The position numbers and the translations under genes were made by a program. The notes under the pieces were generated by a model. It did no database searches, was not told where the DNA came from, and was given only the letters and a program-made list of their open reading frames with translations. From positions 62,001 through 126,000 of the forward strand of contig NW_021833473.1 of NCBI RefSeq assembly GCF_006345805.1: a stretch of DNA of 64,000 nt, written 5' to 3'. Below, piece after piece: positions 1-64,000 of the stretch (position 1 is the first letter of the stretch; each line of letters begins with the position of its first letter). Origin of the DNA: Octopus sinensis. Lineage: Eukaryota.

Positions 1-283
1 CTCTCTATAATATGAATACAATAACTCTTAAACTGGTCTCTTCAAACTTGTAGTAATAAACTTAAATTATAAAAACGATAATTACATTAAATTAAAATAC
101 TGATTTAAATATTACCTTCCATTATTTTTTTTTAATCTTTTCGTTCGCCTTTTCAATTTGCGCGAAGGAAACCATAACACAACGCAAACACGCAGAGATG
201 AAAGTGAAATATATCCCTATGATGGTAGCTAATTGCTTAAAAATAATTATGTGCATGCATACACGTATATATATGCGTATGTC

Positions 284-287
284 TATA

Positions 288-335
<48 letters not shown>

Positions 336-447
336 AATATATATATATATATATACAAATATATATATATATATATATTATATATACAAATATATATATA
401 TATATATATATATACAAATATATATATACGTACAAATATATATATAT

Positions 448-490
<43 letters not shown>

Positions 491-545
491 GCACACATAC
501 AAAAATACATACACACACACATATATAGGCATAGTGTGTGTGTGT
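284..545. repeat. (TA)n/(CA)n microsatellite
   Basis: Direct inspection; source of the IYIYIY ORFs. Confidence 0.97.
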
Positions 546-3191
546 GTGTACTTACATTAATATCACATATATAAACTTGTTGTAAAAAGGGGCTGTGTTG
601 TGATTGGACGAAATGTTCTTGCGTTCCTAATGCAGAATGATGTCAAATTATGGAAATATTCCCTGTTACGCCCACGCCTTTATGACACGAAGAAATTTCC
701 CTAGCTTCATAAAAGTAAAGATTATATTATATATGACTGATTAGTTAAATTTAAAACATTTGTAGTTCGACTTTTTTCGACCTCTTGAACATTGGAGACC
801 TCCCAAAATGTTTCCAACCAATTTTTCTACCTCCAGCATAATTCTCTTGCCAATGGAAGTTTATGCTGACCATTTGGAAATCCGTGCTTTAGAGCAAGAA
901 TGCCTAGAATCTTTTCGCTTTGACCGGCAGATTTTTAAAATAATTTCTTTGTAACTAAACACTTTTAAACTTCGTATACTGGCAGAATGTATTTATAAAA
1001 CATTTTTTTCTCATGGTTTTCTTGAGAAAATTAATTTCTTGCATTTCGGCAATTTCAACCAATCAATGACGTCTATTGAGGTGAATTCAATTTCTGCCGT
1101 AATGTGTCAACAACAAAATCAAAGACCAAATATCTTACAAACTACAGAATTTTCTCAAGAAAGCCAAAAGAAAAAGATGTTCTATAAACACATTCTACCA
1201 CTATACGAAGTTTAACATTTTTAGTTACAAAGAAATTATTTTAAAAATCTGCCGGTCAAAGCGAAAAGATCCAATGCCCCAGAGATGTTCTGTTATAGTT
1301 AGAACCACATTTAAGATGCTGCACAGGAATGTCAAATCGACTGCAGTACTTGATGGGTACTTTATTTTCCCGACACTAGAAAAGTAAAACGCAAAATTTA
1401 TCTCGGTACGTGAATGGCCAACAAAAACTGAAAATATTTTGTCTGTGCGTCTACGGAAACAACGCGAAACAAACCTGGTTCAGTCATCGAGAAAGTCTCA
1501 ATTTCTAGTTCTACAATCTTTACATTATCGCTTAAGCTTTCGTAAGCAGGATGGTGAAGTAAAATTATCCAAATATGTTCATTAAGATGAAGGAAGATCG
1601 ATTACCAGGAGCGTAACTTGGAAGGCGAACTCCTAAAGAAGATATTTTTATCAACATTATTAAACCGATCTTCTTTCTTTTTTATTAACAACAATGAAAG
1701 ATCGCCGTCCCCAGTTTTGTACAACTTGCGTTTCCAGTCAGCAATATTTTGTCCACTTGTTAAGCTTAACCCTGTTAATGCACGTTAGGCATTATTTGAA
1801 ACTGATTTAATATTTTTCCAGTGTCTTCGAAACACAAAATTATTTTGCTGCAAAACAGTTAAGTGTTTTTCTGAATTTTTAATAACATTCAGTTTAAATA
1901 AAGTAGTATATTGTTATGCTTATTCTGTTCGGTAATTTTTATTCAAGGTAATGGATAAATTATAACACTACAATACGAGGTAATAGTGCCCCAGGAAAGC
2001 TTCAGGGAAGCTGATTTCAGCTGTTCTGAGCATAAAAAAGAATGAAAAAGATGTACAATATGTAGATGTGTCAAAGACAAGATGAAGAAGATAAAGACAT
2101 AATTAAAATAATTAAAATGCACACACATACACACGCATACAGACAGACACATACGTATGGAAGAATAAAAAATAAAAAGAACATGCATTATTCATTTTAC
2201 ATTGCAGTTAGTTTCAAGAATATTATTGTAATCAAAACGTTTCAAAATACGATAATATGTACTCAAAAATAGATTATAGAAATCAAATTATTTCAAAATA
2301 CATTATTACATGTTCCAAAATAGCATATCATATCCAAAATACATCACTTAAATAAAATCATTACACTATTACATTCAAATCATTTCAAAATACATGATTA
2401 AACACTCCAAAATACATAATTACAATAACACATAACTGCAAATCCCAAAGTATACTATTTCAAACCGGTTTCATTTCTTATAGGAGATATTCATTGCAAT
2501 GAATTTGTGCAATGGCTTGCTACAAGCCTTCATTTGACACATTTTGTGGTTACAGGAAGGAAGTAACAAATGCAATAATATTATGTTAGTTTTATTTATT
2601 TATGTTTCGCATGGAAAAATATATTTCCCCATAATATTTGAATAGTTGAAGTACGTAAAGGTACTTCCCAGCTTTCTTTGTGTCTACTAACGTATATACT
2701 ATCTCCTTTGTTGTCATGTGAGTCTACAACGAGGTTGCACTATGTATTCAATGAAAGCTAGTAGTATGCCATTACACACGTACAGCGCAATGAATATCTC
2801 CTATAAAAAGTGAAACTGGTTTGTAATTATGCATTTTGGAATTTTTAATTATATATCATTATTATTATGTAGTTCGGTGTGTTTAACCATGTATTTTGAA
2901 ATAATATGAATATAAAAAATGTACTTTGGGATTCATAATATACATAATTTAATTGTAGTAATGAATTATGGATAGGATATGATATTTTGGAATATGCAAT
3001 AATGAATTTTGAAATAATTTGATTGTGATAACATTTTTGAATGCGTTTTATTGTATTTTGAACAAATTTGAATGTAATAATGTACTTTGGAATTAACTAA
3101 CTGCAATGTAAAACGACTAGTCCATCTCTGTTTTATTTTTACTCTTCATATCTCTCAACTTGTAAGGGATATTTTTACCATTATATATATA

Positions 3192-3639
3192 TATTTCTTC
3201 ATTGCCCACAAGGGGTTAAACATAGAGGAGACAAACAAGGACAGACAAGGGTATTAAGTCGATTACATCTACCCCAGTGCGTAACTGGTACTTTATTTAT
3301 CGACCCGAAAGGATGAAAGGCAAAGTCGACCTCGGCGAAATTTGAACTCAGAACGTAGCGGCTGACGAAATACCGCTAAGCATTTCGCCCGGCGCGCTAA
3401 CGTTTCATATTTCTTTATTGCTCACAAGGGGCTAAACATATAGGGGACAAACAAGGCCAGACAAACGGATTAACTCGATTACATTGACCCCAATGCGTAA
3501 CTGGTACTTTATTTATCGACCCCGAAAAGATGAAAGGTAAAAATCGACCTCGGTGAAATTTGAAGTCAGAACGTAACGGCTGACGAAATACGGTTACGCA
3601 TTTCGCCCGGCGTGCAAACGTTTCTGCCAGCTCGCCGCC
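3192..3639 (-). mobile_element. SINE (Meta-domain-like) with tandem body, 2 units
   Basis: GGCGGCGAGCTGGCAG head; GGTCGACTTTGCCTTTCATCCTTTCGGGGTCGATAAA core. Confidence 0.8.
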
Positions 3640-3706
<67 letters not shown>

Positions 3707-4099
3707 TGTGTGTGTGTGTGTGTGTATCTGCCATGATATCAATTAAGCACTCAATATAAAAGAATATGGTTAAATTTCCAAACAAACAGATACCAGTAAA
3801 TGTAATTAGAATACAAATCCCAGGTAAATCCTCATGCATGACAGGTAAATCCAACAGTCCTTTTGTAGAATTTTAAGAAATTCAGAATATTTTCCAACGG
3901 TCGCTGGATTTTTAATGTGAGATCTAAAATAATGATATAATTTCATTCGTACGTAATATTTGTTGTTGATAAATACATTGAATTTCTTAAAATTCTACAA
4001 AAGGATTATTGGATTTACCGATCAAGCATAAGATTTACTTGGGATTTGTACTCTGCTTATATTTACTGGTATCTGTTTGTTGGAAATTTAACCATATTC

Positions 4100-4132
<33 letters not shown>

Positions 4133-4592
4133 TATGGTAAGACGATTCCTTCCCAACCATATGATTACGGGTTCAGTCTATCAGTCCAACTGCGTGGCAC
4201 CTTGGGCAAGTGTCTACGACTACAGTCACAGCCTGACGAAAACCCTGTAAGTGGATTTGGTAAGCGGAAACTGAAAGAAACTAGTCGTATATATATGTGT
4301 GTGTGTTTGTCACCCACCACTGCTTGACAGCCGGTGTTGGTGTATTTATATGTCCGTAACATAGCTGTTCGGCAAAAGATATCGATAGAATAAGTATCAG
4401 GCTCTAAAATGTACTGGTGTCGATATATTCGTTTAAAAACTATTAAAGACAGTGCCTGAAACAAGTAAAAGAAAAAGGATGTATGTATTTATGTATGTGT
4501 ATAAATGTATGTATATATACATATATCTAAGTTTATAAATATATCTGTTTATACACTCACACACATTTATATGTATATCTGTATATATATAT

Positions 4593-4992
4593 AGGCGCAG
4601 GAGTGGCTGTGTAGTAAGTAGCTTGCTTACCAACCACATGGTTTTGGGTTCAGTCCCACTGCGTGGCACCTTGGGCAAGTGTCTTCTACTATAGCCTCGG
4701 ACCGACCATAGCCTTGTGAGTGGATTTGGTAGACGGAAACTGAAAGAAGACCGTCGTATATATGTATATACATATATTTGTGTGTGTGTGTATTTGTGTG
4801 TCTGTGTTTGCCCCGCCACCCTCCAACATCGCTTGACAACCGATGCTGGTGTGTTTACGTCCCCGTCACTTAACGGTTTGGCAAAAGAGACCGATGGAAT
4901 AAGTACTAGGCTTACAAAGAATAAGTCCCGGGGTCGATTTGCTCGACTAAAGGCGGTGCTCCAGCATGGCCGCAGTCAAATGACTGAAACAA
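4593..4992 (+). mobile_element. tRNA-derived SINE with CORE-like segment and internal microsatellite
   Basis: AGGCGCAGGAGTGGCTGTG...GGGTTCAGTCCC...GGCACCTTGGGCAAGTGTCTTC. Further copies or parts at about 4143-4450, 9770-10400, 12240-12660, 47520-47950 and 48370-48810. Confidence 0.8.
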
Positions 4993-5014
4993 GAGAACGT
5001 ATGCGTGCATATAC

Positions 5015-5031
5015 ATGTAGTAGTAGTAGTG

Positions 5032-5075
<44 letters not shown>
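5015..5075. repeat. (TAG)n microsatellite
   Basis: Direct inspection. Confidence 0.95.
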
Positions 5076-5076
<1 letters not shown>

Positions 5077-5382
5077 ACAGCTGCAGCAGTAGGAAGTGGC
5101 GCAATAATGGGAAAGTATCTTTTGTAGAGGTTCTTACAATTCCTTTTCAGGATATTTTTTCACATGACACCCTGATCACACTTGCGACCCTACGATCTGT
5201 CTGCACGCGGCAGTGTTCAATCATGTGGACAACATCATTGACAAGCTGGGCTAAGCTAGGCTGGCAGGGAGCCGACGTCATTCTACGTAAGCAATGAGTG
5301 GATTGCCGGCGGACAATGTGGAGGAAACCTAATCGCGTGGAGTCAAGGTTTAATTGGTAAGAAGGCGATGTCCAGCAACCTA

Positions 5383-6124
5383 GGCGGCGAGCTGGCAGAA
5401 ACGTTAGCACGCCGGGCGAAATGCGCAGCCGTATTTCGTCCGCCGCTACGTTCTGAGTTCAAATTCCGCCGAGGTCGACTTTGCCTTTCATCCTTTCGGG
5501 GTCGATAAATTAAGTCCCAGTTACGCACTGGGGTCGATGTAATCGACTTAATCCGTTTGTCTGTCCTCTCTGTGTTTAGCCCCTTGTGGGTAGTAAAGAA
5601 ATAGGTATTTCGTCTGCAGTTACGTTCTGAGTTCAAATTCCGCCGAGGTCGACTTTGCCTTTCATCCTTTCAGGGTTGATAAATTAACTACCAGTTACGC
5701 ACTGGGGTCGATGTAATCGACTTAATTCGTCTGTCTGTCCTTGTTTGTCCCCTGTGTTTAGCCCCTTGTGGGTAGTAAAGAAATAGGTATTCGTCTGCAG
5801 TTACGTTCTGAGTTCAAATTCCGCCGAGGTCGACTTTGCCTTTCATCCTTTCAGGGTTGATAAATTAACTACCAGTTACGCACTGGGGTCGATGTAATCG
5901 ACTTAATTCGTCTGTCTGTCCTTGTTTGTCCCCTGTGTTTAGCCCCTTGTGGGTAGTAAAGAAATAGGTATTTCGTCTGCCGTCACGTTCTGAGTTCAAA
6001 TTCCGCCGAGGTCGACTTTGCCTTTCACCCTTTAGGAGTCGATAAATTAAATACCAGTTACGCACTGGGGTCGATGAAATCAACTTAATCCATTTGTTTG
6101 TCCCCTTGTGGGTTATAAAGAAAC
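5383..6124 (+). mobile_element. Same SINE, one head plus 4 tandem bodies
   Basis: About 180-bp unit repeated head to tail. Confidence 0.85.
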
Positions 6125-8193
6125 AGATATCTAGCCACGTTGCTGTTGAACTTGTATTGTCAGAGCACGGCGAGACACTTAGATCATTATGATCACGCCA
6201 TTGCATCCTTAGTATACTTTCAGCAATCTCAGTCTAGAAAGTCATAGAGAAGAGCCTGGTCGTGTGGTGCTGGCCTCCCACACGATAACGTCAGTCCAGC
6301 GCGAGTGTGAACTTTTACTTTTCGGAAGTACAGACAGACAGCGGGCCTTTCGTTGCGACGTCTGGAAATATCACGATCGTCTGCGACAACGAAATGCCAT
6401 CACAGATGTTGTTCCCCGCTTGTTGGGGCGGACGGAATGTGTAGTGTAAGCGGACGGAGACAGTTGCATTTTTCCGGTCGCCTGCGTGGCTGCATCCTCC
6501 ATTACCGATGCACTTTCAGAAGTGCTACTGGTATTTACGAGATGGAGTCTTCGAAAACAAGAACAAGCAAAACTAGTATTTAATTCAAATAATTTCCACA
6601 TCTTAAGATTGTACGAAATAAAATATGGCTGTCATTGTTGTTATTAGCCACAGACGTACTCCTTAAATTTCAATAGAATTGTAAGTTTCTTTGATACAAT
6701 TATTATATAAATGTAAAAACACATATCAACATTGGAGAAAAATATTTCTTCGTCATAATCTTTGTCGATCTGTTATGCTTGAAAACTCATTAGGTAAATT
6801 CTAGTTAGTTATTTCTTGTCAAAAATAGCTGACTCTTTTCATTATACGTGAGAGCGGCTTTTACTAACGTCTGTTCGGTTGATGTTTCAAGTGGAGATAC
6901 GGGTGATCGGAGAAAATCTCGAAAGGGTAAATGTCTATAATAAGAAAACTCGGATCTTTTCCTTTTGAACGGCAGTCTTCAACACAATTTCTAGTTAACT
7001 AAAGACTTTTAAACTTCGTATACTGGTAGAATGTGTTTATAAAACATCATTTTTTCTTGGCTTTATTGAGAAAATTCTATATGTTGTAATATATTTCGAC
7101 TTTAATTTGGAGTATTTAACACCGCTAGAAAAAAATCCCATTTTCCGTAGCGGTGTCGTATGAAATTGTCACCCATAATAATAACCCCAGTATCGATCTA
7201 TTGCATTTCAATCTATTTTAGGGTTAGGTTTAGAATTATGGTTAGGGGTGGGGGAAGGGTATCTTTTTTTCTTCGCAAATGTAAATAAACCCGATCTGTT
7301 TCTTAAACGAGGGACATATCTATACAGCACGGAATGTTTTCACCCCAAATGGAGGTCAGCGATTGGTTAAAATTGCCGAAATATGTTACAACATATAGAA
7401 TTTATTCAATAAAGCCAAGAAAAAATGATGTTTTATAAACACATTCTACCAGTATACTAAGTTTAAAAGTCTTTAGTTAACTAGAAATTGTGTTGAAAAC
7501 TGCCGTTCAAAAGGAAAAGATCCGAAAATTCATATGTTGGATTAATTACCATTTGATTACAGTTTTAAGCGTGAATATTTTGAATGCTCTTTAATGGTTC
7601 TCTTAAAAACGATTCTGCATTTGTTATACAGATAACATGCGAAAAATATTAATAAAAACAAAGGAAAGAACTTCCTCTCCAAGTTTACTGAAAATTTTGT
7701 TCTTCCAAATACGTTCTTAGAGCTTCAGCTGATCTTTTACAAAATTAATGAAAAAAATTGCAGAATGGTAGGCTTCTTCTAAAAACTACTTGCCGAAACC
7801 TAAACTACCCATCCCACCCCGAAAAAAAAATCTATACATATTTTGCATTCTGTGTATCATACTTAAAGCACATACATCGTCGAAAGCCTGATAAAATACC
7901 GCATTTGTCTCAAGAAAGCATCTCTTATAATGTTAAAAATCCTCTGAAGTAATGGTAAGAAACTCTCAAGAGAGCTGTACAGCAACAGTTCTGCAGAGAA
8001 GAAACCCCCACACAGGTAAGAGTTTCGGCCCTTAACTTCTTAGCTTCTAAAGGGACCGGGCTTCACCCAGATCATGCTTCTTAGGTGCAGTTCGGCTGAT
8101 AGTTTTCAGCAACTTGGATATCGGAGATTGAAGCCGCTTGGAAATCCCATCACGATGTAACTCCCCTTCTTTGATTTAACTTTCAATTTATGA

Positions 8194-8575
8194 TGGCACT
8201 CCGTCGGTTACGACGACGAGTGTTCCAGTTGATTCGATCAACGGAACAGCCTGCTCGTGAAATTAACGTGCAAATGGCTGAGCACTCCACAGACACGTGT
8301 ACCCTTAGCATAGTTCCCTGGGGAGATTCAGTGTGACACAGAATGTGACAAGGCTGGCCCTTTGAAATACAGGTACAACAGAAACAGGAAGAAAGAGTGA
8401 GAGAAAGTTGCGGTGAAAGAGTACAGCAAGATTCACCACCACCCCCTGCCGGAGCCTCGTGGAACTTTAGGCGTTTTCGCTCAATAAACATTCACAATGC
8501 CCGGTCTGGGAATCAAAACCACGATCCTAAGACCGCGAGTCCCCTGCCCTTACCACTGGGCCATTGCGCCTCTAC
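8194..8575 (-). mobile_element. Full-length copy of the third SINE family
   Basis: Reverse complement of 49386-49766. Confidence 0.8.
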
Positions 8576-8910
8576 ACTTTCATTTCATACTGAAAGAAGA
8601 AATAACATTCGTTGTCATAGTAGCGTTGAACTATATTAATAGCAGACGAAAATCATCCAGAAATACCTACAACGTTGCTGGATGATCTCCTGCATTGCAG
8701 ATATACTTCTAACTTGATTTTTAAACATTATACGTCTAGGAGAGGATGCTGAAAAGTTCCTGGCTTTGGGTAAAAGAAAATACTGGAAAATCAGTTAATT
8801 ATTATTTCATTCAACAAATTCAAAACGTAGAAATGGAACAGCGACTGCTGATCTCGTTATTCTAAACAGAAAGCCTGAACGCAGAATTGCCATTAGAACA
8901 GCAGAAATAA

Positions 8911-9450
8911 GGCGGCGAGCTGGCAGAAACGTTAGCACACCGGGCGAAATGCGTAGCCGTATTTCGTCTGCCGTTACGTTCCGAGTTCAAATTCCGCCGA
9001 GGTCGACCTAGCCTTTCGTCCTTTCGAGGTTGATAAATTAAGTACCAGTCACGCACTGGGGTCGATATAATCGACTTAATCCGTTTGTCCTCTTGTTTAG
9101 CCCCTTGTAGGTATTTCGTCTGCCGTTACGTTCCGAGTTTAAAATTCCGCCGAGGTCGACTTTGCCTTTCATCCTTTCGGGGTCGATTAAATAAGTACCA
9201 GTCACGCACTGGGGTTTCATATAATCGACTTAATCCGTTTGTCTGTCCTCTCTGTGTTTAGCCCCTTGTGGGTAGTAAAGAAATAGGTATTTCGTTTGCC
9301 GTTACGTTCCGAGTTCAAATCCCGCCGAGGTCGACTTTGCCTTTCATCCTTTCGGGGTCGATAAATTAAGTACCAGTTACGCACTGGGGTCGATGTAATC
9401 GACTGTCCCCCACCCCCAAAATTTCGGGCCATGTGCCTAGAGTAGAAAAA
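8911..9450 (+). mobile_element. Same SINE, one head plus about 3 bodies
   Basis: As above. Confidence 0.8.
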
Positions 9451-9603
9451 AAAGAATACTGGGTAAATTACCCTTTGCAAAGCGGAAAAATTTATCAAGA
9501 AACAGACGCTTATGAAAAAAAAAATAATGTTTCTTTATATTTATACTTGTAGTTGTCCTATTGGTTACTTAGCGTCTAAAATTGACAAATGAATTTGTCA
9601 GCA

Positions 9604-9673
9604 GGCAGTTTTTGCTAAATGGTAAAGCCCTCCACCGGAGTCATGAGGGATGTGGGTTCGAATCCCACGGCTA
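9604..9673 (+). pseudogene. Degenerate tRNA-like sequence (tRNA pseudogene or SINE head)
   Basis: Perfect T arm GTGGG-TTCGAAT-CCCAC and D-like GCT-AAATGGTAA-AGC; acceptor and anticodon arms pair poorly. Confidence 0.4.
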
Positions 9674-10028
9674 TTTGTTGACAATTTTTTCTGCTTTGTA
9701 AGGGCAATTTTCACAGTATTTTTGCTGTTCTGATGGCAATTCTGCGTTCGAAACAAAAGAAAAGAAAATGGTGCAGGAATAAGTCCTGGGATCGATTTGC
9801 TCGACTAAAGGTGGTGCTCCAGCATGTCCGCAGTCAAATGACTGAAACAAGTAAGAGAGAGAGAGAGAGAGAGAGAGTGGCTGTGTGGTAAGATTGCTTA
9901 CCAACCACATAGTTTCGGGTTCAGTCCCACTGCGTGGCACCTTGAGCAAGTGTCTTCTACTATAGCCTCGGGCCGACCAAAGCCTTGTAAGTGAATTTGG
10001 TAGACGGAAACTGAAAGAAGCCCGTCGT

Positions 10029-10082
<54 letters not shown>

Positions 10083-11504
10083 AAATTACATATTACTTTG
10101 ACAGATAAATTCCTCTATTTACATAATATCGAGGTCTCTTTCTTTCTTTTGTTATCTTACCATTTTTATCAATAATATATATATATATATGAATGTATTT
10201 GTGTATCTGAGTTTCTCCCCACTATTATCGCTTGACAACCGATGTTGGTGTGTTAACGTCCCCCGTAACTTAGTGGTTCGGCAAAAAAAAATCGATAGAA
10301 TAAGTAGACTTAACAAAGAGTAAGTCTTGGGGTCGATATGTTCCACTAAAGGCAGTGCTCCGGCATGGCCGCAGTCAAATGTCTAAAACAAGTAGAGGAA
10401 TAGAGGAATACACGTAGAAAGCCTAAAAAATTTGATGGATGCTGTTAAGTCGATATCATCAACTCCAGAACTTGAACCATTATTTTATTTTATTGACCTC
10501 GGCAGAATAAAAGGCAACTTTGACCTAGGGATGATTTGAACTTAAAACTCAAGAACCGAAAGGATGTTATAAATGTCACTTACAGGTGTTAAAGAGATAT
10601 TATTTCGCATTTCTGAAATGCTAGATACAAAGTTATATGGGAGTTGTTCCCCTTGAACGAAAATATAGCGTCTTCATCCTTTTATTTATATTTTATAGTT
10701 AAAGAAGGAATGAAATGGTTTTCTTTTTTTACAAAATATTGAGATTCGTTTATCATATTTCTGTCTCACACACAACGAATATTACAAACCACCCAGAGAG
10801 GGTTAGAATCTCTATACGGTCACTTAACTGGCTGTGCATATAATCATTTTATTCAACACATTCCCTTCTCAGATTCATACACTTGTTGCAGCGGTCGTTC
10901 AGCTTGTTCTAAGCTCAGTTAAAGAACTCAGAAGGTTGGGTCTCAAACCAGGCCTTTCGCGACACCCTTAAAGCCAGGAACTTTTCAGTACCCCTCGTAT
11001 ACGAGATGCGTTCTTGAGACAAATACTCTGTAAATTTATGTTTGTTTTTGTGTGTTCCTTCGCAAGCCATGTCTGGCTCATAGGACCGGTTCCTCGATTT
11101 TTTTGGCGTATAGGTCCCCCATCTGGACAGGACGCCGGTCTGTCGCAGATGAGCTGCTAGATGCAGGAGGAAAGAGTGAGAGTAAGTTGTGGCGAAAGAG
11201 TCAGCAGAAGTTCGCCATTACCTTCTACCGGAGCCGTGTGGAGCTTAGGTGTTTCGCTCATAAACACAAACATCACCCGGTCTGTGATTCGAACGCGCGA
11301 TCCCTCGACCGCTGCTCTAACCACTAGGCCATGTAAATTTATATACGGGTTTCAAATTTTGACACAAGGTCAGCTATTTCGGGGAGCGGGTAAGTGGATG
11401 ACATCCACCCCAGTTGACCTCGGGGTAATTTGAACTCAAAACATTAGGATGGACGAAAAGCTGTTAGGCAATTTGCAGCTCTCTGCCTTGTGAATATCTA
11501 TATA

Positions 11505-11860
11505 AATCGGTTTCAAAATTTGGCACGAGACCAGCAATTTGGAGGTAAGAGGTAAGCTGATGACATCGACCCCAGCCCTCAACTGGTACTTATTTTATCG
11601 ACCCCGAAAGGGAGGAAATGCAAAGTCAACTTCAGCGGAATTTGAACTCAGAACGTATATACGGGCGAAATACCTATTTCTTTACTACCCACAAGGGGCT
11701 AAACACAGAGGACAAAAAAACGGATTAAGTCGATTATATCGACCCCATCCGAAAGGATGAAAGGCAAAGTCGACCTCGGCGGAATTTGAACTCAGAACGT
11801 AGCGTCAGACGAAATACCGCTAAGCATTTTGCCCGGTGTGCTAACGATTCTGCCATCTCG
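11505..11860 (-). mobile_element. Same SINE family, partial tandem
   Basis: As above, reverse orientation. Confidence 0.7.
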
Positions 11861-13050
11861 CTACCTTACGTATATCCTTATATTACCATTTAGAAAAATA
11901 GAAAAGAGATACATTGTTCAACGCAATACTTCCTGGTATACAAAAAAAAAAAAAAAGGTGGCATGTTCAGGCACAAGTGTAGCTAGTGTATGCCACCGGA
12001 CCCCACAAATAACACATTGCCTACAACACACCCAAAAGTGCTGTCCAGGGCGGACCGCTCCCTCCGCCCACACCACAGCTACGCTAATTTGTTCATGGCT
12101 GGAACACATTTTATCACGTGTGATCGATCGGCATTTACCTGACGCTAACACAAGAATATTAATATAAGCAAGATCTACAAGCTGTCATTGTGTTGTTTTC
12201 ACCTAATTAAAGGTAAGAAGCATTTTGGTGTCCACCACAGGAAACAGTTTATCTTTCATTTGTTTCAGTCATCGGAATGCGGCCATGCTGGGGCACCGCA
12301 TTCAAGAAATTTTAGTCGCATGAATCGATCCCAGCAGTTTTTGATTTTCAAAGCCTGGTTCTTCTTTTATCGGGCTTTTTTTTTTTTACTGAACTGTTAA
12401 GTTATTGGGATGTAAACACATCAACACCGTATCTGTGTGTGTGTGTGTTTCGTCCCTCTACCCACCATTTGGTAACCGGTGTTGGTTCGTTTACACCCAC
12501 GTAACTTAGCGGTTTCGCCAAAGATCGATAGAATAAGTACCAGTCTTTTAAAACAAAAATATATAAGTGCTGAGGTTTATTTGTTCGACTAAACTCTTCA
12601 GAACAGTGCTCCAGCACGGACGCACGCCTGAAACAAGTAAAAGATAAAAGATGGATGGTGTCTGAGTAATATTCCACGCTGGTTACTTCTATGGGAAAGT
12701 TAAGAGGTTCGTTTTGCTTCACAATCCTGGTTGTGGGTTTTGATTCCACTACGAAGCACTTTAAGCTGCACCAAAAAAATTAAATGCACAAGTCAAAGAA
12801 AAATTTATATTTATAGAGGAAAGACCATTGGGGGCTACAAGCAGCCCTGGGAACTGTGGCTGAGAACGGTTGCTGTAATATGTCATTTCTCTGAGTTAAT
12901 GGTTTAACATTTTAGAATGAAAAAAAACCCACTAACATCTGTCCTAAAATAAAAATTCAATTCAAAATACTGGTAAAAATAACTGAATCTAAATACGAAG
13001 ACTATAAAGTGAAAACAAGAGTCAAAAATAAGAAAAGTTATCGACAGAAC

Positions 13051-13056
13051 TTTATT
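13051..13056 (-). terminator. Probable CCT7 polyadenylation signal AATAAA
   Basis: tttatt on + about 580 nt past the stop codon, followed on the minus strand by a U-rich tract. Confidence 0.5.
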
Positions 13057-13637
13057 TTAAACATATTTATCCATATTCTTCAGTTGGTATAAGCATTGTC
13101 AAAGAATTGCAAAGAAAGCAATGAGTAAGGTAGCACAAGGAAAGATCTCTCAGTAGATTGAAGAGGGAGAACAATAACATGATGAAGCAAAAGTTATATC
13201 TTAATTATCAATGGGCTAATTAGAAATAAATTACATAAATAGGAAACTGATGACCTTCAATATGAGAATGCTCATTGCAGTAACAGAACCGTACAAGTTT
13301 AGGTATGCAATCAAAAAAGACTTACCTTAAAAGATATGATAAAAGATTACTAGTAGTAGGTATAAACCTAAATGTACATATAGATTTATAATTTTAATAA
13401 ACTGTAAATGCAGACTGTGGCTAACTGAGAGGCATATATTGACTTATGTGTTCAGTTCATTTAAGTTATTACATATTGGTTTTGAACAAGGCTACAGAGC
13501 ACAAGATATGAAAGGAGACAGCCAACTCTTTAGCGAAAGTTGACCTCAGTAATAATGTTCAATGTGAAAACCAGTGGGAAGTGTGTTACAAATGGCAAAC
13601 TATCTGGTGATATATTAAGGAGATGTTATATATGTTA

Positions 13638-13849
13638 TTATGCTGGTCGTCCTCTTCCTCTGCCTCCACTAGCATCAGGTGCTTCGGATTTGGGATTTTT
13701 GATAGTTTCATCAACAGACAACAGTAGACAAGTTGCTTCTACAGCTGATAGAAGAGCGTTACATTTGACAACAGCAGGTTCCCAAATACATGCTTCAAAG
13801 TTATCTGTAATATCTTCATTCATCACATCGACTCCGTACCACATACCAC
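13638..13849 (-). CDS. CCT7: CCT7 last coding exon: [70 protein letters not shown]
   Basis: ORF track 13638..13844; the C-terminal GRGRGRP is typical of CCT-eta; exon lengths sum to 1620 nt (539 aa + stop). Confidence 0.97.
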
Positions 13850-14399
13850 CTACAAAATCAAAAGGAACAATTTCAATAAAGTTCTAATTTAATTTATAAG
13901 TAAGTCCTATAAAGCTTAACAAAGCACGTAAAATTTGATTTACAGTAAATTTAATCCCCAAAGGATTCAATATAGATTTTTAATTATTTTTATGCTCCCC
14001 ATTTCAGATCATTCTAATTTATTATTTTCTAAGTCTCCATATAATAAAGAAAAACTCATTACTTCACCAGTATCATCATCATTTAACATCCATTTTCTAT
14101 GCTGGTATCGGCTGGATGGTTTGACAGAAGCTGGTATGGCCAGGAACCACACCAAGCTCAAATGTCTCTTTCGGCACATTTTTTACAGCTGGATGCCCTT
14201 CCTAACACTCACCACTTTACAGGGTGGTTTTACATGGCACCATAACCATTCCAGATGAAATCTTGAGGTCAAAGGAGATGTCCAATTATTCTGGATGGGT
14301 TATCTATGTATAATGATAAGCACAAAGCTTCTCATGGAGTGTCTTCTTTTCTTTTAGTCTACGCCACATCACTTATGAACATCAACCCCAACTCAAGAG

Positions 14400-14870
14400 C
14401 AAATTTCCCTGCAGGCTGCATGAGATGACATTGAGCATACCAACTCTGAGATAGTCCCTCATAAGACATACGTCATGTGGGCCTGAACATCAGACTTGAA
14501 TGTATCCACAAGGTTACATAAAAAAATGTGCAGTGACAGGTTAATCTGACAAAAACAGTGGCCAGCAAATTTTAACCATCTTTGATTGATTGTCTGTCTG
14601 ATGGGCAGTAAAGATCCATATAGTGACTTAATTGATGTATGGTCATCATAAGAAATATTAAAGGACTTGTACAAAAGTTGAGTGTATATGCTGTCTGACG
14701 TACAACTGCAAATGCTCCACATCTCCTCACAAACCAGGAGTTGGCTGTCATTGAAGTTGATCTCTCAATAAGCTGTTTGAAGATAAAGACCATCATCATT
14801 GGTGAAAATGCTGGTGAGTGTGTGGTCATACACTTACATTAGGGCACATCAATTCAGATGCTTAATTTCT
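14400..14870 (-). mobile_element. Degenerate RTE-like RT C-terminal fragment
   Basis: FNISYDDH..KSLYGSLLPIRQTINQRWLKFAGHCF in ORF 14459..14722. Confidence 0.6.
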
Positions 14871-15525
14871 GGTACCTGGGCTCTTGTATTCATTCTACCA
14901 GTACAATCAGCAGTCAACAAGATTTGGAAAATTTGGAAAGGACCACAACTGTAAAGTGACCAAAAACTAAGCCCATTTCATGCTACAGTAGAATCTGTTC
15001 TGCTCTACAGCTCTGAATACTTGTCTCTTATGGTGACTCTATAGTGATTATCCATGAAGTATAATTTACAGTTAAATCTAAATGCAGAAGATGACTAAAA
15101 ACTGCACCTATCTGAACTGGTGTCTATTCCCAATATTTAAATAAAACTGAATCTCGATATAAAAGTGTTCCGAAGAAAAATATGAGATGTTAATTCATGA
15201 TCCCCGAGCAGAACATCTAATATCTTAGCAACCAATCTATCCATTTGTGTGTGCATAATACACACACACAATGCAAAATGGAATTTTAAATAATCCAGAA
15301 AGGAGCAGATAAATTCACTATTATTTTACAAAATCTTGGGAAGAAAAAAAGAAAAAAAGAGAGAGTACAGAAAAACCTTAATCTTCATATTGAAATTGTA
15401 AAGAAACAGTCTACTCAATTTTAAATCCCTTTCATATGAAAAATTTAAGTTTAAAATACACTACACAGAAGGATTTATAGAGTATATGTACTATTTCAGA
15501 AAGTTTATTTTATCTTTTTACTTAC

Positions 15526-15714
15526 CTTGAGCATGTTTTTGTCTTAGTTTATTCAAGATGTTGGTAGAATCAAATCCAGCATTATCACTTAATTGACGTG
15601 GAATTATTTCTAATGCTTTTGCTATGGCACCAATTAGTAACTGGTCTTTCCCGGCAATTGTTCGAGAATATTCTCTCAAGTAACGACTCAATTCTATTTC
15701 TATAGCACCACCGC
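15526..15714 (-). CDS. CCT7: CCT7 exon 11: [63 protein letters not shown]
   Basis: GGGA and IPRQL..NAG motifs; |gtaagt donor; 189 nt. Confidence 0.97.
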
Positions 15715-16980
15715 CTAAAATAAAATATCACACAACATTAAGATTCAACCGTACTTACAATTTCATTTAAATCTTTTTTAATATGATTCTTTTAATTTTT
15801 TTTTTACTTTCTTAAAAACGATGACTATGATATATCTTTGACAACTAAAATGTCACAACATCAGAACAAGATTGGCAAACAGCCAATCATGAAAGACCTT
15901 GTCATTGTAACCTTCCTCAAGAAAACCCATTTATATATTCACTTGCCATAGAAATTCAATATATGGAACAACTAAGATAATTTTTTTTTTTAATATTTAG
16001 CTCTAATAGCTAATTAAAAATCACCCTAGCCCACACACCTCTTGAAAACGATGGTTTATTACTTATGGCCAACCTCATCTAAAAGACAAATTTGAAGGCT
16101 TTGTTACAAGATATTGAAAATACTGGGAAAAAATACAAGAAAGAAATGAAGTGATCAATGCCAGGCCATAAAAGGGTTTTCAGAAACCACACAAAATTTC
16201 AGACACAACTGGCACAGTACAAGACTATGCAAGAGAAAGAAAGCCAACCAAGGTCGCTTAAAACAGGGCAAGCAACATGTGTAAGTTACTAATTATAGCA
16301 CTTGCCAGATAAATGTGTGTGAGTATATATATATAAAAAAAAAAAAGTGCCCCAGCATGGCCACAGCTTGTGAGCTGAAACTAGATTAAAAAAAAAAAAA
16401 GCGTGTTTGCATGTGGAGGCACATGGCCTAGTGGTTAGAGCAGCAGACTACGGTTGAGGGATCGCCAGTTCAAATCTCAAATCAGGCGATGTGTGGGTGT
16501 TTATGAGTGAAATACCCAAGCCCCACGTGGCTCCAGCAGAAGGTAATGGCGAACTTCTGTAAATATGACAGGTTCAACAACTCAGTCTGCTTGGTCTAAA
16601 GGGGTGGTTTCCAACCAGGGTGCACATGACCCTTGGCAAGTCCATACAAGATTTTGTCGTTAAAATCTATGTGCAATCTTTTTTTATATAATTTCCAATA
16701 ATATTTCAATTATTGAAATATAATATATATTTTTTCTTAAAACATCGAATGGTTGCGATCAAGGGGAGATAAATCGAGTTAAGAAACTAGTTGCAAATAA
16801 TTAGTGATGGACGATATGTAATAGCTGCTGTTTTGTTATTTACAGTGAAATTCTGCAAATACTAATAAAAAACAAAATACAAGTAAAATGTTTCATATTA
16901 TCAAGTTTACTTTGACAACAGAAGACCTTGCTTAAGACACTATTATAATAAGAACAAAATGAAATCTGAAAGTATCTCAC

Positions 16981-17132
16981 CAGCGACAACAGCATCATTT
17001 TTCAAAGCCCTTCGCACAATCATAATGGCATCATGGAGAGATCTTTCGGTCTCTTCAATAAATTGTTCGGCACCACCTCTCAGAATCATTGTGCAGGTTT
17101 TCGCTTGGGGACATCCAGTGAAAATGTTATAC
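16981..17132 (-). CDS. CCT7: CCT7 exon 10: [50 protein letters not shown]
   Basis: LRGG and ERSLHDA chaperonin motifs; |gtgaga donor; 152 nt. Confidence 0.97.
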
Positions 17133-17781
17133 CTAACATCAAGTACAGCAATAAGAAAACATTAGTATCACTAACCTTAATAGTCAATTCTCAAAATTAT
17201 CAGTGTGACCACTTCACTGAGGATACAACCTGCTTTTGAACTAACAAAATTTATTACTAAACAGAGTCATCATCATCATCCTCATCGTCGTTTAACGTCC
17301 ATTCTCCATGCTAGCATGGGTTGGACGGTTCGACCGGGGATCTGGGAAGCCAGAAGGCTGCACCAGGCTCCAGTCTAATCTGGCAATGTTTCTACAGCTG
17401 GATGCCCTTCCTAACACCAACCACTCCGTGAGTGTAGTGGGTGCTTTTTACGTGCCACCTGCACTGGTGCCAGGCGAGGCTGGCATCGGCCACGGTCGGA
17501 TTGGTGCATTTTACGTGCCACCTGCACGGAACCCAGTTGAGAAGAAAAGTGAGAAATTTACATTTATTTTACTTTAATATTTTAAGTCTTGCAATGCAGT
17601 AATATATCTGGATATATTGTGAAGTAAATAACACAATAAAAAGACCATTTTTTATTAACTTTCATTGCGAATGAAAGCTGTAGTTTATATGTTCTTTATG
17701 TTGTAGCATAGTATACACGTAATTACAAGTCGAAAGAATCAACCAACAAACAGTATGTTGTCAAAGAATCGATATATTGAG

Positions 17782-17962
17782 ATATGTTGGTTTCAAAGAC
17801 TAAGTTCTACCAGATGGATTTGACAGAACAACTCTCATGAAACCAAAATAGTATCAAAATAAAACCAGAACAGTTCGACTTGTTGATACAACAGTTTTAG
17901 TATTCCACAAATGTAACACTGTATGACAATAGCAGACATCCAGTTGACTTGTATGTGGTATT
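17782..17962 (-). ncRNA. SNORA74: U19/SNORA74-like H/ACA snoRNA, copy a
   Basis: 5' hairpin has pocket AGTCA/GTTAC and H box ATACTA 14 nt downstream. A middle domain follows, then a 3' hairpin TGGTTTCA/TGAAACCA with pocket GAGAGT/TAGT and ACA+3. The pockets pair with LSU helix 69 GUAACUAUGACUCUC. Confidence 0.85.
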
Positions 17963-18360
17963 TCAGAAAAATGAGTTTTGGAAATTGTCAGTCATAAACC
18001 AATTCTGATGTCTAACATATTTGAGATAATAGTGGAGCTAACAACGACAATTCATGTACCAGTATTACTATATTATTATGAGATTCAATGTATTCAAAAA
18101 TCTTTAGTGAAACCCAGTATTTTGTGATTCATGGACTGTAAAAGAAAGCTGGTAATCAAGGTGTATGTTTGATAAGCTGCAACTAAACGAGAATGATTAG
18201 AGCAAAGCATTCAGATGAAAACCATGCCAAATCAGACTGGAGTCTGAGGTAGCCTTCCCCTGTGCCAGCCCAGTCAATCCGTTCAAATGGACATTAAATG
18301 ATGACGATGATGATGATAAGAATTATACCAATACAGTGGGGTAAGAATATTAATAGAATG

Positions 18361-18499
18361 TTATGTAGGTTTCATTTATCAAGTTCTACCATATTATGTT
18401 TGATAGAACAGCTCTCGTGTAACCAGATTAGTTTTAATATTCCACAAACGCAATACTGTATGACAATATTAGGCATCCAGTTGTCTTAAACTGTGGTAC
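18361..18499 (-). ncRNA. U19-related two-hairpin H/ACA candidate, copy 1
   Basis: Alignable to both U19 guide hairpins but lacks the middle domain; H box ATATTA, ACA+3, 139 nt; pockets altered. Confidence 0.55.
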
Positions 18500-19295
18500 A
18501 CTTTATATATGAAAAATAAATCATGTTATTAATGAACATTGTTAGTCATAATGATGTATATACAAAATTATTAGTTAGTAACACTGTGTTAAGGTACAAG
18601 GTTTATTAAATACAGTTAGATAAGACTTTAATTAGCTCAAAGCATTCAATCAACATTTTCAAAAACAAATTTGGTAATTATGAATAAATAATTCTAAAGC
18701 CTGAGAAAGGAAACACCATCCATAGTGTTACATGTAATACAGAACAAGATAATATTTAATAAATTAACCTATTTCATATCAATTAATACAAAGGCTACTA
18801 AAAATTATGTTTTGGCTTAACATTTTAGCATTCAACCTGGCCATATCCAGCCCAAATATTCCACCTGTTTTGTGTTCAAATCAGCCAGAACTGGCCTCTC
18901 ATACCTATCCTACTATGTCATTCTAAAAATAAACAATGTGAATAAGCATTACACTTGATAGAGTAATGTGAATGCTAAAGGTTTAAGGAAGATATTGACT
19001 AAATCCCTAAAAATTCTTTACTGATTCTCAAATTAACTGGAACAGATGTATTTTAATAGAAGTAATTTTATCACCCTGCATTGTTTAATAATTAGACTAT
19101 TTAATAAAGTAGATAAGTCAATGCACACAGGGCACTAAGTTTTCTGATGATAAGGTATCACCCATAAATTCAGATTCCTAATAAGATCTAAGCACAAAAT
19201 ACCAACTCAGTCATAAAGAATCAGATAAATTTATTAGTTTTATGAACGAATCAAAAAATTCTACAAATGTAGAGGAGTAAACCGTAGCACAGAGA

Positions 19296-19476
19296 CAATG
19301 TTGGTTTCAAAGACTAAGTTCTACCAGATGAATTTGACAGAACAACTCTCATGAAACCAAAATAGCATCAAAGTAAAACAAGAACAGTTCAACTTGTTGA
19401 TACAATAGTTTTAGTATCCCACAAATGTAACACTGTATGACAATAGCAGACATCCAGTTGACTTGTATGTGGTATT
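19296..19476 (-). ncRNA. SNORA74: U19/SNORA74-like H/ACA snoRNA, copy b
   Basis: Same 181-nt structure; boxes and guide strands intact. Confidence 0.85.
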
Positions 19477-20323
19477 TCAGATAAATAAGCCCTTTGGAAA
19501 TTGTCAGTAATATCCAGCCGTAGAAACACTGCCAGATCAGACTGGGAAATTGTCAGTAATATCCAGCTGTAGAAACACTGCCAGATCAGACTGGGCCTGA
19601 TGCAGCCTTCTGGCTTCACAGACCCCAGTTGAACTGTCCAACCCATGCTAGCATGGAAAGCGGACGCTAAATGATGATGAAACCAATTCTGATGTCTAAT
19701 ACATTTGAGATAATAGTGACGCTAACAACGACAATTCATGTATCAGTATTACTATATTACTTATGAAATTCAATGTATTCAAAAATCTTTAGTGAAACCC
19801 AGTATTTTGTGATTCATGGACTGTAAAAGAAAACTGGTAATCAAGGTGTATGTTTGATAAACTGCAACTAAACGAGAATGATTAGATCAAAGCATTCAGG
19901 TTTTAAAAAAATAAAAACAGACAATCAACTTAATATGCAATGAATTAGAAAGGTTAAAATAATTGACCACAATATCATCATCATAATCATTTTAAAAACA
20001 CAAGATATAAATTAGTGAGGTGAACAGGAAATGAAATATTAGATACAGCAAATATATTCATCCCATCACACACACATTCAGCTGCCTTACAAGATCAAAG
20101 CAATGAAGCACCAATTCGTGCTGGTGGCATGTAAATGCACCCATTACACTCTTGGAGTAGTTGGCATTAGGAAGGGCATCCAACCGCAGAAAACCATGCC
20201 AAATCAGACTGGAGTCTGAGGTAGCCTTCCCCTGTGCCAGCCCAGTCAATCTGTTCAAACGGACATATGATGATGATGATAAGAATTATACCAATACAGA
20301 GGGGTAAGAATATTAATAGAATG

Positions 20324-20462
20324 TTATGTAGGTTTCATTTATCAAGTTCTACCATATTATGTTTGATAGAACAACTCTCGTGTAACCAGATTAGTTTTAA
20401 TATTCCACAAACGCAATACTGTATGACAATATTAGGCATCCAGTTGTCTTAAACTGTGGTAC
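20324..20462 (-). ncRNA. U19-related two-hairpin H/ACA candidate, copy 2
   Basis: Near-identical to 18361-18499. Confidence 0.55.
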
Positions 20463-21346
20463 ACTTTATATATAAAAAACAAATCATGTTATTAATGAAC
20501 ATTGTTAGTCATAATGATGTATATACAAAATTATTAGTTAATCAATAACACTGTGTTAAAGGTACAAGGTTTATTAAATACAGTTAGATAAGACTTTAAT
20601 TAGCTCAAAGCATTCATTCAACATTTTCAAAAACAAATTTGATAATTATGAATAAATAATTCTAAAGCCTGAGAAAGGAAACCCCACCCAGTGTTACATT
20701 TAATACGGAACAAGATATTATTTAATAAATTCATATCAATTAATACAAAGTCTACTAAAAATTATATTTTGTGTAAAAATTTTTGGCTTAACATTTTAGC
20801 ATTCAACCTGGCCGTATCCAGCCCAAATATTCCACCTGTTTTACGTTCAAATCAGCCAGATCTGGACTCTCCTACCTATCCTACTATGTCATTCTAAAAT
20901 AAACAATCACATCATTGAAATATTGAATACATAAGTAATTTAAACCAATGTGAATAAGCATTACATTTGACAGAGTAATGTGGATGCTAAAGGCTCAAGG
21001 AAGATATCAACTAAATCCCTAAAAATTCTTTACTGATTCTCAAATTAACTGGAACAGATGTATTTTAATAGAAGTATGAGAAATGAAAGGTAACAATGAC
21101 CTTTTGATATAATTTTATCACCCAGCATTGTTTAATAATTAGACTATTTAATAAAGTAGATAAGTGAATGCACACGGGGCACTAAGTTTTCTGATGGTAA
21201 GGTATTACCCATAAATTCAGATTCCTTGTAAGATCTAAGCACAAAATACCAACTCAGTCATAAAGAATCAGATAAATATTTTTATTAGTTTTATGGACGA
21301 ATCTAAAAATTCTACAAATGTAGAGGAGTAAACCTTAGCACAGAGA

Positions 21347-21527
21347 CAATGTTGGTTTCAAAGACTAAGTTCTACCAGATGAATTTGACAGAACAACTCT
21401 CATGAAACCAAAATAGCATCAAAGTAAAACAAGAACAGTTCGACTTGTTGATACAATAGTTTTAGTATCCCACAAATGTAACACTGTATGACAATAGCAG
21501 ACATCCAGTTGACTTGTATGTGGTATT
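21347..21527 (-). ncRNA. SNORA74: U19/SNORA74-like H/ACA snoRNA, copy c
   Basis: Same 181-nt structure; boxes and guide strands intact. Confidence 0.85.
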
Positions 21528-22118
21528 TCAGATAAATAAGCCCTTTGGAAATTGTCAGTCATAAACCAATTCTGATGACTAATATATTTGAGATAATAGT
21601 GACGCTAACAACGACTAGTGAAACCAAGTATTTTGTGATTCATGGACTGTAAAAGAAAACTGGTAATCAAGGTGTATGTTTGATAAGCTACAAGTAAACG
21701 AGACAGACAATCAACTTAATATGTAATGAATTAGAAAGGTTAAAATAATTGACCACAATATCATCATCATAATCATTTTAAAAACACAAGATATAAATTA
21801 GTGAGGTGAACAGGAAATGAAATATTAGATACAGCAAATATATTCATCCCATCACACACACATTCAGCTGCCTTACAAGATCAAAGCAATGAAGCACCAA
21901 TTCGTGCTGGTGGCATGTAAATGCACCCATTACACTCTTTGAGTAGTTGGCATTAGGAAGGGCATCCAACCGCAGAAAACCATGCCAAATCAGACTGGAG
22001 TCTGAGGTAGCCTTCCTGTGTGCCAGCCCAGTCAATCTGTTCAAACAGACATTAAATGATGACGATGATGATGATAAGAATTATACCAATACAGTGGGGT
22101 AAGAATATTAATAGAATG

Positions 22119-22257
22119 TTATGTAGGTTTCATTTATCAAGTTCTACCATATTATGTTTGATAGAACAACTCTCGTGTAACCAGATTAGTTTTAATATTC
22201 CACAAACGCAATACTGTATGACAATATTAGGCATCCAGTTGTCTTAAACTGTGGTAC
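22119..22257 (-). ncRNA. U19-related two-hairpin H/ACA candidate, copy 3
   Basis: Near-identical to 18361-18499. Confidence 0.55.
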
Positions 22258-23032
22258 ACTGTATATATAAAAAACAAATCATGTTATTAATGAACATTGT
22301 TAATCATAATGATGTATATACAAAATTATTAGTTAATCAATAACACTGTGTTAAAGGTACTAGGTTTATTAAATACAGTTAGAAGATAAGACTTTAATTA
22401 GCTCAAAGCATTCATTCAATATTTTCAAAAACAAATAATTCTAAAGACTAAGAAAGGAAACACCACCCATAGTGTTACATTTAATACTGAACAAGATATT
22501 ATTTAATAAATTCATATCAATTAATACAAAGTCTACTAAAAATTATATTTTGTGTAAAAATTTTTGGCTTAACATTTTAGCATTCAACCTGGCCATATCC
22601 AGCCCAAATATTCCACCTGTTTTATGTTCAAATCAGCCAGAACTGGCCTCTCATACCTATCCTACTATGTCATTCTAAAAATAAACAATGTAAATAAGCA
22701 TTACATTTGACAGAGTAATGTGGATGCTAAAGGCTTAAGGAAGATATTGACTAAATCCCTAAAAATTCTTTACTGATTTTCAAATTAACCGGAACAGATG
22801 TATTTTAATAGAAGTAGGAGAAACGAAAGGTAAAAATGACCTTTTGATATAATTTTATCACCCAGCACTAAGTTTTCTGATGATAAGGTATCACCCATAA
22901 ATTCAGATTCCTTGTAAGATCTAAGCACAAAATACCAACTCAGTCATAAAGAATCAGATAAATATTTTTATTAGTTTTATGGACAAATCAAAAATTTCTA
23001 CAAATGTAGAGGAGTAACGCTTAGCACAGAGA

Positions 23033-23213
23033 CAATGTTGGTTTCAAAGACTAAGTTCTACCAAATAAATTTGACGGAACAACTCTCATGAAACCAAAAT
23101 AGCATCAAAGTAAAACAAGAACAGTTCAACTTGTTGATACAACAGTTTTAGTATTCCACAAATGTAACACTGTATGACAATAGCAGACATCCAGTTGACT
23201 TGTATGTGGTATT
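23033..23213 (-). ncRNA. SNORA74: U19/SNORA74-like H/ACA snoRNA, copy d
   Basis: Same 181-nt structure; guides intact, with a few loop and upper-stem changes. Confidence 0.82.
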
Positions 23214-23710
23214 CCAGATAAATAAGCCTTTTGGAAATGATATCGAACCAAGTAAGAGACATTACCAACAATTCAGTTACTAGTACTATAATAGAGCTTA
23301 CTAAACAACACTGCAATCAAAACAAATTACAGTTGAACAACAATATTTCAAGTACTTTTAAAGTAAAATCACCAGGAAACACTTTCATGCAATATCTAAT
23401 AACCAGTAATAGAATATGAAGAATGTCGAAAACTTTGCTGAGTGTATATATTATATATTTGATTATTGTGATGCAGATGATTTATTTACTCAAAACATCT
23501 GTTCAATATAACCTTTATCCATTTGTAAACATTAGATAAGCTTCAGATTAGTAATAACTATGAATATGAATGATTATCATACGCAGCAAAATGTAAAGAT
23601 TTTCAGAGGATTAAAAAGAAAGAATAATAATAATAATAATAATAAAAGGGATGGTCTGTCATTCATATGACTCAAAAAATCATCTATTTTCACTTCAAGT
23701 ATATCATATA

Positions 23711-24074
23711 CTAGCACTATGACCTGGCGTTGCCGGGTCATAGTGCTAGTGCATGCATATACAGCCGCGTGCGTGTGCACATACACGCAAGTACTGTCCA
23801 AATCTCCGACCAATCACATACAGCTAGCTGGCATTCAATTGGCGTATCAAGTTTCGGGCATTTTGATTGGGTTTTGGATAGAAAATTCACAAAAAAGTCA
23901 CTTCTATTGATTTCTTAATGGCTTTGCGGGGTGACTGGGGAAATGTAAAGATGTGCACGACCACCCTTGGACGGTTTTGAACGACTGTAGAAAGTACGAG
24001 CCCTCTAACTGAAAAATTGTGGATTTGTATAAAGGGCACACATGCAGACATCTTGCCGTTTATATATATAGAGA
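23711..24074 (-). mobile_element. Different Helitron-like non-autonomous element
   Basis: 5' TCTCTATATATA; 3' long hairpin ending CTAG|T. Confidence 0.7.
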
Positions 24075-24621
24075 TCATATAATAATGGAGTCTATTCGCT
24101 ATGTAAAATGTAAATAGAAAGAAAACGAAGACAAATCGGTTGAATAGAACTATATTTAAGGAGCCATCTAATAAACAAAACTATGGTTTTCGAGTTGGTT
24201 TATGTATTCAAACAACCATAACAAAAATTGCGAAATTTATGCAAGAACTTTTGGCTAAGTTGTGACTGAAACATCAGCTTAATAAACAAGCTTTATGAAA
24301 TCAGTCTAAATTCACAAGTATTTTGGAATTTAAATTAAAACGCAGAAGGGTGAGATAAATTAGAAACATAATAGTAAACGGGTTAATTCATATCGGACTC
24401 AACCAATCAAGTTTATAGATTTCCAATGCCAAGCATATTTTTTTTGTGGGAGGTGTTGTGTCTTCAGGTAAAGATGTTTAAGATAGTTTTATTGTTAACA
24501 AACCCATTTGGTAGCAATATTAAAGGAAAAGAAAACATATTCCTGTTATATACATAAACACAAGAATTTCTTTAGAGGATAGAGTTAAGGCTGCATAAAA
24601 CACAATAAGTTAATCAGTTAC

Positions 24622-24774
24622 CTGTCGCCTCCAATTTGCTGTTCTTCAAAATGTTCACATTTTCCAAGATTTTTCTCAGTCATCTTTTGAACTGATGTTA
24701 AGATGGCACCACCACAAGCTTTCATGGTTCGATGAAGATCATCATCAACTACACGGCCAGCACAAAACATGTCT
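24622..24774 (-). CDS. CCT7: CCT7 exon 9: [51 protein letters not shown]
   Basis: tag| and |gtaact; 153 nt. Confidence 0.97.
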
Positions 24775-25998
24775 CTAAAAAATAAAAGTCGTATTGTCAG
24801 ACGACAGAAAGAGGAAATACTTCCATATTAAATCGACTCAACGCTGGGCTATGTATTCCTTTCACTACTGTCACAACCTTTAAAACTACACACACACACA
24901 CCAACAACAATTTCTCCACTAAACTGTATTATATAAACTCCCACCACTAATGGTTCCGCAATTCATTATCTTTCACTCCAATCAAAGGTTTACGACTACA
25001 CTAAATACTTTGTCTTAATTACTTTCTCTCAAGCTGTATACATCATCATCATCATCATTTAACGTCCGCTTTCCATGCTAGCATGGGTTGGACGATTTTG
25101 ACTGAGGGCTGGCGAACCAGATGGCTGCACCAGGCTCCAATCTTGATTTGGCAGAGTTTCTACAGCTGGATGCCCTTCCTAACATCAACCACTCGTGGAG
25201 TGTAGTGGGTGCTTTTTACGTGCCATCTTATATATTAAACCTTCACACATTATATTTTATAGCAGAGAAGAATGATTATAGTCTTACAAGTTTGATTATT
25301 TGTTCAACCAATGAAGTAGTGTTTAGCTGAAAATAACCACTCAATAATTGGTACGCACATATTAAATCAAAGGCATCATATATTTGGAAGTGTCATAAGC
25401 AAAACAGATGAGTTTAGGAAATAATTCTTCACAACCAAAGAATTAGCAAACTGTTATAAAATCCTATACATACAAACACACACACACTAACTCCCTCATA
25501 ATATGAACACAGTATCACATCAATCCATCAGCATTTAAACCAGCCATATGCTGCCCAAATACTCTAGCCTTTCCTACTTTACAATGCCATTTTAAAAACA
25601 ATCGTATGGCGACCTGCTGTGCTTGAGGAGACCTATCGAGTCAAGTACATCAACATCAAAAAAGTCAAATGGAAATTGTAGTTGTGATACCTGTGCCGGT
25701 GGCACATAAAAAGCACCTACTACACCCACGGAGTGGTTGGCATTAGGAAGGGCATCCAGCTGTAGAAACTCTGCCAGATCAGACTGGAGCCTGGTGCAGC
25801 CTCCTGGCTCCCCAGACCCCAGTTGAACCATCCAACCCATGCTAACATGGAAAACGAACGTTAAACGACAATGATGATGTATCAAAGTCTTGCTGCTATG
25901 GGATAATGCACAATTCATTCAAAACTACCTGAGTAAATAAACATTACATTTGACCTGAATGATAAAGGGTTAATGTTTGTGTTTATAGAAAGACATAC

Positions 25999-26132
25999 CT
26001 ATCAGCAAAATACTGTGTTGCTACATCTCCAATTGGTAATTTAGACAAAACTACATTGGCCCCACTTTTATGGATAGCTTCCAATTTATCGTAGAGAATA
26101 GACCATTCTGCATCCACAATAGACTGATATTC
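25999..26132 (-). CDS. CCT7: CCT7 exon 8: [45 protein letters not shown]
   Basis: cag| and |gtatgt; 134 nt; matches CCT-eta. Confidence 0.97.
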
Positions 26133-26509
26133 CTGTAAGGGGAAAAAATTTTAAAATTCAATATTACATATCAAATTGATTTTAAATATTAACAGATTGT
26201 AATAAATGGTAAGTCTGGAATTAATTTAAAATAACAAGTGTATGTTTCTTAATTACTTATTTACATATTTTTATGCTTCATCTGTTGTAGATGAATTATT
26301 TTTAGTTTACAACTACTAATCAATCAGAATTATATATTTTTTCCTCAAAGACAATGAAAAGTAAAAGAAAAATATGTGTAAGATCAAGATTGAAGCCTGG
26401 TGCAGCCATCTGGTTTGCCAGCCCTCAGTCAAAATCGTCCAACCCATGCTAGCATGGAAAGCGGACGTTAAACAACAATGATGATGCATGCACACACAAA
26501 AACAGTTCT

Positions 26510-26686
26510 GTTAGATGGCTTAGCTGAAGATATGCCTGCGTCAGTTGTTGACTGCCATGACACTGCATCCTTTAAGGCCCTCATGCTTTCTGAAATCCGT
26601 CGAAACTACACCTGATTATATATGCACTTTAGATGAGTTGTAGTGCACCTGAGCACTGTACACAATGTTTATTATTATTATTATTA
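26510..26686 (+). mobile_element. Short 3' fragment of the same CR1/L2-like LINE
   Basis: Shares gtgcacctgagcactgtac and the (ATT)n tail with 44101-44330. Confidence 0.7.
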
Positions 26687-27657
26687 TATTGCTATGTCCT
26701 GTAACATTGAAAAGTTCTATATCACGGATAAATCTGCAGGTCTCTAAATCCTGAACTATAATTCAAATAGTGCTGTTTGGGAATAAAAACCTGAAACTAA
26801 ACGTTCTTTTGTATGATTAAGTTTAACTCCATTTTAGGAAAAACATTCTGTTTGTACCATGTGTGTATATTTTTTTGCCTTTTATCAAGAAAATTTCTCC
26901 AAATCTTTTTTCTTCTTTTGACTTTCAAGCACAACATCAGTTAATGCTGCAAGTGGTAAGTTAAAACTCACTGATACAATCTGTTAATGATTTAATTCGG
27001 AAACAATGCCCAAATATCAATATCTGGTGACCGTGTGTGAAAACACAGGTCGTCAAATCTTCACAACGAACACCAACAATCACTGTATCAGCAAATTTCA
27101 TTCAAATTCACACAACAATTATATTTTCATAAGACACCCGTGCCGGTGACAGCACCGCCTGACTGGCATCCGCGTTGGTGACCCGTAAAAGCACCAACCA
27201 ATTGTGGCTGTTTGCCAGCCTGTTCTGGCACATAAAAAACACCCACTACACTCTCGGAGTGGTTGGCGTTAGGAAGGGCATCCACCTGTAGAAACACTGC
27301 CAAATCAGACTAGAGCCTGGTGCAACCTCCATGGCTTCCCAGACCCCTGTCGAACTGTCCAACCCATGCTAGCATGGATAACGGACGTTAAATGATGATG
27401 ATGAGCTTGATACTGGACTGTCTGCATTTCTTTTGAATGTCTCGTTTCTAACAGGACAGTCATTTACATTGAGAAAGCATCTGAGAACATCATGACTACT
27501 AAACACATCTCGTATAGTCATGGAATTTATAATATAAGACTACCAGGTCATTGGTTAAAAGTAAACTTCACAGAATACAAAACAAAAAATACCAAAATTC
27601 AACGCAAAATCACAGCTAGAGCTGTGTGATAAGATTAACAATAAAATTAATAATTAC

Positions 27658-27822
27658 CTCTACATTATCAACTCTCACTTCAGCATTTTCTTTTTCAGCT
27701 TTCAATTCAAGTTCTACATTTAATAAAGCAAGCTTTGGACTTTCATAACTCTTCCGCTGCATCTCAAATCCAGCATAACTGAAGGTTTTTTTAAATGCTA
27801 CTCCAGCAAACAATTTAGAGTC
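27658..27822 (-). CDS. CCT7: CCT7 exon 7: [55 protein letters not shown]
   Basis: [10 protein letters not shown] is diagnostic of the eta subunit; 165 nt. Confidence 0.97.
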
Positions 27823-28352
27823 CTACAAATAAAAAAAAACAAAAAAAAACATAATTTACAATATCTTCAAAAACTATGTACAAATACAGGTTGTCTTGTA
27901 ATTAAATTTTTCACTTAAGCAGATTTATGTCAGCTGAGATGGATTAGCTAATTAAATACTGGCACGTAAAAGCACCCACTACACTCTCGGAGTGGTTGGC
28001 GTTAGGAAGGGCATCCAGCTGTAGAAACTGCCAGATCAAGATTGAAGCCTGGTGCAGCCATCAGTCATACGTCCAACCCATCCTAGCATGGAAAGCGGAC
28101 GTTAAACGATGATGATGATGATAAAAAGACTTTCCTAGTAGGTTTTTGTTCAGGAAAACAGAAGTCACCCATCATAATTTCAATAAACCTTATCCTACAA
28201 TTAATTTCTCAGTTTTTCAAATAAATCAGAAAGTGTTCTTGTACCATTAGACAGACAACATCTAGAATACTGCACCATTCTAATAATGAGCTTATTTAGT
28301 AAATTTGAAATTAAGCTTATTGAAAAGGTGATGGTAAATAGCAATATTTTAA

Positions 28353-28573
28353 CCCTTTTGTTACTGTATTTATTTTGAGATGCTCTGTGTTTCTTTCAAT
28401 TACTTTCAATATAACAAAGAATTTAGTAAAATAACTTAAGTTATTATTCAGCTAGTGTTAGGAACATAAATTGTGACTGAGGTTTGGTGGAAGATTTTAA
28501 TTCAAAACTTATGAAAATAAGACATTTGAACTCAGAGCCAGAGCCGGTTTTGGTCGGGTTGGTAACGAGAGGG
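28353..28573. mobile_element. Second piggyBac-like MITE family
   Basis: TTAA|CCCTTTTGTTAC...GTAACGAGAGGG|TTAA. Confidence 0.7.
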
Positions 28574-28823
28574 TTAACCTCTTAACATTAGAGAACAAGA
28601 GAAAGGGTTCAATTAGAAATTGAAACCCTGGCATAGATTTTAATTTGCCAAGAATGTAAGGGCATCAAGAGACCAATCAATAATTGAAATTAGGCTTTAC
28701 TGATTGATAACATACTGGCATACGATAATAGCATCTTAAAGGTTAAGTGTAAATGTTTATTTAACAAAGGAACAAATAGATCAAATTTCCAACGTAGCCG
28801 AATTACAAAAGATGAATATTTAC

Positions 28824-28995
28824 CTCAAGTGCACCTCCAGGCACTTTCTTCTTGCCAATCATATTTAAAGGTAGTAATTCATCAAGCAACATAACAGCAT
28901 CGACAACCATCTTAGCAAAGAATTCCTTCTGGTGAGCAACAAGTTTGGAACTAAGAGAAGTGGCAGCACATTTTTCCAGTAAATTGCGTAATTCC
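28824..28995 (-). CDS. CCT7: CCT7 exon 6: [57 protein letters not shown]
   Basis: ORF track 28803..29003; AG/GT boundaries; 172 nt. Confidence 0.97.
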
Positions 28996-29127
28996 CTAGG
29001 CAAAAATATATATAAATAGATGAAGCATCAAGCAAGAAATAGTCATTCATTACTTTGTGAAACAAAGTGTATACAAGTGTAAGTTCCAATAATGAGTCCT
29101 ATACTACTCTGACCAATTGTATAATTT

Positions 29128-30951
29128 CACTTGCATTTTATCAACAGTGCAAAAGTGAGCAGCTGGATTTAGGAGGCAATGGAAGAGTCCTGAAGATGAC
29201 CCAAGGTCTTGACATCCTGCAACTGCCAGCACTGAAGAAAACATTGATCATGTTCACTACATGGAGACGGAAGAAAGGCAATTGACTTTAAATCAAAAAT
29301 CCAGTGCTATTAGTTTATCTTTTGAAGAGAGCTGATAATATTCTGCTTGGTGGGTGCTACACCTGACATCTGATCAAAAGTGCACCAGGCTGACCAGAGC
29401 AAATATTCTGCTTGGTGGGTGCTACACCTGACATCTGATCAAAAGTGCACCAGGCTGACTAGAGCAAATATTCTGCTCGGTGGGTGCTACACCTGACATT
29501 TGATCTAAAGTGCACCAGGCTGACCAGAGCAAATATTCTGCTTGGTGGGTGCTATACCTGACATCTGATCTAAAGTGCACCAGGCTGACCAGAGCAAATA
29601 TTCTTCTTGGTGGGTGCTACACCTGACATCTGATCAAAAGTGCACCAGGCTGACCAGAGCAAATATTCTGCTTGGTGGGTGCTACACCTGACATCTGATC
29701 AAAAGTGCACCAGGCTGACCAGAGCAAATATTCTGCTTGGTGGGTGCTACACCTGACATCTGATCAAAAGTGCACCAGGCTGACCAGAGCAAATATTCTG
29801 CTCGGTGGGTGCTACACCTGACATCTGATCTAAAGTGCACCAGGCTGACCAGAGCAAATATTCTGCTTGATGGGTGCTACACCTGACATCTGATCAAAAG
29901 TGCACCAGGCTGACCAGAGCAAATATTCTGCTTGGTGGGTGCTACACCTGACATCTGATCTAAAGTGCACCGGGCTGACCAGAGCAAATATTCTGCTCGG
30001 TGGGTGCTACACCTGACATCTGATCTAAAGTGCACCAGGCTGACCAGAGCAAATATTCTGCTTGGTGGGTGCTACACCTGACATCTGATCAAAAGTGCAC
30101 CAGGCTGACCAGAGCAAATATTCTGTTTGGTGGGTGCTACACCTGACATCTGATCAAAAGTGCACCAGGTTGACCACAGCAAATATTCTGTTTGGTGGGT
30201 GCTACACCTGACATCTGATCAAAAGTGCACCAGGCTGACCACAGCACAGGAAAACCTGACATTGTCTATGGCACATCCAGTTGGCTTCTTTGAAAGTTTC
30301 CTAGGTCAGGATGAGTGTTAGGTTCATCACTTTGAGCCAGGGACAAAGATACATTCCATCCAGTGGAAACACCTCTCCTCACTTGCTCCAAATAAGGTCA
30401 TGCTTGTTTCATCAGCAGGGAAGGTGATGGCCTGTTCCTTGGGATACAAAAGGCATTGTGTTTATTGATGTCTTCAAAAGAGTCATACATCAAAGGAAAG
30501 TACGATGCCAACATGTTGAGGCAGTTAAGAAAGGCTATCAAGACCAAAAAAAAACCAAACAAATGGGATTTTGTTTCATCAGGACAATGTTCCAGCACAA
30601 AAAAAACCTTGCTTTCAAGGGCTGGTGTGCATGACTGTGACTTTGAACCAGTAGATCCCTGCCCCAGCTATTCTCTTGATTTGACTCCTTCTGATTATCA
30701 TGTACCCCAGCATGAAAAAAACACTTGGCTGGGAACTAATATCGCAGATGATGTCATATCTGCTGTTGTTGGCCCTTTATTTTTGACTAACAGGATGAAA
30801 GCTTCTTCACCAATGTGATCCAAGCACTGCAACACCAATGGAAAAATAGTTCTTGTAAGTAGGAACTATTTTGAAAAATAAAAAAAACCTCATCTGGTCA
30901 CATTCCATAAGAATATTTTGAACAGCCTATGAACTTTTCGGCTGACCGTCA
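29128..30951 (+). mobile_element. Degenerate mariner transposon, 5'-truncated, in CCT7 intron 5
   Basis: Broken reading frames resemble mariner transposase (STVQKWAAEFRR, EDDPRSGRP, DE..HHFEP, LRQLRKAIK, QDN, YSLDLTPSDY); 3' TIR-like cctatgaacttttcggctgacc at about 30926-30948. Confidence 0.85.
29341..30245 (+). repeat. 65-bp minisatellite, 14 copies
   Basis: Unit TTCTGCTTGGTGGGTGCTACACCTGACATCTGATCAAAAGTGCACCAGGCTGACCAGAGCAAATA starts at 29341, 29406 ... 30186. Confidence 0.97.
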
Positions 30952-31768
30952 TTTAAAGGTCAAGTGACACATCACAAATTTTGGGCTGTAATTGAGTAAA
31001 AATGTACATCCAATGAATTATAACAAATACATCAAGCTCAAAACCCCATTAACACTACATATTTCAACTCTCATTTTTTTACAATGACAAAATCTCTTTA
31101 TATATATATATAAATGTTATAAGAAAATGGAGATAAGGAAGTTAACAATTATTTATGATTAACAAATTCTTACAGCCGTTTCAATTAATACTCAATAATT
31201 TAATTACAAATTTGTACATTCATTTTGCATTTATGTGACATAAGCGTAGTTTCATCAGAGGGGAAAAAAATGCAAATTTGATGTACAAATCTGTAATTAG
31301 ATTATTAAGTATTAGTTGAAATGGCTGTAAGAGGTGATGACCAATTTGTTAATAAATAATTATTAACTTCCTTATCTCCATTTTCTTTTCTTCTTTTAAC
31401 TGGATATAAACTATATGCTTAATATATACCTATTGTTTTAAGGGTATTTCATTCCCCAACAATACTAGGTATTGAACCAGTATTTCTTTGGATGTAACCA
31501 CCCTTTCATGTGGTTAACATAACCTCTAATTAAATTTATATATATATATATATAAGTATGTGAATGAATTATCCTAGTATTGATAATTCGGTTAATCGAT
31601 ACCTGGGTAGCAAATTCACGTCAGAAGACACGGTTGAAGCTACATGTTCTTGTGTGGTAATTTATTTATATATATATATATATATTAAAATATGTATCAA
31701 TAACAAACACTAACAAATTCAAAAAAATTTTATGAAAAAAATGTAGGCATATTACAATTGAAACTTAC

Positions 31769-31821
31769 TTTTGGTCATCTTTCTTTACTTTCACTGCAAT
31801 CTCTTTACATTTAGCAACAGC
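31769..31821 (-). CDS. CCT7: CCT7 exon 5: AVAKCKEIAVKVKKDDQK
   Basis: ttttag| and |gtaagt; 53 nt; bridges exons 4 and 6 in frame. Confidence 0.93.
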
Positions 31822-33093
31822 CTAAAATAAAAAGTTAATGAAAGTTATTTTAATATTCTCAAACAATACTATATTTATGAGTATTTAAATCATGTTTTTA
31901 AGCACCAAATTAATTCTATTTGCCCTCTCTTAGCTGCTCAATGACCAAGTATTTATACAATTTTTATAAGGTAAAGTGTGTCTTGTTCTGTGTATATGTT
32001 GCCCCCAACAGAAATGAAAAAAGAAGAAAAAAAAAAAAAAGTTGCAGAATGTCATCTGCAGTTGCCAGTAAATGTCCATAATATGGTGTAGATTAGTTAA
32101 TCTGGAACAGGGACTCCCAAAGTGTTCTGCAAAACCCCAGGGATCCCTGAAAGTTATCAAGGGTTCCATGCCTTTTACTTTTAGGCTTACCCAAGTCATA
32201 CAGTGGTGTTTGCTGTTGCTCGCCGATACAGCTGCCTGTGAAACACGTTTGTCACCATGTAAAAAGACGAATATATGACGCATGTGTTTATTGTATTTGG
32301 AGGTGAGGAAAATATAACGGTTGTATGGGAACCACTGACCTAGCAATTGATTGAATGTTTTCAGGTTTACCTAAGTCATGCCTTTGTATGAATTCAGACA
32401 GTGGTGTTTGTCAATAGTGCCGTCAGTGGAACACGTTTCTCACTAAGTATGATGCATGTTTATTGTGTTTGAAGATGTATATGCATGCTTGCAGCATATC
32501 CTGTGCATTCATTTTAGTAATGGTGATGTAGCATTCATCAACGGATGTGTAGTGCTTGCTATTAAATGGTGCTTTACTATCAGCACCAAGCATTCCACCT
32601 AAAGAGCAGACTACAGTAAGGTAGCCACACAATTTTGTAACTGTTATTTCTACATACAGGATAATACACTACCTTGACCCACAAATGTTATACTAGGGTC
32701 GGCTTTTATATGGGACCAATGGAAAATTCCCAATTTTTTGTCCAAAAATAGTGGTGGTGGGTGACTTTTACAAGATCAACTATTACTAGAGTATATATGG
32801 TAATTGCAAAGGAAACTTTAATGGCATGCAATCATGCCATATCTAAGTCCATTATTTATTATCAGTTTCAGTAAATTTCTTTCATATATTGGATCAATTT
32901 TCTGCAGTTTTAGAGAGAAACTACATATAAAATACCATAAACTGTCTCATGTAAAAGTAACACCCCCACCCAACTATTTTAGGCGTTTACCAAAATTAAA
33001 TCAGCCTAGTTTAAAACTTTTAATTCTTTTCAAATGATAAACAAAACCTATCTAAGTGCAAGCCAAGTAAGATTATGGAAGAACTATACTCAC

Positions 33094-33219
33094 CATATTA
33101 GCAGCTTTCTTAAAAGCGCCAATGATTATACGTGGATGAACTCCGTCTTCAATGAATGGTTTTGCTTGTTTAAGGAATTCTGCAGTCAAAAGAACAACAC
33201 TGGTAGTGCCATCACCAAC
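33094..33219 (-). CDS. CCT7: CCT7 exon 4: [42 protein letters not shown]
   Basis: GDGTT ATP-binding motif; cag| and |gtgagt; 126 nt. Confidence 0.97.
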
Positions 33220-33962
33220 CTGAAGATAAAAAGATAATTACCATGATTAATTCAAATAAGGGCTAACTAACTAATGCTAAAAAGAAGTATCTTTGCTTAA
33301 CGTCTTCTGTTTTTTTCAGCAAAAGCACATCTAACTATATTATTGTTATTAGCAGATTGGCCCCCGTGCCATGGCACGTAAAAGGGTACCATTCAAGCGT
33401 GATTGTAACCAACGCCGCCCGACAGGCCCTCGTGCCAGTGGCACGTAAAAAGCACCCACTACACTCTCGAAGTGGTTGGCTTTAGGAAGGGCATCCAGCT
33501 GTAGAAACTCTGCCAGATCAAGATTGGAGCCTGGTGCAGCCATCTGGTTTGCCAGCCCTCAGTCAAAATCGTCCAACTCATGCTAGCATGGAAAGCGGAC
33601 ATTAAACAATGATGGTGATGATAAATATCACAAGGTTTCGTTTATCACTTTAATTAAAATTTTAAAAAAAAATTCCGTTTAATTAAAAGTTTAAAGCACA
33701 AAAGATAATATCACCATTTTAAAATCTTGTATATTTAATATTTATATAAGACAAAGTTGAAATACAGTAATATGTAATAGAGTTAAATCATGATCTAGTT
33801 TCACTGAGGTGCTACACAATTAACTTTCAGCAATTTATTTTATTAGAGTTTAAAATTCATGGATTTGATATTTAAGTATATAAAGGAACAGACAGTGAGA
33901 AACGGTAACTACACATGAAGAAACTAAGCTAAAAATTTAATTAAAATATATACTGAACAAAC

Positions 33963-34069
33963 CTCTGCATCTTGAGATTTAGCAATATCAACCAACATTT
34001 TAGCAGCAGGGTGGACAATGTCCAATAACTTTACAATAGTAGCACCGTCATTAGATATTGTGGCTTTTC
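33963..34069 (-). CDS. CCT7: CCT7 exon 3: [36 protein letters not shown]
   Basis: AG/GT boundaries; SNDGAT motif; 107 nt, phase consistent. Confidence 0.97.
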
Positions 34070-34615
34070 CTAAAAATAAAATCAAGAAACCATTATAAAC
34101 ATTGAAAATAGCATTCATAGCCTCCCAGACAATTTATTGTAGTTTGGTTCAAGAGTCATTTAAAAGACAACTCACCTCCCTTTTTTTTAATTTGTAGTAC
34201 CAACTACCATATTTCCCAGGTCATAAAATTGTTTCATTTCTGGGGGAGAAAAAAAACCCCCAAAAAACTCAAAGCCATCTTTGCTTGTTATTACCATATG
34301 CTCAGGTTGTAGAATGCAGTTGATGACTGACCAGTCCTCATCAGAACCCTTGTCCCAGAATGTAAGCCTACACTTACAATTCACATGTAATAAATACATC
34401 CCTGTATTATGGCTAACACAGTAATTTTGTAAATGTACTGATAGTAAAAAAAAAATTTACAAAGTCATTTGTTTTTCTCACTCAGCAATAATGGTTTATA
34501 CCAACTGTTAAGCCAATAATTATCTACAACAGTGATTCTCAATAAATGTTTTGCTTATGGACTTTTTGATTCTTACTTTACCTTTGGTGGACCCTCATAA
34601 CCATTTGATGCTTAA

Positions 34616-34824
34616 CCCTTTAGCATTCAAACCGACCCAAATATTCTACTTGTTTTATGCCCAAATTGGCCAGATCCAACCTTTCATACCTATCCCACAA
34701 TGTAATTCTGAAAAATAAGCAATCACATTATTGAAATCTTGAAGCTATGAGATAATGCATGGTTGATTCAAAACAATGTGAATAAATAAGCATTACATTT
34801 GACAGTAACTTGAATGCTAAAGGG
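34616..34824. mobile_element. piggyBac-like MITE
   Basis: TTAA|CCCTTTAGCATT...AATGCTAAAGGG|TTAA. Degenerate copies at about 18817-18990, 20785-21000, 22567-22740, 36950-37160 and 37206-37440. Confidence 0.8.
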
Positions 34825-36294
34825 TTAAAAAAATCCAATTATATTTTTTGTACTTAAATATTAATAGGAATTATATTAAAAAATTTGTCAAAATATTTTA
34901 TGTATTGTGAAAGTATAACAAATTTATTGCACATAAATATTAACAATTTATATGGGGCCTGGTTGAGAACCACTGAAAAGGTTTGATAACAGAAAAGCCA
35001 GATACACATAATTAGTTATAAGCTACATATTGCAGAATATGTAAATAAAGGATGGCAACCATTCGAGCAACAGTGGACCACTATCAACTGAAAAAGGATT
35101 TGTGAATAAAGAAAACAAGAGAAAGCATTGAGAAGCGAAAGTCTGGTCATAAGCAGAGCAATCAAATATTAAGCAAGCATTATCCTTGCAGTTACAACAA
35201 ACTGGATGTTTTAGTTAACAAGCCTCTCAAGGATAACTGAAGTAATCAACTATTACATAAATATTAGTAAGTGAAATTATGGCAGCTAAGAGTAGAAATG
35301 ATAGCCAACCTTCCTATGAAAATAGTGTTGTCTTTGAAATAGCTAGTAGCAGCTACTTATGTGTTAATAGACAATACATTTAAAAGGCAGTAAACTGGAT
35401 ACAGAGACTTCAGGTATATGTAACACCCAGAAGGAAACTAGTTTTTATTTTACCAGTCACTAGGTAAGATCCCTTAATAAATGACCTGATTAAGTATTTT
35501 TTAGCTGATGCCAGTGGCACGTAAAGAGCACTATCCGAACGTGATCGATGCCGGGCCTGCTTGACTGGCTCCTGTGCCGGTGGCACATAAAAATCACCCA
35601 CTATACTCTTAGAGTGGTTGGCGTTAGGAAGGACATCCAGCTGTAGAAACATCGCCAGATCAGATTGGAGCCTGGTGCAGCCACTGGCTCTACAGACCTC
35701 AGTCAAACCGTCTAACATATGCCAGCATGGAAAATGACATTAAACAATGATGATATGGCTAGAACATATCCCATTCTGCCAGATATTTTAAGCTTCTCTG
35801 TGGTGATTCCTGATAGGGAGGCTTTCTCTGTCTTCATATCTACAATTGCTTTATCTATCAAGTTACTATTTGGATAGATGGTCTCACATTAGGAAAATTC
35901 TCCTGTGTTCTCTACATTTAGCAGCCTTTTATAGTGGCACTTCCAAGCCCCTTTCTTTGCAGAATCACTAACTGCAAGTGAACCATCAATGCACAATTAA
36001 TTTGTTCTATATGAGATTAAACTGTTCAAACTTGCTGCCCAATATACTCTGCTAATAGGCAATGTGTTACCACTTGAATTTTATGATATGGGAAATATGA
36101 TAATTCATGCTACCACACAAAAATTATTCCACAATACATAATCTTAATTTACAAGATGTCACATTAAGACCATTCCAAAAGTAAAGCATTCCTACTGAGG
36201 GTCAAATCATGGTCACGCTGATGGTTTCAAAGACTTGCCATTGCCCTGGTGCACACTCCTTCATCAGGTATAAAACATTAAAGCTTGAGATTAA

Positions 36295-36677
36295 TCTATA
36301 TATATATAAAGCTGAAGTTGTCTGTGTATGGCAGCCTTCAACTAACACTATCTCCTCGGAGACCCTGCGGTGCAAATTGACCAAAATCGAGAGTATGATA
36401 GAAGGCTTGCTCTTCCTTCTGTAGAAGAAAAAATTCAAATTGGACCATGTTAAGACCAAAAATTATTTACAACAAAAAAGTGCTTTTTTTTCTATGAAAA
36501 TCCCTATTTTTAACGATTTTTTTTACTGCTGTGTTGCCATTTTTCGGTGTATTTCAACCAGAAAAATGTTCACTTAAAGAGAATAACAAGCTACATAATG
36601 CAAAATTTTTTACTTTTCAAAAATTCCAATTCTAAAGGGTCGAAACAAACCTGAGCAACGCCGGGCGATACTGCTAG
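36295..36677 (+). mobile_element. Non-autonomous Helitron-like element
   Basis: A|TCTATATATA...GCAACGCCGGGCGATACTGCTAG|T: 5' TC, 3' CTAG, A/T insertion site, no TSD. Confidence 0.75.
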
Positions 36678-37612
36678 TATCAGATAATTAAATTATGGGG
36701 TGAAGGCACTAAGCTGTGATAAGTATAAAGAATAGAACCCTACCCCAATCCCCTTTTAATTTGTAGAGCTAACTACCATATTTCTCAGCTCGAATATACT
36801 AAATGTCTGAACATGCTTTTGACACATTCAAAGTGGTAATAACATTAATATCAGGGTCTTTGCTATGTTTTACAACACCGCTTTTGTAATAAAATAGTCT
36901 GGATAATAAAGAAATAAGGTGCCTTATTTAAAAAGCAGAAAACTTGTTTAACCATTTAGCATTTAAAAAGAAGCATATCCAACCAAAATTTTCAACCCAT
37001 TTTATGTTCAAACCAACCAGATCCTGTCTCTCACACCTTCCCTACAATGTCATCCTAAAAATAAACAATCACATCATCAAAATCTCAAAGCTATGAGATA
37101 ATCCATGATTAATTCAAAGCAATGTGAATAAAAGGAATTATTTTTGACTGAGCAACATAAAAGTTAAGGGATTAACTGAAAATGACAAAATAAATAAAAG
37201 TTCCCATTGCTTTAGCCCTTTAGGGTTCGTATTATTCTGCCAAAATTAATGCCTTTTCATCTACATTGTTTTGAACTAATCATGCATTACCTTTGTAGCT
37301 ATGAGATTTTGATGAGGTAGCTGTTAATTTTTAAAACAATATTGTAGGGTTGGTGTGAGAGACCAGATCAGGCCAGTTTGAACATAAAACAGATAGAATA
37401 TTTTTGGCCAGATATGGCCGGTTTAAATGCTAATGGGTTAGGGAACCATATTTAGGGCTACTTCATGTTGAAAGAAGACATGTACCAGAGATGCTGTGTA
37501 GTGGGATCAAGCCATAACCACATGGTTACAAAATGATCTTCCAAATCACACAGCTACTTCAACTCGCAAATCAAGTATTTTTTTTTTTTTAATAAAAAAT
37601 GAGAAACCTTAC

Positions 37613-37766
37613 CTTGAGAATCCACAATTAGTTTATCCATTCCCCGAGGACCAAGAGTGGTACGCACAGCATCTGCCACAACTTGACAGGCCATAATGTT
37701 ACTAAGGATTTGGGGCTTTCCTTGGGAGGAATCTGTGCCCTCTTTTAATAAAATGATTGGAGTTTG
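37613..37766 (-). CDS. CCT7: CCT7 exon 2: [51 protein letters not shown]
   Basis: tttcag| acceptor and |gtaagg donor; N-terminal CCT-eta sequence with TLGPRGMDK motif; 154 nt. Confidence 0.97.
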
Positions 37767-40700
37767 CTGAAAGAAATAAATGATACAACTGAATATGATT
37801 TCAAAGAAGCATAGAAGCTAAGCTTAAAATAAAATAAAAGTCATTAATTTCATTCATAAAATTGCAAGAGATTGTAATATCAACTTGACAAAATATATTT
37901 AAAAAATCTCAATACTCAACTATTAATTAAGCATAATTATATAACTAGCATATCTATTTTCAGTGACTTCACTAGGAAACCTATTCCTTACTTTATTTCA
38001 TCCATTTTAACATACCTGGAAATTGATCAGGCAAAATAGAACCCATTACATTAAACCAAGGGTGGGGAAACTGTTAGTGTAGCGGGCAAAAATTTCCAAA
38101 GAAAAAGGTCCGCTGGCAGATCACTCTTATATCTGTAAATCTTGTATATATCTATGTATAATTCGATATACATTAATGCATAACATCTTCATTAATGCTG
38201 CCACTGATACTTATGAGGTACTCTATATTTTTCAGCTAGAGTGTAGTTGGGTCTCAAGGGTATAGTACAAACCTAGTAATATGTTTTATAGTAAAAGCAA
38301 AAATTTCCATTCAAATGGCAATTACTGGACGGTTTTCTGTGCGTATCTAACCCTTTTAAGTTGTAGTAGAAACATGACCTATGTTGAAAATAAGCATAGG
38401 AATCATCATCATCATCGTTTAACGTCCGCTTTCCATGCTAGTAATGAGTTGGACGATTTGACTGAGGACTGGCGAACTAGATGGCTGCACCAGGCTCCAA
38501 TCTTGATCAGGCAGAGTTTCTACAGCTTGATGCCCTTCCTAACGCCAACCACTCCGAGAGTGTAGTGGGTGCTTTTACGTGCCATTGGCATGGGGGCCAG
38601 TCAGGCGGTACTGGCAATGGCCACAAAAAAATTTGAAGAAAATTTTTTTTTTATAAATTTTATAATTGAAAAATTTACTATACTTTGTACATACAAGTAT
38701 ACCAGCCTGCGGGGTGCAATAAAATGGACTTGCAGGGGCAATTGCGACCGTGGGTTTCCCTGCCCCTGCATTAAACCATTTTGCCAAATGACCTTATATA
38801 TTGTAAGTATATTAAATGAACATAGTGAATAATATTCTGAAATATGACAATTTTCAATACTCCAATGTATTACTATTATTGTGTATTAATAGACAATAAA
38901 AACTGTAAAGACAATAAACTGATTTCCATTATACAAATAATAGCAAGGTTGTCAGCACTACACTGGCTATTCAATTAAGGATTTCTTACATATGTATAAA
39001 GACAAACATTTTGGGGAAGGAAATAGTCAATTAAATTGACCATAGAATTTGACTAGTGTTGCTGTATCCACCCAGGACTGATGAATAATTGAACTTAGAA
39101 TGTAAGGAACATAATATTCCAAGGCATTAAGGAAACAGTATTATCAATAACTGATACAACTCAATAGAACACAAGTTAAACAGGGGATATTCTACACAAT
39201 CACCAGAGTAATTAGAGGGCCCTTATGTTAGGACTTCATCCACCAGTTACATCCAAGGTTGCAAAAGATGAGAAAATGAAAGGCAAAATTGGACTGTGGT
39301 GGCATTTGAAGGCGGATCGTAAAGAACAGCAAGAAATTCTGCTAAGCATTTTCCCCCAATGCTCCACCGATTCTGCCAGAGATGCAAGATGCCGCAAACT
39401 AGGTATCCGAAGTTAGTATTTCTAGCAACATAGGATTTTAAAAGTAAAAAAGGCAGTGACTAATTTGAATAAAAATAAATATGAAATATGAAGTTGGGTG
39501 GGGTTCAACATATCAGAGAATTCATATTCAACAGCACGTTGATTTAACAAGCCCATTTACCCTAATACAATTTAAAAATTCCCCAGTCCAACAGCATTCT
39601 CGTATTTACGACCAGATGGATTATTATAATTCGGTCAATTGGTAAAACTTGACTGCATTGTATGCTACATATTCTAAGTAGATGGAATAAAAATTGTAAA
39701 CCGTATTTTATTTGCTACGGTAGTTAGGGAATATTTCGGAAAAAAAATATTTTCAAGGAATGGGTTACATGACAAATCAAAATACCCATGCAACACTAAC
39801 AAGGCCTCAAATTAAGGTGGGGACACAGTCGAATATACAGCTCTAGGCGTCGTTAGAAAAAGGATTTCTTTAATCAGGATAAGCTCGCACATCTTGTAAA
39901 GAAGAATCAAAACTGAACCCCCGAAAAACTTACGAATATAGCACTATCTTTAAAGAATATATTAAATATAATATAGCGTTGGGCACCGTGACACTGCAGT
40001 AGGTTTTATCTTTTACTAAACATCGACAGATGATGGATCAACGACACCATTAAAGTACATTTTCAAATGCAATTTCGAAACAAAATTACAACATATAAAT
40101 TATTATTGACTGTCTTGGCCTCTTAAAACCGTCAATATTCATAAAAATATACACGGTTAATTATTCTTCATAAGCAATTAGTCATCATGTCTGATGTGGA
40201 TTTGTAAAAGGCAAAATATTTTAAATTGTTGGAGCTTAATATTTAAATGAAAGTGACAATTAAGAAAGTAATTAGAAATAGTTATGCAGTGAGATTATAT
40301 TTTTTTCTGACAAATATCTAAATATCTTCAGTATTTCTAAATGGGTTTCATAATTTATTTCGTTTCCATTGCTTAAAGACTGAAGTAGACAAAGAAAGAA
40401 AAGATTAATTAATTTATGAATTAAAAATATATATAAAAGATAAAATGATTTATTACATCCTATTAAAAATATATCTGCAGGATTAGTAAAAATAGAAGAT
40501 AAAGAATATTCAAGTTGAAATTAATCACAAAAAAGATAGAGAAACCCATTTATGGAGATGAGGTTTTTAAAAAGGGGGGTTGAAAGTCGGGATAAAGAGA
40601 AAAAAAAAGCCATTTTCAATAAAGTACATATATAATATATGAAAATCTATCTCTGATTATATCTCTTACCTAAAACTAAATAAAGGAAATTGGAAAATTA

Positions 40701-41169
40701 ATGCAAAATTTGCAAGATATTACTAAATAGATTTAATATATGAATAATACAATAGAAATTACCAGAATCCATGTGACAACCCATTTATTGTTGAGTAATA
40801 TTTTAATATACTATTAACATGTCTTAAGCTAATTAGAATGATTTAATGCAATAAATACATTAATTAAAAAACATTTTACATGGGATGGAATTCGCATAAA
40901 GGGTTTCCCTGTCTTCACCTGATTTTTCTACATTAAAAAAAAATTACTAGGAGAAAGCACATGTTACAGAAAATCTAATTTTGTCTGTAAGGAAGCTTCT
41001 AGATGACAATGCAGAATACGAGCGGATATCTATTTTATTTCACGATAGAATACTACAAAAAGAAGGTATTTTTGCAGTACGATGATAAAGCATTCAATTT
41101 AAATTAATAACAGCATCTGTAAGCATACAACCTGCATAGGATGAAAACGATTACAAAAATATCTCTTAC

Positions 41170-41172
41170 CAT
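41170..41172 (-). CDS. CCT7: CCT7 coding exon 1 (start codon only)
   Basis: Minus strand reads ttgcaattATG|gtaagag, a strong donor. It supplies the Met missing from phase-0 exon 2 ([10 protein letters not shown]). Confidence 0.75.
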
Positions 41173-41310
41173 AATTGCAAATTATCTCTTTTTATCGCCG
41201 GCTTTGTCGGTAGAGTTAGTAAGATGGATTCGGCAGTAACAACGGGAGAGTATTCATACCGTCTTCCGGTGAAATTAACTTCCGCCGTACGAATCACCAT
41301 GACAACGTTT
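41173..41310 (-). promoter_or_regulatory. Putative CCT7 5' UTR / core promoter with ETS-like motifs
   Basis: CpG-rich patch directly upstream of the ATG, with CTTCCGGT (41263-41270) and ACTTCCGCC (41278-41286). Function is inferred. Confidence 0.4.
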
Positions 41311-41387
41311 AAGTTCGCCTGCAAATTCTGAAATTCAATTCGGATGTGTTTTTTTTTTTTTGTGACAAAAAGATTCGCGAAACTCTA

Positions 41388-41605
41388 ACACACACACACA
41401 CGTACGCACGCGCGCGCACACACACACGTACGCACGCACACGCCTGCACACACACACAACACACGCATACACACACACACACACACACACGCACGCACAC
41501 ACGAACACACACACACGCGCGCGCACACACACACGCACGCGCGCGCACACACATACACACACATGCGTACGCACGCACACACACACATACACACACACAC
41601 ACGAC
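41388..41605. repeat. (CA)n/(CGCA)n compound microsatellite just upstream of the CCT7 promoter
   Basis: Direct inspection. Confidence 0.95.
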
Positions 41606-41646
41606 ACATCAGCCCAACAAAAATTCCTGAACATTTTAGAAAAAAT

Positions 41647-42070
41647 AGGCTTTTTTTCGGTTTGACCGGCAGTTTTTCAAAATAATTTCCACGTAACTAA
41701 ACACTTAAACTTCGTATACTGGTAGAATGTGTTTATAAAACATCTTTTTCTTTTGGCTTTCTTGAGAAAATTCTATAGTTTGTAAGATATTTGTTTTTTT
41801 TTCTTCTTCAATTTCTGCAATTTCAACCAATCAATGACGTCTATTGTAGGTGAAAACATTCTGTGCCGTATGAATATGTCCCTCGTTTAAGAAACAGATT
41901 GGGTTTATTTACATTTGTGACGAAAAAAAGATACCCTTTCCCCCACCCCTAACCCTAACCCTAACCCTAAAACAGATTGAAATGCAATAGATCGATACTA
42001 GGGTCATAATTATGGGTGACAATTTCATATGACACCGCTAGAAAAAAACTGCCGTTCAAACCGAAAAGAT
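41647..42070 (-). mobile_element. Same MITE family, opposite orientation
   Basis: Reverse complement of 44922-45350; contains (CCCTAA)x3-4 near 41948-41969. Confidence 0.8.
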
Positions 42071-42412
42071 CCGAAATTAGTTTTATTTACGTAAAGATTG
42101 AAGCATAATTTTATTATAAGGAAAGAGAAAGGTAGAGTTTAAGCAGCAGAATATGGAGTGAAGGGAGTACACCGCGGAACGAATGGCAAGTTTGGTCATG
42201 CCCTGCAGACAAGATAATGGACAGTAACACTCGATGCAGCAGCCATCTCACCTCGTGGGGCTTATTCTCAGATTGGCCGCAATTATTCTGATTTCACTGA
42301 GGAAATATCAGCAGTGCAGCGCCCGAGAACAACCTGAGGCACAAACTAATAGCGGCCGTTGAGGCTCCTGCATTTTTATTTATTTTACTCTCCTAACGGC
42401 GGCGATACCTGA

Positions 42413-43187
42413 GGCGGCGAGCTGGCAGAAACGTTAGCACGCCGGGCGAAATGCTTTGTGGTATTTCGTCTGCCGCTACGTCCCGAGTTCAAATTCTGCC
42501 GAGGTCGACTTTGCCTTTCATCCTTTCGGGATCGATTATATAAGTACCAGTTACGCACTGAAGTCGATATAATCGACTTAATCCCTTTGTCTGTCCTTGT
42601 TTGTCCCCTCTGTGTTTAGTCCCTTGTGGGTAGTAAAGAAACAGGTATTTCGTCTGCCGTTACGTTCTGAGTTCAAATTCCGCCGAGGTCGCCTTTGCCT
42701 TTCATCCTTTCGGGGTCGATAAATTAAGTACCAGTTACGCACTGGGGTCGATGTAAACGACTTAATCCCGTTGTCTGTCCTTGTTTGTCCTCTCTGTGTT
42801 TAGCCCCTTGTGGGTAGTAAAGAAATAGGTATTTCGTCTGTCGTTACGTCCTGAGTTCAAATTCCGCCGAGGTCGACTTTACCTTTCATCCTTTCGGGGT
42901 CGATAAATTAAGTACCAGTTACGCACTGGGGTCGATGTAAACGACTTAATCCCGTTGTCTGTCCTTGTTTGTCCTCTCTGTGTTTAGCCCCTTGTGGGTA
43001 GTAAAGAAATAGGTATTTCGTCTGTCGTTACGTCCTGAGTTCAAATTCCGCCGAGGTCGACTTTACCTTTCATCCTTTCGGGGTCGATAAATTAAGTACC
43101 AGTTACGCACTGGGATCGATGTAATCGACTTTGTCTGTCCTTGTTTGTCCTCTCTGTGTTTGGTCCCTTGTGGGTAGTAAAGAAATA
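42413..43187 (+). mobile_element. Same SINE, one head plus 4 tandem bodies
   Basis: As above. Confidence 0.85.
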
Positions 43188-43438
43188 GATACCTGGGTTT
43201 GCGGCCCATGCCGCAAGGTTGGAGCTGCAGAATATATCGCGCCCCAGTTTAGGGATCTGTCTCCCTTGTAGCAGAAGAGGGTTATTCTCATTGGGCACTT
43301 AATTAAATTAAAGGGAAACAATTCACTTTCCTCAAACTAGGACTCTGATGTGATATAGGTCGCTTCACCTACAAGAAATAGCAGCCAACATTTCTCAGAT
43401 TTCACATTGGCATCTTAAAAATGATGGGTGCTCTTTAA

Positions 43439-43614
43439 GAAGAGTGGTCCCGGTGCGCGCAATCGCGTACTCGCGCTACCTAGACGTGACCCTTAGTGTT
43501 TTATTTACTTTGTTTTAAAAAAATTATTTAGTGTTTTATTTACTTTGCTAGGTAGTCGTAGGATCGACTAGTCACGACTAGCTTGCGCGAGTGCGCGCAC
43601 CGGGACCACTCTTC
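43439..43614. mobile_element. TTAA-flanked MITE with perfect 23-bp TIRs (Kolobok-like RR termini)
   Basis: TTAA|GAAGAGTGGTCCCGGTGCGCGCA...TGCGCGCACCGGGACCACTCTTC|TTAA. Confidence 0.7.
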
Positions 43615-44100
43615 TTAAATAGTACCAAAATGATGTTGGTGGGGGACAACGGACAAGAATGGCGAATTAGCAGAATTGTTGTATTGTTTTCACTATTTTC
43701 CGCTCTAAGTATAAGTCTCATCAAGGTCAACATTAAGGTCAACATTACCTTTTTATCTTTCTCATCGATAAAAGACAGTAGTGGTGTTTGAAGGAGATTT
43801 TGCTATTATTTCTAGCAGATCGAGTGACTTACGGCGAGACTCCTACTGTACAAAAATTAGTAGCGTGGTAGTTGTAGAGTGTTGATGATAGCATAACACT
43901 GTGCTGAAAGCAGCGAACGCGCTGTATATTCATGGAGGAAGAAGGGGGAAAAATCACTACATGTATTAGATCTGTGTTCTCTTCAGAGGATGATTATTTT
44001 CCTTCCTCTTCCACTTAACAAAGTGAATCGGTGTCTTTCACACTTGTTCGTCTACAGTAGTGTTTCTTAATTTTTTTTTTGTAGCAACTCTTTTTAAGTA

Positions 44101-44600
44101 TAATAATAATGTAATAATGAAATTATTGTACACAGTGCTCAGGTGCACCACAACTTGTCAGAAAGTGCGTATAAAGTATATGCAGTAATGTACAAATGTC
44201 TGGAAAGCGAACAGTGTATGAGTCAGATACATGCTTGCGTGTGTATGGAGGGGAGAAAATCAGGTGTAGTGTTGGCGAATCTCTGGAAGCATGGAAGTTT
44301 TGAAGGATGCTGTGCTCCGACAACTAACAACTGATGCCGGCAGTTTGTTCCATGCTTCAGCAACTCTTAGCCTGAAAAAATGTTTCCGAAAGTCATGGGA
44401 GCAGTGTTGTTTTCTGACTTTGTAAACATGTCCACGGGTGTTAGACAGGTGGAGTTTGAAAAGGTGCTCAGAGTTATTGTTTGTAAGATGGTTAATAATT
44501 TTATGGGTGTCTGCCAAGTCAGCTGCCAGACGTCGGAGTTTCAATGTGTCCATGCCCAGGGAAGTAAGGCGTTCAGAATATGGCAATTGTTATGGTATTG
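44101..44600 (-). mobile_element. 3' end of a CR1/L2-like LINE with (TAT)n tail
   Basis: ORF 44260..44586: YSERLTSLGMDTLKLRR...TRGH...FFRLRVAEAWNKLP. Confidence 0.85.
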
Positions 44601-44921
44601 TTATGTATAGCGCCCACCTAAGTGGTGAGTGCGGCATCACGATTAAACTAATTTAACATGGATGATAATTTATAAAGTTTACTCTAAAAATGTACTGTGT
44701 AAGCTTTTTTACAGTGAAATGATTAAAAAAAAAATCATTGAAGACAAGTTGTAAGTTTACTTTAAAAATTCCAACTTAATGACTCCTCTGTGCTTGATGA
44801 GATCTAGCTAAATTTACCCAGGATGCACTGGATAAAAAACATAAATATATAACCGGTCATTTCTGCGGTCGATTTAATCAGCTCACCTTTCCTAAACTGG
44901 TGTAATGAGAACAAGTTATTT

Positions 44922-45350
44922 GGATCTTTTCGGTTTGAACGGCAGTTTTTTCTAGCGGTGTCATATGAAATTGTCACCCATAATTATGACCCTAGTATCG
45001 ATCTATCGCATTTCAATCTGTTTTAGGGTTAGGGTTAAAGTTAGGGTTAGGGGTGGGGGAGGGTATCATTTGTTTTTCTTCACAAATGTAAATAAACCCA
45101 ATCTGTTTCTTAAACGAGGGACATATTCATACGGCACAGAATGTTGTTTACCTCAATACACGTCAGTGATTGGTTGAAATTGCAGAAACTGAAGAAAAAA
45201 ACCCAAATATCTTACAAACTATAGAATTTTCTCAATAAAGCCAAGAGAAAAAGATGTTTTATAAACACATTCTACCAGTATACGAAGTTTAAAAGTGTTT
45301 AGTTACGTGGAAATTATTTTAAAAAACTGCCGTTCAAACCGAAAAGATCC
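44922..45350 (+). mobile_element. MITE with GGATCTTTTCGGTTTGAACGGCAG TIRs and internal (TTAGGG)-like repeats
   Basis: About 30-bp TIRs; family members at 41647-42070, 6952-7525 and 907-1272. Confidence 0.8.
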
Positions 45351-46081
45351 TAAAAATGTACTGTATAAGCTTTTTTACAGTGAAATGATTATTGAAGTTT
45401 ACTTTAAAAATTGCAAGTTAATGACTCCTCTGTGCTTGATGAGATCTAGCTAAATTTACCCAGGATGCATTGGATAAAATAAATAAATGAATAACCTGTC
45501 ATTTCTGTGGTCGATTTAATCAACTCACCTTTCCTAAACTGGTGTAATGAGAACAAATTATTTTTATTTAGACTGAAAACAGCTCACACTTCGACTGCCT
45601 CTGTTGTGGCCATACACTGGGATGATTGTCAGTTTACCCAGTTTAGTTCAGCTCCTGAAAACAGTGTTATTAGGGACAGCTAGGATATTTAGGAGGGTTC
45701 TTGGCATCTGAAGTTAATTGCTGTAGCCCGATGTTAGGAAATTTTCTTTTCCAATAGTCTAATCTTCTGCGTATATATATATATTCTTTTATTACCTTCG
45801 CCAAGGAAGGAGGTTATATTTTCATCGGCGTGGGTTCGTTCGTCTGTCCCTCTGTCTGTCCGTCTGTGTGGAAAATAACTCAAAAGGTTGTAAACGGTAT
45901 TTGGTGAAACGTGCAGGAAAAGTTGGTAAAGACACAAGGAACAGATGATGAAATTTTGGTAGCGATCCGGGATTTTTATGGATTCTTGAAGGATTTTTAT
46001 GGATTTTTGAAGGATTTTCCATTTGTTATATTTATTTACTTTGCATGAAGTATTACAATGGTACGTTCTTTGATTATCTCC

Positions 46082-46289
46082 CTTGTTCTTTTATTTTATT
46101 TGTTTCATTCATTTGACTGCGGCCATGCTGGAGCACCGCCTTTAGTCGAGCAAATCGACCCCAGGACTTATTCTTTGTAAGCTTAGTACTTATTCTATCG
46201 GTCTCCATTGCCGAACCGCTAAGTGTCGGGGTCGTAAACACACCAGCATCGGTTGTCAAGCGACGTTGGGGGGACAAACACACAAACGT

Positions 46290-46323
<34 letters not shown>

Positions 46324-46358
46324 GTATGTTTGTATGTATGTAAGTATGTATGTATGTG

Positions 46359-46449
<91 letters not shown>

Positions 46450-46572
46450 ATATGTATATATATATATACGATGGGCTTCTTTCAGTTTCCGTCTACCAAA
46501 TCCACTCACAAGGCTTTGGTCGGCCCGAGGCTATAGTAGAAGACACTTGCCCAAGGTGCCACGCAATGGGAC
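46082..46572 (-). mobile_element. Same CORE-like SINE, interrupted at its head by an (AAT)n-flanked insert
   Basis: Reverse complement of 4593-4992, truncated at gggact|aataat. Confidence 0.8.
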
Positions 46573-46586
46573 TAATAATAATAATA

Positions 46587-46622
<36 letters not shown>

Positions 46623-47210
46623 CAGTACCAGGCAGTGGATGCCCTGATGCAGTACCAGGCAGTGGTTCTCATGGCTTCTGATCTTAACTGATTGGAAGTG
46701 TTATCATGTACATTGTTTTGTCTTGGTATAAAAGATGGGCTACAGCAAATATTCTGCTCAGTACTACAGATTTGCTTGTCAGTTGTTTGACCTTAACCAG
46801 TTGAGCATGTCCCTTAGTGGCTGATGATATGTGCATCTCTGATCACGAGCAGAAGTAGTGGGGGAGTATCATAGCCATGTGTTGAGAGGGATTCTTTGGG
46901 GTTTGAATAATTCACCTCTGGAAACATGGGTGTTTCGTTCAACATCCTTAAACAACCCTTACTCAGGGACCTTTTGAGCAGGATGGGTTACTCGACCAGA
47001 AGAAAATTCTAACTGGGCCCCACCTACAAGGTCATGTGCTGTTTATCTTGATATGAGATCATCATGTCGCGCACATATGGTTGTGATGCATGTGCCTGGT
47101 GTACCCTTATCAGACGGGTAGTCATGATGGGTATACTGGGCTTCGTATATTTTACCCCAGTGTCACTTTGATGGCATGCACTGCTCTCTCACTCAATAAT
47201 AATAATAATA

Positions 47211-47232
<22 letters not shown>
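46572..47232. mobile_element. About 580-bp interspersed element bracketed by (AAT)n tracts
   Basis: (AAT)n at 46573-46621 and 47196-47230; starts with a duplicated ATGCAGTACCAGGCAGTGG. Confidence 0.5.
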
Positions 47233-47250
<18 letters not shown>

Positions 47251-48090
47251 CATAACTAGCTGGACCCATGAAAAATTCACGGAAAATATAAAAAAAATGT
47301 AAGCATCTGTAAACTGTGTGCTGGTGCCGTGAGAAATGTTTCTATGTTGTGACAGTTAGAGAATATAGAAAGAAGTGTAAAACCGATAACTATATAATCC
47401 AACCAAAATATCTGTTACTCAAACGTAAACAGAATTACTATTTAACCTTGAAATACATCGTACATATTCAAAGAACATTCTTGGTTTAGTGGTACGGAAT
47501 GTTCTTCTGGTATTCTTTTATTCTTTTACTTGTTTCAGTCATTTGACAGTGGCCATGCTGGAGTACTGCCCTTTAGACAAAGAAAGTGACCCCTGGACTT
47601 ATTCTCTGTAAGCCTGGTGCTTATTCTATCAGTCTCTTCTGCCGAACAGCTAAGTTATGAGGATGCAAACTCACCAGCATCGGTTGTCAAGCAATGGTGG
47701 TGGGGGATAAACAGATAAAACACACACACACACACACATAAATATGTATATATGTGTGTATACACATACACAGTTGCAGTGTGGAAGATGTTTGTAAGCC
47801 ATTTAAGAACACACACACACACACACTTCCCAACCACAAGGTTCCGGGTTCAGTCCCACTGCGTGGCACCTTGGGCAAGTGTCTTCTACTATAGCTTCAG
47901 GCTGACCAAAGGCTTGCGAGTCGATGTGCCTGGCAGAAACTGAAAGAATTCCGTTGCTTATATATATATATATATCACGTGATCACGTGACAGACTAAAC
48001 TATCAGATGTTGTTACACATCGCTGGTCACAATGCGCTTCACATTATTTTAGCCTTCAAATAACGCCACCCCGCTGGCTAAGCGAGCAGG

Positions 48091-48158
<68 letters not shown>

Positions 48159-48160
48159 AT

Positions 48161-48214
<54 letters not shown>

Positions 48215-49385
48215 TCTAGTTTCAGCTAGCAAAAGCTAGTTTAAGATAACAAAAGAAAGAAAGAGACCTCAATATTATGTAAATAGAGGAAATTTATGTA
48301 TAAAATAATATGTTACAATTACTCAATAGTCAAGATATATGTATGTATATATTTGTGTATGTGTCTGTGTTTTTTTCCGGCCCTTGCTTGACAACCGATA
48401 CTGGTGTGTATCTGTCCCCGTAACTCAGCGTTTCGATAGAATTAGTACTAGGCTTACAAAGAATAAATCTTGGGATCGATTTCTTCGACTAAAAGTCCCT
48501 TCACGTGGTGCTCCAGCACGGCCGCAGTCAAAATGACTGAAACAAGTATAAAGAATAAAAGAATATATATATATATATATATAATATATATATATGTGTG
48601 TGTGTGTGTGTGGTGTGTGTGTGTGTGTATTGTTGTATGTATGTGTTTATCCCTCTATCCTCGCTTGACAAATGATGCTGGTGTGATTACGTTCCCGTTC
48701 GGCAAAAGAGTCCGATAAAATAAGTACTAGGCTTACAAAGAATAAGTTCTGGAGTCGGTTTGTTCGACTAAAAGCGGTGCTCCAGCATGGCCGCAGTCAA
48801 ATGTCTGACAACAAATATAAGAATAATAGTAATGTTCTAACAATATATGAATGTGCCTGACATCAGAAAAAAGAAATATTATCTTTATTCTTTTCAAAAT
48901 AAACTTTTCCAAGCGTGACAATATATTTTAGATACTGGTTTGAAAGCAGAGGCAAAAGAAAGGAATTCCAGCCAGGTCAAGTCTCCACGCAGTTTAAATG
49001 CATTCGTCTCCGATACCCAAGTACTTAAGAAAAAAAAAAAAAAGGTCAGCAGAAGGTATCTAGAAGTGATGACCTGACTGCAGCCCGACCCCCTTAAACT
49101 ACGAGTAATTAAGGGCTGAAACACTTGCTTTAAGACGGCATTCTTCTCTGAAGAACTTCTCTTTAGAGTTTCTTACCACTATCGTTTTAGAAATGCCATT
49201 CTGTATGTGAAGTAAGCATTTTACAGTCATTTTATACAAGTGTTTTGAAACACTATCCAGCTATTATATTGCAAAAGTAGTCTCGAAAATGTGACGTGAT
49301 GTAATGACCACAAGTTCAACAAGGGTAGTTACATCTCTCGATAGTTTTGCACCCTTTATTCGTCTACGTCATGATTGAGTTAAAA

Positions 49386-49766
49386 GGAGGCACAATGGCC
49401 CAGTGGTTAGGGCAGCGGACTCGCGGTTGTAGGATCGCGGTTTCGATTCCCAGACCGGGCGTTGTGAGTGTTTATTGAGCGAAAACACCTAAAGCTCCAC
49501 GAGGCTCCGACAGGGGATGGTGGTGATCCCTGCTGTACTCTTTCACCACAACTTTCTCTCACTCTTACTTCCTGTTTCTGTTGTACCTGTATTTCAAAGG
49601 GCCGGCCTTGTCACTCTCTGTGTCACGCTGAATATCCCCGAGAACTACGTTAAGGGTACACGTGTCTGTGGAGTGCTCAGCCACTTACACGTTAATTTCA
49701 CGAGCAGGCTGTTCCGTTGGTCGGATCAACCGGAACCCTCATCGTCGTAACCGACGGAGTGCTTCC
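49386..49766 (+). mobile_element. Third tRNA-headed SINE family, full length
   Basis: A box TGGCCCAGTGG and B box GGTTTCGATTCC; ends ACCGACGGAGTGC. Copies at 8194-8575 (-), 11105-11335 (-), 55050-55238 (-) and 16413-16560 (+, partial). Confidence 0.8.
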
Positions 49767-50094
49767 ACACATTGAGTTAAAAAAAACTATTATCTCACTT
49801 GAAACGAAAACCGACGTATCGAGCAATACGTTTAATCTTGACAGAGCCATCCTGGCATCTGCCCCGATAATTTGATTGAGTCAAATAATTTTCCACTGTT
49901 ACAATTCCGCTAAAGCCAGTCATTGAACTAGAAGAAATCGTTTTATAACAGAATTTATTCAAAAGGCAATACACCCTTTCTCAACAAAACAATTATGGTT
50001 GAGATACACAAACAGATAAATAGTTATGGCCCCTGAATTATTAGAACCGATCACTATGAATTACCTCCCTTGAAGTTTTTCTTCTATTTCAAAA

Positions 50095-50493
50095 CTAGCA
50101 GTATCGCCCAGTATTGCTCGGGTTTGTTTTCTTTTTGACCCTTTAGAATTGGAATTTTTGAAAAGTAAAAATTTCGCATTATGTAGCTTGTTATTCTCTT
50201 TAAGTGAACATTTTTCTGGTTGAAATACACCGAAAAAGGGTGACACAGTAGTAAAAAAATCGTAAAAAATAGAGATTTTCATAGAAAAAAAGCACCTTTT
50301 TGTTGTTAATAATTTTTGGTGTTAACATGGTCCGATTTGAATTTTTTCTGCTACGGAAGGAAGAGCAAGCCTTCTTCTATCATACTCTCAAATTTGGTCA
50401 ACTTGTGCCGCAGGGTCTCGGAGGAGATAGTGTTAGTTGAAGGCTAGCAAACCTGCCATACACAGACAACTTCAGCTTTTATATATAGAGAGA
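50095..50493 (-). mobile_element. Second copy of the same Helitron-like family
   Basis: Reverse-complement homologue of 36295-36677. Confidence 0.75.
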
Positions 50494-51109
50494 TTTTAGA
50501 CATTGCTCTGTTCAATTTGGGAAATTATACATTTGATATTCTACTCTATGTAAGATTGGAGAACTGGAAGATAGTCTGGCTAGTCAACGCTCTGTGATGC
50601 TTTTGTTTAGGGTGGTATTTAGTATTCTAGTATTCTGAATTGTAAGTAATGTTAATCGTAACTTTTAGTAATTTATCGGCTTATTGTTGTTATTGTCGTT
50701 AAAGCGATCTTGTAATTCTTCATGCGATATATTTTGATTAGTATCATAGGTGAGACTATTACATTCAACTAATTCATACTAATTTATCCTGACACAAGGA
50801 TGCATGAGAATTATATCAGCAAGTCACCTTTCTTATGTTCTTTTAAGGCTTGCATAGGAGGTTAATGTCTGAATCGACAACGCGGCTTCTACCTTGAATA
50901 AACCCTCCAACAAATCCTGGAAAAAGAAAAGCTTTACATCAAACACCAAGCTGAAAGTTTGCATTCTTTAGAAAGTATGCTTGTTTTGCATGTAGGATAC
51001 AGTCATTGCGATATCTGCTTTAAGTATGATACAAAAATTACCCTTAACGGGAGCACGGACGCACGCACACACGCGCGCCCGCGCGCACACACATTAATGT
51101 TTGTTTTTA

Positions 51110-51645
51110 TACTCTTTTACTCTTTTACTTGTTTCTGTCATTTGACTGCAGCCATGCTGGAGCACCGCCTCTAGTCGAGCAAATCGACCCCAGAACTTAT
51201 TCTTTGTAAGCCTAGTACTTATTCTATCGGTCGCTTTTGCTGAACCGCTATGTTACTGGGACGTAAACACACCAACATCGGTTGTCAAGCGATGTTGGGG
51301 GACAAACACAGACACACATACGTGCAGGCATACATACAGACAGAGATGCAGCACGGAATCTTGTCAATGAACAGGTCGCGGTCTCAAAGCGACGAAAATA
51401 TTTTGACAAATTAAATTTTGAAGTGAATCTAACGGTTTATATGTGTTTCTTAAATGGCTTATAAGCACCTTCCACGCTGCAATTGTTATATATATACGAC
51501 GGGCTTCTTCCAGTTTCCGTCTAACTCACAAAACATTGGTCGGCTCGTGGCTATAGTAGAAGACACTTGCCCAAGATGCCACGCAGTGGGACTGAACCCG
51601 AAACCATGTGGTACGTAAGCAAGCTACTTACCACACAGCCACTTC
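51110..51645 (-). mobile_element. Same CORE-like SINE with an internal insertion
   Basis: Head at 51490-51645 and tail at 51110-51310. Confidence 0.75.
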
Positions 51646-52275
51646 ATGTTCATTTATAATAAGAAACAATTTAAAGTTTATTACGATGAATTACTGTATA
51701 CTTTTGAAGAATACAAACGTATTAATCTTAAGCAAGAATATTATTGACAGTGACTTCAAAGTTCCAGTGAGCTAAGCCATCATCGAACTGATATTTAAAT
51801 ATACAGTAGTGGAGACAAAATTAGGGAACAAGAATAAAAAGGAAAAATATTTACATTTCTACTTCATTTTCCCGAATGGAATTTTTACCGTACATGTTCA
51901 ATATTTACAATAAATTTTGTAGGAAGTTAATAGTTATCGCCAAGCTAATAATCAGTTTAATATTTATTGATATTTTGGTCAACTATATTATTGAGTAAAA
52001 TATTAAATCTATAGATACTACATATATATTGATAATATAGTTAGTTTATCTAATAGGTGTGTATATATTTAAACCATTTCCTATTATTAATTCGAATATT
52101 TATAGCTTGTACTAACATTATGTATGTTACTTAACATTAAGGTTTTTAATATAAATTACTTAATGCGTATAAGATTTTATTTAGATGTTTATTAAATAAT
52201 TAAATTAATTAATAATTTAATTTAATATATATAGATTAAATTATAGTATTTAGTTTTCACTTAATGTATATTTTG

Positions 52276-52311
<36 letters not shown>

Positions 52312-52736
52312 TTTAAATATTTTAATTAATTGTATCTTTTTTATTCTATTTTTTTTTTATTTAAACAAGAATATATTTGTTAAGATATTTCGTGTTTTAC
52401 AAGATTATTTACGTATATTTATTAATTTATCTAATTAATTATTTTATTGTTTTTATCTTTAATCTGAAGAGTGGCAATATTTATATTGAAGTGATTTTAC
52501 TATTATTATTATTACTATTATCATTTCTTAAATATAGCTACGAAATACGTGTCGTTATTCTACCAAATATATACGTTGAATTTACTATTTTGCACATTAC
52601 TTAATCATTGCTATATGTTTTATCTTATATTTAATCTTTCTATAATATGTAATTTTTCTAAATGGTATAATTTAATTTTTCATTATTGAATTGATAAAAG
52701 GTGGATTTTTTCCTAATTTATATATATATATACATA

Positions 52737-53976
52737 CAGACATAACCGAAGTAAATAGACACCACATAAAACATCGTTTTGTATTTATTCTAACTTGTAA
52801 AGGTTTATATTTTTTATTGATTGGCATTTTTATGTTTCAGGTTCTATATGTGACTGTTTAATCATGCCATATACAAAAGAAGCCTTGGAACTGTCTGAAT
52901 TTCAAAGAGGCCGTATTGTGGGTCATTCTGAAGGTGGATGTAGTGTAACATCGTAGAAAACCTTGGGATCCTACTTTCTACAGTTAATAGAGGGACTGTG
53001 CAATTGACCAGATAGATGAAAGAGTCCACATCACCTTGTCCAGATCAACCAGGGACCTCTGACAGGACCCTTCACTTTGCTAAGAGAACTGTGGAGGACA
53101 GTCCTCGTTGTAAGACCTTTGACATAGCAGAACAAGTGGGTATCAGTCCCAGAACAGCTGTCAGGTATCTCCACAAACTTGGTTACTATGGTAGAGCAGG
53201 AAGAAGGAAACCACATCTTTGATCAGCTAATATGAAGCAGAGAAAAGATTGGGCCAGTGAGATGGTGGAGAGGCCTTTTGGGACATTATCATATTCTCCA
53301 ATGATTCCAGATTTGCTGTATTTTCTGACAGTGGTCAAGTGTTGGTCTGGAGATTCTGTGATCAAGAATTTGGTGTGGAAAGATTGCAGCCAACAATGAA
53401 ACATGGCAGCTATACTGTGGTTGTCTGGGGAGCAATTTTGAGCAATGGTTGGTTGATCAGAGCTGGTGGAAGTAAGAAAAACATAAACTCCGATAAATAT
53501 ATGTCCATATTGCAGAAAGGACACTTTCCAATCTTCTCAAATGGTGAAATGATTAAAGAAGACTCTTTATTTATGGAAGATGGGGCTCTTTGTCACACGC
53601 CTAAAATGACCCAAGATTTGTTGGATGAAAAAGGTATTAAAAGGCTTCCACGGCCAAGCCAGTTACCAGATATGAACCCTATTGAACAGCACTGGAGAAT
53701 AATGGACAGGACACTTCATAAAAGGAACAAGAAAGCATCTTCAAAGCCAGATCTTTTGAGATTACTGCATCAAAATTGGCAAGAAATTCTTCAAGAGAAT
53801 ATTCATCATCTGATCATTAATATGCCTAATAGAGTCTTTGCATTGAAAAATGCAAAGGGCACGTCTATTAAATATTTAATATTCACATTATAACAATTAA
53901 TAATTTGAATGTATAATTTCAGATTTATATAAATTTTAATGATTATAAGGGTGTCCATTTACTTCTGTTATGCCTG
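52737..53976 (+). mobile_element. Near full-length degenerate Tc1-family transposon (DD34E)
   Basis: About 27-bp imperfect TIRs (CAGACATAACCGAAGTAAATAGACACC / GGTGTCCATTTACTTCTGTTATGCCTG); ATG at 52864 (MPYTKEALELSEFQRGRIVG); ORF 53339..53893 has EDGA..34 aa..NPIE; frameshifted. Confidence 0.92.
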
Positions 53977-54220
53977 TGAATATGTGTGGGTGTGGGTGTA
54001 TATATATGTATATATATATATATATATATGATAGATCGTTAGCTCCTACACGCATTTTTTTCTCTCCTTGTTTCTCTCCTTGTTTTTTCTGTGTATCTTT
54101 CTGTCGAAGAGCGTAGGCTCGAAACGTAAAAGACTTTTTTCTATTCCTGAGTGCCATACTAATACATTTGTCTGTTTGTACTCTGCCTTCGCCTTTTGTT
54201 TATTTTCGTAAACCTTCGCG

Positions 54221-54257
<37 letters not shown>

Positions 54258-54469
54258 TACACACAACACACATACACATACACATATATAGAAACATAAA
54301 CAATATGAGAGATTACTATATGGATCCTTTGTATGCTAAAAATAGACGTCAAATCGTCTTGCCACTAAATCTGTGTTCTCAAATTAGTAACACGCTTGAT
54401 GTTTACGAGCTAGACAAATGAAAAGAATAAACATAGCACTTAATTCCACACACAAACACACACACACAC

Positions 54470-54477
54470 ACACACAC

Positions 54478-54511
<34 letters not shown>

Positions 54512-54518
54512 ATATATC

Positions 54519-54549
<31 letters not shown>

Positions 54550-54740
54550 ATGTACGTGTGTTTGTGTAGATACATAAACATAGATCCATGCGCATATACA
54601 TACATGCATACTTATATACATAACTACACACACACATTTACAGACATACATACATACATACTTACATACACACACACATACATACATACATACATACATA
54701 CATACATACATACATACATACATACATACATACATACATA
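54470..54740. repeat. (TA)n/(TACA)n microsatellite
   Basis: Direct inspection. Confidence 0.95.
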
Positions 54741-54890
54741 CCTGTTCATGGATACCCAATGACTAAATGAAATAAGAAGATCACTCGCAATAGTTAAGTC
54801 GTCTTAGTTTTACTCGCCACTGGATATTTGACAATGGATTTTCATGAAATTGCACACCGCTCGTGAAGCATATGTAACTATAACGTACCG

Positions 54891-54930
<40 letters not shown>

Positions 54931-55251
54931 CACCGTGATCACCGTGACCGACCAGGCTATCAGATGTTGCTACAGATCGCTGGTCACGATGCGCTTCGCA
55001 TTGTTTTAGCCTTGAAATGACGCCACCTGGCTGGCTAAGCGAGCAGGCTAACAGAAGAAAGAGTGAGAGAAAGTTGAGGCGAAAGAGTACAGCAGGGATC
55101 GCCACCACCCCCTGCCGGAGCCTAGTGGAGCTTTAGGTGTTTTCGCTCAATAAACACTCACAACGCCGGTCTGGGAGTCGAAACCGCGACGCTACGACCG
55201 CGAGTCCGCTACCCTAACCACTGGGCCATTGCACCTCCACACACACGCGCG

Positions 55252-55294
<43 letters not shown>

Positions 55295-55799
55295 GTATTT
55301 GTATGCATGTACATATATGTGTGCATATATTGAGACCCCCTTCGGTCATGACTGACCATGGGATTGCACCTAGAAAGTTGCCCTCCCAGACACAAGTCCG
55401 GGCAAGGTTCTTTATGGAGTCCAGCAGTCGTCCATGCATACCGGCTCCCCCCCCCAGCAGTGTCTACAAGCCACCCTAAGTTTCTTTTCTTTTAAATACA
55501 AGGCTGAATGCGAGAGAATGGGCAAGAAGATTGACAAAATTTCTGTATCTTAAGATTTCGTTTTTTTTTTTGTAATAAAAATTATTTTACACGCTTGAGT
55601 AGAAGTACATCGGCAATATATGAGAAATACATATACATATCAATAAATTTCTGCGTACAGATACCAATATATACATGCGTTTCCCGTGTATACATTATAA
55701 TCTAATCGCCCATCTCAGAAATGTGGTTAATGCCAGAAATAGTGCCGGAGTGAATATAATGAGAAAATATTATGACTAGAGAACTCAAAATTATATATA

Positions 55800-56311
55800 C
55801 CGTTAATCCTCAAGTATAATCTGCACTTTTTTCCCAAATTTTAAAGGTCAAAATCCCTAGTGCGTTCTATATTCGAGGTTAAAAATGAAAATTATTTTCT
55901 AAGCAATGTCCGAGTCTGTATTTGCTGTCTGGCTATGTTTATTCAGACGCATTTTGTAATGTCGGGCGCGAAAATACATTAAGCTAAGCATGAAATCAAT
56001 GAAGTCATAAAAGAATCATCCATAACTTGCAGTAAGCAACATTTATTAAACATTATTACTGTTATTGCGTTATTTTCTGCAAACAAAATGCACAAAAAAG
56101 CTACACGTTTGCATTATGTGATATATACAATAATAATAAAGGACGTTACCGTATACAGTTTTACAAACCAAGGACGTTATATAGACCTCCTTGACTCAAG
56201 TTAGAGAAGGGGTGCGTATTATACACAAGGTTTAGGTCTTTCAGGGGTACAGCACCTAATAAACACCCTGCGTATTATACTCATGGGCTGACTATACTCG
56301 AGGATTTACGG
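55800..56311. mobile_element. Tc1/pogo-like MITE with TA target
   Basis: TA|CCGTTAATCCTCAAGTATA...TATACTCGAGGATTTACGG|TA. Confidence 0.75.
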
Positions 56312-56465
56312 TACGTATAAATTAAGGGTATACTCATTAAGATGATAATATCAGTAGCTAGCGTATAAAAACCACGATATCGATAAACGCCAATACTCTA
56401 GAAGTAGATGTCAAATATCAACAAACTATTCTAAGTTTGTTGTCTTTTTAACACAGGCACACCCA

Positions 56466-56506
<41 letters not shown>

Positions 56507-56694
56507 ACACAGACACACACACACACACACATACGCACACATACACATATACATACAGGCATATATACAGTCGTCCCATATTAGATATCTGTACATCGGT
56601 GGCTTATAGTTACATACATTTGACGACTAGTTTTTCAAGTTTCTTAGTGTTCATTGTTAAATATCCAGTGACACGTAAGTACAAAGTGATTATG

Positions 56695-57354
56695 TTGTTT
56701 GTCCGTCGATGCAACGAACACCATCTGGTCATCCCGAGGTGGGGTGGGCTTGTTTTGTAAGTCTGCAGATGGCAAGTGAAGCCAATCTGCGCCTGAAAGA
56801 GTTTTTGACAGCGTGGACAGGGAATGGTAACGCCTGCTACAGTGTTGTTAGCTCTGTTCTTCCTGGCTTGTCTGCGGTTTTCTGCAGCAGCGATCCTATT
56901 GGTCTCGCATGTGTTGGCACCCTTGTGGACAGCTGATCGCCACCCTTCTCTGTCTGGAGCAGACTGCTCCCAAGTGTCATGGTCGATGTTGAAGGCTTTC
57001 AGTGAGGCTTTCAGTGTGTCCTTAAAGCACTTCTTCTGGCCGCCTTGTGAGCGCTTTCCCTTTTGCAGCTCGCCAAAGAGCAACCTTTTTGGTAATCGAT
57101 CGTCTGCCCAGCGAAGCTAAGACTGCATCAAAATGGTATGGATGCTGGGCAGGTTAGCACGTAATAGTACCTCGGTGTCCGGGATCCTGCCCTGCCACTT
57201 TATGCCGATAAGTTTTCTGAGGCGTATTGTATGAAAGTGGTTCAGCTTCCTGGCATGACGCTGGTAGACCGTCCAGGACTCGCAGCCGTAAAGCAGCGTT
57301 GTGAGAACAACAGCCCTGTACACCGTGATCTTTGTCATGATAGTGATCCCCATC
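56695..57354 (-). mobile_element. 3' end of an RTE-clade non-LTR retrotransposon
   Basis: TKITVYRAVVLTTLLYGCESW, LFGELQKGKRSQGGQKK and a terminal CPRC..H zinc-finger-like motif; one in-frame stop. Confidence 0.9.
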
Positions 57355-57541
57355 TTGTCACAGACAGTGATTATACTGTTTCGTAGACTATGATCTTGCC
57401 AAAGTATTAGAATGTCTGTTAGAGGGTACATTTGAGCAAAAAAGTTAATGCTCTTGTAAGTAAGGCATTCAGTTTGGAGAAAGATCCTTTCAGAACAGAA
57501 GACAGACCGGTTATCACGACAATCAAAAAGCAGCACAGCAG

Positions 57542-57581
<40 letters not shown>

Positions 57582-57622
57582 GAGAGAGAAAGAGAGAGAA
57601 AGAAAGAGAGAGAGAGAGAGAG

Positions 57623-57653
<31 letters not shown>

Positions 57654-57689
57654 TGCATTACCTGAAAGAAAAAAATCAAGTCCCCCAAT

Positions 57690-59200
57690 GTGCAGTAAAA
57701 GAAAGCTCCTGCCGAAAAAAAGTAAGGCAGACATCAGGGACTGGACATGTCAGGTCCAAGAACATATGAGCAGGCTTAGAAGGGCAGAAAGCAGCCGGAA
57801 GCAGAGGAAAGTGAGGGGGATTAAACGGGTGCAACTTATCAAAACTAGTTTAGGCTCACTCGAATACTGTTGGGTTAAACAAAATCAAGGAAACTGATCA
57901 GCCCCTAAGAAGATATAGAAACGTTTCTGAGGGAGATCCCAAATATCGGTAGAGCTGAATTAGCAGAAAACAAGCTTATCATCCTGGAAAACTTCCCACC
58001 CTGGAAAAAAGTGAAAGAGGTAGTGAACAAGGCCAGATCAGGATCAACCTCTGGCCCAAATGGTATAACTTATAAAGTATACAAGAAATGTCCACGGCAT
58101 CTTTGGCGGCTGCGGAGGCTGTTCCGAAAGATCTAGACAAAGAGGATCATTCCACCATGATGGATGAAAGCAGAAGGATGTTTCATGCTGGATAGTGGGA
58201 ATGGGGGACTCCTCAGCCATCACTCAATTCAAGACTATATCACTCCTGAGTGTTTAGGAGAAAATCTTTTTTTTTTCAGTATTAGCCAAAAGAATGACTT
58301 CCCACATGACAATGGATTCATAAAGACATCTCTCCAGAAAGGTGGATTTCTCAGGATGCCAGGAACACACCGGAGTTTTCAATCAGTTGATCTATGGGGC
58401 CAAGAGAAGCAAAAGCGACTTGATAGTGGTCTGGCTCAATCTGGCAAAAGCGTATGGATCAATTCCTCATGCCCACATAGTTGCAGCCCTTGACTATTAT
58501 CATAACCTTCCGCACATCGAGGGAATAATCACCGGCTACTTTGGAGGCATCCAGTTACGTTTTAAAACAACCCGCTTTACACCTTGATGGCAGGACCTGG
58601 AGAAAGCAATCATAACTGGTTGCACAATTTCCCTTATCTCTTTCACCATGGGAATGAATCTCCTCATATCAGCTGCTGATAAAGAAGGCCAAGAGCCAAC
58701 AATAGAGACAGGCATTCAATAAGGGTTTTCATGGATGATCTTACAGCAACAACCACAACCCATGTGGAGGCGGAAAGGGTGCTGACTTCACTTGAAAATG
58801 TAGCAACATGGTCTGGAATGAAGTTTAAGCTCAAGAAATCAAAGAGTAAGGTGATCAGGAGAGGCAAATTAAGAAACAAAATCAGACCTACTAATTGAAA
58901 CGCGCCAAGTATGAGGGCTTTCTGCAGGATTGCAAGGACAACAGTTATGGCTTTTACCAGTCGATATTGGCTGTAGGGGGTTCTCTGCCCAGTCGGTATG
59001 GAGGAAGCTTACAGCCATTGGCATGAGAGGAAAGAACGAAGGGTGGCTGTGTGTAGGACGGGAGAGACAGCAGAAGGCACCTATTGGTGGTTATAGAGCA
59101 AGACAGAGGAGTTAAACTGGAAGCCAAGAGGAGATGAAGAGCAGTGGTTGGCAACCTCTGCTGATGGGTGGCTGTTATCGTTGAGGGTTGAAACACTAAG
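57690..59200 (+). mobile_element. Degenerate RLE-type (R2 superfamily, HERO-like) non-LTR retrotransposon, internally deleted
   Basis: Broken frames give GPNGITYKVYKKCP, KAEGCF, EHTGV, VWLNLAKAYGSIPH, GFMDDL and the RLE-end motif PVDIGCRGF. The HERO assignment is from recalled motifs. Confidence 0.75.
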
Positions 59201-59256
59201 CTCAAAATTATTATTTACAGAATGTTCACCCTTCACCGTCTCTCAATTTACCACAG

Positions 59257-59299
<43 letters not shown>

Positions 59300-59377
59300 T
59301 CAAATTATTTCAGCTGTCAACGGAAAGCGCGTTTAAGAGTTGATCTGGTGAGAATTTACCCAACGAGCAGAAGTCAA

Positions 59378-59995
59378 TATTCTTTTCTACTCTAGGCACA
59401 AGGCTCGAAAGTTTTGGGGAGGGGGGCCAGTCGATTATATCGACCCCAGTACGCAACTGGTACTTAAGTTATCGACTCCGAAAGGATGAAAGGTAAAGTC
59501 GAACTCGGCGGAAATTGAATTCAGAACGTAGCGGCAGACGAAATACCTATTTCTTTACTACCCACAAGGGGCTAAACACAGAGGGGACAAACAAGGACAG
59601 ACAAACGGGTTAGGTCGATTTCATCGTCTCCAGTGCGTAACTGGTACTTATTTAATCGATCCCGAAAGGATGAAAGGCAAACTCGACCTTGGTGGAATTT
59701 GAACTCAGAACGTAACGGCAGACGAAATACCGCTCAGCATTTCGCTAGGCGTACTAACGTTTCTTATTTCTTTACTACCCACAAGGGGCTAAACATAGAG
59801 AGGACAAAGAAGGACAGACATAGGTATTAAGTCGATTACATCGACCCCAGTGCGTAACTGGTACTTAATTTATCGACCCCGAAAGGATGAAAGGCATAGT
59901 CGACCTCAGCGGAATTAGAACTCTGAACGTAGAGACAGACGAAATACAGCAAAGCATTTCGCCTTGCATGCTAACGTTTCTGCCAGCTCACTGCC
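59378..59995 (-). mobile_element. Same SINE family, about 3 bodies
   Basis: As above, reverse orientation. Confidence 0.8.
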
Positions 59996-60703
59996 TTCAA
60001 AGTACTCTTTATCGGTTATATATATTTCTATATTAATTACCTACAGAAAAATAGCAGCAAATTTCATCCTTTCGGAGTCGATAAAATCAGTGCCAATTAA
60101 GTGCTGGGGACAATGAAATCGACGTGCCCACTCCCCAAAATTGCTGGTCTTGTGCAAAAACTTGAGACCAATATTATAAAGATGGATGAGGTAAAAGTGA
60201 AACACCACCATACAATGGACAAGGTATTTAATGTTATCTGTGTGAGCTGACTTCCTAAGTTACCCAAGTTCATTGCCGTCGAGTGGTTTGCCCTATCACA
60301 GGTAACCGAGCGATATTACATCGCACTGTGATAAGGTGGCGCCACAGATTGATTTACCTTCATTTGTTCTCATTAACCAAACGTGAAATACAATCTCATT
60401 TACTCGCATGACTTATGCTAGATATCAAGGTTGTACAAAAAGTATACTTCTGGGAAATCAGTACAGCGACGTGATTTGAATGATATGCGAGTATCGATGA
60501 TTGCTGAGAACAGTATCTTATATCTCCTATAAAGCCTGTGTCGAGCGATGTGTGTGTGTGTGTGTGTGGTTTCTGATGAAGAGCTCCACTCGAAACGTGA
60601 AATCCTCTTTCTTTTCTTGCCTTTCCTGAGCGTCCAATAACACAGTACTTGTTCCACATCCTCCCGTTGTTGTTTTCTTCTTGCTTGCTCTTGTTTGGAT
60701 TGA

Positions 60704-60707
<4 letters not shown>

Positions 60708-60774
<67 letters not shown>

Positions 60775-60784
60775 TAGATAGATA

Positions 60785-60815
<31 letters not shown>

Positions 60816-60850
60816 TAGATAGATAGATAGATAGATAGATAGGTAGGTAG
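60708..60850. repeat. (TA)n(GATA)n microsatellite
   Basis: Direct inspection. Confidence 0.95.
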
Positions 60851-61498
60851 GAAAGTGGATTTGAAAATGCAGATGGCTTTTAAAGATGTTTATTGACTTG
60901 ACCGGTTTCACAATTTTTAAAAAATGATTTTCAAAAGTAAAACGTAAGGCTTTGTGTAGCATTTGTTGCGTTAAAAAAAATGGTTGTCATAGATGTATTA
61001 AAATACAGTGATAGGGTCTTCGACAGTGATAAGAGAATGTTAAGAAATAGAATCTTTGACAATGATTAGTAAAATAAATTCATAATTATTTACAAGTTCA
61101 ATTGAGGGATCTCAGCAGAAGACAGATACCACTTAGTGGTCATTCAGATCTCTGTGCACAAAATAAGCTCCCCAAATTTCTAGTTTTCCCTCTGTACCAA
61201 TACCCAGTCAGTACCACTGACCAAACACGGATATAAAAGGAAAATATTCTTATTCAAAAATACAGACAGCAACTCAACACTCTCTAACATCTAAAAAAAT
61301 ATACTTAGACTGCCGACAGAAAAAACACAATACCCTATCCCGCAGGTACACATCCACAACAAACACACACAGACACATACACAAATACAATGCAATTCCC
61401 CCAAATACACACATGCACAAACACAATATTTCCACGCTCGACCACAAACCAGACATATTCCAAGAAAAAACACACGATTCTAGCAGTCACAACCAACA

Positions 61499-61546
<48 letters not shown>

Positions 61547-61919
61547 TATATATATATAAACACGTACATGCACACACTTACACACACCGCCCTGACAATG
61601 ACAAGACACACTCACACATACACATACACACAAACACACAAGTACAACTCCCGCCCACATATATATATATATACACATACACACACACGCACAAATACAA
61701 TATGCCCATTCTCCAGTGAAAACACACACACACACACACTCCAAGAAAAACACACACATACACTCAATACAATCCCAACAATCACAGCAAACACTCACAG
61801 AAACACATACACACATATACACACACAAGCACGTACACGCACATAATAACATATACTACCCTGTCCCAGACAGCTTTAGATACTTCATTCTGGACGGACT
61901 TCATTCTGACAGAATCTGT

Positions 61920-62461
61920 TGCTTCCACGATACCAGAATGACACAAGCTCGAAACGGGAATTATCACCGGATGTATCATTTCAGCAACCTTTTCACCCTT
62001 GCATTAATCGTGTTGTTAAAGTTAGCAGAAGACCAGTGTAGACAACTAAAAATTGATGAGTTCAAACTTCATAGTATATGTCCTTTTGTTTTGTAACTGA
62101 TTACGATGTGGTTTCATGTGAATTTGCTTGGAATTTACTAAAAGGGTGACCAACTACACAGTTACAGAACTGATAGAATTTGTTCAAACTTGCTTCCACG
62201 ATACCAGAATGACACAAGCTCGAAACGGGAATTATCACTGGATGTATCATTTCAGCAACCTTTTCACCCTTGCAATGATCGTGTCGTTAAGTTAGCAGAA
62301 GACCAGTGTAGACAACTACAAATTGATGAGTTGAAACTTCATAGTATATGTCCTTTTGTTTTGTAACTGATTACGATGTGGTGTCATGTAAATTTGCTTG
62401 GAATTTACTAAAAGGGTGACCAACTACACAGTTTCAGAACTACTGGAATTTGTTCAAACTG
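61920..62461. repeat. 271-bp tandem duplication (2 copies)
   Basis: gcttccacgataccagaatg at 61921 and 62192. Confidence 0.93.
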
Positions 62462-63733
62462 AGAATCAACCGTATCGATCTCTCTAGTCAATTTAGGTCA
62501 TGTAAAACGTAATCCATACATTTCTTCCTTGCCTGATAAGTTCATAATAAAATAGAAACCATAATTACCACCCGTTGACGAGGGACAAAAATCCCGAAAC
62601 TAGTTCGAGCGTATCACTCAGGCTTGCGAGGAAGGGATGGCCTCCCTTTGCAAATACTCCAAGGGCACTGATATTGTGTCTAAAGCCAGCTAGAGACGAC
62701 GATCTCTTGGGGCTATAAAGCTACAGTAACACCCCCTCCCCAATGTGGTTAGCCATGATAAGATGGCTTCTATACTTTACAAAATAGAAACCGTTGTTTC
62801 AATAATATCATATGGGCCTAAAATGAGTGTAATTTTTAGAAGAAAAAGATAAAAGAATTGAAGCTGTTGAACATACTGCTGTCGTCTATGCGTTAGTCAT
62901 GCATGGACTGGTTTATGCACAAGGAAATTATTTTGGCAAGATACAATTCCACTCGGAAAAATTTGCGACGGCGCTAGTGTAAATTTACTGTTAAAACTGC
63001 TGTTCACACCAATAGATATATTGCCGCGAATAAGGCAAGTAACATCACTAATTTCCCTGGACCTTACTATTTCATCTTTCGCTCGCTAACACACTTCACG
63101 CAGCCGTTGCTCATCACAAAATAGAAGTCCGTAACTATACATCATTGACTTCTCGTAATTCTGAGAAATAGCAAATGTAATAATTTGATATGGGCCTCAA
63201 AAATGAGAGTAATTTCCAGTAGTAGTTACTTGCATTCAAGTATCTTAACTTGACCTGAAAAATACATAACAAAAAGATAAAGAATCTAGTAGCCGAATAT
63301 GCAGTCATGTGTATGGTATGCATGAACTGATACATGCAATAAAGACGGCATTTTATCAAGATAAATATCAGTTTCAATAAAGTAACCCTCTCATGTTAAT
63401 GAAGGAGCTGGTATAAAGTTACGACTAAAAAAAGTAGTTCGTGCAAATAGATATATTGCCGTGAATAAGGCAAGTTGTATCACTAACCATCCTGGATCGT
63501 CATCTTTCTCTCGCTAAATACACTTCACGAAGCAGCAACTCTTCACAAATATGGAAGTCAGTAAGTATATTTTATTGGCTTTTCGTAATTATATATATAT
63601 TGCCTACAATATTTTTGACGGTTCTATGACTCTTTGTTTTTGCAAATACACATCTACAATTCGCTGGATAATGTGTTACTAGACTTCCAAATGTCTCTTC
63701 CACCAGTTCATGGAAGTCTAGTTGAGTTCCGGA

Positions 63734-63735
<2 letters not shown>

Positions 63736-63822
<87 letters not shown>

Positions 63823-63845
63823 ATGTGTGTGTGTATGTGTGATGT
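63736..63845. repeat. (TA)n(TG)n microsatellite
   Basis: Direct inspection. Confidence 0.95.
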
Positions 63846-63846
63846 A

Positions 63847-64000
63847 TAGCCAATATAAAACTCTGAGTTTCCGATGCCGAAGTGGAAATGCACAACACCA
63901 TCTCTTCGGTTATCTGGCCATCTGAAAAACCAGATAACCGAAGAGATGGTGTTGTGGATTTCCACCTCAGCATCCGAAACTCAGAGTTTTATCTTGGCTA
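63847..64000. repeat. 154-bp palindrome (71-bp arms, 12-nt loop)
   Basis: Arms 63847-63917 and 63930-64000 differ at 5 positions. Confidence 0.93.

What the first reader, a model, noticed from the sequence alone, without database searches (positions are those of the whole stretch)
17782..23213. Tandem array of four intact U19/SNORA74-type snoRNAs inside a single CCT7 intron
Seen: four 181-nt copies on the host sense strand, each with H box, ACA+3 and two pockets. The 5' pocket (AGTCA/GTTAC, 14 nt from H) pairs as GUAAC-U-A-UGACU. The 3' pocket (GAGAGT/TAGT, 15 nt from ACA) pairs as ACUA-U-G-ACUCUC. Differences between copies fall mostly in loops and spacers, not in the guides. Established: these are the two conserved helix-69 pseudouridines (yeast 25S 2258/2260, human 28S 3741/3743) guided by yeast snR191 and human U19, which is unusually long. 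Vertebrate U19 sits in a different host, and vertebrate introns usually carry one snoRNA each. Inference: a CCT7-hosted, copy-amplified, polycistronic intronic cluster that would need endonucleolytic cutting to release more than one RNA per lariat.
Basis: partly seen in the sequence, partly recalled or inferred. Interest (0 to 1): 0.9.

Follow-up and report, generated by a model that had tools for sequence, protein, structure and literature searches.

The report
Octopus CCT7 intron snoRNA array
One intron of the octopus chaperonin gene CCT7 holds four intact copies of the small RNA that guides two conserved ribosomal RNA modifications; this host-gene arrangement is ancient in invertebrates, and the multi-copy layout is a known kind.

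Summary
Four 181-nt H/ACA snoRNA genes lie on the minus strand: 17782-17962, 19296-19476, 21347-21527 and 23033-23213. CCT7 is on the same strand, and all four sit in its 7.5-kb intron (17133-24621).

Each copy matches Rfam SNORA74 over the full model (40-45 bits, E about 1e-8), below the gathering score of 71. Each has an H box, ACA+3, the U19-type internal hairpin and two pockets. The pockets pair with the helix-69 loop in 118 and 120 of 120 eukaryotic rDNA contigs.

The window is Octopus sinensis. New here:
- The array alternates with three copies of a shorter 137-nt paralogue ("X") whose guides have changed.
- Copy number is 5 in O. vulgaris, and 2 in O. bimaculoides and Argonauta.
- SNORA74-like genes also sit in CCT7 introns of cuttlefish, chiton, scallop, brachiopod, nemertean and sea urchin, often two or more per gene. 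Their stems covary and their guides are almost invariant.

Intronic H/ACA clusters are already known from Drosophila and rice. I therefore class this as a new member of a known kind, of moderate interest. Expression, processing and the modifications themselves were not tested.

The parts
17133..24621 (-). CCT7 intron (7,489 nt) holding the whole array. It follows the codon for residue 356 (...QIGGDR | YNIFTG...).
   Evidence: GT at 24621-24620 and AG at 17134-17133. Exon map by tblastn on the identical locus L005.
23033..23213 (-). It has a U-to-C change in the 3' upper stem that gives a C.A mismatch.
   Evidence: Rfam SNORA74 40.8 bits, E 6.8e-8. Own model R1 161.9 bits. Orthologous to the first copy in O. 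vulgaris and O. bimaculoides.
22119..22255 (-). X paralogue, copy 1: a 137-nt H/ACA-like element. It lacks the internal hairpin, has H box AUAUUA and ACA+3, and its guide strands are changed.
   Evidence: Alignment to the A copy, coordinates, R1 65.1 bits.
21347..21527 (-). U19/SNORA74-like snoRNA, copy 2 in gene order.
   Evidence: Rfam 39.9 bits. R1 161.3 bits.
20324..20460 (-). X paralogue, copy 2.
19296..19476 (-). U19/SNORA74-like snoRNA, copy 3 in gene order.
   Evidence: Rfam 40.5 bits. R1 160.7 bits.
18361..18497 (-). X paralogue, copy 3. It has GAGAGC in place of GAGAGU in the 3' pocket.
17782..17962 (-). U19/SNORA74-like snoRNA, copy 4 in gene order, 648 nt upstream of the 3' splice site. 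Elements: 5' pocket AGUCA 17945-17949 and GUUAC 17913-17917; H box 17898-17903; 3' pocket GAGAGU 17831-17836 and UAGU 17799-17802; ACA 17785-17787.
   Evidence: Rfam 44.7 bits, E 4.9e-9. R1 165 bits. Fold -43.8 kcal/mol, z = -2.1. Element map. Orthologous to the last copy in O. vulgaris and O. bimaculoides.
24622..24776 (-). CCT7 exon upstream of the intron, residues about 305-356. The 5' boundary is approximate.
16979..17132 (-). CCT7 exon downstream of the intron, residues about 356-407. The 3' boundary is approximate.

Best explanation
These are genuine octopus orthologues of the U19/SNORA74/snR191 box H/ACA snoRNA, carried in sense orientation in one intron of CCT7.

Shown here:
- Four copies have the hairpin, H box, internal hairpin, hairpin, ACA architecture.
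- The stems covary across phyla.
- The two guide pockets are nearly invariant and complementary to the loop of 28S helix 69. They place the two uridines equivalent to E. coli 1915 and 1917 (yeast 2258 and 2260) in the unpaired target position.
- The first and last copies are old paralogues, kept intact in three Octopus species while their flanks diverged.
- The inner copies, each with an adjacent shorter paralogue X, arose by tandem duplication of 1.5-2 kb units in the O. vulgaris / O. sinensis lineage.

Inferred:
- The array is transcribed as part of the CCT7 pre-mRNA.
- H/ACA proteins assemble on each unit.
- The spacers are removed by endonucleolytic cuts followed by exonuclease trimming, because trimming of a debranched lariat from its two ends alone cannot separate internal units.
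- The mature RNAs of about 181 nt direct pseudouridine formation at the two helix-69 sites.

CCT7 is an ancient host for this snoRNA in invertebrate bilaterians. Vertebrates carry it in MATR3 instead.
For: - Full-length SNORA74 hits, E about 1e-8.
- The minimum-energy fold reproduces the three-hairpin layout, z = -2.1.
- Target scan on 120 eukaryotic rDNA contigs. The 5' pocket pairs 5+5 bp with GUAAC[UA]UGACU in 118 contigs. The 3' pocket pairs 4+6 bp with ACUA[UG]ACUCUC in 120 contigs.
- snR191 guides yeast pseudouridines 2258 and 2260 and is conserved to humans.
- Thirteen CCT7-hosted homologues from 8 taxa give 88% of cells paired, against 37-46% when the partners are slid. Twenty pairs change on both sides, against 6-12. 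None of 500 shuffles reached the observed values.
- A model built from these sequences finds two further copies in sea-urchin CCT7, which were not used to build it, at 82-84 bits.
- None of the 12 positions that vary among the four copies falls in the 68 nt of pockets, boxes and lower stems.
- First and last copies with 150-nt flanks are only 66% alike, while the snoRNA bodies are about 95% alike. Each has an orthologue at 90-97% in two other Octopus species.
- Between Octopus and Argonauta, only exons and the snoRNAs still align.
- Independent assemblies of three Octopus species all show arrays.
Against: - No hit reaches Rfam's gathering score: 45 bits at most here and 63 at most in other invertebrates, against 71.
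- No RNA data were available, so expression, mature ends, processing and the pseudouridines are untested.
- The inner copies are young. Spacers are 95.0-97.6% identical and the snoRNAs 96.7-99.4%, so the intactness of the inner copies says little about selection on each one.
- Copy 1 in gene order has a C.A mismatch in a stem.
- The octopus 28S sequence itself was not available. Pairing was checked on rDNA from other eukaryotes.
Confidence: 0.85

Rival explanations
1. Only one or two copies (probably the old first and last ones) produce functional snoRNA. The inner copies are recent, selectively neutral by-products of unequal crossing-over between repeated units, and there is no selection for higher dosage.
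For: - Copy number is 2, 2, 4 and 5 in four octopod genomes.
- The inner units differ from each other by only 3-5% in spacers as well as in the snoRNAs.
- One O. vulgaris inner copy carries two stem-weakening changes and scores lowest, at 34.6 bits.
Against: - All copies keep the boxes, guides and lower stems. The A and X segments have no indels, while each spacer segment has 110-467 gap columns.
- Multi-copy arrangement in CCT7 recurs in many phyla.
- This rival is compatible with the main explanation for at least two copies.
Confidence: 0.3
2. The units are independent transcription units that lie inside the intron. Each has its own promoter, so no intron-dependent or endonucleolytic processing is needed.
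For: Some invertebrates and plants transcribe snoRNAs independently (my own knowledge). Each repeated unit carries 1.5-2 kb of sequence that could hold a promoter.
Against: - Sense orientation in introns of the same host gene is kept across phyla, over roughly half a billion years by my estimate.
- In Lineus two copies sit 72 nt apart in an intron of about 680 nt, which leaves no room for separate promoters.
- No promoter test was made here.
Confidence: 0.07
3. The repeat array is an assembly artefact: a single snoRNA locus that was wrongly expanded.
For: Read depth could not be examined here. Tandem repeats are prone to assembly errors, so the exact copy number could be wrong or polymorphic.
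Against: - The units differ in length (1514, 2051 and 1686 nt) and in sequence.
- The independent chromosome-level O. vulgaris assembly shows the same alternating A-X pattern with 5+4 copies. O. bimaculoides shows 2+2.
Confidence: 0.03

Closest known systems
Human U19 / SNORA74A (Rfam RF00090)
   Same: The hairpin, H box, extra internal hairpin, hairpin, ACA layout. The pocket sequences GUCA/GUUAC and UGAGAGU/UAGUCU are identical to the capitalised consensus of the Rfam model. The inferred targets are the same two helix-69 uridines.
   Different: - 181 nt against 200 nt.
- The score is below the family's gathering cut-off.
- The host is a CCT7 intron, not a MATR3 intron.
- Four tandem copies share one intron instead of one copy per intron.
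Yeast snR191
   Same: It guides the two conserved helix-69 pseudouridines, 25S 2258 and 2260. The pockets here pair with the same sequence.
   Different: By my own knowledge snR191 is an independently transcribed, non-intronic, single-copy gene. No sequence comparison was made here.
[quoted passage not shown] 2004, J Mol Biol 341:669; Huang et al. 2005, RNA 11:1303) and rice intronic snoRNA clusters (Liang et al. 2002, NAR 30:3262)
   Same: Several snoRNA genes lie in a single intron of a host gene, on the sense strand. By my own knowledge these are often isoforms made by tandem duplication.
   Different: The phylum, host gene and snoRNA family differ. I could read these papers only through citations in PMC2780460 and PMC5932544, so their details were not checked.
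C. elegans ceN81 (Rfam RF01658)
   Same: Weak matches (24-34 bits, E 0.04-0.8) to the 5' hairpin, which shares the GUCA/GUUAC pocket.
   Different: It is a shorter RNA, only the 5' half matches, and the match is far below its gathering score of 50.

Membership tests
U19 / SNORA74 / snR191 (helix-69 pseudouridylation guide) | Box H/ACA architecture: 5' hairpin, H box (ANANNA), 3' hairpin, ACA | tested here: met
   H box AUACUA at RNA positions 60-65 and ACA at 176-178. The hairpins appear in the minimum-energy fold. They are supported by covariation across 13 homologues.
U19 / SNORA74 / snR191 (helix-69 pseudouridylation guide) | Extra internal hairpin between the H box and the 3' hairpin, which gives the unusual length | tested here: met
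   It aligns to the middle stem of the Rfam model and folds at positions 74-112. The apical stem covaries, and the loop motif C-GUU-U-G is invariant across phyla.
U19 / SNORA74 / snR191 (helix-69 pseudouridylation guide) | 5' pocket complementary to helix 69, placing the uridine equivalent to E. coli 1915 / yeast 2258 unpaired, 14-16 nt from the H box | tested here: met
   GUAAC[UA]UGACU pairs 5+5 bp in 118 of 120 eukaryotic rDNA contigs. The spacing is 14 nt. Octopus 28S itself was not available.
U19 / SNORA74 / snR191 (helix-69 pseudouridylation guide) | 3' pocket complementary to helix 69, placing the uridine equivalent to E. coli 1917 / yeast 2260 unpaired, 14-16 nt from the ACA | tested here: met
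   ACUA[UG]ACUCUC pairs 4+6 bp in 120 of 120 contigs. The spacing is 15 nt.
U19 / SNORA74 / snR191 (helix-69 pseudouridylation guide) | Score at or above Rfam's curated gathering cut-off (71 bits). This is an operational annotation threshold, not a biological feature. | tested here: not met
   39.9-44.7 bits in the window and 44-63 bits in other invertebrate CCT7 loci. All matches are full length, with E from 1e-7 to 2e-13. I read the shortfall as divergence from the sequences behind the Rfam model, whose make-up I did not check, and not as non-homology.
U19 / SNORA74 / snR191 (helix-69 pseudouridylation guide) | A stable nucleolar RNA bound by dyskerin, with pseudouridine present at the two target sites | not testable with these tools
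   No RNA-seq, CLIP or modification data could be reached.
Intronic snoRNA gene cluster | Two or more snoRNA genes within one intron, on the host's sense strand | tested here: met
   Four A copies and three X copies lie between the GT at 24621 and the AG at 17133, all on the minus strand like CCT7.
Intronic snoRNA gene cluster | All members are released from the host's intron transcript | not testable with these tools
   This needs RNA data or a minigene experiment.

The most novel reading that the evidence does not exclude
The octopod array would be a duplicated two-gene module, not a simple amplification.
- One gene is the canonical helix-69 guide. The other is a shortened paralogue (X) that lost the internal hairpin and acquired new guide pockets.
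- The X 5' pocket is identical in every Octopus copy aligned and in two Argonauta copies, although the apical loop changed. It may direct a lineage-specific pseudouridine in 28S about 74 nt upstream of the helix-69 sites, at GACGCAA[UG]UGAUUU, a sequence resembling the ancestral target.
- Separately, CCT7 would be the ancestral bilaterian host of this snoRNA, lost in vertebrates.
Probability: 0.3. Interest if true: 0.6.

Novelty: new member of a known kind. Interest (0 to 1): 0.45.

Why it matters
Helix-69 pseudouridines are among the most conserved rRNA modifications. Their guide appears to be unannotated in molluscs and their relatives, because it scores below Rfam's cut-off.

Finding it in CCT7 introns of molluscs, a brachiopod, a nemertean and a sea urchin gives three things:
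- a simple anchor for annotating it in other invertebrate genomes;
- a possible case of a very long-lived snoRNA-host association;
- a natural series for study, from one copy per intron, through two copies in a 680-nt intron, to seven H/ACA units in a 7.5-kb intron. The series can be used to ask how animals release several snoRNAs from one intron, which is poorly understood outside yeast and plants.

The X paralogue is a candidate example of a guide RNA acquiring a new target after duplication.

None of this overturns current understanding.

Tried and rejected
- **Rfam at gathering thresholds:** nothing found. Only the E-value mode showed the hits.
- **Other Rfam hits in the window:** mir-297, mir-3149, mir-BART10, SCARNA7, sno_ZL1 and a tmRNA fragment all lie on TA/CA microsatellites and were dismissed. 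A SNORA81 hit at 23661-23770 had E = 3.4 and was dismissed.
- **X outside octopods:** nhmmer with an X profile found X only in Octopus and Argonauta, not in Sepia or beyond.
- **Targets of the X pockets:**
  - Ranking by raw pairing score brings up only chance hits in spacers.
  - Ranking by conservation gives the 28S site upstream of helix 69 for the X 5' pocket.
  - Shuffled guides do as well in 19 of 200 trials, the same level as the true A pockets (17 and 22 of 200). The test has little power and the X target remains tentative.
  - No convincing target was found for the X 3' pocket or the Argonauta Y 5' pocket.
- **Papers I could not open:** Huang et al. 2005 is not held. The helix-69 paper PMC2875026 does not print the sequence in its text.
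- **Prior reports of a snoRNA in CCT7:** literature searches found none. This is not proof that none exist.
- **One protein look-up failed:** Owenia.
- **Sepia:** the exons for residues 54-130 were not located, so its snoRNA intron is unassigned.
Full report

Yes. The repeat finder reports four copies of a 192-nt unit at 17784, 19298, 21349 and 23035, 94-96% identical. At gathering thresholds Rfam finds nothing in the window. In E-value mode the SNORA74 model (RF00090) matches all four copies over its whole length on the minus strand. The scores are 39.9-44.7 bits, with E 4.9e-9 to 1.2e-7 in a 7-kb search and about 5e-8 to 1e-6 in the full window. All other hits in the window sit on TA/CA microsatellites.

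The RNAs are 181 nt each, at 23213-23033, 21527-21347, 19476-19296 and 17962-17782. The minimum-energy fold gives a 5' hairpin, an internal hairpin and a 3' hairpin, at -43.8 kcal/mol and z = -2.1 against shuffles.
- AGUCA and GUUAC pocket strands, 14 nt from the H box AUACUA.
- GAGAGU and UAGU pocket strands, 15 nt from the ACA, which is followed by 3 nt.

Twelve positions vary among the copies: four in the internal hairpin, three in the 3' apical loop, one in the 3' upper stem, two in linkers and two in the 3' tail. None lies in the 68 nt of pockets, boxes and lower stems.

**2. Host gene**

Stop-to-stop reading frames on the minus strand give a complete set of CCT-type exons. Concatenated, they score 881 bits against human CCT7, against 287 bits or less for other subunits. 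The best database match is Octopus vulgaris CCT7.

The intron runs from the GT at 24621-24620 to the AG at 17134-17133. It splits ...QIGGDR | YNIFTG.... All copies lie in this one intron, in the sense orientation.

The window is identical over 12.6 kb to the Octopus sinensis assembly (L005).

**3.

A self-comparison of the intron shows that whole units of 1.5-2 kb are repeated. Each unit also carries a second element related to the snoRNA's 5' hairpin. Aligned, this element ("X") has these features:
- It is 137 nt long, at 22255-22119, 20460-20324 and 18497-18361.
- It is an H/ACA-like paralogue that lacks the internal hairpin.
- It keeps an H box (AUAUUA) and ACA+3.
- Its guide strands are altered: AAGACA/AUUGC in place of AAGUCA/GUUAC, and CGAGAGU/UGAUAA in place of UGAGAGU/UAGUCU.

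In gene order the array is therefore A-X-A-X-A-X-A.

**4. Relatives**

I fetched CCT7 loci through the protein index.

| Species | Array in CCT7 |
|---|---|
| O. sinensis (window) | A-X-A-X-A-X-A |
| O. vulgaris | A-X-A-X-A-X-A-X-A (5 A, 4 X) |
| O. bimaculoides | A, X, X, A |
| Argonauta hians | two A copies and four short forms |

With 150-nt flanks, the first copies of the three Octopus species are 92-97% alike, and the last copies are 90-95% alike. First against last is only about 66%, although the snoRNA bodies are about 95% identical. So at least two copies are old paralogues that have both been kept intact. The inner copies arose later in the vulgaris/sinensis lineage.

Within O. sinensis, the identities between units are 96.7-99.4% for A, 99.3-100% for X and 95.0-97.6% for the spacers. 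The spacers also carry many indels, and A and X carry none. Between Octopus and Argonauta, only exons and the snoRNAs still align.

**5. Beyond octopods**

Rfam SNORA74 in E-value mode finds copies inside CCT7 of these species:

| Species | Copies | Bits |
|---|---|---|
| Sepia pharaonis (cuttlefish) | 2 | 44-49 |
| Liolophura sinensis (chiton) | 2 | 58-62 |
| Pecten maximus (scallop) | 3 | 59-63 |
| Lingula anatina (brachiopod) | 1 | 49 |
| Lineus longissimus (nemertean) | 2 | 46 |
| Haliotis rubra (abalone) | 0 | none |

In an alignment of 13 of these sequences, the guide strands, the H box core and the ACA are invariant. For the H/ACA structure I specified:
- 88.3% of cells are paired, against 37-46% when the partners are slid.
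- Twenty pairs change on both sides, against 6-12.
- The covariation score is 0.495, against 0.154 or less.
- None of 500 shuffles reached the observed values.

A covariance model built from this alignment (R1) recovers all copies at 133-167 bits, X at 59-67 bits and the Argonauta short forms at 34-42 bits. It also finds two copies in the CCT7 gene of the sea urchin Diadema setosum, which was not in the training set, at 82-84 bits. In those copies the 3' pocket is intact and the 5' pocket has one mismatch.

The intron used differs among lineages:

| Intron follows residue | Lineage and copies |
|---|---|
| 356/357 | octopods; Lineus, where two copies lie 72 nt apart in an intron of about 680 nt |
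| 305/306 | Pecten (1) and Diadema (1) |
| 130/131 | Pecten (2) and Lingula (1) |
| 90 | chiton (2) |
| 210 | Diadema (1) |

The Sepia position is unresolved.

The vertebrate host is MATR3. I found no paper that reports a snoRNA in CCT7.

**6. Targets**

Yeast snR191 guides pseudouridines 2258 and 2260 in helix 69 and is conserved to humans. I had no octopus rRNA, so I collected 120 eukaryotic rDNA contigs from metagenomes using the helix-69 sequence as a probe. I then scanned them with the pocket strands.
- The A 5' pocket pairs 5+5 bp around GUAAC[UA]UGACU in 118 contigs.
- The A 3' pocket pairs 4+6 bp around ACUA[UG]ACUCUC in 120 contigs.

For X, the 5' pocket strands are identical in every Octopus copy aligned and in two Argonauta copies, while the apical loop changed. 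That argues for selection on this pocket. Its best conserved candidate is GACGCAA[UG]UGAUUU in the large-subunit rRNA, 74 nt upstream of the helix-69 site, with 7 bp on one side and 5 of 6 on the other. Shuffled guides match as well in about 10% of trials, which is the same as for the true A pockets, so this assignment is tentative. By my own count this uridine is not a pseudouridine known in yeast or human; this rests on memory and was not tested.

The Octopus X 3' pocket resembles the 3' pocket of a different Argonauta short form ("Y"). This fits a division of the two pockets between paralogues, but no convincing target was found for it.

**7. How it most likely works**

Shown: the sequence, the structure, the covariation, the complementarity to the target and the conserved intronic sense location.

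Inferred:
- The array is transcribed within the CCT7 pre-mRNA.
- H/ACA proteins assemble on each unit.
- Internal units are released by endonucleolytic cleavage in the spacers, followed by exonucleolytic trimming. The literature describes lariat debranching plus exonucleases for single intronic snoRNAs, and endonucleases for polycistronic precursors.
- The mature RNAs guide the two helix-69 pseudouridines.

The rivals are listed separately: only some copies are productive; each unit is transcribed independently; the array is an assembly artefact. The artefact is excluded in practice by three independent assemblies.

**8. Comparison with what is known, and novelty**

The RNA belongs to the U19/SNORA74/snR191 type by architecture, by its third hairpin and by both guides. 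It misses Rfam's operational cut-off.

Several H/ACA snoRNAs in one intron is an organisation described in Drosophila and rice. Tandem duplication of snoRNAs is also commonplace.

What appears to be new:
- this family's members in lophotrochozoans and an echinoderm;
- their shared CCT7 host;
- the alternating A/X module in octopods.

I class it as a new member of a known kind, with moderate interest (0.45). It would be useful for annotation and as a system for studying multi-snoRNA intron processing and guide retargeting. It is not surprising in principle.

Noticed in passing
window 18361-18497, 20324-20460, 22119-22255 (minus): A second, 137-nt H/ACA-like paralogue ('X') alternates with the U19-like copies. 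It has no internal hairpin and its guide pockets are changed. It occurs only in Octopus and Argonauta. Its 5' pocket is identical in both genera, although the loop diverged.
   Followed up: partly
L004, L006, L007, L009, L010, L011 (CCT7 loci of Sepia, chiton, Pecten, Lingula, Diadema, Lineus): SNORA74-like snoRNAs sit in CCT7 introns across molluscs, a brachiopod, a nemertean and a sea urchin. There are often two or three per gene, in different introns in different lineages. None was found in Haliotis rubra CCT7 (L008).
   Followed up: partly
alignment A3 columns 101-111; window copy at 17782-17962, RNA positions about 89-99: The apical loop of the internal hairpin carries a motif (C-GUU-U-G, CUGUUCUGG in this copy) that is invariant from octopus to nemertean. 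It also matches the Rfam consensus loop. Its function is unknown.
   Followed up: no
window 29337-30246: A minisatellite of 14 copies of a 65-nt unit, 96% matching, inside another CCT7 intron.
   Followed up: no
window 17282-17464, 19561-19680, 20118-20229, 21904-22015; similar stretches at about 25600-25900, 27130-27460 and 33350-33640: A short interspersed repeat recurs throughout the window. Inside the snoRNA intron, copies lie in opposite orientations (80-88% over 110-120 nt). They could form long duplexes in the pre-mRNA, which might be relevant to RNA editing or cleavage. This is pure speculation.
   Followed up: no
window 53261-53890 (+): An open frame with a weak DDE_3 (Tc1/mariner-type transposase) match, E 4.9e-6, just below Pfam's cut-off. 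Neighbouring frames at 56613-58600 gave no Pfam match.
   Followed up: partly
window 247-560, 4016-4576, 10020-10084, 41493-41596, 46234-46412, 54218-54747, 55253-55333, 60701-60774, 63711-63977: TA/CA microsatellites produce many spurious sub-threshold Rfam hits (mir-297, mir-3149, mir-BART10, mir-9, SCARNA7, sno_ZL1).
   Followed up: yes
L003 (Argonauta hians) 17209-17343, 18006-18138, 19831-19968, 21133-21270: Argonauta has two kinds of short paralogue. One shares the Octopus X 5' pocket and the other shares its 3' pocket, as if the two pockets had been divided between duplicates.
   Followed up: partly

What the first reader, a model, noticed from the sequence alone, without database searches (positions are those of the whole stretch)
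18361..22257. U19-derived two-hairpin H/ACA paralogue with rewired guide pockets (3 copies)
Seen: 139-nt elements at 18361, 20324 and 22119 align to both U19 guide hairpins but lack the ~42-nt middle domain, giving canonical H/ACA size. The stem ACTGGATG/CATACAGT is identical, one G-U pair becomes A-U (GTTCTA/TAGAAC), and H box (ATATTA, 14 nt spacing) and ACA+3 are kept. Both pockets have changed (TAAGACA/ATTGCG and GAGAGC/TTGATAA) and no longer fit helix 69. Inference: either a new guide RNA for an unknown target, born by duplication, or a pseudogene. I could not assign a target by eye.
Basis: partly seen in the sequence, partly recalled or inferred. Interest (0 to 1): 0.8.

Follow-up and report, generated by a model that had tools for sequence, protein, structure and literature searches.

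The report
Shortened U19 snoRNA paralogue, intronic array
One intron of a chaperonin (CCT7) gene carries a tandem array of four U19 pseudouridylation-guide RNAs alternating with three copies of a shorter RNA derived from U19; the shorter RNA looks selectively maintained, but its target is not established, so it is a modestly interesting new member of an ordinary RNA class.

Summary
The three 139-nt elements are real. They lie on the minus strand and alternate with four U19/SNORA74 copies (Rfam E about 1e-8, below the gathering score, H69 guide bases intact). All seven sit in one 7.5-kb intron of a CCT7 (TCP-1 eta) gene, in the sense orientation.

The paralogue aligns to both U19 hairpins and lacks the 43-nt middle domain. 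Two results point to selection rather than decay. Compared with U19, 2 of 56 stem positions changed against 23 of 75 non-stem positions (p=7e-5). Among the tandem units, the paralogue is the least variable 139-nt window (1 variable column against 6.9% in flanks, p=0.002).

"Both pockets rewired" is only partly right. The GAGAGC strand occurs in copy 1 only; copies 2 and 3 keep U19's GAGAGT. The 5' hairpin changes favour a fold without a pocket, and no conserved rRNA site fits that pocket.

The 3' pocket has one decent conserved candidate: 28S CUAUCGA-U-C-CUUUUG, equivalent to human Psi4263. It is as good as U19's own cognate sites, but 9% of shuffled pockets do as well.

I found no related genome, so conservation between species and expression remain untested. 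Verdict: probably a functional new H/ACA snoRNA with a single guide pocket. Interest is moderate.

The parts
22119..22257 (-). Paralogue copy 3 (139 nt, two-hairpin H/ACA architecture), identical to copy 2
20324..20462 (-). Paralogue copy 2. 5' hairpin 20459-20405; H box AUAUUA 20403-20398; 3' hairpin 20387-20331; ACA 20329-20327; the position that varies between copies (U here, C in copy 1) is 20374
18361..18499 (-). Paralogue copy 1; its single difference from copies 2 and 3 is C at 18411 (GAGAGC instead of GAGAGU)
23034..23210 (-). U19/SNORA74 copy 4 (first in the direction of transcription); carries a U-to-C change at 23076 that breaks an upper-stem pair of the 3' hairpin
21348..21524 (-). 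U19/SNORA74 copy 3
19297..19473 (-). U19/SNORA74 copy 2
17783..17959 (-). U19/SNORA74 copy 1 (last in the direction of transcription; about 650 nt upstream of the intron's 3' splice site)
17133..24621 (-). Host intron (about 7.49 kb, GT at 24621-24620, AG at 17134-17133) of a CCT7 / TCP-1 eta gene; holds all seven snoRNA copies in the sense orientation
24622..24774 (-). CCT7 exon upstream of the host intron ([52 protein letters not shown])
16981..17132 (-). CCT7 exon downstream of the host intron ([50 protein letters not shown])
20501..20514 (-). Motif TTATGACTRACAAT, found 40-55 nt upstream of both U19 and paralogue copies (also at 17984-17997, 18538-18551, 21551-21564, 22296-22309). It is the only recognisable similarity between the flanks of U19 and the paralogue; its function is unknown (it resembles a branch point, CURAC)

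Best explanation
The 139-nt element is a selectively maintained box H/ACA snoRNA gene. It arose from U19/SNORA74 by duplication and loss of the middle domain. Later it was co-amplified with U19 as a tandem unit of about 1.5-2 kb inside one intron of the CCT7 gene. Like U19, it would be released from the spliced host intron (inferred).

Its 3' hairpin keeps a canonical pseudouridylation pocket: 8+8 nt, with the top of the pocket 15-16 nt from ACA. This is probably the only working guide. The best candidate substrate is the 28S rRNA site CUAUCGA-U-C-CUUUUG, equivalent to human Psi4263 and about 520 nt 3' of helix 69 (inferred, weakly supported).

The 5' hairpin has probably stopped being a guide. 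Its substitutions convert loop and pocket bases into an extended helix, so it would serve only as the structural 5' half of the H/ACA RNP (inferred from folding and one covarying pair).
For: Derivation from U19:
- A1 alignment and blastn.
- The U19 copies are genuine helix 69 guides. Rfam SNORA74 matches at E 8e-9 with the guide bases GUCA/GUUAC/UGAGAGU/UAGUCU conserved.
- My own target scan returns the helix 69 sites in 119-120 of 120 eukaryotic rDNA loci.

Selection on the paralogue:
- U19 against paralogue: 2/56 stem positions differ against 23/75 non-stem positions, Fisher p=7e-5.
- The H-box A residues and ACA are intact.
- Among the three tandem units, 1/139 paralogue columns vary against 73/1056 flank columns, p=0.002. 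All 27 windows of 139 nt with at most one variable column lie over the paralogue.
- The flanks of U19 and the paralogue are otherwise not alignable.

Host intron: CCT7 exons mapped by tblastn, with GT..AG splice sites.

3' pocket:
- The minimum-free-energy fold gives the canonical pocket.
- Among 883 conserved U contexts there is one good hit, 6+6 bp at -5.0 kcal/mol. U19's cognate sites score -6.2 and -7.1.
- The site core is conserved in all 5 metazoan-like loci that reach it, at offsets of 516-528 nt from the helix 69 Psi against 522 in human.
- Human Psi4263 is 98% modified (PMC6182160) and is guided by SNORA2 (PMC6466398).
- The U/C difference between copies falls on a guide base left unpaired in this model.
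- The U-to-C change next to GAGAG adds a C-G pair to this target.

5' hairpin:
- The canonical fold is predicted in U19 (P=0.995). In the paralogue the pocket-less fold wins: -10.2/-11.7 against -6.3 kcal/mol, with P(canonical)=0.05.
- Only 5.5% of random mutants with the same numbers of changes do this.
- All six changes fit the alternative helix, including one U-A to C-G double change.
- The best conserved rRNA site for this pocket (-2.3 kcal/mol) is matched or beaten by 63% of shuffled pockets.
Against: - There are no expression data, and no orthologue from any related genome could be obtained.
- The conservation evidence therefore rests on paralogous copies in one genome. Localised gene conversion could mimic part of it.
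- The 3' basal stem has an uncompensated A.A mismatch, which could reduce RNP assembly.
- The whole-molecule fold is no more stable than shuffled sequence (z=-0.8).
- The target call is weak: 8.7% of shuffled pockets reach -5.0 kcal/mol. It has 3 G-U pairs and two unpaired guide U's at the top of the pocket.
- The species' own rRNA was not available.
- The alternative fold of the 5' hairpin rests on one lineage, that is, on single evolutionary events.
- Mapping the candidate site to human position 4263 uses my recollection of the human sequence together with offsets.
- Seven H/ACA units in one intron is unusual for animals, and their processing is unproven.
Confidence: 0.5

Rival explanations
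1. It is a non-functional U19 pseudogene with an internal deletion, carried along passively when the U19-containing unit was tandemly amplified. Its apparent conservation reflects the youth of the units or local gene conversion.
For: There is no Rfam family hit, only generic SNORA41 similarity at E=0.73. The 3' basal stem has an uncompensated A.A mismatch. The 5' hairpin is predicted to misfold. No significant target was found. The overall fold has z=-0.8.
Against: Substitutions since the split from U19 avoid stems and boxes about ten-fold (p=7e-5), which neutral decay would not do. The element is the single least variable window of the unit, with 1 variable column against about 9.6 expected (p=0.002). 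It is even less variable than the real U19 copies (14/354). Flanks adjacent to it do vary, which argues against conversion of the whole unit.
Confidence: 0.2
2. One reading: a canonical double guide in which both pockets were rewired to new, still unknown targets. Possible targets are lineage-specific rRNA expansion segments, snRNA, mRNA, or the neighbouring helix 69 uridine equivalent to human Psi3747.
For: Both canonical stems and both boxes are intact, and the pocket-to-box spacing is 14-16 nt. By eye, the 5' pocket strand UUUAAGA can pair with UCUUAAG just 3' of a known human Psi (3747, listed), with a weak 3-bp second arm. The 3' strand AUUGCGUU is a perfect 8-nt complement of 28S GACGCAAU, 74 nt upstream of helix 69.
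Against: In conserved rRNA the 5' pocket has no site with two stable arms: the best is -2.3 kcal/mol, and 63% of shuffled pockets do as well. The thermodynamic ensemble puts the canonical 5' upper stem at P=0.05. In 2 of 3 copies one strand of the 3' pocket is not rewired at all. There is no CAB box (UGAG) in either terminal loop, by reading of the sequence, so an snRNA target in Cajal bodies is unlikely.
Confidence: 0.15
3. It is an H/ACA-class RNA with a role other than guiding modification. Examples are capping the ends of intron-derived sno-lncRNAs (as in SLERT), acting in cis on CCT7 splicing or expression, or pairing with two separate rRNA segments as an snR30/U17-type chaperone.
For: Seven H/ACA units in one intron is the arrangement that yields snoRNA-ended lncRNAs in mammals (own knowledge; background in PMC4234469, seen). 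The two 5' pocket strands complement two separate 28S segments on either side of helix 68-69: GACGCAAU and UCUCUUAAG (and reading of the sequence).
Against: This is entirely circumstantial. Complementarities of this length are at chance level. No feature specific to these roles was tested.
Confidence: 0.1

Closest known systems
SNORA74 / U19 (Rfam RF00090), guide for 28S helix 69 Psi3741 and Psi3743 (human numbering)
   Same: It is clearly the parent. Both guide hairpins align: 85-87% identity in the 5' hairpin, identical upper stems, the same 5' basal stem, and the same box spacing. The GAGAGU strand of the 3' pocket is retained in 2 of 3 copies. It is located next to genuine U19 copies.
   Different: It lacks the 43-nt middle domain. 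Six of 15 bases in the 5' pocket and 5 of 8 bases in the 3' strand of the 3' pocket have changed, so neither helix 69 site is recognised with two arms. There is no match to the RF00090 model even at E<=10 in a 191-nt search.
Two-hairpin helix 69 guides of other lineages (C. elegans ceN81, RF01658; yeast snR191)
   Same: Canonical size of about 126-140 nt without a middle domain. ceN81 gives weak hits to the 5' hairpins of U19 (E 0.26) and of the paralogue (E 0.57).
   Different: Those RNAs keep the helix 69 guide bases (GUCA...GUUAC); the paralogue does not.
SNORA2 (ACA2), the human guide for 28S Psi4263 and Psi4282
   Same: It would share a substrate with the paralogue's 3' pocket if the candidate target is right.
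   Different: No sequence or model similarity was detected: there was no SNORA2 hit. If the target is shared, that is convergence, not homology.
Intronic snoRNA clusters and snoRNA-ended lncRNAs (Drosophila multi-snoRNA introns; mammalian sno-lncRNAs and SLERT)
   Same: Several snoRNAs lie in a single intron of a protein-coding host, in the sense orientation.
   Different: Here the cluster is a recent tandem amplification of a two-gene unit (U19 plus its own derivative). No transcript evidence is available. The comparison rests on my own knowledge.

Membership tests
Box H/ACA snoRNA (class) | Hairpin - H box (ANANNA) - hairpin - ACA, with ACA 3 nt from the mature 3' end | tested here: met
   CCACA..UGUGG hairpin, AUAUUA, GGUUACA..UGAAACC hairpin, then 1 nt and ACA. 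Full-length but weak alignment to a generic H/ACA model (SNORA41 positions 1-133/133, 18 bits, E=0.73). The mature 3' end itself cannot be read from DNA.
Box H/ACA snoRNA (class) | Pseudouridylation pocket whose top lies 14-16 nt upstream of the H or ACA box | tested here: met
   14 nt (5' hairpin, canonical fold) and 15-16 nt (3' hairpin), counted on the sequence. However, the 5' pocket is predicted to be closed by an alternative helix.
Box H/ACA snoRNA (class) | Stable accumulation as a dyskerin/NHP2/NOP10/GAR1 RNP | not testable with these tools
   No expression or RIP data were accessible.
Box H/ACA snoRNA (class) | Bipartite complementarity to a uridine-containing substrate | tested here: inconclusive
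   3' pocket: 28S CUAUCGA-U-C-CUUUUG, 6+6 bp, -5.0 kcal/mol, matched by 8.7% of shuffles. 5' pocket: none. The search used 120 foreign eukaryotic rDNA loci, not the species' own rRNA.
SNORA74 / U19 (RF00090) | Score against the Rfam covariance model | tested here: not met
   Paralogue: no hit at E<=10. For comparison, the four neighbouring U19 copies score 40-45 bits (E 8e-9 to 2e-7), also below the gathering score of 71.
SNORA74 / U19 (RF00090) | Guide complementarity to 28S helix 69 (GUAAC-UA-UGACU and AACUA-UG-ACUCUC) | tested here: not met
   Paralogue: neither helix 69 site appears in the scans. Only the GAGAGU strand still matches. U19 copies: both sites found in 119-120 of 120 loci.
SNORA74 / U19 (RF00090) | Extra middle domain between the two guide hairpins (RNA of about 200 nt) | tested here: not met
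   43 alignment columns are absent in all three paralogue copies.
scaRNA (Cajal-body H/ACA) | CAB box (UGAG) in the terminal loops | tested here: not met
   The terminal loops CCUAAUAUUGU and AACAUAAUA contain no UGAG (read).

The most novel reading that the evidence does not exclude
This would be a lineage-specific case of snoRNA neofunctionalisation seen part-way. A U19 duplicate lost its middle domain and converted its 5' guide hairpin into a structural clamp without a pocket. It re-aimed only the 3' strand of its 3' pocket, so that the retained GAGAG strand now pairs through G-U wobbles with CUUUUG. That would take over, or add, pseudouridylation of the 28S site equivalent to human Psi4263, convergently with SNORA2. 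The U19-paralogue pair was then amplified about 3.5-fold inside a single CCT7 intron, which implies polycistronic processing of seven H/ACA RNAs from one animal intron.
Probability: 0.2. Interest if true: 0.5.

Novelty: new member of a known kind. Interest (0 to 1): 0.35.

Why it matters
If the RNA is expressed, it is a clean example of how new H/ACA guides arise. The parent and its derivative lie side by side. The substitutions can be sorted into constrained stems and boxes, one retained guide strand, one replaced guide strand, and a hairpin that seems to have given up guiding. It would also add an unannotated snoRNA family to a poorly studied animal lineage, and a case of many snoRNAs processed from one intron of a housekeeping gene. 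It does not open a new mechanism, because orphan and paralogous H/ACA snoRNAs are common.

Tried and rejected
(1) Rfam at gathering thresholds over the whole window gave nothing. The E-value scan of the whole window gave only the four SNORA74 hits plus simple-repeat 'miRNA' artefacts. There are no tRNAs.

(2) Cross-species test through spurious ORFs overlapping the paralogue or U19: the ORFs are not on record and have no homologues. A transposase ORF used to identify the genome is not on record either.

(3) Cross-species test through the host gene. The best CCT7 exon matches in the protein collection are only 75-79% identical, so no close relative is available. I fetched three of these loci (L121-L123). 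The orthologous intron there is about 0.4 kb and has no SNORA74. This says nothing about the paralogue's age.

(4) My first target scan, which counted base pairs, was too noisy. Singleton hits in variable spacers outranked true sites, and 10-30% of shuffled pockets matched the observed scores. I replaced it with a two-arm energy score restricted to U contexts conserved in at least 8 of 120 rDNA loci.

(5) A metazoan-only scan was too sparse to add anything.

(6) I considered by eye, and rejected, U2 snRNA around U53/U54 as a 3'-pocket target. The 7-bp 3' arm is good but there is no 5' arm. This rests on my memory of the U2 sequence only.

(7) Alignment of the flanks of U19 against those of the paralogue gave no significant homology beyond an 18-nt motif.

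(8) Literature searches for cephalopod or mollusc snoRNAs and for U19 paralogues found nothing relevant.

(9) My impression that the genome is from an octopus, based on SINE-like repeats ending in (GAT)n, is from memory and was not tested.
Full report
OBSERVATION

The region holds a tandem array read on the minus strand. An exact-stem pattern search finds seven hairpins of the type ACTGGATG-N11-CATACAGT, where 0.01 are expected by chance. An E-value Rfam scan assigns four of them to SNORA74/U19 at 17783-17959, 19297-19473, 21348-21524 and 23034-23210. These are full-length alignments at 40-45 bits, E 8e-9 to 2e-7. That is below the family's gathering score of 71, which is why the default scan was empty.

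The U19 guide bases that vertebrates use for helix 69 are conserved: GUCA, GUUAC, UGAGAGU and UAGUCU. A low-stringency blastn finds no further copy of either type in the 64 kb.

U19 and paralogue copies alternate. The units are 1.5-2.05 kb long and differ by several insertions and deletions of SINE-like sequence, so this is a real array and not an assembly duplicate.

MAFFT alignment A1 confirms several points:
- The paralogue matches both guide hairpins of U19 and lacks 43 columns of middle domain.
- Both upper stems and the 5' basal stem are unchanged.
- One G-U pair became A-U.
- The H box is AUAUUA (U19: AUACUA, a change at an N position).
- ACA is kept.

Two corrections are needed. GAGAGC exists only in copy 1 (C at 18411). 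Copies 2 and 3 have GAGAGU, exactly as in U19, so in most copies only the 3' strand of the 3' pocket changed (UUAGUCUU to UUGAUAAA). Also, the 3' basal stem acquired an uncompensated A.A mismatch in all copies.

GENOMIC CONTEXT

While reading the minus strand upstream of the array I noticed a coding exon. Its translation hits Cpn60/TCP-1 fragments, one of them named T-complex protein 1 subunit eta. I ran tblastn with the neighbouring exon-ORFs of three fetched loci. This maps eight CCT7 exons on the minus strand between 34085 and 13680.

The array lies entirely inside one intron, 24621-17133, with GT and AG splice sites read. It is in the sense orientation. The first U19 starts 1.4 kb after the 5' splice site, and the last ends 0.65 kb before the 3' splice site. 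So this is a protein-coding host with seven H/ACA units in a single intron. That is unusual for animals, where one snoRNA per intron is the norm (own knowledge).

IS THE PARALOGUE MAINTAINED OR DECAYING?

Two independent comparisons within this genome argue for maintenance.

(a) Since the split from U19. Between the basal CCACA and the ACA box, 2 of 56 positions in the four canonical stems differ, against 23 of 75 elsewhere (Fisher p=7e-5). The constrained A residues of the H box and the ACA are intact. U19's own pockets equal the vertebrate consensus, so the pocket changes happened on the paralogue's lineage. On that lineage the stems were spared about ten-fold. The flanks of U19 and the paralogue are no longer alignable, apart from an 18-nt motif.

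(b) Since the tandem amplification. In the three-unit alignment, 73 of 1056 ungapped flank columns vary (6.9%), 14 of 354 U19 columns (4.0%), and 1 of 139 paralogue columns (p=0.002 against flanks). All 27 sliding windows of 139 nt with at most one variable column lie over the paralogue.

Caveats: the copies are paralogous and from one genome, and local gene conversion cannot be excluded. The decisive test is orthologues in related species, and I could not run it. ORFs overlapping the elements are not indexed. The nearest CCT7 exon matches available are only 75-79% identical, and they have a 0.4-kb intron without SNORA74.

STRUCTURE

The 3' hairpin folds canonically in the unconstrained minimum-free-energy prediction. 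It has a basal stem of 4+2 bp around the A.A mismatch, an 8+8 nt pocket, a 9-bp upper stem and a 9-nt loop.

The 5' hairpin does not fold canonically. For U19, the canonical H/ACA fold is the predicted one, with P of a canonical upper-stem pair at 0.995. For the paralogue, a helix without a pocket is favoured: GGAUGC/GCGUUU stacked on AAUAUUGU/ACAGUAUU. Its energy is -10.2 kcal/mol (the overall minimum is -11.7), against -6.3 for the canonical fold, and P(canonical)=0.05.

All six U19-to-paralogue substitutions in the terminal loop and the 3' pocket strand are compatible with this helix. There is one double change (U-A to C-G), three one-sided changes that keep or improve a pair, and one new pair. 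Only 5.5% of random mutants of U19 with the same number of changes in the same regions lose the canonical fold to this degree.

This is suggestive rather than proven, because it rests on one lineage and on a nearest-neighbour energy model for an AU-rich RNA.

TARGETS

The species' rRNA is not in the window. I used the single metagenome scan to collect 120 eukaryotic rDNA loci through the universal helix 69 motif. I then wrote an H/ACA target scan. A pair-counting version was too noisy.

The final version requires two arms, each with negative duplex energy, anchored within 2 nt of the top of the pocket. It is restricted to 883 U contexts conserved in at least 8 loci. It behaves well on the positive control:
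- The U19 5' pocket returns only GGGAGUAAC-UA-UGACUCUCU (-6.2 kcal/mol).
- The U19 3' pocket returns GAGUAACUA-UG-ACUCUCUUA (-7.1), plus one 18S off-target (-9.0).

For the paralogue's 5' pocket there is nothing: the best hit is -2.3, and 63% of shuffled pockets do as well.

For the 3' pocket there is one good hit, 28S GCCUAUCGA-U-C-CUUUUGACU. Its arms are 6+6 bp (three G-U pairs) at -5.0 kcal/mol. The two guide U's next to the upper stem are left unpaired, and 8.7% of shuffled pockets do as well. For comparison, 5.8% of shuffles match the genuine U19 5' pocket.

The core CCUAUCGAUCCUUUUG is present in all five metazoan-like loci that extend that far, 516-528 nt after the helix 69 Psi. In human the distance from Psi3741 to Psi4263 is 522 nt. 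Taoka et al. list Psi4263 (98%), Psi4266, Psi4269, Um4276 and Psi4282 (PMC6182160). This spacing fits the U's of CGAUCCUUUUGACUUUUAAGAGU only if 4263 is the U of CGAUCC; the human sequence here is from my memory. SNORA2 is the human guide for 4263 (PMC6466398).

Two small details fit this model. The only difference between copies (U or C at 20374/18411) is one of the unpaired guide bases. The U-to-C change just 5' of GAGAG adds a C-G pair to this substrate.

I rate the assignment at roughly one in four. The score alone is not significant, but the single best hit landing on a known conserved Psi site is unlikely by chance. I estimate that about 7-10% of rRNA uridines are such sites.

COMPARISON WITH KNOWN FAMILIES

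The element works like, and by architecture is, a box H/ACA snoRNA. It is not a member of SNORA74: it has no model hit, no middle domain and no helix 69 complementarity. It is also not a scaRNA, because it has no CAB box. It matches no Rfam family beyond generic H/ACA shape (SNORA41, E=0.73). It is best described as a new H/ACA family derived from U19.

VERDICT

The finding is real. 'Functional' is favoured over 'pseudogene', at about 0.75 against 0.2 for being a maintained RNA. 'Both pockets rewired' should be replaced by 'one pocket half-rewired, the other probably closed'.

Novelty: a new member of a known kind. Interest is moderate (0.35). It would rise if orthologues, expression and a Psi at the candidate site are shown.

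Noticed in passing
window 13680-34085, minus strand: A CCT7 (T-complex protein 1 subunit eta, Cpn60_TCP1) gene with long introns. Exons were mapped at 34085-33957, 28991-28824, 27822-27649, 26144-25998, 24774-24622, 17132-16981, 15721-15521 and 13844-13680. The 5' exons probably lie further upstream and were not mapped.
   Followed up: partly
window 17133-24621, minus strand: Seven H/ACA snoRNA units lie in a single intron of a protein-coding gene. This departs from the usual animal rule of one snoRNA per intron and could yield snoRNA-ended lncRNAs. No transcript data were available.
   Followed up: no
window 17984-17997, 18538-18551, 20501-20514, 21551-21564, 22296-22309 (minus strand): A 14-nt motif, TTATGACTRACAAT, lies 40-55 nt upstream of both U19 and paralogue copies (5 matches against 0.23 expected). 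It is an island of similarity in otherwise unalignable flanks. It contains a branch-point-like CURAC and is followed by an AAAG. Its function is unknown.
   Followed up: partly
window 23076 (U19 copy 4) and other U19 variable sites: The U19 copies vary more than the paralogue (14 of 354 variable columns). Copy 4 has a U-to-C change that breaks an upper-stem pair of its 3' hairpin. This may reflect relaxed constraint from four-fold redundancy.
   Followed up: partly
rDNA loci L001-L120 (18S, about 3.4 kb upstream of helix 69): The U19 3' pocket has a stronger predicted duplex (-9.0 kcal/mol, 7+6 bp) with 18S ACAGAUUGA-UA-GCUCUUUCU, in 18 of 120 loci, than with its cognate helix 69 site. This could be a secondary target or just a false positive of the method.
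   Followed up: no
window 29337-30246: A tandem array of 14 copies of a 65-nt unit (96% matches) inside another CCT7 intron.
   Followed up: no
window 5431-6103, 42460-43188, 59548-59981: Tandem arrays of a SINE-like unit of 181-217 nt (…GAGTTCAAATTCCGCCGAGGTCGAC…). Dispersed SINE-like elements ending in (GAT)n also occur, including insertions that differ between the snoRNA units (for example 19490-19680 and 20118-20260). From memory they resemble octopus repeats; I did not test this.
   Followed up: no
window 53339-53893 (+), 30456-30818 (+), 56610-57734 (-): Fragments of Tc1/mariner-type transposase and of a reverse transcriptase, that is, transposon remnants. I judged this from the ORF translations only.
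   Followed up: no
window 23699-23762: An inverted repeat of about 64 nt (83% self-complementary) between the host exon and the first U19. It gave a weak SNORA81-like hit (E=5.9), probably spurious.
   Followed up: no
L121-L123 (ENA contigs ERZ25067868 and ERZ25073751): CCT7 genes of unidentified eukaryotes with compact introns, next to a G-alpha gene. The intron orthologous to the host intron is about 0.4 kb and has no SNORA74.
   Followed up: partly
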